A stretch of DNA of 64,000 nt from Sphagnum compactum (lineage: Eukaryota): positions 18,404,213 to 18,468,212 of the forward strand of contig OZ234493.1 in NCBI GenBank assembly GCA_965153455.1, in the 5' to 3' direction. Below the pieces are notes generated by a model. That model did no database searches, was not told where the DNA came from, and saw only the letters and a program-made list of their open reading frames with translations. The position numbers and the translations under genes are program-made. Shown in pieces: positions 1 through 64,000 of the stretch; the first letter of the stretch is position 1; each line of letters opens with the position of its first letter.

Positions 1-1072
1 TGTATTATCTATTAATATGTACAAATGTAATATTGTTATTAGTTTTAGTATTATAGTGTATAATATTGTATGTTAGCTAGTGTGGCCTATAATTAGCAAT
101 AGGTGCACTAGCTTAGATTAGGTATATGCTACCTAGTACTTAGTAAGGCAATGTAATAACTCAACTCCTATACTAATTGACAACTTATTGAAAAAATTGC
201 TAAGTATTGAAAAGGCTATTTATTTAGTAGAGTATTATTCAAAATATACACTAGTATAATTATAATATTTGACATGTAAATATGTTGACTTTGCAATTAT
301 GACTAAACTTTATAACATTTAGTCATCTTACTAAGTAACCTACGTCCTAGCCTGCAAGAGCTCAACATGGTACATTTGTGAGGAGTTTATGATTCAACTT
401 CATAAATGCAAGAAAACAAAAGTTTTAGTTGTTTTGTTGATAACAACTCTGAGGTACAAGAGTACAGAGAAATGTCAATCACAATGTTGCTGCATTTTGA
501 ACTTTATAAGGGAAAGAAAGATTTTGATAATGTCAAATTATACATGATATTGCAAACTTGACGAAAAGGCAGAAAAGATGAAGAAAGAGGACAAGGAATT
601 CAATGAAGACAATGTTAAAGATGAACAAGAAGAGTTGTCCGGTTCATGTGGAGAGAAGGGGATGAAAGCTTCAAAGAAGGTATTTTATGAAATTGAAATC
701 CTTCCCCAAGTAGTTTACTTTGGTGATTTGCTCTACAAAAGGTGATAGTTGCACCAAGTTGTTCATGGTTGCACTTATTAGGGATTCTATAATTTGCATC
801 TTTCTCTCTTCAACAAATGCAGTTGTATGCTTGTACGTCGTCAAGCATAATATACATTTAGCGAATCCTGAAGGGTTTTGGACTAATGATTATCACATCC
901 CATTTCATGTGGTGATTTGTCTAGCATTTGTAATTATATTTTGCAGTGCACATCCCATTTGTAGTTTTTCGGTCTATGGATCCCAAGTATGCAAAGAAGC
1001 ATAGTTGGTTGCCATTTTGGTGGTTTGTTACTTGTTGAATGCCATCTAAAAATGGCATTTGGTTGTATTGCT

Positions 1073-2138
1073 AAAAATTCAAAGGAATGCTCTTATAGAC
1101 TAGGGTTGATTGATTACCCCAGAAAAGCAGTTTTCTGTCACTTTTAGGCAATAATTTCCGCAAAAAAAAGGGAATTTATAGCAGAATATTTCATTTTCAG
1201 AAAGCTGTCACCTTTTGGCATTTTTTCACCAGAAAAAGAGACTGGCCACTATGTGATATTTGAAAAAACCTTTGTCCAACTGTGAAAACAGCTGGAGAGA
1301 AAGATGTTCCTAATGGAAAAGTTGCTGTTCTGGTTCAAAAACACAAACTTCCACATCCTTTTTCCTCTTTCATAAAGCTGCAAAAAACATTTGCAGATGT
1401 GAAAGGCAGGCAGTTCAAGAGTGCCAAGACACAATTGCCATAGCACAAGAGTTGCTGTTGTTGTGTTCAGTTTAGGGAACATTTGTGTACCTGCAGGACC
1501 TACTAAAGAGCAAACTCCCCAATCTCATTCAGGCTCATCCATTGCTCATACAGAAAGACATTGATTGTAATGCTGTTACAAGAAAATGAACACCTCTGGA
1601 CCTAAATCTTCTTGTGCATGGAAAAGATCACACTGCTTGAGTGTTAGCTACCTATAACTGAGCAAAAATGGAGGAAGTCTACTTTCGCCTTGACTTGCCC
1701 CTGAATGTCACTCGGGTTTTCTTCTTGGCAGCAGATGCAGATGACCGCCCACCACCAGGTTCGCGGAATGGCATGCCCATCAAAGAGAGCAGTTTTAAAC
1801 CTTCTGCGTCATTCTTGGCAGAGGTGATAATGCAGATGTCCATGCCCCTTTCCTTATCAATGTTCTCAAATCGGATCTCTGGGAAAACACTCTGCTCTGG
1901 CAACCCCAGGGTGTAGTTTCCCCTCCCATCAAAACTGTAAGGGTTCACCCCTTGGAAATCCCTTGTTCTGGGGAGAGCCAAGTTCATCAGCCTGTCTAGA
2001 AATGAGTACATAACCTGCATCATCCAGAATATTGACATAAAGACTTCAACAACATACGAGATGAACAGTGCACATCATAACATTGTCTTAGTTACATCAC
2101 TACAACCCTAGTCTATAAGAGCATTCCTGTGAATTTTT
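1073..2138. repeat. 36-bp inverted repeat pair (1073-1108 / 2103-2138) bracketing RPL5 exon 3
   Basis: AAAAATTCAAAGGAATGCTCTTATAGACTAGGGTTG matches the reverse complement of CAACCCTAGTCTATAAGAGCATTCCTGTGAATTTTT at 35/36 positions. Confidence 0.85.
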
Positions 2139-4426
2139 GTATGTTTTCACCCCTAAACTATATGGAGCCTTAATGCAACAATGGAGAGTTGTCCAATAAA
2201 TTTCAGTATGCTTCGGTCCTTTCAGAATACCCATTGTCCAGTACACAAACTATAGAAACCAGACACCGACACTGAGAATTGACCGGCAGGAGCATTGTCA
2301 GGTGAGTTGATGGAATATGGCCAGTTAATGCTTGACCTGAGGTAAGTTACACCCTACAATCTCAGTCTCTTGATGCACAAAATGTCCTGGTCTCCATTTA
2401 TTTAGGTGACCAGTGAGAGCTGAGAGGCTTGAACTGGCTGCAGGGCATAACTCTCTGTTTAGAGGGCCAAGTTGTCAGTGTCTCCAGCAATGGGATGAAC
2501 ACTACAGTATGTGTAGGATGCATGTGTGAAGGAAGACAAGGATATGGCTCAGGGAGCTTCTGTGCTTGTTGAGTGCCCAGTCACTACCTGAGCAACACCC
2601 TTTGAGTGAGGGTTATGAGATTGCAGAGAAAAGTCCACAAAACCACTCAAGGTGACTGTTCTGTGGATTCCAGCAAAGACTGAAATTAACACAACCAGAA
2701 TGAGTGTGGTCATAACCTTATGATTGTCACTCACATTGTATCAGACCATCACTTTCATCATGAACAGCACTGACTGGCTGGAGTCCCAACTGACTTCAGT
2801 TTCTGAGGGTAGGTGTAGACAAGTATATAATAATGAGCCCAAAATTTACACAAACAACTATAAGAACATCTATATCCTATTCCTGTCTTGATTCTGGAGG
2901 CAATAAGTAGACTCAGTCATGATGTTTGCTAGCTCTTAAGCGACATTGGCTGATTTTACATTGGCTTATCATGATATGCTTTAGCCATGCTCTTAGTTGA
3001 TGCGTTCAACACATAAGTACAGAATACAGCCTTTGTATGTTCTTGAGAAACTGAATCAAGTCACCCATGCCAAGGACAGATTCTAAAGAAAAGTGCTTTA
3101 CAATCTCATGTTGTGCATTATTCATCTACCACAGAAGCTGCTGTACTGAGATTTATTAAGAACCAACCCCCTCTGCCTCACCCTCAGAGCTGACAAGAAG
3201 TTGCTGGGAATTCAAGAGAATCAGAAAAGGAGCTTCTTCTGTAAGTTGCTGTTTTCATGTTTCACATTAGGGTTAGGGAGCACACCCATAAACATCACAA
3301 GAATTTGTCAGGATCACACAAGTTTTTTCTGTGCTTTATTGTAGGAGGTCTCAATTGCAGGAATTGAAAATAATTCTGGAAGAGGAAGTACCTCCCCACG
3401 AAGAGTGAGACAGACTCCAACAGGCACCCCTTGCCGCAGCTTGAAGCCAGCTATGGCCTTCCTGGAACGAGTGACTACTGCCTTCTGGCCTGTAATCAAT
3501 GCAATGTCCCGGATTGTTGATTCCAGAGTCTTAGCATTCTGAGAGGCTTCACCTATCCCACAATTGACCACCACTTTCTCCACTTGCGGTATCTACACAG
3601 AAAAACATGAGCAAAATGCTAAGCCCTAAATCCCAAGAACAAAATTTCAAGGAAAGAGGAAACTACATTTATGTTGTTAGGTCTCTCAACCTCTCTAGAG
3701 CTTCTAGACATCTCCACCAGGCTATAATCAGGACAATTGCTGGTTGCTACTTTGTGATCCCACACCATAGAGAAACAGTTCACTCCATTACCCCCATTTT
3801 CATTAGCTATGAGTAAAACCTAGCATGCGCCTGAAGGGATTCGACCCTACACCACTTGCCAGGTGACGCAATCAAAGCAAGAGAGCTAAATAGTGGAAAG
3901 TGGTTACCTCTTCATAGCATTGAACTATATCCAACATTAGTCGCCAAATCCTTCCCCCAAGACTCTCAAGCCCTTAGGTTATCGCACTGAGCAAAGCAAG
4001 TTCGCCCACTTACTCCCCCTTCTCGCTCACCATAATGCACCAAACAGGCTTCGAATCCAATAATCAAACAAAATGCGAGAGAGAGAGAGAGAGAGACACA
4101 CACACACACACACACACACACGGTTACTTTACCTCAAAGATATTGCGATACTTAAACTCCTCCTTGAGCGACGGCACCACTTTTTGCTCATAGATTCCTT
4201 TCAGCCGCTGTACCGCGCGCTCCGTCTCACTCTCCACAGCCACAGCAGCAGCGGCAACAGAAGCTGAGGCCGATGCAGGCACCCAGGCTTTCACTCTCCC
4301 GAGCTTCACGACAAGTGGGGTCCTCGCCTGCACTCTGGCGCCCAGAAACTCCTTCCCAAGCTCGCCACCCAAGGCAGCAGAATTAGAGACGGAGCAAGAC
4401 ACAGCCGCCAGCGAAATGGTCGCCAT
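1679..4426 (-). CDS. RPL5: Nuclear-encoded plastid 50S ribosomal protein L5 (uL5c), 3 exons: 4426-4133, 3592-3392, 2014-1679; 276 aa with N-terminal transit peptide
   Basis: Three ORF pieces join in phase 0 at canonical GT-AG sites (294+201+336 nt). Ser/Ala-rich transit peptide, then uL5 motifs [88 protein letters not shown]. Confidence 0.96.
4077..4121. repeat. Compound (GA)n(CA)n microsatellite at the 5' end of RPL5 intron 1
   Basis: Directly visible, about 10 nt from the exon-1 donor site. Confidence 0.95.
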
Positions 4427-5039
4427 GGAGAATCACTCGGAGCAAAAACTTGTAACTGGCGGAAGTGCCTCCACACTTCCCGTCTGCCCACAACAGTCGT
4501 AAGCTCGCACCTTATCCTCTCCTCTCTCTTCCCTCTGTCTTCTCCGAGAACATGAAAGAGGGTGAGGTATGAATCCGGTGACCGAACAAAGTCCCCTATA
4601 ACAGCACAATTTCGACCGACTAAGACCCGTCTTGGGCGGTTATGTGATTTTCCAAACAATCTCTAGGTCCCGGGTTTCAAAAACTTTGGAAATCAAAGAA
4701 CCTCCGGTTTTGGTTTTTAGGGGAATTTTTCCAGATTCAAAGAGCCTCTGGTTCCAGCTTCATGATACAGGTACTTATGTAGACCTCTCTATCTTGCAGT
4801 GCTAGCTCCCTTCTTCATGATATCTTTGGGCAAATTTTGGACTCAGCAATGTCATGAAAAGCTTTTACATTACCAGAGGTTCCAGAATTTGGAAGGATTG
4901 GACTTTTTGACATTGTTGAGGTGTAATGCCCTGAACACAGAGGAAGAACCTAAGTAGGGTAATAGCCTTGACGTTTGAACTTTGAACTGTTCTCCAAATT
5001 TTCCAAACTCTGAAGAAACTTTGGTTGTGTGCATTCAGT

Positions 5040-7165
5040 CCTTGAGGTCTTCATGCTAGGCATCCACAACTTCGACAGGAATGATTGACAAGTTCTTCTG
5101 GATGATGCCTTGATGGTGAATGGAACCTTGATGGCCTTCCGCTAGTCAAGGCTCTTGCACTTGCTCTCTTGGCCCCAACATGAAAGATTCACAACTACTG
5201 AAATTTGTGCAACAAATGGACAATGCCAGCTAGTAAGAAAACAAACTGATATCAATGTGGTGTATTCATCGGCTTAGGCTGATGCTGAAAACGAAACAGA
5301 GAGCATATGCATTGCTGCCCTCATTCTGGTTCTCTCTATTATCTTCCAGCCAGAGTGCAAATTGTAGTTGCAGTTCTGCGTATCCTGAAATGCTAACATG
5401 TCCTGGTGCCCTGATCCATTGCCATGATCCAGCTGAGTTGGACAATGCTGAAGATGGCATAGGCTTCTTGCAAGGTTGACAGTGCTACTTCTACTGACGA
5501 TTCCATTCCAGTAGCATTTGGGTTCTGCATACTCACCTGCATGTTGTGGGCTTGATTTAATACTCCTTGTAATCCATGGCCTTCAAGACTGCTGCCGGAT
5601 TTTGCATTCTTGGATGTTGTTCTTCATGTGTGGCTGGTGTATGTGTTGGTTGATCATACCGGCTCCAAGCAATCCTTTAGTACAGGGACGCTGAGCATGC
5701 TATGGCTCTTTAATGGAAGAGGTACCACTTCCCTCTGGAACTGCTTTAGGGACATCTGGCTTGAGTTGTTGCTGACATTTCTCCACCATTTCTTTCTTGG
5801 TGACTTGAGTTGGAAGTCCCTTGCAGGGGCTGCTGGGGATTCAATTCTTTAGAGGTCTCTTGTGTGTTGTGAAGGAACAGAGGAAGAAGATCTCAACCTT
5901 GAATGTGACCCTTAGCCTCAGTGTTAGCTTAAGCATTTCAATTTCTTTTGGCATGGGGGTTTGTTGAGGTCTTGCAGACAATTGCTTCCACTGTTGGGGT
6001 ATGTGGTCATATCTCACTCAGATGATGACCCAACTTGGACTGGTTCACTACTGGGCGTGAATTCAACAGCCTTTGCTTTCCCTCTCTTGAGATGGCCTTT
6101 TCTGGCAGAGAATTGATATCAAAGGTGGGCGAGAGCAATCCCCTGCCCTTTGAGCAAGCCAAAACAATCTGATGATGCCTATTGCCCTCCTCCAAAAATA
6201 CTTGTGATGATGTCCTTACATGGGATCACCAGATGATGGCTGTTTGTGAGCCCTCCAACACAAGAAAGCTCCAGTGTTGTTCACCTTCATCACTATAAAC
6301 ATTCTAGGCATGTCTGTAACCTTCATATGAAATGACAGATATCAGTGAAGTCCCATTTCGTCATAAAATGATTGGTTTCTCTGGCTTTCCTGAGCAATTA
6401 AGTCATTTCTGTGCCCCAGCCTCCTATCATCAAGTAATTGCTGCCTTGGGTGGGTGCCCTATTCTGGAAACATGTGAATTTCCTCTTGATCGCAAGATGT
6501 GAACTTATTGTCTGTGAACATTGGCTTCTGATCAGTAGGCCTTAGATGCTGGATTTTGCACTTCACTAAAAGGTGATGCTTACCTGCACCTTCATTCTGA
6601 CCAAAAGAACAGACAGAATATTTATGGTCTTTCTGAACTGACAGATTCGTTATGATAAAAGAGAAGATGGAAACTTATGAGCTTCCCTTCTGTTCTCTGA
6701 AGACTGATGTGCCTGACTTGCATCTCTGGGACCTAACTGATATTGGCTATGATGTCCAAGTCATCAATGGAACATGCAGGAACTCTTGGAACTTCCCTCA
6801 CAGATTTACTACCTTTCATTTGTTTGATTTTCCTCCTCACCATCTGATGACTGATATTTCCAAGTTGCATTAACAAGTGATCAATCTCTATCTCCTTCAT
6901 GAATTGGGGGACATTTCAATTCATTACCAGGTAATTCACATTCACGTCTATGCACTTTCTTTACATTGGAATTCATCCTTCCTTCTGAACACAGAATGCA
7001 AGAAACTCATCATTCTCATGATCTTGATGATTACAGGGTGGCAAATAGCTTTGGTGTGGCTCTCCAGCAGCAGAAAACTATTTCCAAGTGATGTCCAGTA
7101 CCTTCTCTTGAGATTGGTGCAATCCTCAACCTTTCCCCATAAATTACCGCTTGGTATCCCCTAAC
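5040..7165 (-). pseudogene. Decayed multi-exon host-gene fragment of unknown product
   Basis: Higher GC than flanks, minus-strand splice-like sites (GCAG|GTAAG near 6583, GCAG|GTGAG near 5536, TTTCAG near 5376 and 5199), Ser/Pro/Lys-rich frames with stops; ends abruptly at repeat DNA near 7165. Confidence 0.35.
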
Positions 7166-7199
7166 ATAAAAAATCCTTAATTATTTCCACAAGTAGGTT

Positions 7200-7760
7200 C
7201 AATGTAGCCCTAAATAGGTTTTTTGCCTCCCATAACGTATGTAGGCCCTAGGTCTCTCCCTAGATAGTCTTGAGGTAGCCCCCTAAGTAACCCTTAGGTA
7301 TCCTATTAGCTAGGTAGGCTCCTAGACATGTCATTAAATAGTCCCTAGGTAGCCTTCTAGGTAGGCCTCATGTAACCCCTTATGGCAGCTTTTGATAGCC
7401 CCTAGATAGCCCCTTAGGTAGTCAACTTCATTTAACACCTTAAGTAATCTTTAAATAATTCATACCCTAGGTAAGCCTTTAGATGTCTCCTTAGATAGTC
7501 CATAGGTGAGCCTTGGGTAGCCCTTTAAGTAGCCCATAGGTATCCCATAACCTAAGTAGGCCCCCAAGTGTTGCCCTAGCTAGAACCCTAGTAGGCAATT
7601 AATATGTAACCATTTACGTAGATTTTTTATAACCCTTATCCTAGATAAGCCTTTAGATAAGCCCCCCTCTGGAATGTCCCTTTCAAAAATCCCTAACTCC
7701 CTTAATAAGGTTTTGTGTAAACCCCTAAGTCCCCTTTAAGCATCCCATAACATAAATAGA
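7200..7760. repeat. Degenerate low-complexity array (TAGCCCCTAGG/TAGGTAG-type units), probably TE subterminal DNA
   Basis: Recurring variants of tagccc, ctaggtag and ccttag. Confidence 0.6.
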
Positions 7761-9238
7761 TAAGCAGGCATAAGCAAAAGATAGCAAGAAACTCAAATCA
7801 TCTTAGGTTCAGTAGGAAATTTGAGTTTCCTCTTCTAATATTTTCCTTTGGCATAGTCCCATCTAGCATTTTGACTATCATCTTCACTTTTAATGAAACC
7901 CAAGGCTGTGCTCTTGGGTTACATTGTCTTTGCAAATAACTATATCAAGTGTTTACATTTTATGTTTTTCATTTTCCATGCAAAACTTTTTTTTTCATCT
8001 TCATATCAAAATTTATGCCAACTACTAGTCAACATTTGCAAAGTCATCAAGCTACAAGACATTCCAAAAAAATATCAACTTTGTTTCGGTAAAAACATTA
8101 CAACCAAGTGGTCATATCTATGAGATTGCAAAGAAAGTTCACTTTGAAACACTTTGAAAATAACAAAACATTAATGAGTCTAATCATGACCGTATGAAAG
8201 TTCCTCACAAAATTGTTAAATTGCAAGCTGCAATGGACCAATTTTGGAAAATGAAAAACATCATTATGAGTCCATAGTGTATTTCCTTTTCACTACTTGG
8301 AGTGACATCACATAGATGATTTCTACATGTTGTTGATTGTTTTATTGTCCATATAAATTGAAGCACAATTTTAGAGGTTATGTTTTTATGCATGTTTGCA
8401 AAACCAATTTGAAGTCCATATTGAAATTTGTTGTCAAAATTACAATTCATTATTCTAACTTTACAAGTTCACAGTTTTATTTTACAAATTATGCATAAAA
8501 AATACCTAGCCCATATACATCTTCAAGTTAGTAAACTAACTGCAAGTACCTATTAACATATTCTAATGTGCATTCCAAAATATAATCATTACAATGAGAC
8601 CCAATTCACAAATTTGAAAATGTTACAATCCTTTTGGTCCAGTGTAGCTACATTCATTTTATGGTGGGTGTAAATATATACATAATGATATGCCCAAAAT
8701 TTTAAGCAAACCGTCATACAAAATCTACATCTTGGTCATTGCGATCACATTTTAAAAAACAATAAGGAGACATAATCATCATGTGTCATGGTAGCTACCA
8801 TGTTGTAACAAGTACCAAAGAAGGGTAGGATGTACAAGGATGTACTAAGTGACTTTCACCTCCAAAATGTGTAGTAGCCAAGTCATTGAATGATGAATAA
8901 CAACAATGACCATTGAATGATCTTGTTGTTATAGTGCAATGATCACAATCCAATGTAAAGTCAACAAAACCATAGCTAGTAGTAAAATAAAACAACTTAG
9001 TTAAAACCTTAGTTGTTTCCAACACTAATGGTCATGAATTTTTTTCCCAAATATGATTTGAGATTCTTGTATTTCCCAACTATTTGTGTGATATTCATAC
9101 CATCTTAATTCATGCATGGACATAATTTAATCAAGATCTAAAGTTTTGTTCACATCATTAACCTACCCTTTACTTTATCTATTAACAAATATAATTCATT
9201 GGTTTTCCTAGACCTATGTCTCCTCAAGGTAATAGCCT

Positions 9239-9405
9239 AACTACATGTTCCTTAGAAAACTTGGGCTCAAAACATGGTTCTTTATGCAACTTGGTTAGGG
9301 TTGCCAAGTTACTTTCTCCCTAGCGAAGTTGTCTTGAGGGAAAACCCACCTAAGTTGTTTTAAGAATCACGTTTTGAGCTCAATTTCCCTAGGGAACACA
9401 TAGTT
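9239..9405. repeat. Imperfect foldback of about 165 bp (MITE-like)
   Basis: AACTACATGTTCCTTAGAAAACTTGGGCTCAAAACATGGTTCTT pairs with AAGAATCACGTTTTGAGCTCAATTTCCCTAGGGAACACATAGTT. Confidence 0.65.
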
Positions 9406-12400
9406 CCCATAATTTTGTAAGCTCATAACTTTTTCATGAATTATAATTGAAAAGCTTCCAATTATAAAGTTGTAGCTCTCAACAAGATCTTTCTAATGGC
9501 ATGAACTACAAGTTTCTATTAGGGGTCATTTGACCTATGTTTTCCAAGTTTTAGTGGTTGGGAGTCAAATTATCAATTCAATTTTTAACTTTCCTTTTGC
9601 AATAACTCTTATATCATAGTTTCAAATGAAAAATCTATAATCACTTTTGGTATTTAAATTTTGAGAGCTTTTCAATTATTGGAAGAAATTTTGAATTGGA
9701 AAAGTTCACGCCGTGCACTTTTGTCCAAAAAAAATTGAAACATTCCAAATTCTTTTCTCCCTAAGCAACTTAATCCCCTTCTCTTTCAAGAAGTTGCTTC
9801 ACATGGAACTTGGTTGGGATTTCCATTTAGTCCCATTTTCCCTAAGGATTTTTTCTTCCCACATGGAATTTATTTGGGGATACCATATAGTCCCCTTCTC
9901 CCCAAAGAAAATCTTTAGCTTTATCCCAAGGGAAGTTGTTCCCCAAGGGACTTGGTTGGGGCTATCACTTATTCCCCTTCTTTATAGGAAAGTTGTTTCT
10001 ATGAGGCAATTAATTTGAAGAAATTCCCCATGCATTATTTTTTTTCATTCATTGCATATGTGAAAGGAAAGAAGAATTGGAAAAAATGATCACATATTGG
10101 ACCTTTAGGTTAAAAGGGAATTCTAACCATTACATCGTTTTCCCCCTTGAAATATTCTACAAGAAAGATAATTTAAATGTTAATCATAATTTGGGTATAA
10201 TAAATAGAAAGTTTAAAATATTTTTTCTACTAGGCGATATCCTACAATTGCATGAAGCGTAATGCCACATTTAATTTGTTGGATTTTTTTGTCAAAGGAG
10301 GTTTACTTGTTGCATAATGTACTTATGACTAACAATCATGTCGGTTCTTTGCCAATATTTATTTATTGTTTAAAAAATTAGCAATTTCAATTTCAAATTT
10401 TCAAATTTTCAATGATTGAAAATAAATATGTGTAAAACCTACCAAAAACATTTCAATGTATTTGGAAACCATGTTGTACAACAAATTTGCTCCTAACAAA
10501 GGATTAGTACAATTTCGAAATGAAAGTGCCTGCATCATTTGAAATGCTAACAATTCCATTTCAAAATTGCACTGCTCATCTTAAATATTTTTTTATCTAA
10601 TTTCTAAAAACTTTAAGATTAATAAAAATTGGTTATATTTCAAATTTGATGACATTAACATTTCAATGTTCAACATATCACTACAAAGAACAATGAAAAA
10701 GGTTGCCAAAAAAATCATATAAGAATCATCAAAAAATATATATATAACCAATATCAAAAATTAGAAATACAAAATTTGAATGTATTGTCAACTTAAATGT
10801 AAAATATATACATGAATTAAAATGCAAAGTACATGTACCATGTAAACTGAATGTCCAATAATGTAGAATGTCAAATTAGAATGTATGTCAAAATCAAAAA
10901 CATTATGGAAAGCAAAGTATAATAAAATGTAATCACCCAAAAGGTGAACCTTTCAATCTAAAAACATGTTGGCTACCACATTAGGATCAAATATTGAAAG
11001 AGTTATGTTGCAATTTATAAGATTGGAAAATTGATACCCCCAATGTGTGTTACAACAAAAAGGCCTTTCTAATATTTATTCATCATGTTTTCCAAAATAG
11101 AGGATCCCTTAAAAGAATTCCACATCTTGTTCAACAAGAACCAATGCAGTAACCGATTTGTCAAAAATATTACCAACATTTTGCAAACATGTAAATTGCT
11201 ATAAACTTGGACAATATAGGTCGAATACTTGAGCTTGGTGCCAATTTTTTTTGTTAGATAGATAAATTGCATATGTTGTGAAAAAGCTAGATACAGATGC
11301 ATTAGATTGCTACAAATGAAAGTAAAGCAAAACCAATATCCAAATATGCAACCAACAATACCAAAGATATGAAGGCAAAAAAACAAAAGTACAAAATAAG
11401 AAACCATAAACAAAAGACAAAAGAAAGGAATTGACTTACTTCAAGTTTTTGTGAATGTTATATTCATGGGTAAGGGTCTCTCATAAATAAGAGGATGATA
11501 TCCATTCAATTCTTTAGAAATAATACATTGTAAGGTGCAGCTTCAAATGGTTTGATACATTTGATCATATTTAACAACAAAAGAAACTCATCGAACAACA
11601 TAAAACTTAAAAGAAATGAAGAATGCAAACAAAAAAAACACCAACAAGTAAGGGTCCAAACAAATGTTGGGTAGATATTATATATTTTTCAATAAATACC
11701 AATTTTGATTATTTAGTCTACTGGTTTTGGTTTTTTTTTTTAAAATTAATTTTATTTCATTTAACATATTCTATAAGGATGTCAAATTTTAATAAATAAC
11801 TTATGTCAAATTTCAATATTAAAATATCCCATAACATAATATCTATTAAATATCCAAGCCTTTTGAATAACATAATACAACAACTTCAATTGAATAATCC
11901 ATCTAAATAAAAATACAAGTACAAAATTTCATCTCTTTCAAATTCCCCTTCATACCCCTCTAATTATTCCTCTAAGGCCATCAAATTCAACCAACATTAT
12001 CAAACTAGTATATGAACTACAACTCACCCTAGGATCATTAGGCCAAGTTTTGCTAATAAATATTTATTTACTCAAATTATTTGATTGCAAGTGACATCTC
12101 TTCAAATTTGTAAGTATTCCAACCAATTTAATATTTTTTCAGTTGTTATTTGGGATCCCACAATGACAAGAATTCAATGGGCAAGAAATGCAACAATCGA
12201 AAACAAGGATTCATGAAGATGTAATTGTTCCAAAATTTGTTCAATTCTTTGTTTCTTCAATTTCTAGATTTTTTCATTCAATTTTGGGATTTTGCAAGAC
12301 TCTATTTGCAAACTTGGGTTTTTTTCAATTCCTTTCATTTCTTCTTCAATTTCAATTTCACTTGTGAATATTATTTCACCTTCATTTTGCACCTTTTGAT

Positions 12401-12729
12401 TTTGATTTTCACTTGACCTTTCCATTTTTCAGACAAATGTTTTGTAAGGCCAATGATGGAGAAAAATCAAGCCTAATTTTTTTTTAGAAATGTATTACAT
12501 GGCCTAAAAATCAAGGAAAGAAAAACAAAAATGGATGAGGGATTGCATTATTGTAGGTTTCAAGCCTAGAAAATTGAACATGCCAATCAAAACAAAGTAA
12601 AAAGCAAGTTACTTTGTTTTTTTCCCCCTTTTCATTGCTTTGAGTCTTTGTATTCCAAAATGGTTTTTCTAATTAATAAAATTGTGCAAGTTTACAAGCA
12701 AAGTTATTATGTTTTGAGAATCCCTTCAA

Positions 12730-13410
12730 CTCCAAGAAACCATCGCCCTTTATTGAAGCAAGCAAATTGGTCCTAAGGTCATTGGTCATGTTTCTCTTGC
12801 ACTCACATGACATATATCACTAATTATAATAAAATTTAAAATCATGTTGTTATTACTTGCATTTAAAACCAATCTAGGGTCATTAGTTGTTGAATGATGC
12901 CTTGAATGCACTCGTATCCATGAGCCCAAAACTAAATGAAAAAATGAGCCATCCCCCTTTATCAGATGCTTTGATTTCTGATGATGAATATGGGTTGATA
13001 ATTCATTTGAATTATTTACAAAGAACATTAAAAAGAGGGGTGATTGACTTTTTCCTTTCTTTTTTAATAAAATAAGATGAGAGAAAAGCCCATAATATGC
13101 AAGCCTTGATGTTAGATTTTAGATTCAAGAATTTGAGATTGATCTCTTCTCATGGCCATAGTTGAAGAATATGATAAAAAATCCTTGTTTCTTATGCTCT
13201 TGAAGTTTCATCAGCATTTGCATCCATTGTCCAAAGTTGAAAATTCCTTTGATTATAAAATTGACAAAGATAATAGCTTAGACATTTTTGAAATGGTGGC
13301 TAACACCAATGAACTTGCAAAGGAGCTTGTTAATTGAGAATTATTGTTATTTCATAGATATTAGGTGGATGCAAAAGATATCAAATGCCTTTTGGAGTGG
13401 TGGAAACACT
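12730..13410 (+). mobile_element. hAT transposase C-terminal remnant
   Basis: Reads MLDFRFKNL (LDPRFK-like) ... ELVN*ELLLFHRY*VDAKDIKCLLEWWK, the start of the hAT dimerisation region; several stops. Confidence 0.7.
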
Positions 13411-14640
13411 TTGATCAGTGCATGCAGTGCAATTCAAAGGAAGCTAGAACACTATTTCCAGAAATGAAGCAGCAAGGTTGAAACTCAAGACCCAGACATC
13501 TGGTTTTCAGTCTAAGGGCTCAGGCATAGACAACATGTCACTTGAGATGTTTTCCATGACTTGAAGACAAAAGGCTTCATGCCAGATGCCATCATAGACA
13601 ACTTAATCTTGTTTGCAAATGCAAATGACAAAAGGGTGGAAAGAAGTTTATGAAGAGATGCAGCAGATGAAGGTGGAAAGATGTTGACTAGATCATGTAG
13701 AATATCATGATCCATGTGTATGGCAAAGTTGGGCTTCACAAGAGAGCAGTTTCTTTGTTGACTGGAAAAGGCAAAGGATGTGTGCCTGGTGCAGTAATGT
13801 ACAAAGCAGGGTGAACTCCTACTGAAAATGCTGGGACATTCTTAGTGGAGTATCTGTGTACAGCTGAGCTCAGACCTGATGAGCTGCCAGATGCATTTCA
13901 TCAATTGGGGGAGCTAGGGCTTCATCCAAACAGAAATAGTACATCATCATGATCCATTACTTGATGAAAAGACCACATAACAGAGGTGAAATGGGTGTTC
14001 AGCCCAAGCCATATGCTGCTGGCTTTATCCCCAGATGAACATTTAAGAGAATTTTTTCTGGCTGTTTTGCCGAAGCTGGCTATGTCCAAGATCAAACATG
14101 AAGAATGCAGGCTTTGAGCCTCATGCATTTATGTAGAATGCCATGATTAGCCTTTACAGCCAATTGGGATCTTCTGGAAGGAATCACACATTTCAGAGGC
14201 ATGTATGTGGTTGGTTGTACTCCTGATACTGCGACCTACAACACGTCGATCAGTCTGTACAAGAAGAATCTCATGACTCAAGAAGCATCAGCACTTCTCC
14301 AAAAAATGCACGAATACTGGTTGCATACCAGATGCAGTCTCTTCTGGTTCCTAGATTTGGGCTATGGGTGCTCACATATGTGGGAGGCTGCAGTGGCAAT
14401 TTTCTTGTTGGATATGGAAAAAGCATGATGCAACACAATGATCGATGTCCACCAACAGGCTGGCAAACATAAGCAAGCAGAAATTTGTATCCCAGGTGAG
14501 ATCTGCTGGTTTTGAGCCATCCCCAGCCACCCCACACATGCTGGTGGACTCTTTTGGAAATGGAGGCGAGCCAGAACAGCTGAGACAATGTTTGAGAGAT
14601 TGAGAGATTCTAATAGTTATCCCAACATCTTGCACTTCAC
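13410..14640 (+). pseudogene. Pentatricopeptide-repeat (P-class PPR) pseudogene fragment
   Basis: PPR-like pieces EMKQQG, FHDLKTKGFMPDAIIDNLIL, MYVVGCTPDTATYNTSISLY..QEASALLQKM, RSAGFEPSPATPHMLVDSFGNGGEPEQ, broken by stops and frameshifts. Confidence 0.75.
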
Positions 14641-15169
14641 ATCATGGAGAAAATTGATATAAGTGATTTTGGATGTGAAGGATTGGTTGGAAAGCCTTCA
14701 AGCAAAAGCTTGCTGGTTTCCAGATAATCATTGGGAGTAGAAAGTCTCTCAATATCTGTGACAAAAAGAAAAAGTTAAAACTTTGCTCGAGGATACGATT
14801 TTTGTGTGGAAATGCCAGACATATGGCAATCATGCAGGCAATTAAGGAGATGCAACCAGGTGGCAAATCCGTTGGAAGAGTGAGACATGTGGTTAGACAA
14901 TCAATAGTACGAGATGACAAATATGCGAACGGTGTTTTATTCCATCATGAACTTTGAAGCATGGAGAATTTATGTATTAAAGTCTTCTTCTGAGACATGG
15001 TGCTGAACTGCAGCTTGTTCATGGAGAAAATTGATGTGATTTTGAATTGCACAGAGGGTTGGTTGGAAAACCTTGAATGCTTGCTTGTTTCCAGATGATC
15101 ATCTGGAGTAGAAAAAATTTCAACATCTGTGGCAAAAAGGAAAAATATGCTGAAGGGTTTTCCAATAAG

Positions 15170-16654
15170 TGATTTTGACTCTATTCTTATGTCTGTTTGG
15201 ACGTACAAGATCTCCTCATGTCACAAAACCCCAAGTACCAATCTTATTAGACAGAAGGAGATCATATTCTGCAGTCATCAGGCACTATGCTCTCGATGGT
15301 TTTAGCACCACCACACAATGCAACGTTACCCTGGGAATGAAGCTCAGTGATTGCAGTGAAGTGGTGGATGACCTGGGGTGGAGATTAAAGCTCTGTTCTG
15401 CAGCCTTGTGCCAAAAACAGACAATTTGGTGCCAGACTAATTACCAGCAGCCAGGTACTTATTTCCTTGGGATCTGCTATGGCCTATGCATCCTTTAGCT
15501 TGCAAATGGATGGAAGGGTGATTGTAAGTAACGGAGTGAGAGTGATGTTGAATGCTGAAAATGTCAGAACCATTAGTGGCACAAGTTGCTCAATGCAGTT
15601 TGTTTGCAGTCCACCCTATATTGGAGCTTTGAATTCCAGTTGCCAAATTGAGGTTGCCTCTAAGGTAGTGCATTTGACAGTTTATGTTTAATGACCCTTT
15701 CTCATGGCAGATGTGCAGAATTAGAACAATATATTGTTGGGCACAGGAGAACAAACAGTAGGATATGACATTGCAAAGAAGATATCCAGATGGGTGTCTG
15801 GCTCATCAACAAGGGTGATGCCTATATGGTGAACATGGTGTACAAGTGCAGACATAGTGGACTACAACCTCTCCATCATCTTCCAGTCCTAGAGTTGTGG
15901 CACAAATTACCTCTGTATCCAGTTTCACATCATTTAAGCAAAAAAGTTAGAAAGAAACCAAAATTTCAATTTCTTTTGTCTTCATTTTACTTTAGTGGAA
16001 GTTTGGGCATCATAAGCTGTGTGCCTTCATATTTTCCTTTGAGAGCTTTGCTACCAAGTTTCTGGTCAAAAGGCCCACAAGCTCAAAACCAAAATTCATC
16101 CACTGATTAGGGTGGAATAGCTGATGCAGGTTTACAACCTGTAGTTCCTGAGCCTCATAATTCTTGTCCATTGAGGTTTCAATTAAACAGTGATGGTGTC
16201 AGAGTTGATGAATCAATTGATGCGCTTACTACAATGTTGCAAGAGGTTTGAGGTATTTTTCTTCGAGGAATTTCATACAGATTATGTAAATTAATATCAG
16301 TGTAAATAGCTCAACAGAACTGTGCACAACCCCTTTCAATGCTGAATACTTGGTGCTAGGAACACCTCTGGGGTTGTGATCTTCAGTTTGTCATCTGTGG
16401 TTGAGGGAACATTAAGGGGAGTTGCTTGCAATGGTCTCTCTAGTGACATGCAATGTGTTCATTTTAACTGCAAGCAGTCAATCTAACTTGGAGCATGTAG
16501 CTAAGGTGTGTGAAATCAACCCAGATGAGTTTGCAGAGATTGATTACTTTGCAATTTATATTTCTTGGGTGAGCCTGTCTTCAAGAGCAACTTCCAAATT
16601 GGGAAGCTCACCTCTAACAAGTATGATAGAACAAATTGAGAAGCCCTTCCCAGT
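15170..16654 (+). pseudogene. Unidentified decayed coding-like sequence; target of the two MULE insertions, continuing at 22514-22551 and from 37569
   Basis: Coding-like composition, splice-like sites (AAG|GTAG near 15664, GGCAG near 15710); the 16422 frame stays open across both reconstructed empty sites. Confidence 0.35.
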
Positions 16655-19600
16655 GGTTGGAGTGAACCAGCAGCCACCAGTGCACCAGTTCAGGATGAGG
16701 CTGTTCAAGCTGTTTTGGGGATGAACCAAAAAACACATCCTCTTCCCCTGCCCAGGGATTTTTCGGCCCCCTTCTTTGCCCCAAAATTTTCCCCTCCTAC
16801 CTACCTCCCCCCAATGACCTCCCTCACCTCATTTCCCGTTCACTCCATCTCCAGAGCTCGGGAGAGCTCCCAAGCTTGAGTAGCACAGAACTTTGAGGAG
16901 ACATGAAACATAGGGCTTGAGGAAGGTGGAGAGGAGAATGCAAGAGGAGTGCTTCATCCCAAATGTAGAAGCAGGAGAAGAAAGGTAAGCTCCCTTCCTT
17001 TGCATTTTTTTTTCTTCTCTATGATTTTGTTTTTTTGTATTTTTTTTCTTTTCTTTTGCTTGAGAAGAAGAAGACGCCATCCACTTCTTCTTTTGTTTTT
17101 TTGTTTATGTTTGAAATGACAAAGGTATTGACACAAGTGTGATGTTGCCTTTTTCTTTTCTTTTGTTTTTTTGTTGCAAACAAGGCAACGACAACAAGCC
17201 TAATTTTTCCTTCTTTCTGTTTGAAATGAAGGAGATGACGGCGGCAAGCTTGTTGCCATTGCATTTTTTTTTCTTCTCTTGTTGTTATTGTGAATAAGGC
17301 AACGACAACAAGCTTCCTATCGTCGCCCATTTTTCTTCTTTTTGCTTGAAGTGAAAATGGGTGACGGCAACAAGCTTGTTGTCGTCACCTTTTCTTTTGT
17401 TGGTGTTGCTACAAAGAAGGTGATAGCAGCTGTCGTCGCCTTTTTCAAGTGTTTTGTTGCAAAGAAGGCAATGGCTTACTAAACCCTAAACCCTTCTTTT
17501 TTTTTCTCTTTTTTTTTCTTGGTCTTTTTACTGTGAAGAATTGTTAATTGTTCTTTAGAATTGATAATTAACAGTGATCTGCTGGTTTTTTTAAATGTTT
17601 AAGGTTATAATGGCTAAAGGAAGGAGACTAAAGAAAGTTGGTGGTGATTTGGAAGCTCAAAACTAAAAATTTATTTCATTAGAACCGACAATTGGGGAGC
17701 AAAATGTTACTCCATCAAAACCAAGAGTTGATGAATCAAGCAATCCATGTGGCTTAAACTTGGCAATGGTGGTTGTTTGCAATTCAAATGATGATATCCC
17801 TTCCAATACAGATTGGGAATTTTGATTGAAAAGTGGTGGATTAAATTGTTGTAGAATCTACATACATTGATCAAATGCAGAAAAAAAATTGTACAAAAAG
17901 ATTTAAATTTAATTATACCTGCACCTTCTATCATTTCATGGACAGTGTGGGATTTGTTTTTCAAAAAAAAATTATTACAATACTTGAAAAAGGTTAAAGT
18001 TTGTAATAATTGCATTTGATTATGTGATTTTATTTTTTGCAATATTTACATTCTGTTGTGTGATTTTTTTATGTCTAAGGTTTTAAAGTTAAGGTTTTTT
18101 TATTACAAAGTAAAAACTTATTTGTTTTTATAGTTTTTGGTTTAGGTCTGGAGTTTGAAACTGACTAGGCCTTTCAACCATTAGCACCCTCTTGTCCATT
18201 TAATATGGCTCGGAAGGATAAAGAATGGATGAACGTTGGGTCGAAATGGAAATGTAAAGTTGGCACTTGCATTGTTGCATATTCTACCAAATGGTTGTTG
18301 AGTAAGCATTTGGAGGTGCATGGCTTAGTGGTTAAAAAGGCCAAACCTGGGAAGCCTTCAATTTTTTAAGGAGGTCCTTGACATCAAGACCATGCTAAAA
18401 TGAACATTCGCATCTTGGGAAATGCCATGGCCATGCATAAACAAAATGATCAAAAGGTTGTTAATTGCATTTGTGCCAAAGCCCAATGTGAGTGGGATAA
18501 AATGGTAATTGTTGTAGAACAATGTCCACCATTACCAAAACCAACTTTGGTCAAATTAACTTCAAAACAAATGTTATAAGTGTTGGGTCTTAATGCTTAA
18601 GGCATGGGAAGCAAGCCTTGAAATGCAGCATCACTAATGGAGAAGGACGAAAATTTACAAGAAATGACTCAATCCATCCGTTAAACATATGCACGATGAT
18701 TGAAAATGGCATGGGATGTCAAAAATTGGGATTAGGAGTCCACTAAAACGAGTCGAACACAAACGTTGACAATTGTATTGAATTTCCATGAATCTAAAAT
18801 GATTCATGGAAAATAAGAAAAAATAATAATCAATATTTGTTGTTTTTTTATAATTTTGTTTCATCCAAGGTGTGTTAGGGTTTAATTTGGTGGTTTTTGG
18901 GTGTTTATAGGGTTTAGGGCAAAACAAAGGAGGAGTTTGTTACAAATGCAATTCATGTTGAAATGTAATGCCAACATTTGAACATTCCTTGTCATGTAGT
19001 AAGGGCTACAAATGCGACAATTGCTTACCAAGTTAAACACGACATTATAAATAGTGATATGGTTTTAGGTTTCCATTTTATATAGTTAGTTAATTCATTT
19101 TTTGGACTACCCACTTTTTGAACTTTGGTCCTTTGATATATTATAGAGAACCTTTTTTTTTCATTGGGTTCTTTAGCATTTTTTGATTCACCCATTTTTT
19201 TACATCTTTTATCAATATAATATTTTCTTCTAGTCACACTTCTTTGATGGGTATACGGTTAATCATATATGTTTTCTTTTTTATCATCTTCTTAGTGCTT
19301 TAGATGTAATAATCAAACTAAAATAGTCCCATATGCACATTTTATAATTAATTTGTGTGAGGTTTACAAAGATCAAAATGAACATAGTGCAATACCTACG
19401 TTTAGTGTATTATGATTCACATCACTTAAAGATTTTTAAAACAGTACCCACATTCTAATTAGTTTATTGGCATTTTCATGAAACCAAACATGCAATACCT
19501 ACATCCTTTTTATTTTAACTTCCATAAGGCCATTTCAAATATGCAATACTTGCATATAGGTCTCATAAATAGTTGTTGGTTTTTTACATCTATTGCAATA

Positions 19601-22504
19601 TTCGCATATAGGTCTCCATTGGAATATTTATGGGATTCATATGATTGAATAATTTAGTCTAAGTATCAACAAATAATGTCACAATTAATGAATTACCAAA
19701 AACAATTTCAAATAATGTAAATGATTGATCATCATATTTAAATAATCATTTATTTCTTAATATTAATTAATTGATTATTTGGTTGAACCTTAATTATTCA
19801 GATAATTAAAATTTAGATTTAAAAATCAAATTGATAATTTGATATTTAATTTATTATCTTAATTAAATTTTTTATGTTGATAAGTTATTCAAATCATTAT
19901 TTTAGATAATGATTCATGATAATTAATTTTCATAAAATTAATTTAGGTATATAAAAAGACATATTTTGGGTACCCAAACCACTTATTGGTTATTTGAAAT
20001 GACCTTACATGTGGGTATTGCATTTAGGGTGGACCTTTCATTTAAGGTTGATTAAATTACTTATGGATTCTTTAATTATTTCGAAATGAACTTACATTTA
20101 GGTATTGTATATAGGCCTTAATTTTCATTCAAAGGACACCCAAACTACATATTGGTTATTTTGAAATGACCCTACATGTGGATATTGCGTTTAAGGTTGG
20201 GTCTGCAACTCAGGTTACTTAAATCACCTATGGGTTATATTGAAATGAACTTGAATATGGGTATTACATTTACGGCGACGTATTCATATAATTTTATAAT
20301 ACCTGCACACATATTTATTTTCACCAACTACAAATTTGGCTTTAATTTTTTTAATAATTAAATAAAATTCGTAACAAAACACAAAAGAAGGTATGTCTCT
20401 TACCGTTTGGTCATATTTCCAAGCTGAGTTCTTTCACTTTAAAAAAAAAGAAATATAATGACATTGCATTGTTTTACATATGTTTAAGCCTTAAAAATTG
20501 TGCCCAAAATGCACCATAGATTTATTTTAATTATTATAAAATTGTAAAAAAAATGTTAATTAATTTATATGTCCCAACCTCTAAACCTAAACCATAATTC
20601 TAACATTAAATAGTAAATTTTACATTAAACCCTAACCCTTTGTACCATCAATGGGACCAATTTTTCATTATGTTTATTTTTATATATGTTAAATCATACT
20701 ATTAGGTGAACAAATAATTTTGAAAACATGAATCTCATGATGGATTGGTGGGGAATCAAATATTTAAAAAATATTTTTATGTTTCATGGTTAATGAATTA
20801 TCACAATATGATACGAGTATTGCATTTAAATTAAAGAGGGTTAAAAAATATTGAACTTTAACAATTATGGAACATATGGAAACAAAGGAGATTCATAATT
20901 GTGGTATAGATCTAAACAAATGATAGGATCAAAAACTAATACAATGAGCAAAGTCTAGAGTATAAACCTTAAGCTTTGATATGTATGAACCAAATTCTTA
21001 AACATTAAATCATAAGGCATAACTTTAAAAATTGAAATGATATTTTTCCATAAGCACTATTACAACTTTAACTAAACGAACCCTAACAAAAAAAAATCTT
21101 AGTGATATATGCCCTAAACCCAAGAAATTATGCAAAACATACAAATTATATAATGCAAAACAATTTTTTTTAAATTAGAAAATAAATTTTAAAGCTTTTA
21201 AACTACAAAGATTTACCAACTGAAGAGAAAACCTTAATTTTAAAAAACAATCAAATAAATTTCGTAAAAAACCAAAAGAGAAGTTAGGTTTGTTACCTTT
21301 GTATGATCTCTCCAAGCTAATTTTTTTCCATTTTCTTTGAAGAAGATATAGAATGAAATTGTATTATTTCACCTATGTCCAAACCTTAAAAATTTCCCCC
21401 CAAATTTAGTTTAATTTAGGTTAATTACTATAAATTTGTGAAAAACTTGCCAACTAATTTATGTGTTCCAACCTTAAACTTAAACCATAATTTAATAATA
21501 CATACTTATAATAATTACATGAAAAGATGTATTATAATGTCCATTCCATAAATAAATTAGGTAAACAAAATTTTGTAAACTATGAATTAATTAAACCAAA
21601 ATGGTTGCAATTATGACATTGTTTCCATTATAAATTGTTTATAATACCTACATATGGGGACCTATGTTCATCATCCATGAACTAGGGCGAACCTTAATAA
21701 ATTGATAAGTAGGATTAAGGGAGGGGTGGAAAAAGTGAGTAGGTAATTAGTTAGGTATTTAGCAATGTAAAAAACATAGGTAGGTAAGTAAACATAATGG
21801 TAGGTAGGAAGGTGGGTGCATAGGTAGGTAAGTAGGTATATAGGTAGGTAGTTGGGTTGGTAGGTAGGTTAATAAAGTAAAAAGGAATTTCAAGAAACAA
21901 GGTAAATAGGTTACTAAGGTAGGTAGGCATGTAGGTAGGCAAGTTAGTAGGTAGGAAAAAAGTTATTCTAGCAATGTAGCAAGGTAGATAAATTAGTACA
22001 TAGGAAACAAATTACCTTATCAAGGTGGCTAGGTTTGTAGAATACTTATGTCAATAGGGTGGTTGTGTATATAGGGTTGTTAAATAGTAAGGTAGCTAGG
22101 TCAATAGGGTACGTGTTAGTACAATGGTTACGTTAGTAGGGAAGCTAAATCGATAGGGTATGTAGTCAACAGGGTAGCTAGGTTAGGAGGGTAGGTAGTT
22201 AATATAATAGCTAGGTTAGTAGGATAATTAGTTATTAAGGTAGCTATGTCAGTAGGGGATAATTAGTAAGGTACCAAGGTTGGTAGAGTACTTATGATAG
22301 TAGGAAAATGAATAGGGTAACTATGTGTGAGGTCAAGTCTAAGAAAAAACAATCAAGAACAAACCCCATAAAAAAAAACATTAGTCAGCAGCGAAAATAA
22401 ATGGACTGTGATGAACCTCATATGGTGTCGAATGGAAGAATGCAGCCCATCTAGTGAACAGAATGGCGAACTGGTGCATTGGTGGTTGTTGGTTCATTCT
22501 GGCC
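16655..22504. mobile_element. MULE copy A, non-autonomous (5850 bp), transposase deleted
   Basis: TIRs of about 36 bp (GGTTGGAGTGAACCAGCAGCCACCAGTGCACCAGTT ... AACTGGTGCATTGGTGGTTGTTGGTTCATTCTGGCC); perfect 9-bp TSD CTTCCCAGT at 16646-16654 and 22505-22513; both arms are homologous to copy B in inverted orientation. Confidence 0.93.
17610..18816 (+). pseudogene. MULE accessory gene with C2H2 zinc finger (copy A), decayed
   Basis: ATG 17610 MAKGRRLKKVGG; acceptor TTTAG at 18145; CKVGTC-x12-HLEVH at about 18253-18321; ends ESKMIHGK* at 18816; several stops and frameshifts. Confidence 0.75.
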
Positions 22505-24732
22505 CTTCCCAGTGGTGTTGTCTTGCCACCAATTCAAAACTCAGTATAATAGGCCAAAATGAACCAGCAGCCACCAATGCACCAATTGGTCGTTTTGTCC
22601 ACTGGATGGGTTGTGTTTTTCATTCTGCGTCGGATGGGGTTCATCACAGTCCATTTCTTTTTGTTGCTGACCACTGTATTTTTTTTATTTTTATTTTTTT
22701 GGTTCTAGCCTTTTTTCCCCTGGACCTAACCTCACACATAGCTACCCTGTTCACTTTCCTACCCTCATAAGTATTGCACCAACCTTGGTACCTTATTTAT
22801 TATCCCCTATTAACACAACTACCCTAATAACTAGTTATCCTATTGACCTAGTTACTATACTAACCACCTACCCTACTAACCTAGCTACCCTATTAATTAC
22901 AAACCTTACCAACTTAACCACTGTACTAACTACCTACCCTATTGACCTAGCTACCCTACATACACAACCACCCTATTGACATAAGTATTTTACAAACCTA
23001 GTCACCTTGATAAGGTAACTTATTTCTTATGTACTAACTTGCCTATCTACCTAACTACCTATTTATCTATGTTTTTTACATAACCAAATACCTAATTAAC
23101 TACCTACTCATTTTTTCCACCCCCACCCCCCCCTCAATCCTACCTATCAATTTATTAAGGTTTGCCCACATGTAAGTATGATAAACAATTTATAGTGAAA
23201 ACAATGCCATAATTGCATCCATTTTGGTTTAGTTAATGCATATTTTACTAAATTTTGTTTACCTAATTTATTATTGAATGGACATTACAATACATCTTTT
23301 CATGTAATTATTATAAGTATGTACTATTGGATTATGGTTTAGGTTTAGGGTTGAGACACATAAATTAGTTAATAAATGTTTCACAAATGTATAGTAATTA
23401 ATCTAAAGTAGGCTAAATTTGGGGGGAAAATTTTAGGGTTTACACATATGTGAAGTAATACAATTGCATTCTATATCTTCTTAAAAAAGAGTGGGAAAAA
23501 TTAGCTTGGAAAGATCACACAAAGGTAAAAGACATATCTTCTCTTTTGGTTTTGTACAAAATTTATTTGATTGTTTTTAAATATTAACATATTTTCTTTC
23601 AGTCAATAAATATTTATAATATAAAACCTTTAAATTTTGGTTTCTAAATTTTTTCCTATGTCTTTTTAAATTTTTTTATTTTGCATTATATAATTTGTAT
23701 AGTTTGTATAGTTTTTTGGGTTTAGGACATATATCACTAAGACATTTTTTGTTAAAATTTGTATAGTTAGGGTTGTAATAAGGCTTATGGCAAAATATCA
23801 TTTGGATTTTTAGGGTTATGCTTTATGATTTAGTGTATAGGAATTTGATTCATATATTTCAAAACCTAAGGTTTATACTTTAAATTTTGCTCATTGTATT
23901 GGTTTTTGATCTTATCACTTGTTTATATCTATACCATAATTATGAATCTCCTTTGTTTCCATATGTTCCATAGTTGTTAGAGTTTAATATTTTCTAACCC
24001 ATTTTTGTATGAGTTATGATTTTTTAAGGTTGCGTTTTCAATTGGGATTATAAACTTTGGTGGAACGTTGTCATCTTTTATTCCTAAAGGTATGCATTTG
24101 TCTCTTGTTACTTCTTTTGTTTTTTTGTTTATATTTTCATAATTCAACCTCTTTTCATTTCATAGTTATTGGATATAAAAAGGGCGTCAAATTTCATTAA
24201 GTATACAACCATAAATAAAGGTTTTATACCTTTACATGGATATTTCATATTCAATATCTCTTTGTAGTTTATTTTTTCATACCCATATGCGAATAATGCA
24301 TTGACTCCCCACAACCAGCGTGGGTTTTATGGCTTAAGGCAGGTATTGCATTTTGCACCTCTCAAACAGTGTGCATTAATTATCATTATGTGGGTATTGC
24401 TACATGGGGTTTTTAGACATTGTGGGTTTAAGGTACAATCCGGGTATTGCATATGTGAACATTTTCAATGATGGAAGGTTTAATAGCTCAATGTGGGTAT
24501 TACCAAAGTTTGTTTTAGTATATGGGTTCATAATGCAAGTATTGTATGTTATGTACATTGGAACAGTAGGTATTTTATATCATGATATGGGTATTGTAAT
24601 GGGAATTCCAAGTCACAACATTGATTTTAAAGGAGCCATGTATGGATTGCATTTTGGGTTTTTGTTCAATGACGAATGTTTATAAAATTATAAATTTTCT
24701 TGGTGCAAGAATTTGTCCTACTTCCTTCAATC

Positions 24733-27512
24733 ATGAAAAGGGTTCTAAAGTCCCATTCCATTCATGTCCAAAACCCCACCAAGTCCTCTTTCTCAAACAA
24801 AGAGTTGGTGTGGACGTCCGGGATACACCATGGAGGGCAAAATAAAGTGACCATTCAATTTGCTTACGTTCCATATGCTCACATCTCAGAATTCTTGGAA
24901 GGTGAACGAGGGGATACGAGCACCCCTATGGAATGGAATGTTTACAAAAATTTCCAAGCCAAACAGATGTCAAGCAACCAACTATCAAAAACCACTTCGG
25001 GCATACATGGTAAACATTTATGGCATTAACCTTTTTAATTTCTTTAATTCATATACCAAAGATGTAATCCTTTATGTTTTGAAAGTTTTTTGGTCTGGGT
25101 ATCAATGTGGATATGGACCAGAGGACTATTGGGGAAAACTCAACCCACACTCGATCTATTAAACGAGGATGCCTAACATCATTCTCAATCAAATGTCTAT
25201 ACACACGACCTCATGTGGCTGAGATCACAATTTATCATAAAGCCCATACATGAATTGATGGGTCATTCGCACATGGTGAGCATGACCCAAAATCCATTTC
25301 TCGTATGTTTCGTTATGCTCCACGCATGTCACAAGCATTGAAGGACCACATATGGGCCCAACTAAGCTTAGGTTACACAACCAAACAAATATATGACAAG
25401 CATAAAGCAATTTGGTGGGAAGGTGTGAATGCGGGTCAAAGCATGACACGAGATGATTTCATTTGGCTTTAAAACATTGCATATTTGGATCGGAAACATA
25501 AAAAAGGGAGTTGGCATTTACACACCAACCCTGTAATTTCAATTCGGTCTTGGGCTCTCCAACATCCGAAAGATGTGTTCTTTTTCCAAGATGTTGGTGA
25601 AATCAACGGGACTCAAGTCCCATTCACCATAGGTATTCAAACACCAACTCAATGTGAGTCCATGCTATCATATGGTCACAATGCTGCCATTTTTATGGAT
25701 GCCATATTTGGCACAAATGACATGAAATTCCATCTATTCACCTTGATGGGGTTTGATGATCATCGCACGGGTGTCCCCTGAGCTTGGATCATTACAAGTA
25801 GGCAAACAGTTCAGGATTTGATCAAATGGTTAAAACCATTAAAAGAGAAGATGTTATCACACATGCCACATTGGAAACCATCATGTTTTCTCGTTGATGA
25901 TGCACTTCAAGAATTGAAGGCATTACGGTTAGTTCTATACCTAGTACCTACTTTGTGTTTATTTCCTTAAATGTTTTTTAATATATTTCATAAAAAAATT
26001 TATTACTTCAAATGCATTTTATGTTGTATTAACCCCATCCACTCATGGAGATTTTATTGCATATGTGTCCTTATTAGGGTCGTATGGGGTATGGACAAGG
26101 TTCCCATCTACCTTTGTTGTTGGCATGTTCTCAAAGCATGGCGCTTACGTGGTACTGAAAAAATCAAAGATGTGGAAGTGCGAGGTTGAATCCTCTAAGA
26201 CCTTCATGATGTGATCTACATGTCCATCAATCATGGAGAAACAATTGATGACTTCAAAGAGCGTGGGAGGGTTGCTGTGAGAGAAAACCTTCTTAAACAT
26301 AGGCCTGGTGATGGGTGGACAAATTATTTCTGGACTTATTACCATCAGTTTAGTAAGTGATAATATTTATCATGGTTTAGTATTCAAAATTCTTTTATAT
26401 AATGTTATTCATCCTTATGTATTATGTTTATGTTTGCAAAATTATGGATGGAGAGTGTTCGAAGAGTGTCCCATTCCAACCAAGACACCTAAGCGAGCAT
26501 TGAATCATATCATGGTGTGTTGAAATGTTGGCTTGTTCTTAACACAAAAGGCCTTAGAGGGCGTAGGATTGATTAGTTGGTGTGGCGATTAACAACAACC
26601 ATTGCACGCCATTATATGCACACACTGGAAATGAAAAAAAAAGGTTTCATAAAAAACAAGGTTATGGAGGCGATTATTACACGAAGTGTGGAAAAGGCAG
26701 CCCTTATTTCACTCACCCATGTGTACCAACCAACCCTTGAGAGTGATGGAGCTTGGGGCGTACGAAGCCAACACCTTCCCAATGTTATTTACGCGGTGAA
26801 ATTCCCATTCACCGAAATATTTTGTTGCACATGTGAATGGGCATTGCGAAGGAACATGTGTAAACACCAAATTGTGGTCATTCTCACATGCATAGACATT
26901 TCTCAAGAGGATATCATTCATTACTGTGGAACATGGTATGGATCACATCGTGGAGGGTTGGGTCACATGTTTGTGGACCCACGACATATTCCAGATGATA
27001 TGGAGTCCAATGATGATGATGAAGATGAACATCTTGAAGGTGATGATGGGATCATGGAATTTGATGGGCTCATGAACATGGAGCAAAATGATCTCCCTAT
27101 GGGTGCCATTGTAGGGTCTAATGACACAATAAATTCATCAACCCCAATGGAAAAGGCTCTTGCACAATTGGTCACTACAATGCAAGATATCACAAATGAA
27201 TGTAAAGAAGGTGATGTGACACTTTGTGAACATGCCACCTCACACATGAGAGTATCGGCATGTAATATTCGTAACATACGCCTCACAAAGGCAAATGTAA
27301 TTTCACACCTAGGATTGGTGTTACGCCGCGTAGAAGATGGATTGGGAAATAGTGTCAAACGGCTCAAAGATTGGCATGAAACAATGCTCAATCACACAAA
27401 TGTACGTACTAAACGATGTCACGAATTAATGTCTCAATTACTAATCAAGATTGTTGCCATTGGCACTAAAGAATTTTGTTTTATAATCAATTTTGTATGG
27501 AGGAAACCATAG
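24733..27512 (+). pseudogene. MULE (Mutator-like) DDE transposase with SWIM zinc finger, intron-containing, inactivated by stops
   Basis: FMDAIFGTNDMKFHLFTLMGFD..GVP*AWIIT (first D), SCFLVDDALQE (second D), LCCWHVLKAW (CxxH), ASIESYHG (E), SWIM CTCEWALRRNMCKH; introns at about 25010-25097, 25928-26077 and 26352-26440; stops at e.g. 25779, 26187, 26574. Confidence 0.9.
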
Positions 27513-27654
27513 CCCAAATTCTTTGAACATCATGTATTCAACACACACATGAAGTTTAATATGGCACAAAGGTTATTATTGTTTCCAAGTAATAAGCACA
27601 AAAAGTGTGAAATGCAAAAACACAAGGATAATGATAATATTAGTGTTAAATGCA

Positions 27655-28125
27655 GGTATTGTAACTAGGCCCCAAAATCCCAGTTGGTAAAAGTAAGTAC
27701 AAGTGCAAGTATTTCAATGATGCCCCAAAATTCCAGTTGGTAAATATAAGTACGGGTGTAGGTATTGCAATGAAACCCCAAAATTCCAGTTGGTGAAGTA
27801 AGTCCGGGTATTGCAAGTTTAAATGAAAAATCAAGCCTAAATGCAATACTCATCTAAATGGTTTGGATACCTTTAAGTGAAGACCTAGTCCTAAACATAA
27901 TATCCACCTGCAAAGTCACTTTGAAATAACCTAACCCTATATGCAATACTTGCATTCAAGGTTACTCCGAAAGTACGCATGTGGGGTTTAAGCCTTCTTT
28001 AAACGAAGATCCTACGCTAAATGCAATACCTGCATTTTGGGTCACTTCGAAAGTACGCATGTGGGGTTTAAGCCTTTTTAAATGAAGATCCTACCCTAAA
28101 TGCAATACCTACATTTTGGGTCACT
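27655..28125. repeat. Tandem repeats downstream of the transposase (about 52 bp x3, then about 79 bp x2.5)
   Basis: CCCCAAAATTCCAGTTGGT recurs three times; GAAAGTACGCATGTGGGGTTTAAGCC recurs twice; the units carry GTATTG/GCAATAC-like motifs. Confidence 0.85.
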
Positions 28126-30594
28126 CTAAAATAATTAGCTAATTTCAAAATAATATGCTAACAAAGGTGTGTATAGAGGTTGGGGTTGTTGATTAGGAGT
28201 TCCATGATTCTTACTTTGTTTCATGAATTTGAAAAGAGGTTGTATCGTTTGTGGAACAAATAGTACAATGACAATTGTGATCAAGTTTATCTTCGTGTAA
28301 GAATTTTTCATGAAAAAGTTGAACTTGCAATCTATAACATGGAATAATTATCTTAAATAGTGATTTCAATAACTTATTAAAACAAAAATATACTTAAGTT
28401 AATCAATCAAATATCAAATTAATTAATCTGATTTTTAGATCCAACTTTTTATTATCCAAATAAATAAAGTTACGCCAAATGATTAGTTAATTATTTTAAA
28501 TAAATAATGATTATCTAATTCTTGATAATTAATCATTTAAATTATCTGAAATATTGGTCTATTAATTATTTCATTATATGACAAAATTTATTGATAATTC
28601 ATTGATTATCAGAAATATTTCATATTAAATTGGGGGGAAATTTTTAAGGTTTAGACATATGTGAAATAATACAACTTCATTCTATATCTTCTTCAAAGAG
28701 ATTGGAAAAATTAGGTTAGAGTTGTCACACAAAGGTAAGAAGCAAACCTTATGTGAAAACCCAACCCTAAATGCAATACAAAGTTTGTCAAGATCAAAAA
28801 AAAAAATTCAAGCTTAAAATTTCTTCAAATATGTTCATATTTTTTTTTTCCCTTTTAAAGTTGTAAACTCATTTCAAAAAACATATATATAAATTTTCTA
28901 ATTTAATAAGATTTTAAACTATGTTTTAAAAAAAATCAAAGCACATGATTTTCTACTTTTTTTTTGTTTTGTTTCACATAATAATAAAAATGATCTCTCC
29001 CATATATTAATCCTATGTTTGATTGAAATTTTATTTTATAATTTTCTGATATATAGTAAATAATTTCTTGGTTAAAATAATCATATAGCGGGTCAAAAAT
29101 ATTTTATATTTTATACATATATAACACAAGTCCTTATGTGAACTTTATTTTTTATGATGTATAATATTGGTTTAAATATTGGTCCAAATATATTGTTATT
29201 TATAACACAAATATATAAATAATGATATTATGGAATTATATTGTTGATTCATTTAAATACATATAATATTTTCATATTTATTTAAAATAAAAAAATTTGA
29301 TATATATATATATATATAAACCTATGGTTACATATATTGCAATTGTTCTTAATGAACTTTGTTTTTAATGTGAATGTAAAAATTTCAAAAGATTAATAGC
29401 TAGGTATGAGAATGTTCATAAGCTCTTAGACGCCATGCCAGAGTTTGTGTGGATTTTAAAAGCTTTGTGAAGGCCAAGTTATGTAATGTTTTCGACACCT
29501 TTAGAAGCTGAAACATGACTCGACTATCTAAAAAACACAATAGTGTTCATAAAAAAACAACCAAGAATCTATAGCCTTGACAAATTACTAGTTTCAACAA
29601 AAGCTCATTGCCAAGGTTATTAGATTGACTAAAGTGTCGACATTAACCAAACTAAACAACTTAGCCTAAACATGAGTAACAGGTTAGTAAGTTATTTGTT
29701 AAATAACCTAATTAACTACCTAATAGGCTACCTACGTAATATAGGCCTATTATGTAGTTTATTCATTAGTGTAGGCCTTCTAGGTTAATATCTTAGATGG
29801 TCTATGTAGGTATTGAAGGTGGTTGAGTTTATTAAGTAAACATACTAGTTATATAAGTAGTTTACTAGCCTAGGCCACATAAGCCTAATAAGCGTTTATG
29901 ATAGTTTAATGTCTAATCCTTATTATATTATAACATATTAAATTTGAATAATTTTTTAAAAAAAAAACACATTTTTTCATATAATTGTTATAAGTATATA
30001 TTATTGGAATATGATTATAATTTAGAGCTTGGGAAACCCTAAATTAATTAACATTTTTTCACAAGTCCATAGTAAATAAAATAAATCTACGGTGCATTTT
30101 AAGGGGAATTTTATATGCAAAACAATGCAATATATATTTTTAAAGAAAGTGAAAGAGATCAGCTTGGAAATATTAACAAATGGTAAGAGATATACCTTCT
30201 TTTGTGTTTTGTTACAAATTTTATTTAGTTATTAAAAAAATTTAAGGCTAAATTTGTAATTGGTGAAAGTAAGTATGTGTGTGAATATTACAAAATTATA
30301 TGAAACCTTAACCCTAAATGCAATAGCCATATTCAAGTTCATTTCAAAATAACCCATAGGTGAATAAGGTAAAACCTGCAATGAAAGGGCAACCTTAAAT
30401 GCAATACCCACATGTAAGGTCGCTTTGAAATACTCAATATGTAGTTTGGGTGCGCCTTTGAATGAAAACCAAAGCCTAGATGCAATACCCACATGTAACA
30501 TCATTTCAAAATAATTAATAAGTGATATGGGTATCTAAAATATGTTTTTTTATATACCTAAATTAATTATTATTCTGAATTAATTTTATGACAA

Positions 30595-30815
30595 ACTACA
30601 AGTTTTGCAATGAATGTACAAAACAAGCAACTATTATGGGACCTATATGCAAGTATTGCAAGGAATGTAAAAAACCAGTGACTATTATGGGACCAATATG
30701 CGAGTATTGTAAGGAATGTAAAAAACTAGCAAAAACTATGGGACCCATATGCGGGTGTTGCAATGAATGTAAAATGCCAGCGACTATTATGGGACCCATA
30801 TGCAGGTATTGCATA
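30595..30815. repeat. 48-bp tandem repeat (about 4.5 units)
   Basis: GAATGTAAAAAACCAGYGACTATTATGGGACCMATATGCRAGTATTGCAA units; the repeat explains the CxxC-repeat ORF 30588-30902. Confidence 0.9.
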
Positions 30816-31492
30816 TTTGAAAATGGCTTTATGGAATTTATAATAGAAAATGATGTAGGTATTATATGTTTAAAATGTGTGTATTGTTTTAAAAGTCTTT
30901 AGGTGATGTGAGTCCTATTACATTAGATGTAAGTATTGCACAATGTTCATTTTAATCTTTGTAGACCTTAGACAAATTAATGTTACCTATTCATATGGTC
31001 CTATTTAAGGTTTGATTCTTACATCTCAAGTACTAAGAAAATTATGACAAAAAAGACATATATGATTAATCATATATCGATCAAACAAATGTGACTAAAA
31101 GATAATATAATATTGATAAAAGATGTACAAAAATGGGTGGATGAAAAATTACCAAAGAACCCAATGAAAAAAAAGGGTTTTTTATAACATACCAAAGGAC
31201 CAAAGCTTAAAAATTGGGTAGTCCAAACAATAAAAGGGTTGAAAAACCTAGCTAACTATATAAAGTGAAACCCTAAACCATATCGATATTTATAATCCTG
31301 TGTTTAGTTTGGTAAGCAACTACTGCATTTGCAGCCTTTATTGCATGATGAGTAGTGTAGAAATGGCGCCATTGCATTTCAGCCTGAACTGCATTTGGAA
31401 CAAATTCTTCTTTTGTTTTGTCCTAAACCTTAACACACCTTGAATGAAATAAAATTATATATAAAAAAATAAACATTGATTATTATTGTTTC

Positions 31493-34400
31493 TTACCTTC
31501 CATGAATCATTCTAGATTCATGAAAATCTAATACATTTGTTAACTAATTTGTCCGATTTGCTTTACTGGACTTTTGATCCCAATTTTTGACATCCCATGC
31601 CATCTTTAATTGTCATGCATATACACAACAGGTGGATCGAATCATCTCTTGTAAATCTTCATCCTTCTCCATCCGTGATGTTACATCTCGAGGCACACTG
31701 CCCACGCCCCAAGCATTGAGACCCAACACCTACCACTAGTAGAAATCAACCAAAATGTAACCACTCCATTTACGACTACATGCGATTAGTAGTCGTTTAC
31801 GACTCGATTTGGGAACATTTGCAACTCCAGGACCATATTTCAACTATTTTGGTCATTCTCACAACTATGATGCAACTATTAAAAAATTTCATCCTATTGG
31901 TTGGATCAATTCTACATTTATTTTCATCCATTAATAGGTTGATATGTCCCATTAGTCACAATAGTCACCAAATTAGTTGCATCCTAAAGGTATTCTACAA
32001 TGACATAAGCGTGTATTTTAATGTATGTACTAAAATTATATATATATAATATGCATATGTATGTATATTGTTCATATAATGAATCTCAAAATTAATATTT
32101 GAACTTTCAATTTTTTATTCAAATCTCAAAATTGATATTTCAATTCTGAAAACTATTATTTTATTTTTAAAAATATATTAGAATTTGAAACGTGATGTTT
32201 GAATCTGAAAATTATTATTTCAATTGTTTAAAACATTATGTGAATTTCAATTTTTTGATTTGAATATGATTTTTTCAATTTAAATTCAAAAAGGCTTATT
32301 TGATACAAAAATTGATATTTGAATTCTAAATTAATATTTTTAAATCCAAAAATTAATATTTCAATTCAGAAATTATTAATTGATTATAAAAACATTTTAA
32401 TTTTGAATATTTTTATATGAATATGAAAATTTCTATTTGAACTCAAAAATTATGCATTTAAATTTTAAATAATTATTTGATTTGAACCTGAAATTTCAAT
32501 TCCAAATTATTATTTTGGATTCTCAAAATTAATATTTCAAGTCTGAAAATTTATTAATTGAGTCTAAAAATGGACATTTCAATTTTGAATATTGTTACTT
32601 GAATCTGAAAATTGACATTTCCATTCTGGAAATTGTTATTTAAATTCAAAAAAATTATTTGATCTAAAAAATGATATTTGATTTCTAAATTATTATTCTC
32701 GAATCTAAAAATTAGTATTTCAATTTTAAGAAATTATTTGACTTGAAAGTTGAAATTTGAATTCCAAATTATTATTTTGGATTTTCGAAATTAATATTTC
32801 AATTCAGAAAATTGTTAATTGAGTCTTAAAATGGACATTTCAATTTTGAATATTCTTATTTGAATCTGAAAATTGACATTTCAATTCTGGAAATTGTTAC
32901 TTAAATTCATAAAATTTATTTGATCTAAAAATTGATATTTGAATTCTAAATTATTATTTTCGAATCTAAAAATTAGTATTTCAATTCAAAAACTATATTG
33001 AGTCTAAAAATTGACATTTTGATTGAAAATAGTTTTATTTGGACTTGAAATTTGATATTTGAATTGTGAAGTTTAAAATTTCAATTTTAATTTGACTTGA
33101 AAGTTGAAATTTGATTTCCAAATTATTATTTTGGATTTTCGAAATTAATATTTAAATTCAGAAAATTGTTAATTGAGTCTTAAAATGGACATTCTAATTT
33201 TAAAGATTATAATTTGAATCTGAAAATTGAAATTCCAATTCTGAAATTTGTTATTTACCTTCAAAAAACTTATTTGATCTAAAAATTGATATTTGAATTC
33301 TGAATTACTATTTTAGAATCTTAAATTTATATTTTAATTCAAAAAATTATTGGTTGAATTTTAAGAGTTTTTCTACTAATGTTATCCATAATAAATCACT
33401 TTTATAAATAATTATAAATGATTATGTTTATTAAATCTAAGTTACATAAAATTATTATTGTGTGTAATATATATTTGTATGTTATATAATTTATATTCTT
33501 ATATTAGAAGTTTAATTAATATAATTAATGTTACATTACTTGAAAATCATTGTAATGATTTCAGATAAGAATTAATTAGTATATGCATAATTATTTTCTA
33601 ATTGAACTTAATATTCACACTCTGTAATTTATAAGTGCAAACCTAAATTAAAAATTTGGAAAAATGTCAGTGTAATTAAAATAATTATTTTATTGATTTT
33701 AATTTCATGAGTTATTGTATATATATATATATATATTAATTTTATGATTAATCATCTATGATAAATATTTTATAGTAATTTTACAGTATTTATGAAAATT
33801 AATGTCATGTTTAACAAATTATTGTATTTATAGTTAACAATTACCAAGAGAAAAAAATTACTTGACCTACAATAATTTTTACAACAATAAATGTAATTAT
33901 AAAATAAGTAATGTAATTAGTTGAATAATAATTTTTCGAAATTTTGTTACTTTTTAATAACAATTGTTAATTCATTACTTCTAATTTTAACATAAATATT
34001 TAAAATATTTTACATTAATTATATTATATATAATTCGATCAAATTCCTAAAATAATAAAATATTTTAAAATATTTTAGTTATTTAATTATTTATGAGTTA
34101 TGTACTAATAACTTGTGAGTAACTAGATAGTTAGTTTGTTAAATATTAAGAAGTTATTACTTATTTAAGTAATTGATAATGAATGTTGAATATTTGTAGT
34201 GTATAATTTATAATTAAATATATGTAAATTTAATCATTATTAATTAAATGATTATCTAGTTATGTAGTACTTGAATTGTTTAGAAATCTAAAAACTAAGA
34301 AAGTAAGGCATGAAGAAAGTTTTGGAATTACAACTTAGTTTGTGAGGAAGTTGCAAGTTCAAAATTTATCCCATATTGTTTGTTCTTGATTCCTATTTTG

Positions 34401-36198
34401 AACACTATATAAACAAGGGGGTGTGGTCATCCAATTTCACATTAAGAAATTTGTGCACATGGGATGAGTTAATTAAAAAGCTCAACGCAAAACAAAAAAA
34501 CAAATTATGCACATTTCTAAAATATTTACCTTCCTAACCTACTTATCTACCTAGCTAGGTAGGTACCTAGTTTGACCTACCCCTCTAGGTTGACCTATGT
34601 AACTACCTACTTAAATACCTACCTATATGAGTAGGTATTTAACCTAGGAACGTAAAACCTACCTACTCATTAAACCTAAGTAGGTAGGTTAGTATGTAGC
34701 CTAGGTTTGTAGGCACCTATTTATGTACCTACCCAACTACCTACCAACCTAATATTAATATTTTTATTAAATTATTTTTATGCCACGTGGCATACTTACA
34801 TTGGGCCACGTGTCATAATATAATATCATCCAAGTATTTGAATTGAACGTCCTAGATATTTCAAAATAATAATAATTATATTTTATAATTAAATATTAAG
34901 ACCCGTGGCAACACATCATTTGCCGTCAATTGTGACCAAAATAGTTGCATCTTAGTCGCATGTGACAATACGTATACAATGGAGTCAAAGGATGAAATGT
35001 ATTTGTTGACTTTTTCTTTCATACAATACCCTTTGTCATTTGCGACTACTTTATCACATGCGACTTATCTTAGGCGACTAAAGGGATTTTAGTTGCAAAA
35101 TGTTTCTTGCAACTAAAATTTAGTCACAAAGACTAGTCGAAAATACATATTTTTCTTCTAGTGTACAACAGGTGTTCTGAAGCTAATTTGATCAAAGCTG
35201 GTTTTGGGAATGGTGGACATTATTTTGCAATAGCTACCAGGTTATTCCACTTGCGTTGTGCTTTGGCACGAACGTGACTAGCAACCTTTTGATCATTCCA
35301 CCTTTGCACAGCCATGGCATTTCCCAAGATGCGAGCATTCATTTTAGCATGGTCTTGATGTCGAGGACTTCTTTCAAAAGTTGAAGGCCTCTTAGGTTTG
35401 GCCTTTTCTGCCACCAAGCCATGCACCTCCTTCAAATGCTTGGTCAACAACCATTTGGCAAAATATGCGACAATGCAAGTGCCAACTTTACACTTCCATT
35501 TCAACCCAACCTTCGTCCATTCTTTGTCCTTCTAAGCCAAATTAGGTGGACAAGGGGGTGCCGGTGGCTGAGAAGCCTGGTCGATTTCAAGTTCCGGACC
35601 TAAACCAAAAAATATCAAGAAGTAAATCAATATTTTGTAATAAAAAAATCTTAACCCTAAAACCTTACACATAAAGAGTTCAAAAAACAGAATGCAGGTA
35701 TTACAAAACATAAAATCACACAATCACATATTATTCCTGTAAACTTTAATTGTTTTCAGGTATTGCAATAAAAAAATTTTGACAAAAAAAATCCCGCACC
35801 TTCCAACAAATGATGGAAGGTACAGATACAATTAAACTTCAAAAAACTTGTACAATTTTTTTTATCTGCATTTAATCTAATGTCCATAAATTTAAAAAAA
35901 ACCTATATTACAAACTGTCATCCTTGTCAACTCTAATCCACATAGATTGTTTGATACATCAATTTTCAATTCTCATTTCTAATGAAACAACATTTTGCTC
36001 CTCAGGTATTAATTATGATAGAACACCATTTTGCTCAGCAATTGCCTCATCTGATGCAACAACATTTTGCTCAACAATTGCCTCATCTGATGTAGTAACA
36101 TTTTGCTCAATAATTGCCTCATTTGATGCAGCAACATTTTGTTTGTGAACTTCCCAATCACCACCACCACTTTTTTTCAATCTCTTTCCTCTAGCCAT
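31493..36198 (-). pseudogene. MULE accessory gene with C2H2 zinc finger (copy B), convergent with the transposase and split by the CACTA insertion
   Basis: ATG 36198 MARGKRLKKSGG plus 12-aa repeats (EQNVxxSDEAIx); next exon from about 35599 with C-x4-C-x12-H-x4-H (CKVGTCIVAYFAKWLLTKHLKEVH); resumes below 31733 as VLGLNAWGVGSVPRDVTSRMEKDEDLQEMIRS..ESRMIHGR*; colinear with 17610-18816. Confidence 0.8.
31734..35163. mobile_element. Non-autonomous CACTA (En/Spm) element, 3430 bp
   Basis: Ends CACTAGTAGAAA ... TTCTTCTAGTG; 3-bp TSD TAC (31731-31733, 35164-35166); subterminal CGACTA/TAGTCG/TAGTTGCA motifs; AT-rich internal tandem array at about 32080-33350; absent from homologous copy A. Confidence 0.93.
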
Positions 36199-36269
36199 TA
36201 CAACCTTCAACATAAAAAAAACCACCATTTCATTGTTAATTATCAATTCTAATGAACTAAACCAAAAGG

Positions 36270-37200
36270 ACTAAAGAAACAAAGAAAAAAAAAAACCGCC
36301 TGCTGCCATTGCCTTCTTAAAAACAACACCATCATAGAAGAAGGTGACGACATTGCTGCCGTCAGCTTCTTCGTAGCAAAACCACCAAAAAGAGGCGCAA
36401 GCCGCCATTTTCTTGCAACAAATCCCTCGAAGAAGGTGACGAAAGTTGTTGTCTTCTTTTTCTTCACTACAACAAAACCATAAAAGAAGATGATGGCTCA
36501 TTACCGTTGCCTTCTTTGTTGCAACAAAACGATAACAAAAGGTGACACTGCCATTGCCTTCTTCGATGCGCTGCTACAAAACAAAAAGAGGAAGGCAACG
36601 ACAACATTGTTGTCGTCGCCTTCTTTGCTACAACAAAACGAAAATAAAAGGCGATGGCAATAATACTGTCGTCGCCTTCTACGCTACACAAAAAAAAAAA
36701 GGTGACGACAGCTTTGTTGCTGTCGCCTTTGCTACGCTACAACAAAACAAAAAGAAGAATGTGACAGTAGCAACGCTACTGTCGCCTTCTACGTTGCAAT
36801 TTTAAAAAAAAGGCGACGGTAGCTTTGTTGTTGTTGCCTTCTTCGCAGCACTGCAACAAAATAAAAAGAAGAAGGCGATGGCAGCAACACTACCATCGCC
36901 TTCTTTGCTGCCGTCGCTTTCTACGCTGCAACAAAAAAAAAGAAGTAGAAGCAATGTCAGCCTTCTTCACAGCGCTGCAACAAAACAAAAAGAAGAAGGC
37001 GATGACAACTTTACAAAGCTGCCATTGCCTTTTGCATTCTAACAAAAAAAAAAAAAAAAGTTGCCGTTGCCTTCTTCGCTGCGTTGAAACAAAAGAAAAA
37101 AAAGAAGGTGACGGCAGCAACGTTGCCATTGCCTTCTACGCTGCAGCAAAAAAGAAGAAAAAAACGATGGCAGCTTTGCAACAAAACAAAAAAAAGAAAA
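36270..37200. repeat. Array of short palindromic units (AAGAAGGCGAYGRCAGC..GYTGYCGTCGCCTTCTT) upstream of the accessory gene; shorter counterpart at about 17050-17480
   Basis: GAAGGYGAYG and CRTYGCCTTC alternate, separated by GCTRCAACAAAA and poly-A. Confidence 0.85.
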
Positions 37201-40200
37201 CAACGAAATGAAAAACAAGAAGGCTTAAGGGAGGGAGTTTACCTTCAAGGTCCCGTGTGGGTCCTGCTTCAGGCACTCCAACAGTGGCTCTGCTCTCGCT
37301 CTCGCTCCAACAATGGCTTTGCTCTCGCTCGACGGCTCCCGAGCCCTGGCGATGGAATGAGAGGTAGGAGGTGGGAGGTAGGAGGGGGGAGGTAGGTGGG
37401 AGGGAGGTAGGTACGAGGGAAAAATGTTGGGGCGGAGAGAAGAGGTGGAAAAAAACAATAACTTTGGGTAGGGAGGATGTGCTTTTGGTTCATCCCCAAA
37501 ACGGCTTCAACAGCCTCATCCTCAACTGGTGCATTGGTGGCTGCTGGTTCACTCCAACCAGTATAATATTATCACCAACCAGGTTCTTCATTTGAATCTT
37601 TCAATGTATTGAAAACAACTTGTGTTTGAATTCCCTTGTTGTGCTTTTGGTATTGTTAGATAACCCTGGATGAGACAATATGCATGATACCAGTGAAGCT
37701 AAAGTTCTTGAATTTAGAGTGATTTCCATTGTTAGAAATTAATTAGAAATTATAAAATTGGTTTTTTAAACTAATCAATGCCTTTTCATCAACTTGGCCA
37801 AAGTAGAAGCTCATTGGGCATCAAATTTTTCCTTCCACATTATATGAGGAAATGCATGGGAAATTTCAACGAATCAATGCTTCTTCATCATATTGGCCCT
37901 TCAGATTGACCCCTTCACATTCCAATACTTAACCGGAACAATGTTATTTGTTTTCTATTTGCATTTGTCCATACAGGAAACATTTGGGAGATGGCATCTT
38001 ACGGTGCCTAGATTGTACCTTACATAATTAAGTGTATGTGCATGTATTTTCTTCCAGTTTTTTCACATGAAAGGTTGCTGCAATGGCTTGAAATTCTTTC
38101 CTATACAAGGCATTTCACAAGGTCAATGCTTACTTTTTTGAGATATTTAACCACTAAATGTCAGGAGTGACAATTTACAATGTAAAGCAGCCCATATTGG
38201 GCTTGTCTGACGTTCAGGAGATGATTTGCGCTCACCAATGACCATCGTCTACCAACGACCTTTCAGAGAAAAAGAATACTTAGAGGAAGTATCTCATTCT
38301 CTAATTTGAGTTTATGCTTTCGAATGACTTTTACAATGTAGATGTGTTGTAAAGGTGTGTAGTCTGTACCTGCACATGCTGCAATATTTGGTGCCTTTTT
38401 AAGTGGCAGAATCGACCATCACGGTCATATCTGTCATTACTGACCTTTGCATCTCCATTTGACAACTACCTGGACAACCTACCACAGACATTGAGGGCAG
38501 GGAACTGGAATCTGCCAGGTCTTGTCTGTAATCTAGTGCACTATGGAGTCCATCTACTAGATAATGGGGTCCATGTACCAAATACTATAATAACTTGGCG
38601 GCTTTGGCACAAATTATATATATATTTTTAAAACGCTGCAATTTTCAAATTTTATTTTTCTGAAAAATGATTTTTTTTGGAAGGAGATTGAAGAATATTC
38701 TGGAATATTCTATTTTTGGAAATGGAATTCTCCAATTTAATTAATTGTTGGGCAGACATGTGCTGAAGCCGCTCCTGAGTCGATATTTTTCCTACAGAGG
38801 TGTAGATTGGGATCTATCTTGCAATAGCTTTATGCTAACCTGGGTGCTGGTTCACTCTGGCCCTATTCTAACCTCTCGTACATCTGTGAGTTTGGTGTCT
38901 CCATCCAGCACATGGTGGAATCAGGAAAGTAATTAGCTCACTGTTACTGCCACATCATAATTCAACTGGCACTGGTTTGAAGCTTTGCTTACCGATTTTG
39001 GCCCATCGATGTCCATTTATCACATTTAAGCTGGCCCATTGACCTATAACATTAATGCTGCACCAATGTATCAACTCTGACGCTCGGACCAACATCGCAG
39101 CTTTGATACCTGACAGTGTCTATTATGTAACTTGTAATTTATTTAGTAAATAATTTTGTAGACGTTATTGTTTTGTCTCTGCATAGCTAGCTAGTTGCTA
39201 TTGTGGCTACACAGCTAGCCTAATCCTTAAAATAGCATAGTTGGGTAAGTATTTCTGGAAGGTGGAGTTGACTTGGTGATTTCTGTTTTTGAAAAGGGTG
39301 ACTAGGATCGCTGTTTATTATTTGCACATGTCTGCAGAGTGACTGCAGTGGTAATAAGTGTGATTGAACACATCGACAACATGTGTGTTGTTAAGCGGAG
39401 TGTATTTGGCTATGGGGTTATCGCAAAGAGAAGGCAAATTTTGGTGATTGGGTTACTTGCAAAGGGAATGCATTTGACTTCACAGAATCACCAATCAGAG
39501 GTTAACATGCTTCAAATTTTGTAGAAGGCTAAATTTTAATTGAGGTTGCCCATTTTCTTCATTGCTTTAGTGGTAAGAAGTTTTATCCAAGAAATCTTCA
39601 ATAGAGTTTTGTAGACGAAATATCCTGGTGCTACAAACTTTGCATGCCATTAGAATTTAGCATACACTACAAGAGTCACTTGAGTCAAGACTGGTCCACG
39701 TTGCTCAATGCGTATGCTTAATTCTAATGTGACACTTGCCAATTGTGACTTTCCAGCCACCAGAAGAATTTAAGATACATTACAAGACTAGTCCCCAATA
39801 GATTATGGGGCATGATTAACTAGGGCTGGCCCATGGATATGTGGTGCAAGAGAATCTAAATGGCATGCCGCATAAGCCAACATGAAGTAGATGAAAAAAA
39901 AGGTTGGAATGGGCAACCTACATAATTCAACCAATATTTTGTAAATTGAGCAAGAAAATTTGGGCTTAAGCTTTTGAAAAATATTTCAAAAATTGGTGGA
40001 GAGCTTTCTAATTTCTGCATTTCCCAGCTCCAAGAACTACAACACACAACCATCAAAGTGCTTGATACGCCAAAAAAACGTAGTCCAATATAATTCACAT
40101 TTAACTTTTTTGTTTCACCTTAACCTTCAAAAAAAGGTATTTATGTCTTTGATTTCTTTCATATCTTGCACAATTTGGTTAATAGTCTTGTTAACTAGAA

Positions 40201-41635
40201 TAGGCTTCCAACTCCATCTACAATCTGCATATGGGCAAAAAACACTTGCCATTGAATCCCACTCACAAGTTTAGCAAAGAGGAAAACCAAAATGACATAC
40301 ATCTAGTTTAAATTCATGAGGCTAATGGCTAAATTTTTAGAAATTTTCAAATTTTGGTCACAAGGTGCCAAGAAGCTCTTAGAAGTTGGAAGTTGGAACT
40401 ATGTAAGCCACATTTGCAAATTCATATGTTCACTTGTGAATTGGAAACACAAAAAGGGCAATTGGAAAGTCAACTTACCCAAATGTATTTTATTTTCAAA
40501 TGTTCAAGCATGTGATAGTTCTTGAACCTTGACCATTTTGAAGATAATGGTGATAATGTTGGATGTTGCATTTAGCCTAGATCATATAGTTGTTTAAAAT
40601 CCACATACACATCATCAAGCTTTTCATTAAGTGTGTGTTTGACAATGTTCAAAACCAATAGCAGATGTGAATAATCACATAACTAACATCAAAATTAAAA
40701 CAGTTGTAAATCGATCATGTTTTACTTTTGATAGTGTTAGGGATTTTCATTCTTACCATGTTCAATATTATTTAATAGCTTAAGCTTATGATGTTCCTCA
40801 TGAAAATGAGTTCAGTTCAACATTATGGTAAAGAATGTAATCTCAATTTTGAAAACATTGTCTTAGTTGACAAATTAGAAATCACTATAATTGGCTTGTG
40901 AATCACACACTTCCCTCAAAACTCAATTTTCTTTTGAATGTCACACCTTTCAACTTCATCTAAGAAGATAATTTTGTGGTGTCTTAGTGGTAATGTGACT
41001 TTCTTCTACACAAATTGTTGCACCTCACATTTATACTTCTACATGACAAATTGTCAACCTCCCCCATCTACCCACCTCAATTTTAGTATCCTTGACATAC
41101 ACATTTAACATCAACATCTACATTAACGTCGAAATATCTCAAGGGAAAAGTTTAATTGATATGCAGAAATTGAACAATCTAAAAACATATCATTGAAAGT
41201 ATTAAATGTAAACATTTTAATTGGAATTTAGGGCCTAACAGCTCATGTGTTAAAGCTAGTATGCTCCAAGGTTATTAATGTCAACCTTGTCATGTCACAT
41301 TAGTCACATCTGTTTAAATGCCAATGCAACCATATGTCACGTCGGTTTAAAGTCAACTTAAGGTCAAGCTAGATTGAGTATAATAATTTTTTTATCAAGG
41401 GTAAAATAGTTACCCTTGTGGACATAACACATGCATTCTTAGTTGAAGAATTATAAATAAAAAAAATGGTGAAACCATTAAATGTCACAACAAAAAAACT
41501 TTATTGAATTTTTTATAAATAGAGAAATCTTAGCCATCCATTTATTCAATTACATTGATTTCAACGGTTTGTTACATCATGTAATTAATCTTGATGGTCT
41601 AGATCACAATTGAAATTCAATCACAATATACTTAA

Positions 41636-42440
41636 CCTTGTCCATCGATGGACCGAATTTGTCCACCTTTGTCCAAAAGCCAATCGCTTACCCAAGAATG
41701 CAACCGAAATTGTCCACCCATGTCCAGGTAGCAATCAGCCTTGTCTAAGGTTTGTAACTAAATTTTGGTCGGCCTGGTGAACAATCACCCTTATCCAAAA
41801 GTGTGATCGAAATTGTCCACCCTTGTTTAGGTAACAATTAGCTTTGTCTAAGGTTTGCAACCAAATTTTGATTAGCTCGATGAGTGATCACCTTTGTCCA
41901 AAAATGCGACTGAAATTTTTGACCCCTGTCCAGGTAATGATAGGTCTTATCCAAGGATTGCAATTGAATTTTGGTCGAACTAGTGAATGATCACCCTTGT
42001 CCAAAAGTCTGACCAAAATTCTCCACCTTTATCCAAGTAGAGATTACCTTTGTCCAAGGAGTGTAACCAAATTTCAGTCAACTTGGCAAGCAATTGCCTT
42101 TGTCCAAGAATGCGACTGAAATTTTCCACCCTTGTTTAGGTAGCAATTGCCCTTATCCAAGGAATGTGATCAAATTTTGATCCACCTGGTGAGCGATCGC
42201 CCCTATCCAAGAGTGCAACTAAATTTTCCACCCTTGTCCAAGTAGCGATTGGCCTTATCCAAGGAGTGCGATCAAATTTTAGTCGTCTTGGCAAATGATC
42301 ACCCCTATCCAAACATGCGACCAAAATTCCCACCCTTGTCTAGGTAACAATCGGCCTTATCTAAGGAATGTGACCGAATTTTGGTCAGCCCAACAAGCAA
42401 TCACCGTTGTCCAAAAGGTGCCGACCAAATTTTGGTCATT
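41636..42440. repeat. Tandem array with unit of about 102 bp, 7-8 copies
   Basis: AAATTxTCCACCC recurs near 41707, 41810, 41912, 42016, 42118, 42221 and 42323; sub-repeats CCTTRTCCAA and TGCGACC. Confidence 0.9.
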
Positions 42441-42699
42441 TTGTGGACAGGATACAAACAAAATTCAATTGCATTAAAATGATGGGAAAGTGCATTTGCA
42501 ATCAATTTAAATTCAAGTTCCTTGACAGAATCAAACCTGAGCATAAATTGGCCACAGCTATCTTATTGTATCATTTCTTCCACCTCTTTCTGTTTACCAC
42601 AGTGGGTTCCTAGTCTTTGGTTGCTTTTTACAATCAATGTGAAGAACTTTGGTGTAGCATGGGAGGTGGGAAAGGAAGGTGAATATGTTACATACTAGG

Positions 42700-44330
42700 G
42701 TGTTCCTTTGCCTAATTACCTCAACCATGCAAGACTATGATTACTTCCAGCAATTGTTGCTTGGGAGATGGGGGTTGTGGGTGAAAGGAGTCAAGGTGTG
42801 TGGGTAACATGTCGGATTCAAGGTCTAAGTGTCCTACCCAAGATTTTTTTCGAGACCATACATCCAAGCACTTTTGAGAAGAATCTTCAAGGGAGAAAAA
42901 GTCTAGAACTAGGTCAAATTTTGAAAGATCTTTTCATAAAAAGTAGAAGGTCGCAAGGGAAAATTGGACTAATCTAAAGGCGACTATGGCAATGCAGAAA
43001 GTTGTGATGGACTTCTTCTTAGAAAAGGATATAGCTACCTTGATGGTGTTGTATGCTAATTTTTAATTGGAAAGAATTGATCGATACAAGATGACCATGC
43101 AAAATGTTTTTTGGGAAGCTTTGAAAGCCTTCAAGTTTGAAGAGGATTGTAATTGCAAGGACTATGCGAGATGGGAGGATTTGAAGCTGAGGGATGCTAC
43201 TTTCAACTTGGTCCAAAGGGTGTCAATAATTTACCCATTGAAGGAGATTCTTCTTTCGAAATTCCTTTGTTGCATGAGAAGGTGAAATGGTGGATGGGTT
43301 GGTCCAAATGTTTTGCCAAAAGCAAAGCACGATCACTTTCATAAGTAGAGAAGGGGCAAAACGCAAACTTGAGCCATCACAAGGATGAGGGGTCATTCGG
43401 GTGCCATCATTTGCCACCATTGTGCCTACTTTGAATGGTCCAAGTTGGCAAGGTGGACATGGCAAAAATTTGAAAAGTGTAGATTGAAAACTTTGATCAG
43501 GTGCCTTTGTATGTTGAGTTTGTTGGCAAAAAGTTAAAAATTAAGGATAATTACAAAGACCGATGTTGACTTTTTGTGGAGGCATTGGCTTGTTCCATTA
43601 ATCATTCGAGTGTCATAAAGTTTTATGCCATCCATGTAGATTCCATGGAGGCATAACAATTGTGATGGAACAGAGGCATGTTTCAAGAAATGTTGAGGTA
43701 CCATGATAGCCAAAATCAATCCCTTGACAATCAAGAGCTTTTGTGAGGGGGAGGGCCAAATTTTGAGTCCCACCAATGTTTTGTGACATTTAGATGAGCA
43801 CAAATGAAATTGGCCTGGGCATTTTTGTGCATCATGAATGCAATCCAATAGTCTAGGACATTACATAATGATTTATCACAAGACAACATCATGTTGCATT
43901 TTTCATCAGACAACCTTTCGGCTATATACATTGGTGTGTGTGATTAAGAGGTAGCTGGGAGGTTAGGGGAGGATAACCCATCCCCATATGGAAACCACAA
44001 TTCAACAATAACTTCAATGGTGGGTGGCGCCGGAGCTCTTTTATACTTACGGAGAATGAGGTTCTATCAAATCTCCTAGACAAATGGGATTAACACGCCC
44101 TCAAATTCTAAAATTGGAAACATATTCGATGGGTAAGCTTGCAAAGTTCATATGGCAATAAGATTTTGAAATGAATATTTTATGGATTCATCAACCATGT
44201 CATGTTGTAGGGTTCAACTTAGAAAGATGTTGGACCCAAATCCCAACATGTGAAAAAATCTACAATCGGCTATGAATGTTATGATGGGACCTCTTGACAA
44301 TTGGACTCCACCAGAAGAATGATCGACATA
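42700..44330 (+). pseudogene. Decayed intronless protein kinase (eukaryotic-type fold) with N-terminal extension
   Basis: Motifs in order: QGGHGK (Gly loop, about 43450), EFVGKK (beta3 Lys), FVEALACSINHSSVIKF (alphaC Glu), LHNDLSQDNIML (catalytic loop, 43861-43896), IGVCD*E (DWG-like), WWVAPELF (44018-44041), TYSMGKL; many stops and frameshifts. Confidence 0.85.
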
Positions 44331-44879
44331 GTGTTTAGGGTTTATAGTGGTTAAGGTTTAATGACATTTTTCAATAATTGTAGCATAGGAAAGAGTGGAT
44401 ACAACTTTATTATAGATAATGAAATTTGTATGCACTTTATTATAGATTGGGAATGAAGTGCATACAAAATTTCACCTTTACTTAAGTTTGGAATGCACAT
44501 TATTCTTTTCAATTTTATTAGTTTCGGTTTTTTATCTTATTTTTGTATCATTTATGTAACATTCCTTGTTACGTCTTATTTATATAATATTCATTATTGT
44601 GTTTAGGTTTATAGTTTTCTTTCTTGATCTCATTTCTGTATTTCGAATTTAGTGTTGTTGTTGGGTCCATGTGTGGATAGGGGACCCAAGTCACCTAGCT
44701 TGATTTTTCAATGGAAATGTTTTTCACATCCAAGCCAATTGAAAAAAAATGAAATGAATTACATTTTCAATGGCCAAAGGTTGGAAAAGAATGCTAAGAA
44801 TTGCCAAAGGACAAAGCCAAGGTTGCCATCTCCACAAATTATAATGTCTAGTGATTGGATTTTGGTCCAAACTAAATGG

Positions 44880-45510
44880 CAACCGAATTTCGGTCACCAA
44901 ACATTGCACCTTGTCTAGAAGGAAACATGGACCCAATCCAGCTTGCAACATATTTCGGTCACCATGTGGATAGGGGTTTGCAACTGAAAATCAATTGCAA
45001 CTTGGACTAGGAGCGATTAAAAATAAGTCACAATTTGGGCCAAGAGCGATTAAAGTTCTCTAGTTTCCCTGTCCAGCTTGTGACCAAAAATGGAAAACTT
45101 CTGTCGTAATCTAGATAGGTTAGTCATTTGTCCAGCTTACGACCACATATGCAAAACTTCAATCCTAAGCTGGATAGGTCAATTGTCCAAGATGTGACTG
45201 AAGTTTCCATTTTTGGTCGCAGCTTGGACCAATCCCTTAATAAAGTTACAATTAAAAGTGGAGAACTTCGGTCACATCTTCAACAAGTCACCCCCTTGTC
45301 CAGATTGCGATTGAATATGGAGAAGTTCGATTGTAAGCTGGATAAGTCAATTGCTTCCAGCTTGGGACCCAACTTGTCTATGTTCGATCACATGATACAT
45401 GGTGGCACTATGTAGCTTGTGACCGAAAGTGGACAGGCTTTATCGCAATCTGTCCATTTTGCCAATCGAACTTATCCATTTTCGATCATATTTAGTTATA
45501 AGACCGAAAC
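44880..45510. repeat. Degenerate array of TCCAGCTTGYGACC / GGTCRCARCTGGA units in both orientations, related to the 41.6-42.4 kb array
   Basis: Recurring tccagcttg, gaccgaa, ggtcgca and ctggata motifs. Confidence 0.7.
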
Positions 45511-46755
45511 TTAATTGTGTCTTTGTTTTTACCAACAGGGTGGTTGGAATTCAACAAGTGTGTTGATTATCCTCAAGGAAAGAAGAGGAGGGAGGAGAAT
45601 GTGGGACCTTTATAAAAGGTGTCATTCCCACCCTTTGACGTCACTTTCTTTTTCAACATGTGAGGATTATGGTGGTGTGAGCAACTGTTCCCTTACACTT
45701 GGAAGAAAGTGGTGGATTCTTTGAGGCTGGTGAAGTTCAGATCCTTCAATTGTTTAACAATTGTCGCCGAATTTCATCAGTTCGGCCTCTTTGATATTCA
45801 CCATACCCATTCCCAATTAACATTTAATTTACATTACAAGTATTTGAAATCAACTACAAGTCATAAACCTTAAGCCTTTAAAACTAATAATAAAAACTAT
45901 TGTAAATAAAAAAATATAGTAGATAGACTTTTAGGGATGGGATGGTGGACTTGGGGGATGAAGGAATTGATCCAATGGTTGGGCTAGGGCCTTTTCCAAA
46001 AAAGCAAGCGAAAGGCGAAAGGCACAACCCAAATAGGGAAGTATTGGAAGATCCTAATCAGTTGGCACACAATGGATGTACCTAGCCCTTGGACGCATTA
46101 TGTGGCAAGCCAATATGTCGATTGGTGTCACATTGACAAATTTTGGCTAGTGCAGAGGCATGACACTCATGTCAAAAACAATGTAGCCCATTTTAGTAAC
46201 TATAAAGACCATCGTATGAAATCGCGATTGGTGGGTGTCAATTTGGCTATTTGGGGGACATGACCATATTCAAGATCCGGGCTACATGTTAAGAACAAAC
46301 ATTAGGAATTGCAGGTTAAGTCATGATCAAATTTTTAACCTAGTCAAAATCAAACCTATGTCCAACAAGTCCTTTGTTATTGGAGGGATTTTCAAAGTGG
46401 TGCACTTTGTTACACCCTAGACCCTTTCTTCCATGTTCTCTTGTGCAATAGTTTGTTTGAACTTTGTGCCAGCCTGCCTATCTCCTTATTGAACTAAGCA
46501 ACACCTATGTTCCTTGACTTCTTCTTCTAAAACTCTACATGATCTAGATCTTCCATCTCCTGGAGCATGAATGTGGGCCCTTTTTGCATTACATGTTTAT
46601 TTCTTGTTTTGGATTCTTTGTAGTTATATTATGTAGATCATTAGAAGTTTAGTGAAACTGGAAAAGGTTTTGCAATTGTGTTTGAACTTCTTTCATTTGT
46701 TTTATAGATCTGTTATATAGCTCACTAGGAGGGTTATTGTTGGAGGTCAAAGGCC

Positions 46756-48250
46756 ATGGCTCTTAATGTAGCTTGGGATGTTGAGAACAAAGGTTTAATA
46801 ACAGGGGGGTAGGTGTATTGAGTTTGACAGAGAAAGAGGTGCCAACTTCCCAGATTGAAGAAGTGTTTGGGCCCAAATTTTCAAAAAATGGCTATAGTTA
46901 TGATAGGAGATTTTCTACTGAAATAACAAAAAAGATTCTTGAGTTGTACACAAGGGTCATAGGGAAGTGCAAGGTGAAAAATGGACAAATTAATAAGAGT
47001 TTTGCTCAAGGTGTGATCTACTAGTTCAATTATGATGTTGAATTAGATTAAGCAAAGTATGTAGTTCATCGTAACAAATATGTTTCAGAGTTGAAGGAAA
47101 TGAAGGCAGCCAACATGGTTCGATGAGTGGAAACTAGCAACGTATGCAAAGTGAAATGAGGCCATGATTGCCTAGTGGCAAGTGGGTGAAAAATGAGCAT
47201 GGAGTTGTTGTTCATGCTCAAATGCAAAAGAGCAATGGTGTTCAAAATTTGAACAAGTTGGAGAAACCAACAACTATTAGGGTTGAAAACTAGCCTTAAA
47301 TGGCATGAAGAAGAGATTCAAGGTTGTGAAGATTTGTTGCAAGGTGAACGGTTGGTGTTGGAAGGTGCAAAAAGGACAATTTCTATTGTTGTAGCACAAA
47401 ATGAAGTGACGATTGCTATTGAAAGGAGGTGTAATATTACCCTTGAAGACTTTCAAAATGTGAATGTAATAGGTTTACAGCAATTGGATGTTATCGAAAA
47501 TGCTTTAAAGGTTGCTTGGCAATCTATGGTTGTTTTTTTAGTGTAGCAAAACCCTAAAGATTCTGAGGACTTATGTGAGAGGTTTGATAAATCTCAGGTT
47601 GATTCTAAACTTAATGCAACAAGCCATGAATCAAAAGTAATTCTTTCAGGTGTTTTTCAAAGTACATTGAAAGCATTTGAAACAAACAAAGACTAGATTT
47701 TCATCACCCAAAAGTTTAAAATGTTAAAATTGAAAGAAGAAGAGGTGGTTTGAGCAGATCTAGTGGCCTAAATAATAAACATTGTTGTTGTGTTTGAGAA
47801 CAATAAATCTAGGATAGGTCAACTTGAGTTAGAGGTGGTAGTGCTTGAGGAAATGTTGAAGAAAATGCAAGTAGGTGGTGGGGTTATGCTTTACCCACAG
47901 ACCATGTTTAATGATTCTGATTTTATATTAGATCTCGATGTTTTGCAATGACCAGGTAAACCCATCGTTGTTGTCAATCAATGCCCAATTTGTGCACAAT
48001 GGTTTTTTAGTAATGATATTATTGTAGCTAGTTGTGGCTAGACATATCATGTGTGTTGTATTGCATACTATGTGGGTTGTCATTGATATTGCAAGGTTGT
48101 TGATTGCAAGGAAGAATTTCAACCTACTTGGTTGCAATTTGTCGGTGTTTAGCCCTTGAGTGAGGATGCCTTGACAAACTTGAGAGCCTAATCACCAATG
48201 TGCTTGTCATGGCTATAAAGATTGAAAGAAAAGGTGTATCTTTTAGGTGA
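46756..48250 (+). pseudogene. Decayed coiled-coil protein with C-terminal RING-H2-like finger
   Basis: ATG 46756; N-terminal IEEVFGPKFSKNGYSY..LELYTRVIGK; Glu/Lys/Leu-rich middle; CPIC-x13-CG*TYHVCC-x10-CKVVDC at 47982-48107 (first His position is now TAG); donor AG|GTGAG near 48247. Confidence 0.75.
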
Positions 48251-49159
48251 GTTTTTGTTTGAAGTTAAACTTTAAATTTCCTTACTTTAAATATGTGTTT
48301 AACAATGTCCACAGTAAGTTAGCAACAATTACCTCATCAACCTTGAATAGTTTGAAATCATACGCTATTGAACATGTTGATTGTTTCATGGCTAAATGAA
48401 GGATTGTGGCTTAAGACTTTTGGTTCTATAAAGATTGTAGTTTTAAAATAAATCTAGAGTTGACTAAGATTAAAAGCCACATGTTGACTCATGGCAGTTG
48501 TGCCATGGTCTTTTTTATACATAACCAATCCTTTCTAATTTTGAGTAAAACTCTCTTTTACAAATTCCTATTGGATGTTATGACACACAACACATCTCAT
48601 TCATTGAAACTTAAAACAATATACAATAACAATATGGTCATTTACTTAAAAAAATGCCCACATACTTGTTGTTCTATTCCAAGTGAGACAAAAAATTTGG
48701 TTGTGCTCCAATTCCACAAACAGCTTTTCAGTACATGTTTGTTCTTCAGCTTGTAGAAGCTCTTCCTCATCTTCACCAAGGTTTCTATCAACAAGCTCAC
48801 TATAACCTACTTTAGATTGGATCACACCATCACTACTCCCAACCCACTCCCAACCCTAATTTCACCATTGTAAACATTTGTATAATCAGCAACATGTAAA
48901 GAAGAACCTCGTGAAGCTTTTACAACCCCAGTCAAAAACAAATCATGTTCTAAGTTCATTGTCAATTGACCTTGAAAGCTAAACCAAGTACACTATATTA
49001 TGAAATCAAAATAAAGAAGGAACATATAAATCACTAGTAGCATTATTTACCATATTTGTAATGCGAACCTTGAATGATCACTAGCAATGTTTATGATTGT
49101 TCAAGAAACATCACAAAATAGGTGCCAAAAAAATCACCAAAATTGTAATGCTCACAAAA

Positions 49160-49620
49160 CATTGCTCATGTAAATTTAACAATGAAAGAACACACATATC
49201 AGTAGCACCAAACTTTCCACCCTTGAAGCAAATTTACCAGTGCTCATGAATGAAGCAAATGTTAAATAGAACACTAAATTTGGAGTGTTCATGAAACACC
49301 TTAGTGTTCATGAAACACCTTATAGATCCAGTGTTCACAAAACAATGCACATATCACCAACATCAAACCTTAAACCCTTGTGAAATGAAACAATGTTCAT
49401 GAAACACCCTATAGATTTAGTGCTCACAAAGCAACAAATCCAATGTTCACAAAACACACAAATCACTTGATCACCAATATTGCGTAATGTTCACAAAGCA
49501 CTAAAGATCTAGTGTTCACAAAACACAACACACCACTACTATAACACTCATGAAGCACCAAGAAAAACACTAGGAGCAATAAACAATGTTCATGAAAATT
49601 TACTGAACAAAGCATCAAAT
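49160..49620. repeat. Degenerate array of GTGYTCAYRAARCAC units, probably TE subterminal repeats
   Basis: tgttcatgaaacac and tgctcacaaagca variants recur more than 10 times. Confidence 0.7.
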
Positions 49621-50909
49621 AGATCACACAATTGATGAAAGAAAAAGAGAAAAAGGAAATAATAGAGTCACACAACCTAGGAACTTATGAAGTAAGAAGA
49701 ACAAACTTGAACAAACTTGCACAGAAAGCTCACTTGTTTACATCAATGCAAGTTGATTGCCAATGATAAAGAAAAGTTGCAAACTTTGGCACTCCTTTTT
49801 GGTGCTCCTTTCTAACACTCATTTCCATTGTGCGTTGAAATCATGAACATCTTACATAATGATGAGAGCTAGTGCTTTCTCAAGCGGAGGCCGCAACTCA
49901 ATAGCAAACTAGACACTAGCCAAGCTAACATTTCTAACCTAACCCTATAATTCCTAACCCTAAATCCTTATGCCCTGCACAAGTTCACTATAAAAGAAGC
50001 CTGGTTGCTAGGGCATTTCATGAGTTTTTCAAACACATGCCCACTTATGTAAGGGCATTGCATGTGTATAGGAGAAGCAATGCCCACCCAAGGTGTAACT
50101 ACTTTTTTTTTGTTGCTGGTCTGGGCATATGATACCTGTGTTCATGCCCTGGCTGATACCTGGCCAGGACCTACATACCCAGCCAACACTGGTTAATACC
50201 TATTATGACTGGGACCTTTAGATGCAAGAAGATCATTACGAGAGAGAAATGATTTGTTGACCTTTTTATGTACCGAATAATCATCCAGTAAGTTCTCTTA
50301 TTTTCAAAAAAAAAGAAGCTTTGTAATTAGAGCTCAGGCAGATTATACATGAGCCACTGTTAATGCATGGACATTGTAAGAGTCATAGACTTGATAATAC
50401 CCCCATTCATTCACGCCACTTGGAGGTGGGAACGGTAGATTAAGGGATGGTTAAAATTATCTCAGATGCAGGAAGTCATACAACATATGCAAGCTGTCAC
50501 ATATATAAAAAATTCAATTCAATTATGTATTTTGACAACAACATACATGCCACATGGTGCTCAAATTGACAAGCTTGCATTTTGGCATTTCAAGGCTATC
50601 TCCACTAATGGCCCTACCACTCTAAGGCAGCTGTAATAAATGACGTGGAGGACTTTGCTTGTGAAACTTCATTGGTCTGTTGACGTTTGCACTATTCTTA
50701 ATGCCCATAGAACTGGCAGTCACATAAGGAAGAAAGGTTATAAAGTGGAGGGTTCACATTAAAAAAGGTATTATCAACATCAAATAAGAGATTTTTTAGA
50801 ATGTCTCATCACAAAAGTCTAGGAAGCTCCAGCAAAGGTGAAATGAGGACAGAAAAATGAAAGACTAGACTTGTGGATTTCCAGAGAGTGTTGCATCAAA
50901 ATCCACACC

Positions 50910-51192
50910 ATAGCCATGGCAGTTGCTGTTCCTGCACTAATAGCCAAGGCACCCGTCTGGAACACCCACACATGGGACCTTTTTTCTTCCCTGATTCCCC
51001 TCCCCACCCCCCCCCCCCCCCGGGGCAAACACCATCCATGGTGGTGAAAACCACTGCCGTTTAGGGCCCTTGGTTTCACTGCTCTCACTTCACCTCCTAT
51101 GTGGTGGAAATTAAAATTAAAAAAAAAGCCCCATGGGTATTATAGGAGGGTGTCCTGGCTATTGGGAGAGGGACAGCAGCTGCCATGGCTAT
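50910..51192. mobile_element. MITE-like element of about 283 bp with 45-bp imperfect TIRs
   Basis: ATAGCCATGGCAGTTGCTGTTCCTGCACTAATAGCCAAGGCACCC matches the reverse complement of GGGTGTCCTGGCTATTGGGAGAGGGACAGCAGCTGCCATGGCTAT; no convincing TSD. Confidence 0.7.
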
Positions 51193-52039
51193 TGTTCTCC
51201 TGCAACTTGCAAGGGGAGTGAACCTGGCCACATTAGAAAGACTAAAAGAAATCAAATGACTGTTCATTCATTCAACCGTTCCAGCCAGAATGGTCAGTTT
51301 CTATGCAGCCCAGAGGACATGATTGGCCGAATTGATGGCCTGATCGTTTATCTCTTTTGCAGCATCGACTAATTGTCCGTATGTATTATTGCAGATATTT
51401 CGTGTAAAGACAGTCTCAACTAAGAGTACAAATTCTGTATACAGTGAATCGCTCCATCTAAGTTGGTGCGCGTGCAACTTGTTTACTGCATTTAAGGTCA
51501 CATCGCCTTTGTTGCCCTGTATGTGGATGTTCACCTCACCAATGGATTGTTTACAATTTTAATCTGAATAGATGCTTCCAAGTTCCTGCTCATGGCTGGA
51601 ACTTTTGACGTGGGAAAGACAAGAAAATTCATAGTTGAAATATGTGAGCGCAAATCAGCATGGGATAGGCTTGTTAAAGTTTCTTTTGTAGGTCACCATG
51701 TGTGTCGTAATGAGATGTTCTATATTACCGTTTGACACAATATGAGGCCTGGCTCTGTCATCTCCCTCTTCACAATGTTAATCTCTTGGTGCTCTGCTTT
51801 CGCTCCAACCTAAAAATGGATGGTATAAATGTATAATTTTTGAATTTCATTTTCATCCAAATCAACACTAGTTGCAAGTATAAGTTACGTGTGCAACTGC
51901 AAATCAATTTGTATTCGTTTATGCAACTACAAGTTGTTTTTCCTAAGTGCCACGAAAGATAGTCACATTTAAAGACACAAAAATGGTTGATTTAGATAGA
52001 AGTTGCAAATGCATGGGTTGGAATGCATAGGATTCCTTG

Positions 52040-52620
52040 TAATGATTTTCCAATTATTTTAGGTTATTCCACCTTAGGTTATTTCAATTATTTAAAATTA
52101 TTTCGTCTTATTTTCTTTTCAACTATTATTTTAAATTGTTATACCCTAAGTTATTTTCAATATTTTAAAATTATTCCACCTTGAATTATTATAGGTTGTT
52201 TTACCTTTTTTTATTCTCAACTAATTTAAGTCATTCCACCTTAAGCTATTTTAAACTATTATACCTGAAGTTATTTTCTTGAAACCATTTTAAGTTATTC
52301 CACCTTAAATTATTTAGGCTATTTTACCCAATATTATTCTGAGTTATTTTACCCTAAACCATTTTCAATTATTATAGGCTATTCCATTTTAAGTTATTTT
52401 AAACTATTGTATCATAAGATATTCTTGACTATTTTAAGTTATTCCACCCTAAATTATTTTTAATTATTCTACTTTAGGTTTATTTTTGTTATTCTACCTT
52501 AGGATTCTTTTTATTATTCTATTTTAAGATATTCTAAGTTATTTCACCTTAAATTAGTTTATTTTAAGATATTTTCAATATTTTATGTTAATCCATTTTA
52601 GTATATTCTAGGCTATTCCA
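52040..52620. repeat. AT-rich tandem array (TTATTCCACCTTAAGTTATTTT variants)
   Basis: Directly visible short degenerate units. Confidence 0.85.
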
Positions 52621-53849
52621 ATATAGTCATGTTCACTTTGTAACAACTTGCAAAAGGATTCAAATTCATTGCCTTTGAAGGTAGATGTGGTGTCACAATA
52701 CAAAATGTACAAATAAAATGGCAAACCTTGATTGCAACTACATGAAATCAAAAATGAAGATAAGGTGAAAGCACATTAAAGAAGGCCGAGATTTTTATTA
52801 GATTGTACTATTTTTCAAAGGTACCATGTTTGACTTCAACCTTGTCATTATTATGAAAGATTTTTACAACATTTTTGCATATTGTGTTTGGTCAAAACTC
52901 AAAGAAAACAAATGCCAAAAAACCTACACTTTTTAATTCATATAATGTGATGTTAAAATATATTTGGGCAGAAAAATGTACATCACAACATATTAACAAA
53001 TGCAAATATATTCAAGAAATGATTAAAATGGTTTTTCATCTTTATGAAATTTGTAGTATCTAGCATTTATTAAATTAATTCTAGACTTAAATGTTTATTT
53101 TGGACTTAACTCAACTTGTTGGGTGGCTACAAACCCTTGTGATAATCTAAAGTTTATGACTTTTAAACAATTTAACTACATTTTCCACCCTTCCTTTTAA
53201 GGTTATTTATTCCCGAAATGGATGTTGATCAACAACATTTGAACAAAATTATCATTGTTCTACACAACTCCCAGACATAATAACATAGATGATTTACATT
53301 CAATAAAATGAAACATACAAATAATAAGCAAAATACACTTATACAAGGTGGCCAACAAGTTTTCATTTTCAAAATTTCAAGCAATGATCATTGTTAATAT
53401 ATATTTGTCAATAGAAGAATACTTATTAATATGTTTTCAAATTTAAAAATCCAAGGTGTTGAATGTTGCTCAAATTTATATAGTATTTAAAAAATTTAAT
53501 TCAAAGACTTTGACACTCTAGTTATTTTTTTAAATTGATAATTGAATTCAATGTTGTGGTAAATTCATAATAGACTTACTATGTAATGGCCACAAAAATC
53601 TACTAATATCACTAACAACATTCATCAAGATGATTTGAAATTGAAAATTTAATCATTAAACTTATTCCATAAGACTAAAAATAATGAAATCATAAATCAT
53701 TTCAATTGTCAAGATTATCAAACTAAATAATTATATGTGGTTAACTACATTGCAACATCAATGTTTGCTCTAGCTTGAATAACATGCACATCACTAATTG
53801 TTATGGTGTTGTTCATGGTTGTATTTTCCCTACCAAGAAATGAAAATGC

Positions 53850-56800
53850 AATCGAATCAATGTTCACCCATTGCATTAAGTCTACTAAGTTGCATTTGCA
53901 CCTTCCTTATCAATAGTCTTGGTGGAACTTTAAAGGGCACCCACCATTGAACATGCACCATTTTTTCAAACTTACTTTTGCACTACAAGTTAAATATATT
54001 TTGATTAGAATGTGAAAAAGATGAAAAACCACAAGTACATTTTAGGACTTCATTAATTCAAAAATTAAAAATATGTAATATTTTATCTATTTACAAGCTA
54101 TAAGATATATCCTAAGTTTTGCTTGAATTTCAATGAATATACTTAAACTTACTTACATGTAGTTTTTATTTTAAATTTTAACAAAGTTGAAGAAAATGTT
54201 CATACTAACCAATGAATTAAACAATATTTCTAAATTCAATATATCAAAGCCTACTTAATGGCTATTTTTCATTTAATATGTTGCAAGGAACATGAACAAT
54301 ATAATTTACCATGCTTAAACCTAGCTTGGTTATTAATTATTAAAATTCCACTTGGTAGCTTGGTTAAAGCTTGATTATTAGATTTCCATAATTAAATTGC
54401 AAGGCCACCTTTGGGATTCCACATCAAATCAATTGTCAACACCTTGTATTACATCACTAACCACCAAAAACATTCACATAATTTTTAAAAAATGCATATC
54501 TATATGTCCAACTAATACCTTAAGGTCATCCATCAATTTTCAAATAGTCTTGAACCCAAGATTTGAAATAAAAAATTTATTGTATTAGTTGGGGGATGAA
54601 TGGCAAAACCATAAAAGCTTTCATCAAGTCTACCAACACATAATTATTTTTTTCTTTCAATTTTTTTAACAAATTTAGTTAAAACTTCCATCAATGTTTT
54701 CATGCATATGATCAACAACAAGGAAGCAACCACACCTGTTCAAACACCTCCTTGGTTGTTAGTAATGATAAAAAAACAAGCAAGTATCAATTTTTATTTT
54801 TTTTCACATAGTTGTCCATTTGGAACTACTTTTAAGTAATGGTTTTGCACTAACAAATTATTCATGCACCTTTAATGCCTTCACACATTGGAAGTTTCAC
54901 ATTAATTATTCAAAGAATTATTTTGTAGCTCATGATTAAACAACTTTGATCTCTTACCAATTATTTTTTGTCTAAAATTCTAAATAAACGGAAAGAAATC
55001 CAATGGTTAGAGTCATGATTTGATTAAAATTCATTGGAATGTTGAACAACGTTTCATCCCCATGCTCATGAGCAATCATTCTAGTTAAAGTACTCAATAA
55101 TTGATTGAACTTAACAACCATTTTACTATTCACTTAGAACCTCATTAAAAGAATCTTTGAATGATCCATCTTATCATGAATTATGCATAAAAATCCCTTC
55201 ATTGCTTGAATGGATTCTATTTTCAAACCATGATAAAGTTGTCTACATGACTCCTAGTATTTGTTATGTATTTTTAATTTCATTTCATGCTCCTTAGCAA
55301 TAGCATTGGTTTTTCCAACTTCAGATTTCAAGGTTTTCAAATACTCACGTATTGTGTGTTTTGCAAAGTTTAAACCGCTTTTTTGCACATTCACATAAAG
55401 ATGATATTTCATTCTCAACCAACTCATAGCAAGATGGTGAAAACACATTATGGTGGCCAAAAAATGTTGTCATGTAAATATTGTTTTTTGAAACTATGTG
55501 ATTTTCAATTTTCATCAAGCCAATATTAAAAAAGGTTTTCATATATTATATTCAAACTAAGGTATTTCAACTACCAAATAATGCAATTTTCAAAAGAAAC
55601 TACATTTTTTGATTGACATTAAATGATTAAATAATACATTTGTGCAACATTAATAAATGTACCAATATACTGCAAAGTGCAAATATATTCTAATAATAAT
55701 TCAAATAATTACAATATTTGATGAACTACTTAATCATATATATATTGCTTATGAATTGATTGTACCATTTCAATTCCATATGACAAGTTCTAATCATATG
55801 ATTTCACAAAAAACATTTAAATGATGTTTTTCATTCAAACAAGCATAACTATGTTTAAAAACAAATTGTTGAAAAATTAGTATTTTCATTTGAAAGACAT
55901 TAACAAACATTATGTTGGAGGCTTTTGTATGAAAATACATTTTACACATTTATCAAAACATATGAAATCAAAGAAAACTACCCCTAAAATAATATAATAT
56001 GTATTTTTTAAAAAGTGACCCCATCATAATGTGCTTTCACTTGAGATTTCATCAATATTTAATTTTTTCTTGATTTCAATCACACACATATAATAACAAG
56101 AAATTTTGAGAACTAATATGTTCAAAATTTAAACTATATATACAATTTAATGCGAAGTAAGGACAAAGAAACAAACAAAAATAATCAACACGATAAAAAT
56201 CACATATGTGACATTAAGTACATTTCATTGTTCTGTTCTTGAATATTTTTCCATGTGTCTGGAATTAGAAGACAAATGTTTTGTTTCCCATTCTCAATTT
56301 TTTTTCATTTGATGTGGGATTATATCAATACATTGGTCAATAAACAATTGAACATTGCATTTCACTTGTTTAACTACAAAACATTGTTTTTTCATTCCAA
56401 CATTTTGTGCGAGCTTTGCCTTGTCCCACATTTGCTATCTTATTAGATAAATCATGAGATGCCAACAATCTTAAACCATGCCCTTTAATCACAAATATCA
56501 ACTTTTTGTATTGTAATAAAATTTCACTTTTATACTATAGGTTTTTAATGCAATCTTCTTGGAACATCCAAAATATAAAATCTTTTATTTACAAAAGACA
56601 AGTTTGAAAACTCATGTGAACAATGGATGTCTTATCATGACGAAAGTAATGTTAACAATAATTGAAAGAGCAACAATTGTTTGCATTCACATTACAAATT
56701 GATTCATTGTCTAAAAGTCTTTCGATCTTCGAAACAAATGAATCCACACTTGAATCCCTTCCTTTTCTTTCTACAAATGTTTAGATTTCTTTCACAACAA

Positions 56801-57150
56801 TAGTTCCCTCTTCATCATCTTCTAAAACATGATGTTCATCATATGCAACAAACAATGCTGATAAACAATGATTGTTTATGACAATGGCCATTTCTAGATT
56901 GTCATAATTTGTGATGTGGATAATTCAATATTGTTATTTCAACATGTTTTTCACCAAGATCCTCATCAAGAACATGCTCCCCAGGGTCACACACAATAAT
57001 TCGCCTTACAGTAATCAATTCTCCCACATAATTCACCAAATGACACTTCTTTCCATGCCATTAATTTTCCCAATACCAAAAACATTCTTATCATTTTGGT
57101 GATTATTTGGTATATACGATTGACATGTCCCCATTTTTTATGGGCCACCT
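53850..57150 (-). mobile_element. Highly decayed DUF7869/Sola-like DDD transposase
   Basis: Minus-strand motifs in order: AWFKIVGIS (about 56470), LCIIHDKMDHSK (about 55175), FQMDNYVKKNKN (about 54815), FLVVDHMHENIDGSF (about 54700), matching the recalled DGMDQ..QLDNC..NKN..VGHTHEDID signature. Confidence 0.65.
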
Positions 57151-57849
57151 TTTTCATTAGAAAGAGGATTTGGCATTCACATGATTTAAACAACTTAATT
57201 CTTGAGCCTTCATGTTTTTTTTGGATTTTTTTCTTTATGTTTAGTTCCACAAATATTTTTAATAATGAAAATTTTAAAATTAAATGTAACCTACTTAAAC
57301 ATAATGAATTCAAGTTTAATAAAAAAATAATTAAACTAATTTAATTAATAATAATATATTTTACATTAACCTTTAGGTTTAACTTTGACATTTGGGTGCA
57401 AATGGGATAATATAAGCCACACATGCTTACTTTTTTATTACTTTTATGATTGATTTTGGAAAAATGTTCCTAAAATATTTTTGGAATATTCTTGAAAAAA
57501 TATTTGAAAAGACCTTTCAAAAATTGAAAAATTTTCTTCATACTATTTTATTAAGGTTTATGTTAAAATTTGGCCAAAAATGTCATTTTCAAAAAAACTG
57601 AAATCCATTTACAAGTCCTTTTACTACTCAAAAGCAAGCATTACAGTGCTTAATGAATGTTTTTGTTAATTTTTGGATTAATTTCAAATTAATTCACATG
57701 TTCCCATGATATTTAAAAATACAAATATATAAACAAATCTTACAATTTCAACATCAAATTAAATTACGACTTTAAAACATGAAAAAACCAAACAGGCGCT
57801 ACACTTGTTATGGTACATGTTATTGTGATTACACCCATTTAGCATAGTG

Positions 57850-59000
57850 TTACGTTCAACTTTTAGGTTTAACTTAAGTTTAGTCTTTAGGATAAGCCCA
57901 TTTTAAACTTATAGATTTAACAACCTACATGTAACCTAGGTAAAATTTAATTTAACCTAAGTAATTTAATTTTACCTTTTAAAACTTCGTTTAGCTAACT
58001 TAACCTAGTATATTTTAGTTAACTTAGTTTAGTTTAAAGAAACTAATTTAATCCAAGTAGTTTCGTTCAATCTAAGTACATTCTTTTAAACTTAAATAAA
58101 TTCAATTTAAGAAATTTAGCCAAATTTAACCTAATTTATTCGAATTTAACTTTAAAAAAATAATTTCATTGAATTTAATTTAGTTCACCCTAATTTAGTT
58201 TAAATATTTTGTTTAATTTTTTTTCTAAATAACATAAATTTCCTTTTTTTCCAAGTAATTTAATCCAACATTAACCTAAATAGATTAAATTAGTTTAGTT
58301 TAACATAAATATTTTAAATTTAACCAAGTTTAACCTAAGTAATTTAATTTAGCTTAAGCAGTCAAGATTTGCAAAATTTTGCCAAATTCAACCCAATGTT
58401 TAGCCCAAGTAATTTAGTTTAACCCAACTTAACCAATTATAGTTTACTTTTATGTACTTTACATTAAATAACTAAATTTCGTTAAATTTTGTCAAGTTTA
58501 AACAAATTAAATTAAATTAAACCTAAATAAGCTACTAGTTTAACCAATTTTAGCCAAACATATATTAGCCTAATTTTTCCAAGCTAAACCAAGTTTAGCC
58601 AAGTTTAAATAAAATAAGGTTCATACTTTAATTTAATTTAATTAAATTTAGCTTAAATAGTCAAAGTTAATCAAATTTAACCAAGTTTAACTTAAGTTAA
58701 TCAATTTAAACCTAAAGAGCCTACTTAAGTCAAACTTAATCATATTTATTCAATTTTAAACTAAATAACCTACTTTAACCAAGTTTAATCAAGTTAAACT
58801 TAGTATAATCAAATTTAATCTAAGTTAAACCTAAGTTAGCTTAGTAGCCTTAAGTCAAAATTAACTTAAATATCCTTAGGTCAAACTAGGTTACTTAGGT
58901 TTAGCCTAAGAAGAACTAGGTTCATCTAAAATAGCCCATAGAAGCCTAAGTTAAATTATTGGGTGGCCTTGGTTAGCCTGGGTCAACCTAAGTTAACCTA
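57850..59000. repeat. Low-complexity AACCTAAGTT/TTTAACC array, TE subterminal-type
   Basis: Directly visible degenerate short units. Confidence 0.75.
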
Positions 59001-59140
59001 AGATAAATAAACTTTTTTTATATGTTTGTGAGAACTATATAAGATTTGCACAATAAGGTTCAATATGATATCTGTTGTAATAAATATGTGCAAAATAATT
59101 GAGGAAGATGGTTGTTGGATTAGGTAGTAATATTATTAAT

Positions 59141-61361
59141 TATATTATCTATACTATGTACAAATGTAGTATTGTCACTAGTTTTAATATTATAGTGTAT
59201 AATATTATATGTTAGCTAGTGTGGCCTATAATTAACTATAGGTGCACTAGCTTAGATTAGGTATATGCTACCTAGTAGTAAGGCAATGTAATAATTCAAC
59301 TCCTATACTATTTGACAACTTATTGAATTAGTTGCTAATTATTGAAAAGGCTATTTATTTAGTAGAGTATTATTTAAAATATACATTAGTATATTAATAT
59401 TTGACATGTAAATATGTTGACTTTGCAATTATGACTAAACTTGATAATATTTAGTTATCTTAGTCAGTAACTTAGGTCCTAGCCTGCAAGAGCTCAACAT
59501 GCTCTTGCAGGCTAGGGTTTAGGGTTTAGCGTAAATTTGTGAGGAGTTTATGATTCAACTTCATAAATGCAAAAAAACAAAAGTTTTTGTTGTTTTGTTG
59601 ATAACAACTCTGAGGTATGACAGTACAGAGAAATGTCACTCACAATGTTGCTGCATTTTGAACTTTAGAAGGGAGAGAAAGATTTTGATAATGTCAAATT
59701 ATACATGATATTGCAAACCTGACCTAAAGGCAGAAAAGGCAGAAAAGATGAAGAAAGAGGACAAGGAATTCAATGAAGACAATGTTAAAGATGAACAAGA
59801 GTTGTCCAATTCAAGTGGAGAGAAGGGGATGAAAGCTTCAAAGAAGGTATTTTATGAAATTGAAATCCTTCCCCACGTAGTTTACTTTGGTGATTTGCTC
59901 TACAAAAGGTGATAGTTGCACCAAGTTATTCATGGTTGCATCTTTCTCTCTTCAACAAATGCAGTTGTATGCTTGTGCATTGTCAAGCATAATATACATT
60001 TAGCAAATTCTGAAGGGTTTTGGACTAGTGATTATCACATCCCATCTGATGTGGTGATTTCTCTAGCATTTGTAATTATGTTTTTGCAGTGCAAATCCGA
60101 TTTGTAGCTTTTCCGGTCTATGGATCCCAAGTATGCAAAGAAGCATAGTTGCCTTTTTGATGGTTAATTACATGTTAAATGCTAGCTAAAAATGGCATTT
60201 GATTGAATTGCTATAAATTCACAGGAATGCTCTTATAGACTAGGGTTGATTGATTACACATTACCCCCCAGAAAAGCAGTTTTCTGTCACTTTTAGGCAA
60301 TAATTTCTCCCAAAAAATGGGAATTTATAGCAGAATATTTCATTTCAGAAAACTGTCACCTATTGGCATTTTTTCACCAGAAAAAAAGACTGGTCAGCTA
60401 TGTGATATTTGAAAAAACCTTCATCCAACTGTGAAAACAGCTGGAGAGAAAGATGTCCCTAATGGAAAAGTTGCTGTTATGGTTCAGAAACACAAACTTC
60501 CACATCCTTTTTCCTCTTTCACAAAGCCGCAAAAAACATTTGCAGATGTGAAAGGCAGGCAGTTCAAGAGTGCCGAGACACAGTTGCCATCGGACAAGAG
60601 TTGCTGTTGTTGTGTTCAGTTTAGGGAACATTCGTACCTGCAGGACCTACTAAAGAGCAAACTCCCCAATCTCATTCAGGCTCATCCCTTGCTCATACAG
60701 AAAGACATTGATTGTAATGCTGTTACAAGAAAATGAACACCCCTGGACCTAAATCTTCTTGTGCATGGAAAAGATCACACTGCTTGAGAGTTAGCTACCT
60801 ATAACTGAGCAAAAATGGAGGAAGTCTACTTTCGCCTTGACTTGCCCCTGAATGTCACTCGGGTTTTCTTCTTGGCAGCGGATGCAGATGACCGCTCACC
60901 ACCAAGTTCGCGGAATGGCATGCCCATCAAAGAGAGCAGTTTTAAGCCTTCTGTGTCATTTTTGGCAGAGGTGATAATGCAGATGTCCATGCCCCTTTCC
61001 TTATCAATGTTCTCAAATCGGATCTCTGGGAAAACACTCCGCTCTGGCAACCCCAGGGTGTAGTTTCCCCTCCCATCAAAACTGTAAGGGTTCACCCCTT
61101 GGAAATCCCTTGTTCTGGGGAGAGCCAAGTTCATCAGCCTGTCTAGAAATGAGTACATAACCTGCATCATCCAGGATATTGACATAAAGACTTCAACAAC
61201 ATACCAGATGAACAGTGCACATCATAACATTGTCTTAGTTACATCACTACAACCCTAGTCTATAAGAGCATTCCTGTGAATTTTTGTATGTTTTCACCCC
61301 TAAACTCTATGGAGCCTTAATGCAACAATGGAGAGTTGTCCAATTTCAGTATGCTTCGGTC
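59141..61361 (+). repeat. Direct segmental duplicate of 1-2218 (left limit lies at or beyond the window start)
   Basis: Colinear high identity; paired ORFs 1249/60398, 1668/60815 and 1679/60826; similarity stops after ATGCTTCGGTC (2218/61361). Confidence 0.97.
60826..61161 (-). pseudogene. RPL5: Orphan copy of RPL5 exon 3
   Basis: 336-nt exon with its acceptor intact; exons 1-2 are not present before the window end; 7 substitutions, 4 of them non-synonymous, including EQS>ERS. Confidence 0.88.
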
Positions 61362-64000
61362 ATGACTAGTTACATGATTGCTAGTGTAGGGCTGTTCTCC
61401 CAGACAGGGTCAATTCTCAGGCTCGTTATCAGGCCTGTACTTTCAATGTAAATAGGTGGTTCTTGTTCATGTGAAAACTAGTTCCTTGAAAATTGCATTG
61501 GGTATCATATGGCCCTAATTCTGATACCCAAGATGATTATGGGGTGGACCACTGAGTTTGATTTTCACCTTACTAGAGGATAAAAAAATTTGTAGGTTGA
61601 GAAAATAGACATAGCCGTTATAAAGTGGAAAATCAAACCCAAGACCTTCTTGAGATAAAGAGTTCATTTATCATTAGGTTACACCTTCATTTCTGTAAAA
61701 TACAACATGATATTTTTATTTAAAAAATTATATGCCACTTTAAAAACAGTGGATGTGTGATTTTAAAATAAAAATAATTATAAATCTCTTCTCACATATG
61801 AAAGTGTAGCTTAACAATAAAAAATATATCCCTCCATAGAAGGTTGTGGATCTCAAACCCTTTTGAAATAAATATGAGCCAAGAAACGGTTTTGGCAAAG
61901 AACCCTAGAGTAGCATGATTCATGTGTCCAGATCACATGGTTGCCACTAATATTCGCTGTTCATCACCGATCAGGTATTATAGTCTGGGTGCAACAGGTT
62001 CCAGAGTTTGTCACTCTGACCAGTTTTTTGGTGGACAATGTTGGTACAGATTAATTCATCATGCTGGAAATGTTGGATATCCAGCTAAATTAAATGGGTC
62101 TCCAATTGCCCATGTCTCCTCTCAAAAGTAGCTGGGCCTGGTCATGCTGCATAATGAAGTAAGTTAGCTTAGGTATATTAGTGCTTTCCAAAGGACGAAG
62201 AATTGTATTGTAGTGTATTGTTCTCCAAAGAAAACAATGCCCATAACAGACAAGAAACAAGAAGGGTTCTTCTAGACAAGTTGATCATGATGTGAATACA
62301 TTATGTGAAACCCACATGGATCTGCAACCAAATGTCCTTGTAGGACTGGACATAAGACTTTGGGAGGCATTCAGAGTGTGGCCCTTTTTTTTGTTGTCAA
62401 GACAGGTTGTTGTTTATAATATTTTAGTCAACAAGTGAGAGTTAGATAACAGTCTGCATGCATTCCTTTCCCCTCCAAAAGGTGGTTGCTCGAAAAGTAA
62501 AGTCACCTCATTGGCTTACTGTTTGCTAGCTGGGACCTTCTGTTTTCTAAACGTGCTAAGATTTTGATTGCCCCAGGCATATGATAGTGTCAAGCATGCG
62601 ACTGATTCTTTTTGAAGTATGATTTGGCTCATGTAGTGGAATAGGCTTCTACATCCCCTATACCCCTGCGCCACTCCCATAGGAGCGTAATTGCCAAAGT
62701 CGTTTCCGCCACCCAACTTTGCTGGAAAATGTTTGTCCTTAGTTCGTGGTCTGGAGTAGAAATGAAATATTCTACTGAACATGACAACCTGAGCTGAAAA
62801 TTGCACTTGAACATGGGGGCCCCCTACCCAAGCATAAAGCACTGCCTTGATTTTTCCTTTGTATTTTCAACTCCCTTACCTGCCTGAAGAAACGTGTTTC
62901 CAGGAAGGGGGGATGTTCGGCGGTGGAAGGAACCAGCCAGGCTGTACTGGGATCTTCAGACCAGAGGAAGGTACCAGCCAGCCTGTCACTATTTCTAAAA
63001 GGTTAAAAAATCCGAGCCCAACTTTACGGAGGAAAGGGACCCTGAGTAAAGGCCCTTCTTTGACATCCAACCTATTCCCTCGGGCCTACCGGCGCGGGCA
63101 CAGATCTCAAATCAGAGAAGGGCCTGTACTCACACCCTTTTCCTATACATTATCTCCCGCTCCCATGCTGGTGTGAAATGACTTTGCGTATTTGCAATGT
63201 TCCCCAATTTGCACTGTTAAATCTAGGGTTCAAGTTCTTGTGACCCATACCCAAACTACCATCTTTTTGGTGAATCTGTCATAAGAGAGGAGGGGAAAGT
63301 TGAGTTGGGGTTTTTTTTCCCCTTTTTTTGACAAGTTGTTTCTGAGGTTGGGTGGGGTGGAGTGGAGTGAGGCGATTTTCTCCCCTTTTTCTCCCCCTTT
63401 CCAAAGGGGACAAGAGGAATTTTCTAGGGAGAGTTGGAGATTTCTCTTCTGCTTTTCAAAATGGTTTTTCTTAGTGACATTGGGAAGAGGGGGGTTTGGT
63501 TATTTCTAACAAGGGGGATTGGCCAAGGCATATGTTTTTGAAAGGCAATTTTTTTTTTATTGGATGCAATTTGTGTTCAAGATCAATTTTGTGCAATTTT
63601 GTAATACAATTTTATTTTTCTTGGCCCCTTCCTTGTAAAGCTAATGAACTCTAAACCCATTAACTTAATTCAATGAAAAATATTTTTTTTAGGATGAAAT
63701 TCTTGTGAAATCATGAAAAACAACTCTTGAACCTAATTTCAATTTGTTTAGGTGAGCAAGTTGAACTTTTTTTGAAAAGTTGACAATTAACTAAACTTTA
63801 TAGTCGAACATGATTAGTTTTAATTTGATGTAAGACTCACTACATGTACAATTCCCTAGTTTTATTTTGGGGTTTAAACTTCATACTTATACAATCTCCA
63901 ACATTGGAGAGTGTGGAGTGTATACTTTGGTTTTCAAACTGGACTCCAAAGTTTTTTAAATGAAAAATCACAAGTTTTTCAAATTTGTAGAATCTAATGA

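Follow-up and report, generated by a model that had tools for sequence, protein, structure and literature searches.

The locus examined here, a 64-kb stretch of Sphagnum compactum DNA (the window), raises the question of why a short word has been amplified throughout the non-coding DNA of two adjacent transposons, and which protein, if any, might read it. An earlier sequence-only reading had taken this word as RGTATTGCA and had assigned it to an element-encoded zinc-finger protein as its binding site. We asked where the word lies, how long the conserved unit is, how its copies have arisen and which of several readings best accounts for them.

Two Mutator-like elements in opposite orientation

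Two elements, E1 (16654-22502, minus strand) and E2 (22552-37558, plus strand), lie in opposite orientation and 29 bp apart. Each is bordered by its own 10-bp target duplication, CCCTTCCCAG for E1 (16644-16653 and 22503-22512) and CAGTATAATA for E2 (22542-22551 and 37559-37568), and neither word is found anywhere else in the window. With these duplications, which fall in the 9-11 bp range of Mutator-like elements, a terminal inverted repeat of about 30 bp common to all four element ends and a MULE domain in the E2 transposase, E1 and E2 are Mutator-like elements (MULEs). All parts of the anatomy described previously were found: a pair of MULEs, the transposase and, convergent with it, a gene encoding a C2H2-like finger. 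A large inverted repeat (16654-20612 versus 30021-37560) is the basis for reading the locus as a single element with kilobase-long inverted ends, but we rejected this because of the two separate target duplications and the four short termini. E1 is a deletion derivative that has kept the zinc-finger gene and two motif arrays and has no transposase; E2 is a copy of the autonomous type, now decayed, with a transposase gene and a convergent accessory gene. Inverted relative to each other, they are 72-81% identical. Several hundred other copies of the family were seen as proteins, and the family DNA examined comprises the two copies E1 and E2. A literature search for Sphagnum with Mutator, MULE or transposon found no relevant paper.

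The transposase pseudogene of E2 (24733-27512, plus strand, the start being simply taken as the earliest ATG in the first long frame) contains introns, in-frame stops and frameshifts. The Pfam MULE domain PF10551 was recognised on 25473-25970 (31.7 bits, cut-off 27.6) when one TGA was read as X, and the SWIM zinc finger, which in MULEs follows the catalytic domain, reached 8.3 bits on the E2 frame against a cut-off of 19.6. Among relatives, P0199 scored 28.7 bits for MULE, and P0208 (30.6 bits) and P0269 (20.1 bits) were above the cut-off for SWIM. Database relatives of the C-terminal 311-aa frame bear MULE or SWIM domains; a search of this frame against longer proteins was without result.

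The accessory pseudogene of E2 (31493-36198, minus strand) has exon 1 starting from the ATG at 36198, and its exon 2 (35606-35164 and 31732-31493) is interrupted by a nested CACTA-type insertion. The E1 copy of this gene (17610-18816, plus strand) has in-frame stops.

A 14-base palindromic motif enriched in element non-coding DNA

Exact GTATTGC or GCAATAC occurs 24 times in the window, whereas 7.34 ± 2.90 copies are expected from 100 dinucleotide shuffles, the largest shuffled count being 15 and none of the 100 reaching 24. Within 19385-30940, where at least 20 copies had been claimed by eye, 21 of the 24 exact copies are located, and the remaining three are at 1065, 35760 (inside E2) and 48058; all 18 positions listed earlier have a match within 2 bases. 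RGTATTGCA with at most one mismatch was found 72 times against 40.9 ± 6.65 in the shuffled window, and 34 of the 72 fall in the same interval, which makes up 18% of the window. In a comparison with the rest of the window, the 14.6 kb of element non-coding DNA contains 13 copies of GGTATTGCA and 21 of GTATTGCA, versus 0 and 1, respectively, in the 43 kb outside. The word RGTATTGCA is enriched as claimed, but the real unit is longer, the 14-base motif ATGYRRGTATTGCA. With up to 2 mismatches, this motif has 44 matches in the window against 4.8 ± 2.3 expected, 42 of which are inside E1 or E2 and none in the 2.8-kb transposase gene.

ATGYRRGTATTGCA is an imperfect palindrome, in which two ATGCA/TGCAT half-sites flank a fixed asymmetric centre. 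In a logo of six repeat families with equal weights, the six flanking positions ATGYRR carry 0.83-1.35 bits each. Since the core of the logo was fixed by the search, only these six upstream positions, which played no part in site choice, give an unbiased test. Just beyond the motif, position -7 carries 0.09 bits and positions +8 and +9 carry 0.14-0.34 bits. The site at 19542 lies within a perfect 19-bp palindrome, and the palindrome around the motif is widened to about 29 bp in the 80-bp units described below, where a telomere-repeat-like AACCCTAAA word, a known plant promoter element, is fused to the motif. Outside arrays, single copies of the motif are present at 20811, 35692 and 35754 and the exact 8-base core at 22771 and 28772.

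Two other readings of the palindrome were dropped. DNA folds of three of the five units of the 80-bp type gave z = -2.2 to -2.8, but a hairpin or structured RNA was rejected because such values appear in some units only and mirror the palindrome itself. The stretch TGCAG/GTATT resembles both splice-site consensus sequences, and splice-site mimicry was dropped because the arrays fall outside the inferred exons.

Arrangement and turnover of the tandem arrays

Arrays of the motif are found immediately upstream of the transposase gene and in the 4 kb that separate the 3' ends of the two convergent genes, in agreement with the clustering noted previously, and two more copies lie in intron 1 of the E2 accessory gene (35692-35767). 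Array U (24287-24651, plus strand) has eight copies, all in the transposase orientation with 42-53 bp spacing, and precedes the first ATG of the transposase frame by 80-450 bp; its period is about 51 bp and it is too decayed for Tandem Repeats Finder. When its eight units are aligned, mean column identity is highest in the motif window (0.67 versus 0.43 overall), and beyond the motif the units are near random (best z = 2.6). Array U appears to be the oldest array, and the motif is the only part of it that is still conserved.

Just past the transposase stop, array D1 (27650-27815, plus strand) has four copies in 53-bp units, followed by array D2 (27842-28126, minus strand) with four copies, three of them at the palindrome centre of 80-bp units, and with a related single copy at 28772. 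Array D3 (30300-30530, minus strand) has three copies in 81-bp units, and array D4 (30599-30940, plus strand), which lies 550-900 bp beyond the stop of the zinc-finger gene, has five 51-bp units and two more copies. Their E1 orthologues are D3' (20009-20268, plus strand), with four copies at about 80 bp spacing and a single copy after it (20811-20824), and D4' (19388-19607, minus strand), with four copies and only two 51-bp-type units; E1 has 9 motif copies downstream of its zinc-finger gene, and two decayed copies in the intron of that gene (18002-18051). Positions in the earlier copy list are real, but those in E1 19388-20268 are orthologues of E2 30319-30940 and not independent occurrences.

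Tandem Repeats Finder reported a 53-bp unit at 27651-27828, an 80-bp unit at 27934-28126 and a 51-bp unit at 30599-30813. Tandem units of about 48, 52 and 79 bp had been proposed; arrays exist at about 51, 53 and 80 bp, but no 48-bp unit was reported in the window. The description of these units as otherwise unrelated is largely right: in alignments with the 14-bp motif removed, z was 15-31 within families and at best 4.8 between families, even though each between-family best is the top of 9-15 comparisons, and the two 80-bp arrays, D2 and D3, are distantly related to each other.

The number of 51-bp units is two in E1 and five in E2, and that of 80-bp units four and three, which shows ongoing expansion and contraction of the arrays. 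In the young arrays the similarity between units is 80-89%, so that the motif is present there by descent. Moreover, the elements carry two other amplified repeat types, indicating that repeat formation in their non-coding DNA is not special to the motif. The descent of the motif within the young arrays and the presence of these other, unrelated repeats, together with the occurrence of the motif once per unit in arrays of three periods, are what would be expected if the motif had no binding function and were a palindromic microhomology that starts replication slippage or unequal exchange, new units with different filling being seeded between copies. The comparison of E1 with E2 points in the same direction: excess conservation of the motif had been expected under the binding reading, and at orthologous sites we found none, identity being 105/131 (80.2%) in the motif and 241/291 (82.8%) in its surroundings (Fisher p = 0.50). 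Neutral decay after the death of both copies could account for this. On the other hand, microhomology leaves unexplained the motif-only survival in the decayed upstream array, the sharp 14-base conservation boundary across families and the retention of the motif in single copies outside arrays, and we regard it as distinctly improbable. Even if the motif is not bound, the case still documents tandem-repeat turnover around a short palindrome.

A candidate accessory protein

The accessory protein consists of a basic N-terminus, acidic 12-aa tandem repeats whose number varies among copies, one C-x4-C-x12-H-x4-H finger, which has the C-x2-4-C-x12-H-x3-5-H spacing of classical C2H2 fingers and their conserved aromatic and leucine residues, and a long basic helix, a layout that resembles that of a transcription factor. 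Across 56 family members, whose mean column identity is 65%, the first cysteine of the finger is invariant, and conservation is at least 90% for the second cysteine and the two histidines. The family also includes naturally intact accessory proteins, such as a 281-aa relative of the gene-model type. An AlphaFold2 model predicts a beta hairpin and a helix, followed by a 45-residue helix with pLDDT above 90; pLDDT of the finger region (two strands and a helix) is about 70-80. A bZIP-like reading of the basic helix was dropped, since its spacing differs by one residue and it is not followed by a zipper.

None of the Pfam C2H2 models reached the cut-off on the finger (best 13 bits versus 27), and neither the accessory frames nor three full-length relatives (P0304, P0275 and P0355) matched any Pfam family at E <= 0.01. 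DUF1985 and DUF287, the VANC-type domains, were absent from the scanned element frames, which gave no VANC homologue; the scan covered 53 of the 91 element frames of at least 55 aa plus the longer ones, and thus all but about 17 short frames in the repeats beside the A-type termini. No relative of the protein was found by Foldseek against the PDB (one match, E = 6.4), by a sequence profile search of the PDB or in bacterial and archaeal genome contigs, which might have included contaminating moss sequence, and the ESM Atlas gave weak C2H2-like leads only (0.86-0.90). The literature on MULE accessory zinc-finger or anti-silencing proteins contained nothing matching it. A single C2H2 finger usually reads 3-4 bases only, and the zinc-finger recognition code predicts roughly G-T-N for this one, which is too weak to use.

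What may read the motif

All arrays lie at least 1.7 kb from any element terminus. The E2 arrays come no closer than 1.7 kb to the left end and 6.6 kb to the right end, or 3.2 kb if the nested insertion is discounted, and in E1 the distance to the ends is 1.7-2.7 kb; repeats other than the motif occupy the termini and subterminal regions. This placement bears on the idea that the transposase binds the motif via an N-terminal DNA-binding region, for autoregulation or for loading many molecules, as at the subterminal repeats of Muta1, Ac and En/Spm. Element-encoded proteins that bind repeated short motifs are the rule in DNA transposons, and E1, a deletion derivative, keeps its 9 copies as a trans-mobilised element might. 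In the mosquito MULE Muta1, according to the accessible text of the report, the transposase binds more strongly and excision rises when 12-bp subterminal repeats are present (PMC5499845). However, the moss arrays are internal, and subterminal placement of that type, within a few hundred bases of both termini, was not seen in E1 or E2. Moreover, no DNA-binding domain was recognised in the N-terminal transposase frames. We consider this reading unlikely.

A host transcription factor is another potential binder, in which case the arrays would be an enhancer or promoter built by the element for a given tissue or condition. The eight copies directly upstream of the transposase frame, the palindromic site, which suits a dimeric host factor, and the AACCCTAAA word joined to the motif in the 80-bp units would fit such a role. 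Nevertheless, the 43 kb of host DNA that the window offers, a small sample, contains only two of the 44 matches, both of them poor, although a widely used host site would be expected near host genes, and the majority of copies are found past the 3' ends of the two genes and not at a promoter. We think that there is little chance that a host factor reads the motif.

Our best explanation, to which we give somewhat less than an even chance, is that ATGYRRGTATTGCA is an amplified recognition site. The peat-moss MULE family would have multiplied this putative protein-recognition site, two half-sites around an asymmetric centre, by forming tandem repeats in the non-coding regions that surround the transposase gene. 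Given their distance from the termini, we read the arrays as a putative regulatory platform by which the transposase gene would be activated or kept free of silencing, and not as end-binding sites for cutting and pasting. A recognition site is supported by the enrichment, the information at ATGYRR across families, the sharp drop beyond it, the palindromy, the low similarity of different units outside the motif, the motif-only survival in array U and the turnover of the arrays. This reading draws on features each of which has a counterpart in VANDAL21/VANC21, where binding has been demonstrated; for the moss elements, the enrichment, limits and placement of the motif, the array turnover and the layout of the protein are observed, and from them we infer the binding of the motif by a protein, the identity of the binder and the effect of binding alike. 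The likeliest candidate is the element's own accessory protein, with its transcription-factor-like layout, though these results do not set this zinc-finger protein, to which the motif had been assigned, apart from the transposase or a host factor as the binder.

Comparison with known transposon systems

In the CACTA element En/Spm, TNPA, an element protein other than the transposase, recognises a 12-bp motif repeated in both orientations and acts on the promoter and methylation state of the element. Our proposal is similar in that an element-encoded non-transposase protein would meet a short repeated motif, binding in the moss being putative. It differs in superfamily and in placement, since the En/Spm repeats lie a few hundred bases from the ends and have a role in transposition, whereas the moss arrays are internal. 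In maize MuDR, mudrA and mudrB are convergently transcribed and the 200-bp terminal inverted repeats serve as promoters, and we know of no amplified internal motif in this element. E2 likewise has two convergent genes for a transposase and an accessory protein; the MuDR accessory protein MURB interacts with MURA, as stated in the accessible part of a recent survey (PMC12973397). Muta1 resembles the moss elements as a MULE with a short tandem motif and a palindromic recognition motif, as far as the accessible text describes it; its 12-bp repeats lie inside a 145-bp terminal inverted repeat and bind the transposase (PMC5499845), in contrast to the moss repeats, which lie kilobases from the ends, with other sequences at the termini.

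The closest counterpart seems to be the VANDAL/VANC anti-silencing system of Arabidopsis, as the sequence-only reading had suggested; in this system the accessory protein binds the motif and causes local loss of DNA methylation. The comparison drawn in that reading with VANDAL21 and VANC21 is consistent with the accessible text of the source (PMC5735166). There, binding was demonstrated for VANC21, and the motif repeats were placed upstream of the transposase and in introns of the accessory gene, an arrangement shared by E2, with its repeats upstream of the transposase and in the accessory intron (PMC5735166). Like E1 and E2, VANDAL21 and VANDAL6 are described in that text as MULEs with a motif of about 9-14 bases in fast-changing non-coding tandem repeats, absent from coding DNA (PMC5735166). 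VANC21 is said there to have tandemly arrayed peptide motifs, and VANC proteins, like the moss accessory protein, a conserved part and a variable part of tandem peptide repeats (PMC5735166). The moss pattern parallels VANDAL/VANC closely, with no VANC homologue in the scanned frames. On the other hand, the moss accessory protein has no DUF1985, DUF287 or any other Pfam family and only a C2H2-like finger, the moss elements have clear terminal inverted repeats of about 30 bp, the moss motif is longer and palindromic, and the host is a moss.

A more specific possibility, which we find doubtful, is that the moss MULE family independently evolved the VANDAL strategy, with an unrelated single-finger, acidic-repeat protein that reads the 14-base word for element-specific activation or protection from silencing. 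To our knowledge, the Arabidopsis VANDALs are the only transposons for which sequence-specific anti-silencing by an element-encoded protein has been shown. If our reading is true, a second, unrelated example from a bryophyte would mean that private DNA-binding proteins have repeatedly been paired with amplified private motifs, and plant DNA transposons would have converged on a private transcription factor with its own amplified site as a general solution. Empirical support for such anti-silencing mechanisms of transposons is confined to context-specific cases, according to the accessible part of the recent survey (PMC12973397). The protein and its 14-base site would also make a new, compact pair with which chromatin or expression in plants could be controlled in a targeted way. 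Finally, the VANDAL and moss motifs share AGTATT, which we treat as a coincidence.

The two elements

The span 19385-30940, in which a sequence-only reading had placed many copies of a short motif, is part of two Mutator-like elements (MULEs), E1 (16654-22502) and E2 (22552-37558), which are oppositely oriented and separated by 29 bp. E1 is flanked by the 10-bp CCCTTCCCAG and E2 by the 10-bp CAGTATAATA, each of which is found in the window solely at its own two flanking places, and a terminal inverted repeat of about 30 bp is common to all four ends. The host DNA between these independent insertions comprises only 29 bp (22513-22541), and such close spacing suggests a hotspot or a local preference in insertion. 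The elements align in inverted orientation with 72-81% identity. E1 is a deletion derivative, which retains the accessory gene and DNA downstream of it and lacks the segment 24006-30020 that holds the transposase. Stops occur in both genes, and both copies are dead.

The decayed transposase gene of E2 (about 24733-27512, plus strand) carries a MULE domain (31.7 bits vs a cut-off of 27.6, with one in-frame TGA read as X), and relatives of its C-terminal frame have MULE or SWIM domains. The accessory gene runs convergently on the minus strand in two exons from 36198 down to 31493, and is split by a nested element inserted in exon 2. This non-autonomous CACTA-type element (31734-35160; 3.4 kb, 22% GC, CACTAG... 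termini) has a 3-bp target duplication, TAC, and a satellite interior (periods of 21, 41, 182 and 261 bp).

An amplified palindromic word

The claimed excess of the motif is confirmed. The window contains 24 copies of GTATTGC/GCAATAC vs 7.34 +/- 2.90 expected from dinucleotide-preserving shuffles, none of 100 of which reached 24. Twenty-one of these matches fall within 19385-30940, and all 18 positions listed by the sequence-only reading have a match at most 2 bases away. With up to one mismatch, RGTATTGCA has 72 matches in the window (34 inside the same span) vs 40.9 +/- 6.65 expected. K-mer enrichment, which that reading had proposed as a check, was evaluated against the rest of the window instead of shuffles; the top-enriched 9-mer of the element non-coding DNA is GGTATTGCA (13 in 14.6 kb vs 0 in 43 kb), and GTATTGCA occurs 21 times there vs once in the remaining window.

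An information profile was built from 40 sites of six equally weighted repeat families anchored on an 8-base core. The six positions upstream of the core, which had no role in site selection, read ATGYRR with 0.83-1.35 bits each, while information falls away to 0.09 bits at the next base upstream and to 0.14-0.34 bits just past the core; thus, the motif unit is ATGYRRGTATTGCA. It is an imperfect palindrome, in which ATGCA and TGCAT half-sites flank a fixed asymmetric centre. The copy at 19542 sits within a perfect 19-bp palindrome, and in the 80-bp units the symmetry stretches to about 29 bp. The original observation stands, and the repeated unit is now resolved as a palindromic word of 14 bases. 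When up to two mismatches are allowed, this word has 44 matches vs 4.78 +/- 2.31 expected, 42 of them within E1 and E2 and 2 in the other 43 kb of the window; one in-element match, within the nested CACTA-type element, is probably due to chance. The transposase gene contains no copy at this threshold.

The copies cluster in E2 where they had been reported, upstream of the transposase and between the convergent 3' ends. The upstream array (24287-24651) has 8 copies in one orientation, 42-53 bp apart, at 80-450 bp before the first ATG of the transposase frame. The intergenic space, from the transposase stop at 27512 to the accessory stop at about 31493, holds 18 copies in all, including arrays of 53-bp (27650-27815), 80-bp (27842-28126), 81-bp (30300-30530) and 51-bp units (30599-30940). 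Two more copies are in the first intron of the accessory gene (35692-35767). E1 has orthologous arrays (19388-19607 and 20009-20268), as well as two decayed copies in the intron (18002-18051). A module of about 260 bp is also present inside the elements in five copies of both orientations (20353-20612, 21246-21504, 23331-23575, 30021-30254 and 28627-28741) and adjoins an 80-bp motif unit in two places, suggesting internal rearrangement or duplication of module-plus-motif blocks.

The motif as a possible passenger of tandem repeats

When the 14 bases were removed, units of the same family still aligned strongly (z = 15-31), whereas those of different families gave best z values of 0.7-4.8, each the best of 9-15 comparisons. 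The description of the tandem units as otherwise unrelated largely holds in this respect; only the two 80-bp arrays show clear kinship. Tandem Repeats Finder did not detect the upstream array (24287-24651), because this array is old: outside the motif its units are close to random, yet the motif window is the best conserved (mean column identity 0.67 vs 0.43 overall), though cutting the units by motif position somewhat favours this result. The arrays are not of one size in the two elements (two 51-bp units in E1 vs five in E2, and four 80-bp units vs three), so they went on expanding and contracting. Excess conservation of the motif over its neighbouring bases, the lack of which the sequence-only reading had named as grounds for refutation, was not found in one form of the comparison: orthologous sites of E1 and E2 are identical at 105/131 positions within the motif vs 241/291 in the surroundings (p = 0.50). 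This may be mere neutral decay, because both copies are dead, and the amplification may also have been purely mechanical in origin.

A candidate regulator

Exon 2 of the E2 accessory gene has an open frame of 103 aa. Of 691 candidates similar in length, 688 are related to it at E <= 0.01 (70-89% identity among the 120 matches listed), and 87 further relatives are longer proteins. No informative name or Pfam domain is attached to any of the relatives; this family is thus abundant and undescribed. Those relatives that are named come only from Sphagnum balticum and S. jensenii. The cysteines and histidines of the protein are spaced as C-x4-C-x12-H-x4-H, and an aromatic residue and a leucine occupy the canonical places. 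In an alignment of 56 members the first cysteine never varies, and conservation reaches at least 90% at the second cysteine and the two histidines vs a mean column identity of 65%. The AlphaFold2 model is only moderate (mean pLDDT 67, pTM 0.30), with a beta hairpin and helix at the finger followed by a confident 45-residue basic helix; searches of the PDB by fold and by sequence returned nothing similar to the protein. A basic N-terminus precedes a run of acidic 12-residue tandem repeats; these come from a 36-bp coding repeat (36022-36141, 3.3 copies, 89% matches) and vary in number among E1, E2 and database relatives. Judged from sequence, the layout resembles that of a sequence-specific activator.

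A report on Arabidopsis VANDAL21 (PMC5735166) bears out what the sequence-only reading had said of that element. VANC21 recognises YAGTATTAY both in vivo and in vitro, and no longer binds it once a single base is changed. These motifs form dynamic tandem repeats in non-coding DNA, located in front of VANA21 and within VANB21 and VANC21 introns, and VANC proteins join the conserved domains DUF1985 and DUF287 to variable regions in which peptide motifs are tandemly repeated. The moss element matches this anatomy point by point. On the other hand, it has clear inverted termini, and neither DUF1985 nor DUF287 was found in any scanned element frame or full-length accessory relative, which places it outside the VANDAL/VANC system. 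Searches of the accessible literature returned nothing relevant on Sphagnum MULEs or on an accessory protein of such type.

Alternatively, the transposase may bind the motif, as the Muta1 transposase binds the subterminal repeats of its own element (PMC5499845). This is compatible with amplification of a binding site but at odds with the internal position of the arrays, all at least 1.7 kb from a terminus. A host factor may also bind the motif. We tentatively regard the motif as a putative recognition site, present in amplified form, for a regulator that the element itself encodes (most probably the zinc-finger protein), a reading that we would place slightly below an even chance. The system would be valuable in that it extends the VANDAL/VANC principle to a distant plant lineage, as a second and independent case that can be tested directly.

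Other repeats in the window

Another amplified word, GTAGGTA / TAGGTAGG, has 24 copies inside the elements vs 0 outside, and fills 21740-22300 and 22800-23110 as 17- and 33-bp repeats adjoining the B-type termini (E1 right end, E2 left end). It overlaps the ATGTAGGTATTGCA variant of the main motif, so the two may be related. GC-rich, hairpin-forming units of 53 and 114 bp (GAAGGCGACGGCAGC...) adjoin the A-type termini upstream of the accessory gene, at 16990-17470 (E1 left end) and 36300-37230 (E2 right end). No copy of the main motif is found in these GC-rich units or in two tandem-repeat blocks outside the elements (41687-42433 and 52052-52620; 65-76% self-identity). The window is plant DNA, with a PPR fragment and two ribosomal protein genes of the RPL11 type, and the Sphagnum species named among the accessory-protein relatives make peat moss its most likely source. 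A direct segmental duplication (3-2218 and 59143-61361, 91% identity) includes the 3' exons of the ribosomal protein L5P/RPL11-type gene, which accounts for its two copies in the window.

Follow-up and report, generated by a model that had tools for sequence, protein, structure and literature searches.

Two decayed insertions of a MULE family that pairs a transposase with a convergent second gene bearing a C2H2-type finger

The window, which is the whole 64,000-nucleotide stretch of DNA that was analysed, contains two old, inactivated insertions of one MULE family, here called A and B. We found that B combines a transposase with a convergent second gene, and this second gene is probably a genuine, once-selected gene of the element that is now present in decayed copies. 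Comparison with related loci demonstrated that the element stably carries the second gene at a fixed position and that purifying selection, focused on a C2H2-type finger, has acted on it; many deletion derivatives that lack a transposase, A among them, retain the gene as well.

Overall structures of elements B and A

Direct reading of the sequence revealed that B (22552-37559) is bounded by terminal inverted repeats (TIRs) and has its own 9-bp target-site duplication. The ends and repeat arrays of the two elements were as follows.

16646-16654, target-site duplication of A, left, CTTCCCAGT
16655-22504, + strand, copy A, adjoining B and inverted relative to it, with the second gene kept
22505-22513, target-site duplication of A, right, CTTCCCAGT, identical 9 bases
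22543-22551, target-site duplication of B, left, AGTATAATA
22552-22589, + strand, left TIR of B, with 31 of 38 bases matching the reverse complement of the right end
22819-22959, 17/33-bp subterminal tandem repeats in the left arm of B, with a mirror array in A at 22155-22267
27651-28126, tandem arrays between the two genes of B, 53-bp (x3) and 80-bp (x2.4), from tandem-repeat detection
30599-30813, 51-bp tandem array of 4.2 copies downstream of the second gene, from tandem-repeat detection
36628-37174, 114-bp and 62-bp subterminal tandem repeats in the right arm of B, from tandem-repeat detection
37522-37559, - strand, right TIR of B, read directly against the left end
37560-37568, target-site duplication of B, right, AGTATAATA, identical 9 bases

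The 31/38-base TIRs and the 9-bp AGTATAATA duplication bear out the view of the earlier note that 22552-37559 is a single element bounded by TIRs and a target-site duplication. The terminal repeats are approximately 38 bp long in both elements, the TIRs of B match the ends of A, and the right TIR of B pairs in inverted orientation with the left end of A (I16; 78 nt, 95%). With 9-bp duplications flanking ~38-bp TIRs, both A and B fall within the 8-11 bp range given for MULE target-site duplications in PMC6446971. A blastn comparison of A with B yielded 19 aligned pieces of 69-88% identity, in which B 24001-28077 had no counterpart in A; A therefore lacks the transposase and, judged from its sequence, is a non-autonomous deletion derivative of the MULE family of B. 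Additionally, the 53-bp unit of B matched three neighbouring stretches of the related locus L066, and the 51-bp array matched L072 and L073 at several places that overlap.

Transposase of element B

24733-27512, + strand, MULE transposase pseudogene (Pfam MULE PF10551, with in-frame stops)

A transposase had previously been placed at 24733-27512 on the plus strand. The domain assignment held, as the MULE (DDE) domain PF10551 exceeded its cut-off of 27.6 bits in the frame 25113-26189 read through stops as X (31.5 bits), in 25254-26189 (31.4 bits) and in L066 (32.5 bits); the gene itself, with three in-frame stops (25251-53, 25470-72 and 25779-81), turned out to be a pseudogene. An intron is likely around 25950-26110. 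Downstream of the MULE catalytic domain, a SWIM-type finger has the form CxCxnCxH; a SWIM-like CxC...CxH motif, CTCEWALRRNMCKH, was read in the ORF 26577-27512, for which Pfam returned no SWIM family at E <= 0.1.

Structure of the second gene

The second gene of B lies on the minus strand, convergent with the transposase and inside the terminal repeats, and L066 is organised likewise. Its parts in B are listed below, together with the transposon that interrupts it.

36027-36198, - strand, exon 1: ATG 36198, basic MARGKRLKK, then acidic 12-aa repeats; donor GT 36026-25
35164-35599, - strand, proximal exon 2: linker, C2H2 finger (CKVGTC...H...H), basic helix
31734-35163, nested CACTA-like transposon, presumably non-autonomous: ends CACTAG...CTAGTG, 3-bp TAC duplication at 31731-33 and 35164-66
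31497-31733, - strand, distal exon 2: ...MIHGR, ending at the GTAAG donor (GT 31496-95)
31273-31438, - strand, probable exon 3 (approximate bounds ~31273-31438), with an in-frame TAG at 31425-31423 in B

These features agree with the earlier description of a minus-strand gene with a basic N-terminus, 12-aa repeats and a C-x4-C-x12-H-x4-H finger: the reading frame opens at ATG 36198, a 36-bp (12-aa) tandem repeat of 3.3 copies occupies 36022-36141 in exon 1, and the finger reads CKVGTC-x12-H-LKEV-H. Proximal exon 2 of B carries an in-frame TAG (35534-32) and an in-frame TAA (35222-20). The same gene was recovered in the sister copy A, as had been claimed, with 66% amino-acid identity between A 18214-18519 and B 35223-35531 (tblastn); it is on the plus strand there, with an ATG at ~17610, exon 2 at ~18151-18830 and approximately seven in-frame stops across the continuous frame 18169-18693. 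The second-gene copies in both A and B are pseudogenes.

Two details of the earlier gene model had to be changed. The first was its end at 31493, where distal exon 2, if unspliced, terminates at an in-frame TAA (31495-93); a short exon 3 (~31438-31273) probably follows, to judge from homology to the last 51 residues of the annotated Sphagnum jensenii protein P0264. We detected exon 3 by tblastn in 60 sequences, and 33 of the 53 near-full matches were stop-free. The Sphagnum balticum annotation P0243 splices exon 1 as modelled, and two eukaryotic annotations splice exon 1-2 and exon 2-3 in accordance with the model. The second was the supposed large intron between 35163 and 31734, which is a nested CACTA-like insertion of 3.4 kb; it interrupts exon 2 of B and has AT-rich tandem repeats in its interior. 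CACTA (En/Spm) transposons have CACTA-type termini and a 3-bp target duplication, and both were present at 31734-35163; we rejected an intron on the basis of the CACTAG/CTAGTG ends, the TAC duplication and the empty site in A and related loci. In particular, the insertion was missing from A and from 76 loci in which both flanks were visible, and the exon-2 flanks in 80 related loci were one codon apart in 70, separated by a 2-nt gap in four, overlapping in two and without a match in four. A relative of the CACTA-like insertion occupies another site in L075.

In its full-length family form, the three-exon gene encodes a protein of ~300 residues composed of a basic N-terminus, variable acidic 12-residue repeats, one C2H2 finger with a long basic helix behind it and, towards the C-terminus, a conserved region with the motif LG..WGVGS.P. 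The conserved basic N-terminus is nuclear-localisation-like.

Position of the second gene in related copies

A pattern search of metagenome contigs gave at least 600 matches, of which at least 558 were confirmed by tblastn, and 80 loci were kept. Annotated proteins of the second-gene family are found in S. balticum and S. jensenii, which were the only organism names among the relatives, and the MULE family seems to come from a peat moss. L066 was colinear with B across the whole element, and its transposase faces the second gene from ~4.4 kb downstream. B and L066 were the two copies found to bear a transposase, and in each the second gene is placed between that transposase and one of the TIRs; linkage to most autonomous copies, as raised in the earlier note, would be an extrapolation from these two. 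Where the upstream flank reached at least 2.5 kb (31 loci), a TIR preceded the second gene in the expected orientation in 21, at a distance of 0.8-2.8 kb in 20 and 5.1 kb in one more. Of five loci, representing four distinct copies, whose downstream sequence extended for at least 5.5 kb, one had the transposase; because the second gene was used to retrieve the loci, this linkage is biased by ascertainment.

The ATG was kept in all 61 loci with an exon-1 match from residue 1 and the splice acceptor AG in 74 of 80, and the number of 12-aa repeats varied widely (ATG-to-exon-2 distance 524-886 nt). Together with the fixed position in B and L066 and the coding-frame-specific constraint described below, these results support the earlier proposal that the gene is a family component and not a one-off capture. 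Between B and L066, identity was 81-83% in the accessory arm and 88-90% in the transposase arm; this excess divergence could reflect looser constraint or recombination between subfamilies.

Constraint, decay and expression

Among 63 non-redundant copies, pN/pS was 0.43 in frame (bootstrap 95% interval 0.34-0.54), compared with 0.61 (0.49-0.76) and 0.75 (0.61-0.94) in the two off-frames. The ratio was 0.23 over the finger segment, and the four metal ligands were kept in 61, 55, 63 and 63 of the 63 copies. The selection signal is modest, the off-frame controls also being below 1. Diversity by codon position was 29.3, 26.1 and 36.7, and shared variants numbered 110, 97 and 127, with a non-significant third-position excess (p 0.13); A versus B alone looks neutral, at 66% in frame and 69-79% off-frame.

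Most copies of the second gene are pseudogenes, including both in the window. Stops were counted in 76 loci with 186 codons available each: eight loci had none, and one to seven stops were found in 21, 22, 9, 7, 3, 5 and 1 loci, respectively (mean 2.26). Since eight stop-free loci fit the Poisson expectation of ~8, intact copies are not in excess. Exon 2 was covered to at least 99% without interruption in ~20 of 120 protein clusters among the matches listed. For expression, ~12% of one polyA RNA run from the species best holding L023 was compared at 90% likeness; read depth was 0 over the gene (L023 1665-3200), and splice joints were likewise absent. Metatranscriptome contigs spanned exon and intron equally and may be DNA.

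Finger fold and homology searches

An AF2 model of an intact relative, built with a 32-sequence alignment, revealed a beta-beta-alpha unit at residues 30-63 (strands 30-34 and 37-41, helix 45-63), with pLDDT values of 83, 65, 88 and 83 per 10-residue block, followed by a 44-residue helix (87-130) with a pLDDT of ~90. Classical C2H2 fingers have the spacing C-x2-4-C-x12-H-x3-5-H. Both this spacing, read from the sequence, and the beta-beta-alpha unit of the model were found here, with the ligands kept in 55-63 of 63 copies. The best Pfam results, PF00096 for the relative P0036 (17.3 bits against 25.2) and PF23077 for B (13.8 bits against 27), stayed below the cut-offs. A PDB profile search gave a weak match to TFIIIA fingers only (E 0.0042), and Foldseek found no PDB match at E <= 0.001. 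The second protein has no Pfam family, and nothing VANC-related emerged from the Pfam and PDB searches.

Relatives at 31-46% identity, with E down to 1e-17, keep the finger and the motifs PST..GP.HQDH..MN, KP.LV.L and WGVGS. The close cellular, non-transposon parent that the earlier note had allowed for was not found among 162 matches in 1.84 billion representatives or 366 matches in a 5.8-billion-cluster search, mosses being covered only as far as these two collections contain them, and the latter revealed no longer or fused relatives at near and longer lengths. Long protein matches were rejected as relatives; they were unrelated repeat or multi-finger proteins.

An alternative is that the element long ago captured a host C2H2 gene by transduplication and that the second gene is now a passenger dispensable to it, its conservation reflecting a host-gene past or weak selection unrelated to transposition; we consider this unlikely. 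Although MULEs often pick up sequences of the host, from which their extra ORFs are commonly presumed to derive (PMC6446971), the gene is no fragment but complete, with a start, three exons and canonical splice sites, and the searches above revealed neither a cellular parent nor a longer homologue. A passenger would fit the lack of a transposase in most gene-bearing copies, the lack of an excess of intact copies, the missing polyA RNA signal and the faster divergence of the accessory arm. However, the frame-specific constraint was measured among the element copies themselves, the named matches were element-like copies in two Sphagnum species only, and the ~30%-identity relatives also resemble multi-copy decayed sequences with lost cysteines. 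A and most related loci are similar to Pack-MULEs in being transposase-less MULEs with a gene, and A alone fits that part of the definition. In contrast to the gene fragments of Pack-MULEs, this gene is carried in complete form, and B and L066, which have a transposase, contain it at the same position; a cellular parent elsewhere was absent from the 162 and 366 matches and the longer-length search, within the moss coverage of those collections.

Comparison with known two-gene systems

The terminal repeats of maize MuDR are ~200 bp long; those of the moss element are much shorter at ~38 bp, its host is not Zea, and the two were likened by arrangement. According to PMC6446971 and PMC9168764, MULEs with a convergent extra ORF are known from several plant lineages, and MuDR is similar to the moss element in being a MULE that has TIRs, duplicates 9 bp of its target and contains two convergent genes, the second of which lies between the transposase and one TIR and has no assigned domain family. 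The moss second protein differs from mudrB in its C2H2 finger and tandem acidic repeats.

In VANDAL21/Hiun, which encodes VANA, VANB and VANC, VANC is described as a conserved part with highly variable tandem peptide repeats, and the non-coding tandem DNA repeats differ in copy number between element copies (PMC5735166). The moss element resembles this architecture in its variable 12-aa repeats and its DNA arrays of 17/33, 51, 53, 62, 80 and 114 bp, which also vary in copy number from one copy to another, and this is a resemblance only. It has clear TIRs, which VANDALs largely lack according to PMC6446971, and one extra gene, compared with two in VANDAL21/Hiun.

The grass element Abermu carries ORFR on the opposite strand between the ORF1 transposase and the 3' TIR, and ORFR evolves faster than the transposase with Ka/Ks < 1 (PMC9168764). 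The rates in moss are Abermu-like (B/L066 identity of the accessory and transposase arms as above, pN/pS 0.43); the moss is not a grass host, the accessible portion of PMC9168764 names no finger for ORFR, and the likeness is by description. The same applies to Mutyl of the fungus Yarrowia (transposase plus mutB), in which mutB is given a DNA-binding role and zinc fingers of the Mutyl subgroup include C2H2 (PMC6446971).

Possible role of the second protein

The full-length family form (B, L066) comprises a MULE transposase, putatively of the SWIM type, and a convergent three-exon accessory gene. The second protein may enter the nucleus and bind DNA sequence-specifically through its finger and the basic helix next to it; the subterminal or intergenic tandem arrays of the element itself would be the likeliest targets. 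It might then help the element by recruiting or assisting the transposase, or by keeping the non-coding regions of the element free of silencing, as VANC does in Arabidopsis VANDALs. We offer this helper mechanism tentatively, as a possibility that is less likely than not. It cannot operate in the window, because both genes carry stops and the second gene of B is split by the CACTA-like insertion. A more specific version, which we regard as rather improbable, is that mosses harbour a MULE lineage in which a sequence-specific factor for self-protection, similar to VANC but with a single C2H2 finger, arose independently. Its finger and helix would read short motifs amplified in the tandem arrays of the element's non-coding DNA, and the fast-changing acidic repeats would tune activity or partners; protein and arrays would then co-evolve and define which subfamilies escape silencing.

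It is also conceivable, and in our judgement very unlikely, that the second protein is no helper and acts as a repressor or host-beneficial regulator that limits the element. The general architecture alone, a predicted DNA-binding finger with acidic repeats, would suit such a self-limiting factor, as would the bulk carriage of the gene by non-autonomous copies, which could titrate or repress; nothing in these features separates helper from repressor, and the known MULE extra genes with a stated role, mudrB and VANC, serve the element (PMC6446971, PMC5735166). That the second gene is non-coding, being conserved element DNA (e.g., transposase-binding or promoter sequence) whose frame is open by chance in some copies, is scarcely credible: despite the stops in most copies and the lack of a Pfam family, fold match or RNA support, in-frame pN/pS is below both off-frames and lowest at the finger, the ligands are almost invariant, the ATG and splice sites are conserved, the beta-beta-alpha unit is confidently modelled, and neutral DNA would not keep protein relatives at 31-46% identity with E to 1e-17.

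Significance

The moss two-gene MULE is a modest new example of an arrangement known from maize, Arabidopsis and grasses. The extra genes of Mutator elements (mudrB, VANB/VANC, Abermu ORFR) are small in number and restricted to particular lineages, and most of them lack an explanation; VANC alone among them has a worked-out mechanism in PMC6446971, PMC9168764 and PMC5735166. The moss case adds an abundant second gene with a recognisable predicted DNA-binding module in an early-diverging land-plant lineage. With hundreds of copies whose evolution can be analysed and some intact ORFs that could be expressed, it lends itself to the question of whether plant MULEs generally encode accessory DNA-binding proteins. 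If the VANC-like reading were true, element-encoded anti-silencing would be recurrent in plant Mutator elements, back to bryophytes. The window itself has no local functional consequence, because only dead copies are present. Copies of the second gene are annotated as 'unnamed protein product' in two Sphagnum assemblies and should be masked as transposon genes.

Overall anatomy of elements A and B

Reading of the element ends, an inverted-repeat scan and blastn revealed that the terminal repeats, the target duplication and the sister copy claimed in the earlier note were real. Element B (22552-37559), which carries a MULE transposase on the + strand and a convergent C2H2-finger gene (the second gene) on the - strand, was found to start with GGCCAAAATGAACCAGCAGCCACCAATGCACCA... 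at its left end and, on the opposite strand, with GGTTGGAGTGAACCAGCAGCCACCAATGCACCA... at its right end; by manual count, 31 of 38 bases were identical between these ends. The sequence AGTATAATA was present on both sides of B, at 22543-51 and 37560-68. Its inverted neighbour, element A (16655-22504), had ends of the same kind and its own duplication, CTTCCCAGT, at 16646-54 and 22505-13. The inverted-repeat scan and blastn of the two halves placed the two elements head to head with 47 bases between them (22505-22551), each with a duplication of its own; such proximity may point to a preference of this MULE family for local insertion, or to an insertion hotspot. The blastn comparison of A with B showed 69-88% identity across 19 aligned pieces and no counterpart within A of B 24001-28077; A was therefore regarded as an internal-deletion derivative without the transposase. 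An Rfam scan of 16000-38000 detected no family.

Transposase

A + strand frame at 25113-26189 matched the Pfam MULE family (PF10551) with a score of 31.5 bits against a cut-off of 27.6, obtained with in-frame stops read as X; 25254-26189 alone scored 31.4 bits. This frame in B contained stops at 25251-53, 25470-72 and 25779-81, and a fourth at 25968-70 that is probably located inside an intron. In the downstream ORF at 26577-27512, a SWIM-like CxC...CxH motif was identified by reading and was absent from the Pfam report for that ORF. The B transposase gene is a pseudogene. The sole other full-length copy found, in the related metagenome locus L066, had a transposase core that was 83% identical to B at the protein level and likewise full of stops. 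No longer or fused relatives of the core were found, an absence that constitutes weak evidence.

Corrected model of the second gene

The finger and the 12-residue repeats described in the earlier note were present in B. The features of the gene in B, all given for the - strand except the insertion, are as follows.

36198: ATG, start of MARGKRLKKSGGGDW...
36022-36141: 36-bp tandem repeat, 3.3 copies, encoding the 12-residue acidic repeats
36026-25: donor GT, joined in frame (exon 1 to exon 2) to an acceptor AG before 35599
35534-32 and 35222-20: in-frame stops TAG and TAA in exon 2
31734-35163: nested CACTA-like element, non-autonomous, 3.4 kb, in exon 2, with CACTAG...CTAGTG ends
31495-93: stop of the unspliced frame
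31422-31279: counterpart of the C-terminal 51 residues of P0264, with a TAG ahead of them

The join between exons 1 and 2 was identical to that annotated in the Sphagnum balticum copy P0243, and the finger in exon 2 was CKVGTC-IVAYFAKWLLTK-H-LKEV-H. The earlier note had placed a large intron at 35163-31734, which proved to be the nested transposon: in addition to its characteristic ends, the insertion was flanked by a 3-bp duplication (TAC), and the corresponding site in A was uninterrupted. Its interior had a G+C content of 17% and contained AT-rich tandem repeats of 19-41 bp and 182/261 bp. Among the best 80 related loci, 70 had the flanks of the insertion separated by exactly one codon, 4 had a gap of 2 nt between them and 2 had them overlapping; the spacing was unassessable in the other 4, as two end at a contig edge and two diverge. 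A relative of this CACTA-like element, 77-85% identical, was observed at a different site in the metagenome locus L075 (5520-8582).

The 3' end of the gene also required revision. Exon 2 ended in ...ESRMIHGR at a GTAAG donor, and the gene end previously set at 31493 was the stop of the unspliced frame; in the annotation of the Sphagnum jensenii protein P0264, splicing continues onward and adds 51 further residues. These residues were matched in 60 sequences (tblastn), and 33 of the 53 near-full matches were stop-free. Exon 2 of A formed a single continuous frame (18169-18693) with approximately seven stops, and had Arg and Gln codons at the positions of the two exon 2 stops of B. Because of their stops and the nested insertion in B, both window copies of the second gene are dead.

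The second gene across the family

A search with B exon 2 (stops as X) against 1.84 billion representative proteins returned 162 matches at E <= 0.001, 69 of which were at or below 1e-10; nearly all were short ORF fragments, and identity to B exon 2 ranged from 81% down to about 31%. The distant relatives retained the finger and the motifs PST..GP.HQDH..MN, KP.LV.L and LG..WGVGS.P. Three long matches (702, 336 and 410 residues) were rejected as unrelated upon inspection, one being a multi-finger protein and two being repeat proteins. No longer or fused forms of the second protein were found, which again is weak evidence. When metagenome contigs were scanned with a pattern, at least 600 stretches matched, at least 558 of which were confirmed by tblastn; the locus query was built on 10 closer sequences, as the 31-sequence alignment was too diverse. 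The best 80 of these at least 558 stretches, with identities of 73-81%, were taken as the related loci L001-L080. The only organism names among the relatives were Sphagnum balticum and Sphagnum jensenii, both listed as 'unnamed protein product', and for this reason the MULE family presumably belongs to peat mosses.

The start codon was kept in 61/61 loci with an exon 1 match from residue 1, the conserved N-terminus was M[AG][RK][GR][RK]RL[RK]K, and the splice acceptor AG was retained in 74/80 loci. The distance from the ATG to exon 2 ranged from 524 to 886 nt, and the length of the acidic-repeat block varied greatly, from about two to more than ten 12-residue units between copies. A fast-evolving low-complexity block thus adjoins a conserved finger within one gene.

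Position in the element and linkage to the transposase

An upstream flank of at least 2.5 kb was available for the second gene in 31 loci, and 21 of them had the terminal repeat there, oriented as expected, at a distance of 0.8-2.8 kb in 20 of these 21 (about 2.0 kb in B). In the remaining one, L075, it lay 5.1 kb upstream, with the CACTA-like copy in between. L066 was colinear with B (22552-27809, 90% identity; 28017-30526, 88%; 30315-31733, 83%; 35164-36541, 81%), and its convergent transposase lay downstream of the second gene, at a distance of approximately 4.4 kb. Other loci were varied deletion derivatives, such as L072, which lacked B 23754-27684. A downstream flank of at least 5.5 kb was available in five loci (four distinct copies), one of which contained the transposase. 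Within the window and 427 kb of loci, the transposase was present only in B and L066, and diverged relatives sought with 20 proteins in the same sequence revealed only the same family. As few flanks were long, the loci had been retrieved via the second gene itself and no more transposases were found, the linkage rests on two of two transposase-bearing copies.

Between B and L066, the transposase arm (22552-30526) was 88-90% identical and the accessory arm (30315-36541) 81-83% identical. The accessory arm may be evolving about twice as fast, or recombination between subfamilies may have given the arms separate histories.

Selection on the second gene

The number of stops was counted in the 76 loci with 186 codons: none in 8 loci, one in 21, two in 22, three in 9, four in 7, five in 3, six in 5 and seven in 1. 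With a mean of 2.26, a Poisson distribution predicts about 8 stop-free copies, and 8 were observed; there was therefore no excess of intact copies, and most copies of the second gene are decayed. Among the 120 protein clusters listed, about 20 spanned exon 2 (223 residues) without interruption over at least 99% of its length.

Table. Substitution ratios in the coding frame and two shifted control frames (pairwise Nei-Gojobori counts, 63 non-redundant copies)
Frame; mean dN/mean dS; pooled pN/pS; codon-bootstrap 95% interval of pN/pS
Coding; 0.37; 0.43; 0.34-0.54
Shifted 1; 0.56; 0.61; 0.49-0.76
Shifted 2; 0.72; 0.75; 0.61-0.94

The earlier note had proposed dN/dS among copies as a check, and the in-frame pN/pS was indeed below that of both shifted frames. 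By segment, it was 0.54 in the linker, 0.23 in the finger, 0.61 in the basic helix and 0.38 in the C-terminal part. The four metal ligands were kept in 61, 55, 63 and 63 of the 63 copies, and the mean majority-residue share was 0.85. Singleton variants were evenly spread over the codon positions (89, 82 and 85), the pattern that post-insertion decay should give, and shared variants (110, 97 and 127) showed a third-position lean that was not significant (p 0.13). In the single comparison of A with B, conservation in the coding frame did not exceed that in the other frames (66% vs 69-79%). Overall, the family bears a moderate, frame-specific signal of past purifying selection, strongest on the finger, which is overlain by neutral decay of individual insertions.

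The retention of the start codon and acceptor, the fixed position in B and L066 and the frame-specific constraint bore out the claim that the second gene is a family component. In this two-gene MULE family, the position and structure of the second gene are conserved, and its sequence moderately so. We consider it rather probable that this is a genuine, once-selected element gene; our confidence in any particular function of its protein is far lower.

Predicted structure and expression

Pfam cut-offs were not reached by B, A, P0178 (a related protein with intact exon 2), the pair of annotated proteins from Sphagnum or two distant relatives. The highest score, to zf-C2H2, was 17.3 bits vs a cut-off of 25.2 (related protein P0036). 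The AF2 model of P0178, built on a 32-sequence alignment, had a mean pLDDT of 66 and revealed a beta-beta-alpha unit formed by two strands (30-34 and 37-41) and a helix (45-63), a 44-residue helix (87-130, pLDDT about 90) and lower-confidence helices in the remainder. Foldseek against the PDB returned nothing at E <= 0.001, and its 30 weak rows were long-helix proteins. A PDB profile search gave only weak TFIIIA finger matches (E 0.0042), and the best ESM Atlas feature score, 0.89 to unnamed clusters, serves as a lead only.

Expression was assessed in one polyA run (X14) of the species best matching L023, a copy with an intact ORF (about 12% sampled, 90% likeness). All 135 reads on L023 were outside the second gene except a few at its 3' end; the depth was 0 over 1665-3200, which takes in the first exon, the intron and the greater part of exon 2, and no splice joints for the predicted introns were present among the reads. 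Reads stacked over L023 1-900, the terminal/subterminal part, to a depth of up to about 14, and their loose ends entered unrelated sequence; they look like read-through or chimeric transcripts of other copies rather than transcription of the gene. Contigs of three metatranscriptome runs covered both exon 2, where the word depth rose to 277, and the intron; as the intron was covered too and DNA may be present in the libraries, these contigs give no support for transcription.

Comparison with known systems

Extra ORFs are established in MULEs, including maize mudrB, Yarrowia Mutyl mutB and Arabidopsis vanB and vanC, and antisense PMD ORFs occur in many angiosperm MULEs, according to PMC6446971. 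In the grass element Abermu, as described in PMC9168764, ORFR occupies the opposite strand, with the transposase on one side and the 3' terminal repeat on the other, and outpaces the transposase in evolution, with Ka/Ks below 1. The accessory arm of B and L066, likewise more diverged than the transposase arm, is a close parallel. VANC combines a conserved domain with variable tandem peptide repeats, and its binding motifs are multiplied as tandem repeats in the non-coding DNA of the element, as stated in PMC5735166; in architecture, the moss element also pairs protein repeats with non-coding tandem arrays.

Searches of openly available full texts returned no paper on a Sphagnum or moss Mutator element of this type, and the highest-ranked papers of one such search did not mention Sphagnum. 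In our reading, the apparently new feature within this established kind of element is a bryophyte MULE with an accessory gene of an unnamed C2H2-finger family, with MURB, VANC and ORFR compared by their descriptions. The earlier note had proposed a two-gene MULE with a possibly mudrB/VANC-type accessory factor. Its observations held for the anatomy and the second gene and failed for the large intron and for the window copies, which are relics; its interpretation was supported to the extent that an element gene was once under selection.

Proposed function and tandem arrays

We infer that the second protein comprises a nuclear-localisation-like basic N-terminus, disordered acidic repeats and a C2H2 finger with a basic helix, a make-up that would correspond to a small sequence-specific DNA-binding protein. 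The candidate target arrays in B are as follows.

22819-22959: 17/33-bp arrays
27651-28126: 53- and 80-bp arrays
30599-30813: 51-bp array
36628-37174: 114- and 62-bp arrays

The second protein may bind these tandem arrays of its own element and, once bound, would help the element as a transposase cofactor or an anti-silencer. A predicted element-encoded DNA-binding helper of either kind is the most likely function, favoured because of the DNA-binding make-up, the candidate arrays and the parallel with the VANC pairing. Several B arrays matched repeatedly in other copies, which suggests that array copy number differs between element copies.

We also observed that the 12-mer CAAGTATTGCAA was common to the 53-bp array (27651-27828) and the 51-bp array. 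It also lay at five other places; with at most one mismatch, it matched the window 8 times, where about 1 match would be expected, and A and B together contained 7 of these matches. Nothing was drawn from this excess, because any repeated element would yield the same. The shared 12-mer could be a protein-binding motif or could reflect shared ancestry of the arrays.

Follow-up and report, generated by a model that had tools for sequence, protein, structure and literature searches.

A decayed kinase gene in a probable hAT-like transposon copy, its RING-H2 companion gene and a neighbouring RING-H2 gene of a separate family

The hAT transposons are bounded by short terminal inverted repeats beginning YARNG. 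To our knowledge, no hAT family carries kinase and RING-H2 genes, and our literature search for hAT families with such cargo found none. DUF659 is described as a hAT transposase domain (PMC3985635). In Pseudocercospora fijiensis, a hAT element carrying histone H3-like genes has been described (PMC6710886). Here, we analyse a 64,000-nucleotide stretch of genomic DNA (the window) in which positions 41267-46316 are, with a probability of about 0.7, a dead, non-autonomous and truncated copy of a multicopy hAT-like cut-and-paste DNA transposon family; the genomes hosting this kinase-carrying family are, with like confidence, bryophyte-like. This reading is built on the observed homology, copy number, boundaries, domain content and decay of the element. 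A non-viral transposon of the hAT-like class with a kinase and a RING gene probably exists. Of the element, the window copy retains the left end and 103-bp array, the kinase, another motif-rich region and only the beginning of a gene for a RING-H2 protein (M2-RING); a separate RING-H2 gene lies downstream.

41267-41278, + strand: left terminal motif CAAGGTTATTAA (family motif YARGGTTRTYAR) and start of the repeat unit, from similarity onset in four distinct loci
41279-41691, + strand: left subterminal region, kept among subfamily copies (blastn, 70-77% identity)
41692-42433, no strand: tandem array, 103-bp unit in 7.2 copies (TRF, self-blast)
42693-44350, + strand: decayed intronless Ser/Thr kinase gene (motifs; tblastx to 45 of 45 distinct loci)
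44660-45510, no strand: motif-rich region with short motifs of the left array, several inverted (inverted pairs, 9-mer sharing)
45600-46316, + strand: 5' fragment of the M2-RING-H2 companion gene (tblastx, 37-46% identity to seven loci)
46756-48277, + strand: separate decayed intronless coiled-coil/RING-H2 gene (homology to a bryophyte family of ~500-aa proteins)
47976-48092, + strand: RING-H2-like finger in the separate gene (zf-RING_2 aligned to residues 398-436 of the read-through)

The copies used for comparison come from one metagenome scan, in which 273 stretches matched and 199 encode a relative of the kinase; 80 of the 199 were kept, 45 of them distinct. These loci (L001 onwards) are metagenome contigs to which no species is assigned.

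An earlier note on the window had proposed a full ordered set of kinase motifs hidden by stops, in an intronless gene of the non-RD type (HND), and both proposals hold. The motifs GGHGK (frame 1), VEFVGKK, EALACS, LHNDLSQDNIML and IGVCD*E follow one another at 43.4-44.1 kb in the + frames; WWVAPELF closes the series after a frame change, and the whole is read across three frames. The catalytic order (G-loop, beta-3 Lys, alpha-C Glu, HxD...N, DxG, APE) is present in the window copy, in the alignments of its relatives and in the L001 ORF. The kinase domain covers ~43440-44320, behind an N-terminal region that reaches up to ~43400, and CDWG replaces DFG. Where relatives read C-D-W-G the window has TGT GAT TAA GAG, which bears out the note's example of an expected TGG GGG turned into TAA GAG. 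Frame 43369-44001 holds ten stops in 211 codons, and there are at least two frameshifts. Pfam gives no Pkinase match to the window kinase. Relatives establish the decayed gene as real: P0002 and P0003, 65-71% identical to the window kinase, read HNDLSQ...CDWG free of stops, and intact relatives exceed the Pkinase (PF00069) gathering score of 31.7 bits (P0013 and L001, 33.6 each; L002, 35.7; P0186, 38.0). P0012, which like P0013 is 36% identical to the window kinase, falls just below it at 31.1 bits. By tblastx, 43400-44350 matches all 45 distinct loci and 42900-43400 matches 9-17 loci; similarity to L004 begins at 42693. A sequence search found no PDB chain like the kinase family at E<=1e-3, and the AlphaFold model of the L001 protein (nine-row alignment, mean pLDDT 42.8) is too low in confidence for use.

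The array and kinase form a multicopy repeat with flanks in common, as expected from the note's view of them as a mobile-like unit. In raw DNA reads of the same species (at least 80% likeness), depth is 11.4 over 43341-43874 as against ~1-2.7 in the flank at 39.1-40.7 kb, and contig word depth over the kinase is 60-83 compared with 13. Pairwise identities among six kinase copies are star-like (80-89.5%), and the best kinase match contains stops in 75 of the 80 loci. Within the subfamily, differences fall almost evenly on the three codon positions (e.g. 0.17/0.15/0.19); therefore, decay after amplification was neutral. The note had ascribed the stops to C>T/G>A decay. Among 82 kinase changes private to the window relative to five homologous copies, C>T or G>A indeed accounts for 45, but T>C or A>G for 24 and transversions for 13, and CpG is low window-wide (observed/expected 0.31 in the whole window, 0.41 in the element); C>T/G>A change is a bias of the window kinase and falls short of an exclusive signature. 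In one polyA RNA run (1.8 billion letters), depth was zero in 16 of 18 bins over 41205-50816 and 0.07-0.13 in the remaining two; the 77 RNA reads placed anywhere on the stretch are all partial overlaps, with none at 99% likeness.

The left boundary of the unit is sharp and common to four distinct loci (the L028 group, L050, L051 and L061; 41267-41285), with blastn identities of 70-77% between the left subterminal region and L025-28, L050 and L051/52 setting in at 41269-41285. The terminal motif was observed 21 times in the 45 distinct loci as against 3.6 expected (shuffles, maximum 6). In its forward form it stands at the left end of the window copy, L028 and L061, and in 13 loci the unit closes with its reverse complement, ~1.2 kb beyond the kinase; the left edge of the 11-kb copies described below showed no left terminal motif. 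The element ends begin YARGG... and carry the YARGGTTRTCAA motif, with subterminal arrays rich in GGTCRCC. A CACTA or Helitron class was rejected, as the common left boundary starts CAAGG/TAGGG and not CACTA or TC. An LTR class was also rejected, the ends of the window unit scoring 37 in direct and 35 in inverted orientation (shuffle mean 31.7, maximum 39).

Alignment of flanks, which the note had proposed for defining the ends, thus yielded a common left end at 41267 with its motif, but the window copy showed neither a right end nor a target-site duplication. Its best candidates for a right end, at 48171 (TTGACAAACTTG, 48171-48182) and 50564, both have mismatches. The first, with one mismatch to the right-end motif, falls inside the RING ORF and is unlikely to be an element end because RING-family homology continues past 48182 to ~48264-48277. 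No 8-bp duplication flanks L032, the sole locus with both motifs (325 and 7801; ggttgtcg versus gcagaatg), or the window unit taken to the 48182 candidate (gtatgctc versus agagccta), a weak test as copies are ~20% diverged. No convincing left-right motif pair was seen within any single copy, and the right boundaries of copies vary (44075, 44275, 44808, 46254).

The 103-bp unit of the left array (70% matches by TRF) divides into two halves of ~52 bp with abundant TTYGGTCRC / TTGTCCA motifs, and the array is presumed to represent subterminal transposase-binding repeats. L028 and L051 have a homologous 103-bp array; in ~10 of the 45 distinct loci, arrays built from other units precede the kinase, and GGTCACC-type motifs flank the main-family kinase unit too. 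The note had described a second, related array at 44880-45510. This region has 20 9-mers in common with the left array in each orientation (null mean 4.4, maximum 12), and local alignments between the two score 34 and 31 (null 23.2 +/- 2.7, maximum 32); inverted pairs (I7, I10, I11, I12, I18, I20) join the left array to 44660-45510, which is common to L043 and partly to L050 and L034. Since the short motifs are common in both orientations and TRF reports no tandem array at 44880-45510, the two regions are related at the motif level only.

The class of the element is indicated by its long relatives, which on one strand carry a DUF659 hAT-type transposase, the M2-RING-H2 protein and the divergent intronless non-RD kinase. 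The longest (L005 973-12142 and L012 167-11963) align colinearly for ~11 kb (77-82% identity), and their flanks are unlike. The DUF659 match reaches 52-57 bits in L012 and L005, with 60 bits for L016 (cutoff 34.7), and is found in six of the 45 distinct loci (L005, L012, L016, L020, L062, L050). Downstream of it lies a weak hAT dimerisation-like stretch, LLPYEWWDF...RNRL; Dimer_Tnp_hAT (PF05699), the only match of L012:2270-2680, reaches 12.6 bits (E 0.12, cutoff 21.4). Because of DUF659 in the long relatives and the YARGG... end motif, the element is classed as probably hAT-like. The note had seen neither transposase nor termini and had given no class. Its first point stands for the window, where no transposase was found by six-frame Pfam of 38-52 kb or when the L012 and L005 elements were compared with the entire stretch by tblastx, but the long relatives supply DUF659, and a terminal motif marks the ends.

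The M2-RING protein combines a new N-terminal domain, 'M2', with a C-terminal RING-H2 finger that matches zf-RING_2 at 30.6 bits (P0014, L005:7183-7527) and 28.1 bits (P0015, L048; cutoff 27.3). Among the 45 distinct kinase loci, 11 contain M2 and eight its RING end; the M2-RING segment is inverted in L016, L048 and L077. Since all long copies are decayed, none has its three genes open, and the transposase, M2-RING and kinase may instead represent insertions, nested or side by side, that were subsequently copied as a block. The fragment in the window includes an open piece at 45988-46260 (a 91-aa ORF), whose frame matches L012, L029, L049, L042, L032, L005 and L016 by tblastx (37-46% identity) and which has no Pfam family; the remainder of the gene is absent. 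L043 is homologous to the window until 46254-46316 and then runs on into M2-gene sequence that the window lacks. This junction is not an assembly error, because a contig from another run under the same species label bridges 45604-47266 at ~96.5% identity.

The note had also pointed to a coiled-coil/RING-H2 gene downstream on the same strand, which is confirmed as a decayed gene with intact relatives. Its frame 46785-48250 (+) has 16 stops in 488 codons, and the ATG, at 46756, lies one frameshift upstream of this frame. The finger reads C-x2-C-x14-C-x-(stop at first His)-x2-H-x2-C... and reaches only 11.9 bits on zf-RING_2 (PF13639; cutoff 27.3). The ORF has 144 relatives at E<=1e-3, 43 of these at E<=1e-10, and aligns over the full length with proteins of 491-536 aa. 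P0016, 74% identical, has CGHTYH where the window reads CG-stop-TYH, and passes both zf-RING_2 (27.5 versus 27.3) and zf-RING_UBOX (28.2 versus 25.2). The family, with named relatives in Calypogeia fissa and Ceratodon purpureus, has a conserved N-terminal domain (FGPK.SKNGY...), a coiled coil and a C-terminal RING-H2-like finger; in the model of relative P0024 (pLDDT 82.6), the N-terminal domain is followed by a pair of long antiparallel helices (193-286, 290-381) and then by the C-terminal finger.

The note had read the kinase and this ORF as two cargo genes of one unit of ~41.6-48.3 kb. The two genes share a strand, stand 2.4 kb apart, lack introns and have both decayed; the near-match at 48171-48182 could close such a unit, the bridging contig joins the two parts, and the true companion gene likewise ends in a weakly similar RING-H2. 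Nevertheless, tblastn and tblastx of the ORF against the 80 kinase loci (45 distinct, 858 kb) gave no match. Queries with the 144 relatives recovered the family's N-terminal and coiled-coil parts from none of these loci, and the only matches were at the level of the RING domain, to the M2-RING gene. Kinase-family homology stops at ~46316, 440 bp before the ORF begins; read depth (at least 80% likeness) is ~5x baseline at the kinase but ~1-2x, near single-copy, at the ORF; and RING homology runs past the candidate end. A single unit holding both genes is thus highly improbable, and the ORF is assigned to a separate bryophyte family, distinct from the M2-RING companion. What survives of the note's linkage is that a kinase and a RING-H2 gene do travel together on the same strand, as M2-RING-H2 in the long copies; its expectation of multicopy genes holds for the kinase, whose 103-bp array recurs in L028 and L051, but not for the RING ORF, which matched none of the kinase loci. 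There is weak similarity between the C-terminal RING module of M2-RING and the separate family (blastp 5e-6, 144-protein set), and a deeper link between that module and the ~500-aa family may exist.

A non-transposon explanation would make the kinase and M2-RING fast-evolving host families whose spread was due to segmental or tandem duplication before they decayed, with the nearby hAT transposase a bystander or the agent of a one-time capture (transduplication). Intact kinase genes of higher GC exist (L001 and L002, 46% versus 30-38%), and L001 and L003 differ by 0.21/0.19/0.45 at codon positions 1/2/3, which indicates evolution under constraint; no target-site duplications were found, right boundaries differ among copies, and a fungal hAT element with a host-like histone H3-like gene is on record (PMC6710886). 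However, the sharp common left boundary with its terminal motif, the reverse complement ending 13 loci, star-like identities between copies at unrelated sites, subterminal motif arrays on both sides and the repeated co-occurrence of the kinase with DUF659 and M2-RING all count against this explanation, which we consider unlikely.

The note's suggestion of a virus-derived unit fared worst. Descent from an integrated virus, giant or otherwise, that encoded a kinase and a RING protein would fit the sole Pfam match of the window kinase, a poxvirus kinase model (Pox_ser-thr_kin) at 14.5 bits, below the cutoff of 19.7. Language-model neighbours, which are leads only, include some Nucleocytoviricota clusters (rank 13, score 0.95, for the kinase; scores of 0.76-0.78 for the RING protein). 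Against this, two IMG/VR scans gave 86 and 2 pattern matches (kinase and RING, respectively) with none confirmed as a relative, six-frame read-through of 38-52 kb held no Pfam family, the 119 ORFs from eight long loci yielded only DUF659 and RING in a Pfam scan, and the unit is 3-11 kb long with transposon-like ends. A viral origin is therefore extremely improbable.

For the hAT-like element favoured here, the unit would have been transposed by hAT-type machinery supplied in trans, and the kinase and M2-RING protein may have worked in its favour, for instance through effects on host proteins. We tentatively propose, at somewhat less than even odds, a bryophyte hAT-like lineage in which two accessory genes are conserved, one for a divergent non-RD kinase and one for a RING-H2 protein whose N-terminal domain is new; the ~500-aa RING family would have branched from this RING module or given rise to it. 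If so, a kinase/E3-ligase pair would enter the cell with the element, perhaps to act on host silencing or repair proteins.

Compared with eukaryotic protein kinases (PF00069), the family shares the G-loop GG(Y/H)GK, the Lys in AGK, the Glu in EAL, HNDL..SN, D(W)G and APE. It is nevertheless very divergent, with intact relatives at only 33.6-38 bits, CDWG instead of DFG, a family-specific N-terminal region of ~280 aa ahead of the kinase domain, and intronless genes that are mostly pseudogenes. The C-x2-C...C-x-H-x2-H-x2-C spacing of RING-H2 E3 ubiquitin ligases (PF13639) recurs here, and P0016, P0014 and P0015 pass zf-RING_2, but the N-terminal domains of both RING proteins match no Pfam family and the separate family spaces its last zinc ligands unlike the classic C-x2-C; ligase activity is putative. 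With plant Ac/Tag1-like hAT elements of the DUF659 type, the family shares DUF659 (52-60 bits, in the long relatives) followed by the weak dimerisation-like stretch, short ends starting YARGG and subterminal repeats in both orientations. It differs in that no 8-bp target-site duplications or matching end pair were found, in that the window copy lacks a transposase, and in adding two genes, for a kinase and a RING-H2 protein. The hAT element of P. fijiensis (PMC6710886) likewise has DUF659, no identifiable dimerisation domain and an extra, non-transposase gene whose numerous amplified copies went on to decay. That element is fungal, its cargo is a copy of a housekeeping gene and its decay is due to RIP, whereas the element described here combines a divergent kinase, for which no close host counterpart was found, with a RING protein in a plant-like genome.

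The kinase noticed in the window is real. Its ordered motifs are spread over three forward frames at 43.4–44.1 kb, the frame 43369–44001 carrying 10 stops in 211 codons. Four short predicted proteins in public assemblies, 53–71% identical to it, retain the same motifs, including HNDLSQ and CDWG, free of stops, and two longer relatives (432 and 443 amino acids) show 36% identity. The Pkinase threshold of 31.7 bits is narrowly reached (33.6–38 bits) by P0013, one of the two longer relatives, by the relative P0186 and by the intact open reading frames of L001 and L002, two of the kept metagenome loci that carry kinase relatives (handles with L); the other longer relative, P0012, scored 31.1 bits. 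The earlier note's hidden kinase is borne out. With the L001 kinase, a PDB sequence search matched 0 solved structures, and its structure model (pLDDT 42.8) was too poor for use; the neighbours of P0012 in a language-model protein atlas are generic kinase clusters. In L003, a 167-residue open frame (2504–3007, minus strand), which may resemble an SRA/YDG-type domain, adjoins the open kinase frame. A viral relic as the origin of the kinase and RING genes was also considered. The window kinase pieces gave a single Pfam match, to a poxvirus kinase model and below threshold, as were all Pfam matches of the window pieces; two IMG/VR scans yielded no relative, and the six-frame read-through of 38–52 kb contained no Pfam family, so that the virus-derived unit proposed earlier is not upheld.

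The window copy is heavily decayed. The example of decay given previously, TGG GGG changed to TAA GAG at CDWG, is correct; the 82 private changes of the window kinase comprise 45 C>T or G>A, 24 transitions in the opposite direction and 13 transversions. CpG is depleted throughout the window (0.31), and the element does not stand out in this respect. The best kinase match carries stops in 75 of the 80 loci, and long open kinase frames occur only in L001–L003, with a GC content of 43–47% versus 30–38% in the other loci. Between kinase copies of the window's subfamily, the three codon positions diverge to nearly the same extent; intact kinase genes show a third-position excess (0.21/0.19/0.45 for L001 versus L003). 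In a polyA RNA run, depth over 41205–50816 was zero in 16 of 18 bins and 0.07–0.13 in the remaining two, and the 77 RNA reads placed on the stretch were all partial, none with 99% likeness. The window locus is an inert relic for which no function is proposed, and the interest lies in the family.

The surrounding DNA is eukaryotic, plant-like and nuclear, with GC ranging from 17% to 47%. Pfam was applied to 67 of the 77 window ORFs of at least 85 amino acids, leaving aside 10 low-complexity ORFs at 35.9–37.6 kb, and gave nothing beyond the first two of these features:

Both window ends: exons of a split ribosomal protein uL5 gene (Ribosomal_L5, Pfam)
Within the window: PPR fragment (weak Pfam match)
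46756–48277, plus strand: RING ORF of the earlier note, with 16 stops and one frameshift

Several other repeats were seen. A direct duplication of 2.27 kb (3–2218 versus 59143–61361, 91.4% identity) takes in the last uL5 exon (Ribosomal_L5_C), and the uL5 gene is therefore present twice, ~59 kb apart. A large inverted duplication in several blocks (17395–21790 versus 36390–23056, 71–81% identity) flanks the 24–30 kb region; low-complexity DNA at 35876–37600 holds K/A/F-rich open frames overlapping on both strands; and 51885–53486 is a higher-copy repeat (raw DNA depth 24–29 versus a baseline of ~1–2.7), and loose ends are numerous at 51195, 52833 and 53062. Within 41–49 kb, an internal array is the sole repeat found again in the window by self-comparison.

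The family was traced through metagenome loci, protein libraries and a single set of read placements. A metagenome scan yielded 273 pattern matches, 199 of which encode a kinase relative; 80 of these loci were kept, 45 of them distinct. The DNA of 41270–44275 is 70–81% identical to L025–28, L050, L051/52, L061/L004 and L034, L043 matches 41998–46254 at 77%, and all 45 distinct loci match the kinase core at 43400–44350 (tblastx). Pairwise likeness of kinase copies is 80–89.5%, in a star-like pattern. Raw DNA reads of the species itself (at least 80% likeness) reach a depth of 11.4 at 43341–43874 versus ~1–2.7 at 39.1–40.7 kb. The unit starts at 41267 with CAAGGTTATTAA, and its sharp left boundary (41267–41285) is common to four distinct loci. 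Kinase and array are a repeated unit. Past the kinase, L070 seemed colinear with the window, but this proved to be noise.

The right boundaries differ among copies (44075, 44275, 44808 and 46254). The motif at the element ends would be YARGGTTRTCAA. Across the 45 distinct loci, YARGGTTRTYAR and its reverse complement together have 21 occurrences, versus 3.6 in shuffles (at most 6). In 13 loci this reverse complement, TTGACAACCTTG, follows the kinase at a distance of ~1.2 kb, and between-copy similarity stops there. For the window copy, motif searches for the right end gave mismatched candidates only, no target-site duplication was found, and LTR or TIR similarity between the two ends was within the shuffle range. 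The 103-bp array recurs in L028 and L051, and arrays of other units stand 0.2–1.3 kb upstream of the kinase in ~10 of 45 distinct loci (~4 kb in L016); in the main family, GGTCACC-type motifs in both orientations precede the kinase. As for the two related arrays described previously, motifs are indeed common to 41692–42433 and 44660–45510, several of them inverted in the latter, but this second region forms no regular array.

A second conserved coding piece, M2, lies at 45600–46316, with an open stretch at 45988–46260. In M2-bearing loci its frame extends into a Pfam-detected RING-H2 finger, giving the gene termed M2-RING. Six loci (L012, L029, L049, L042, L032 and L005) carry M2 on the strand of the kinase and upstream of it, and in L016 and L060 it is inverted; the subfamily to which the window belongs, with L043 and L050, has the gene downstream. 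Of the 45 distinct loci, only 18 of which have an upstream flank of at least 5 kb, 11 carry M2, 8 the RING end of M2 and 6 DUF659. Past 46254–46316, where homology to the window ends, L043 carries further M2-gene sequence, and the window lacks the remainder of the gene altogether. The RING partner of the kinase is the M2-RING gene, of which only a stub is left in the window. In L049 (796–3050) and L042 (3996–6223) the gene stops ~250 bp before the kinase-domain match, a gap too short for the N-terminal region (~215 residues) that the kinase usually has; this arrangement may be a decayed form of an M2-RING–kinase fusion.

The long relatives bear on the transposon class. L005 (973–12142) and L012 (167–11963) are colinear over ~11 kb at 77–82% identity with unlike flanks, and L016, L048, L077 and L029 have large parts in common with them. 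The orientation of a ~4-kb M2-RING segment relative to the kinase is reversed in L016, L048 and L077 compared with L005, L012 and L029, one possible cause being recombination between inverted subterminal repeats. The copies are so similar in DNA sequence that tblastx frame analysis could not separate the coding frames of L012. Pfam was applied to 119 of 141 ORFs on eight long loci, setting aside 22 that overlap the kinase, and found only two families:

L012:1201–1431 and L016:1–249: DUF659
L005:7183–7527: zf-RING_2, 30.6 bits
L048:5292–5537, minus strand: zf-RING_2, 28.1 bits

DUF659 is a hAT transposase domain according to PMC3985635; in read-throughs it scores 52–57 bits, and a hAT dimerisation-like stretch reaches 12.6 bits only. 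These domains suggest that the kinase family is hAT-like.

The RING ORF at 46756–48277 is a different gene from M2-RING, a pseudogene that lies next to the kinase copy and belongs to a bryophyte family of its own. A near-length protein search found no relative, but an exhaustive library search gave 144 at E <= 1e-3, many of them short fragments and several full-length (491–536 residues) with end-to-end alignment; named sources are the liverwort Calypogeia fissa and the moss Ceratodon purpureus. Tblastn of the ORF against the 80 kinase loci gave zero matches, and the 144 relatives matched only the finger of the M2 gene there, at the RING-domain level; this finger is weakly similar to some members of the ORF's family. 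Read depth over 46545–48146 is 1.4–3.8 versus a baseline of 1–2.7, and more distant decayed relatives are clearly present. The confident model of P0024, a member of this family (pLDDT 82.6), begins with an N-terminal domain, followed by a disordered linker, a pair of long antiparallel helices and, at the C-terminus, the finger; Foldseek returned coiled-coil look-alikes only (SMC arms and similar, best E 4e-3), with no match to the N-terminal domain, and atlas neighbours score low (0.81 or less). The mobile kinase and RING unit proposed earlier was half right: there is a seemingly hAT-like family with a RING partner, but that partner is M2-RING. Two further proteins hold sequence of the ORF's family. 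P0047 (163 residues) is a chimeric gene prediction: directly behind the GGG motif, its fragment of the family is broken by an unrelated repeat, which is also found, on either strand, in five distinct kinase loci (L075, L065, L055, L019 and L032). P0051 (798 residues, Ceratodon purpureus) bears an additional RING of the classic C3HC4 type (zf-C3HC4_3, 35.5 bits), and its tail is long and acidic.

The coding capacity of plant DNA transposons is commonly taken to extend little beyond transposase; to our knowledge, the extra genes known in them are few, and include the CACTA second protein and, in some MULEs, a ULP1-like protease. A hAT-like family whose most conserved and most copied part, across diverged subfamilies, is a complete and very divergent kinase, often accompanied by a RING-H2 gene, would be a new type of cargo. 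Such a family would suggest that a transposon encodes the means to interfere with signalling or ubiquitination in its host, and would account for the kinase and RING pseudogene fragments predicted in bryophyte assemblies and host-associated metagenomes. No kinase-carrying hAT is described in the titles and abstract openings of the literature searched. A precedent for cargo is the fungal DUF659 hAT element that, according to PMC6710886, has amplified a histone H3-like gene.
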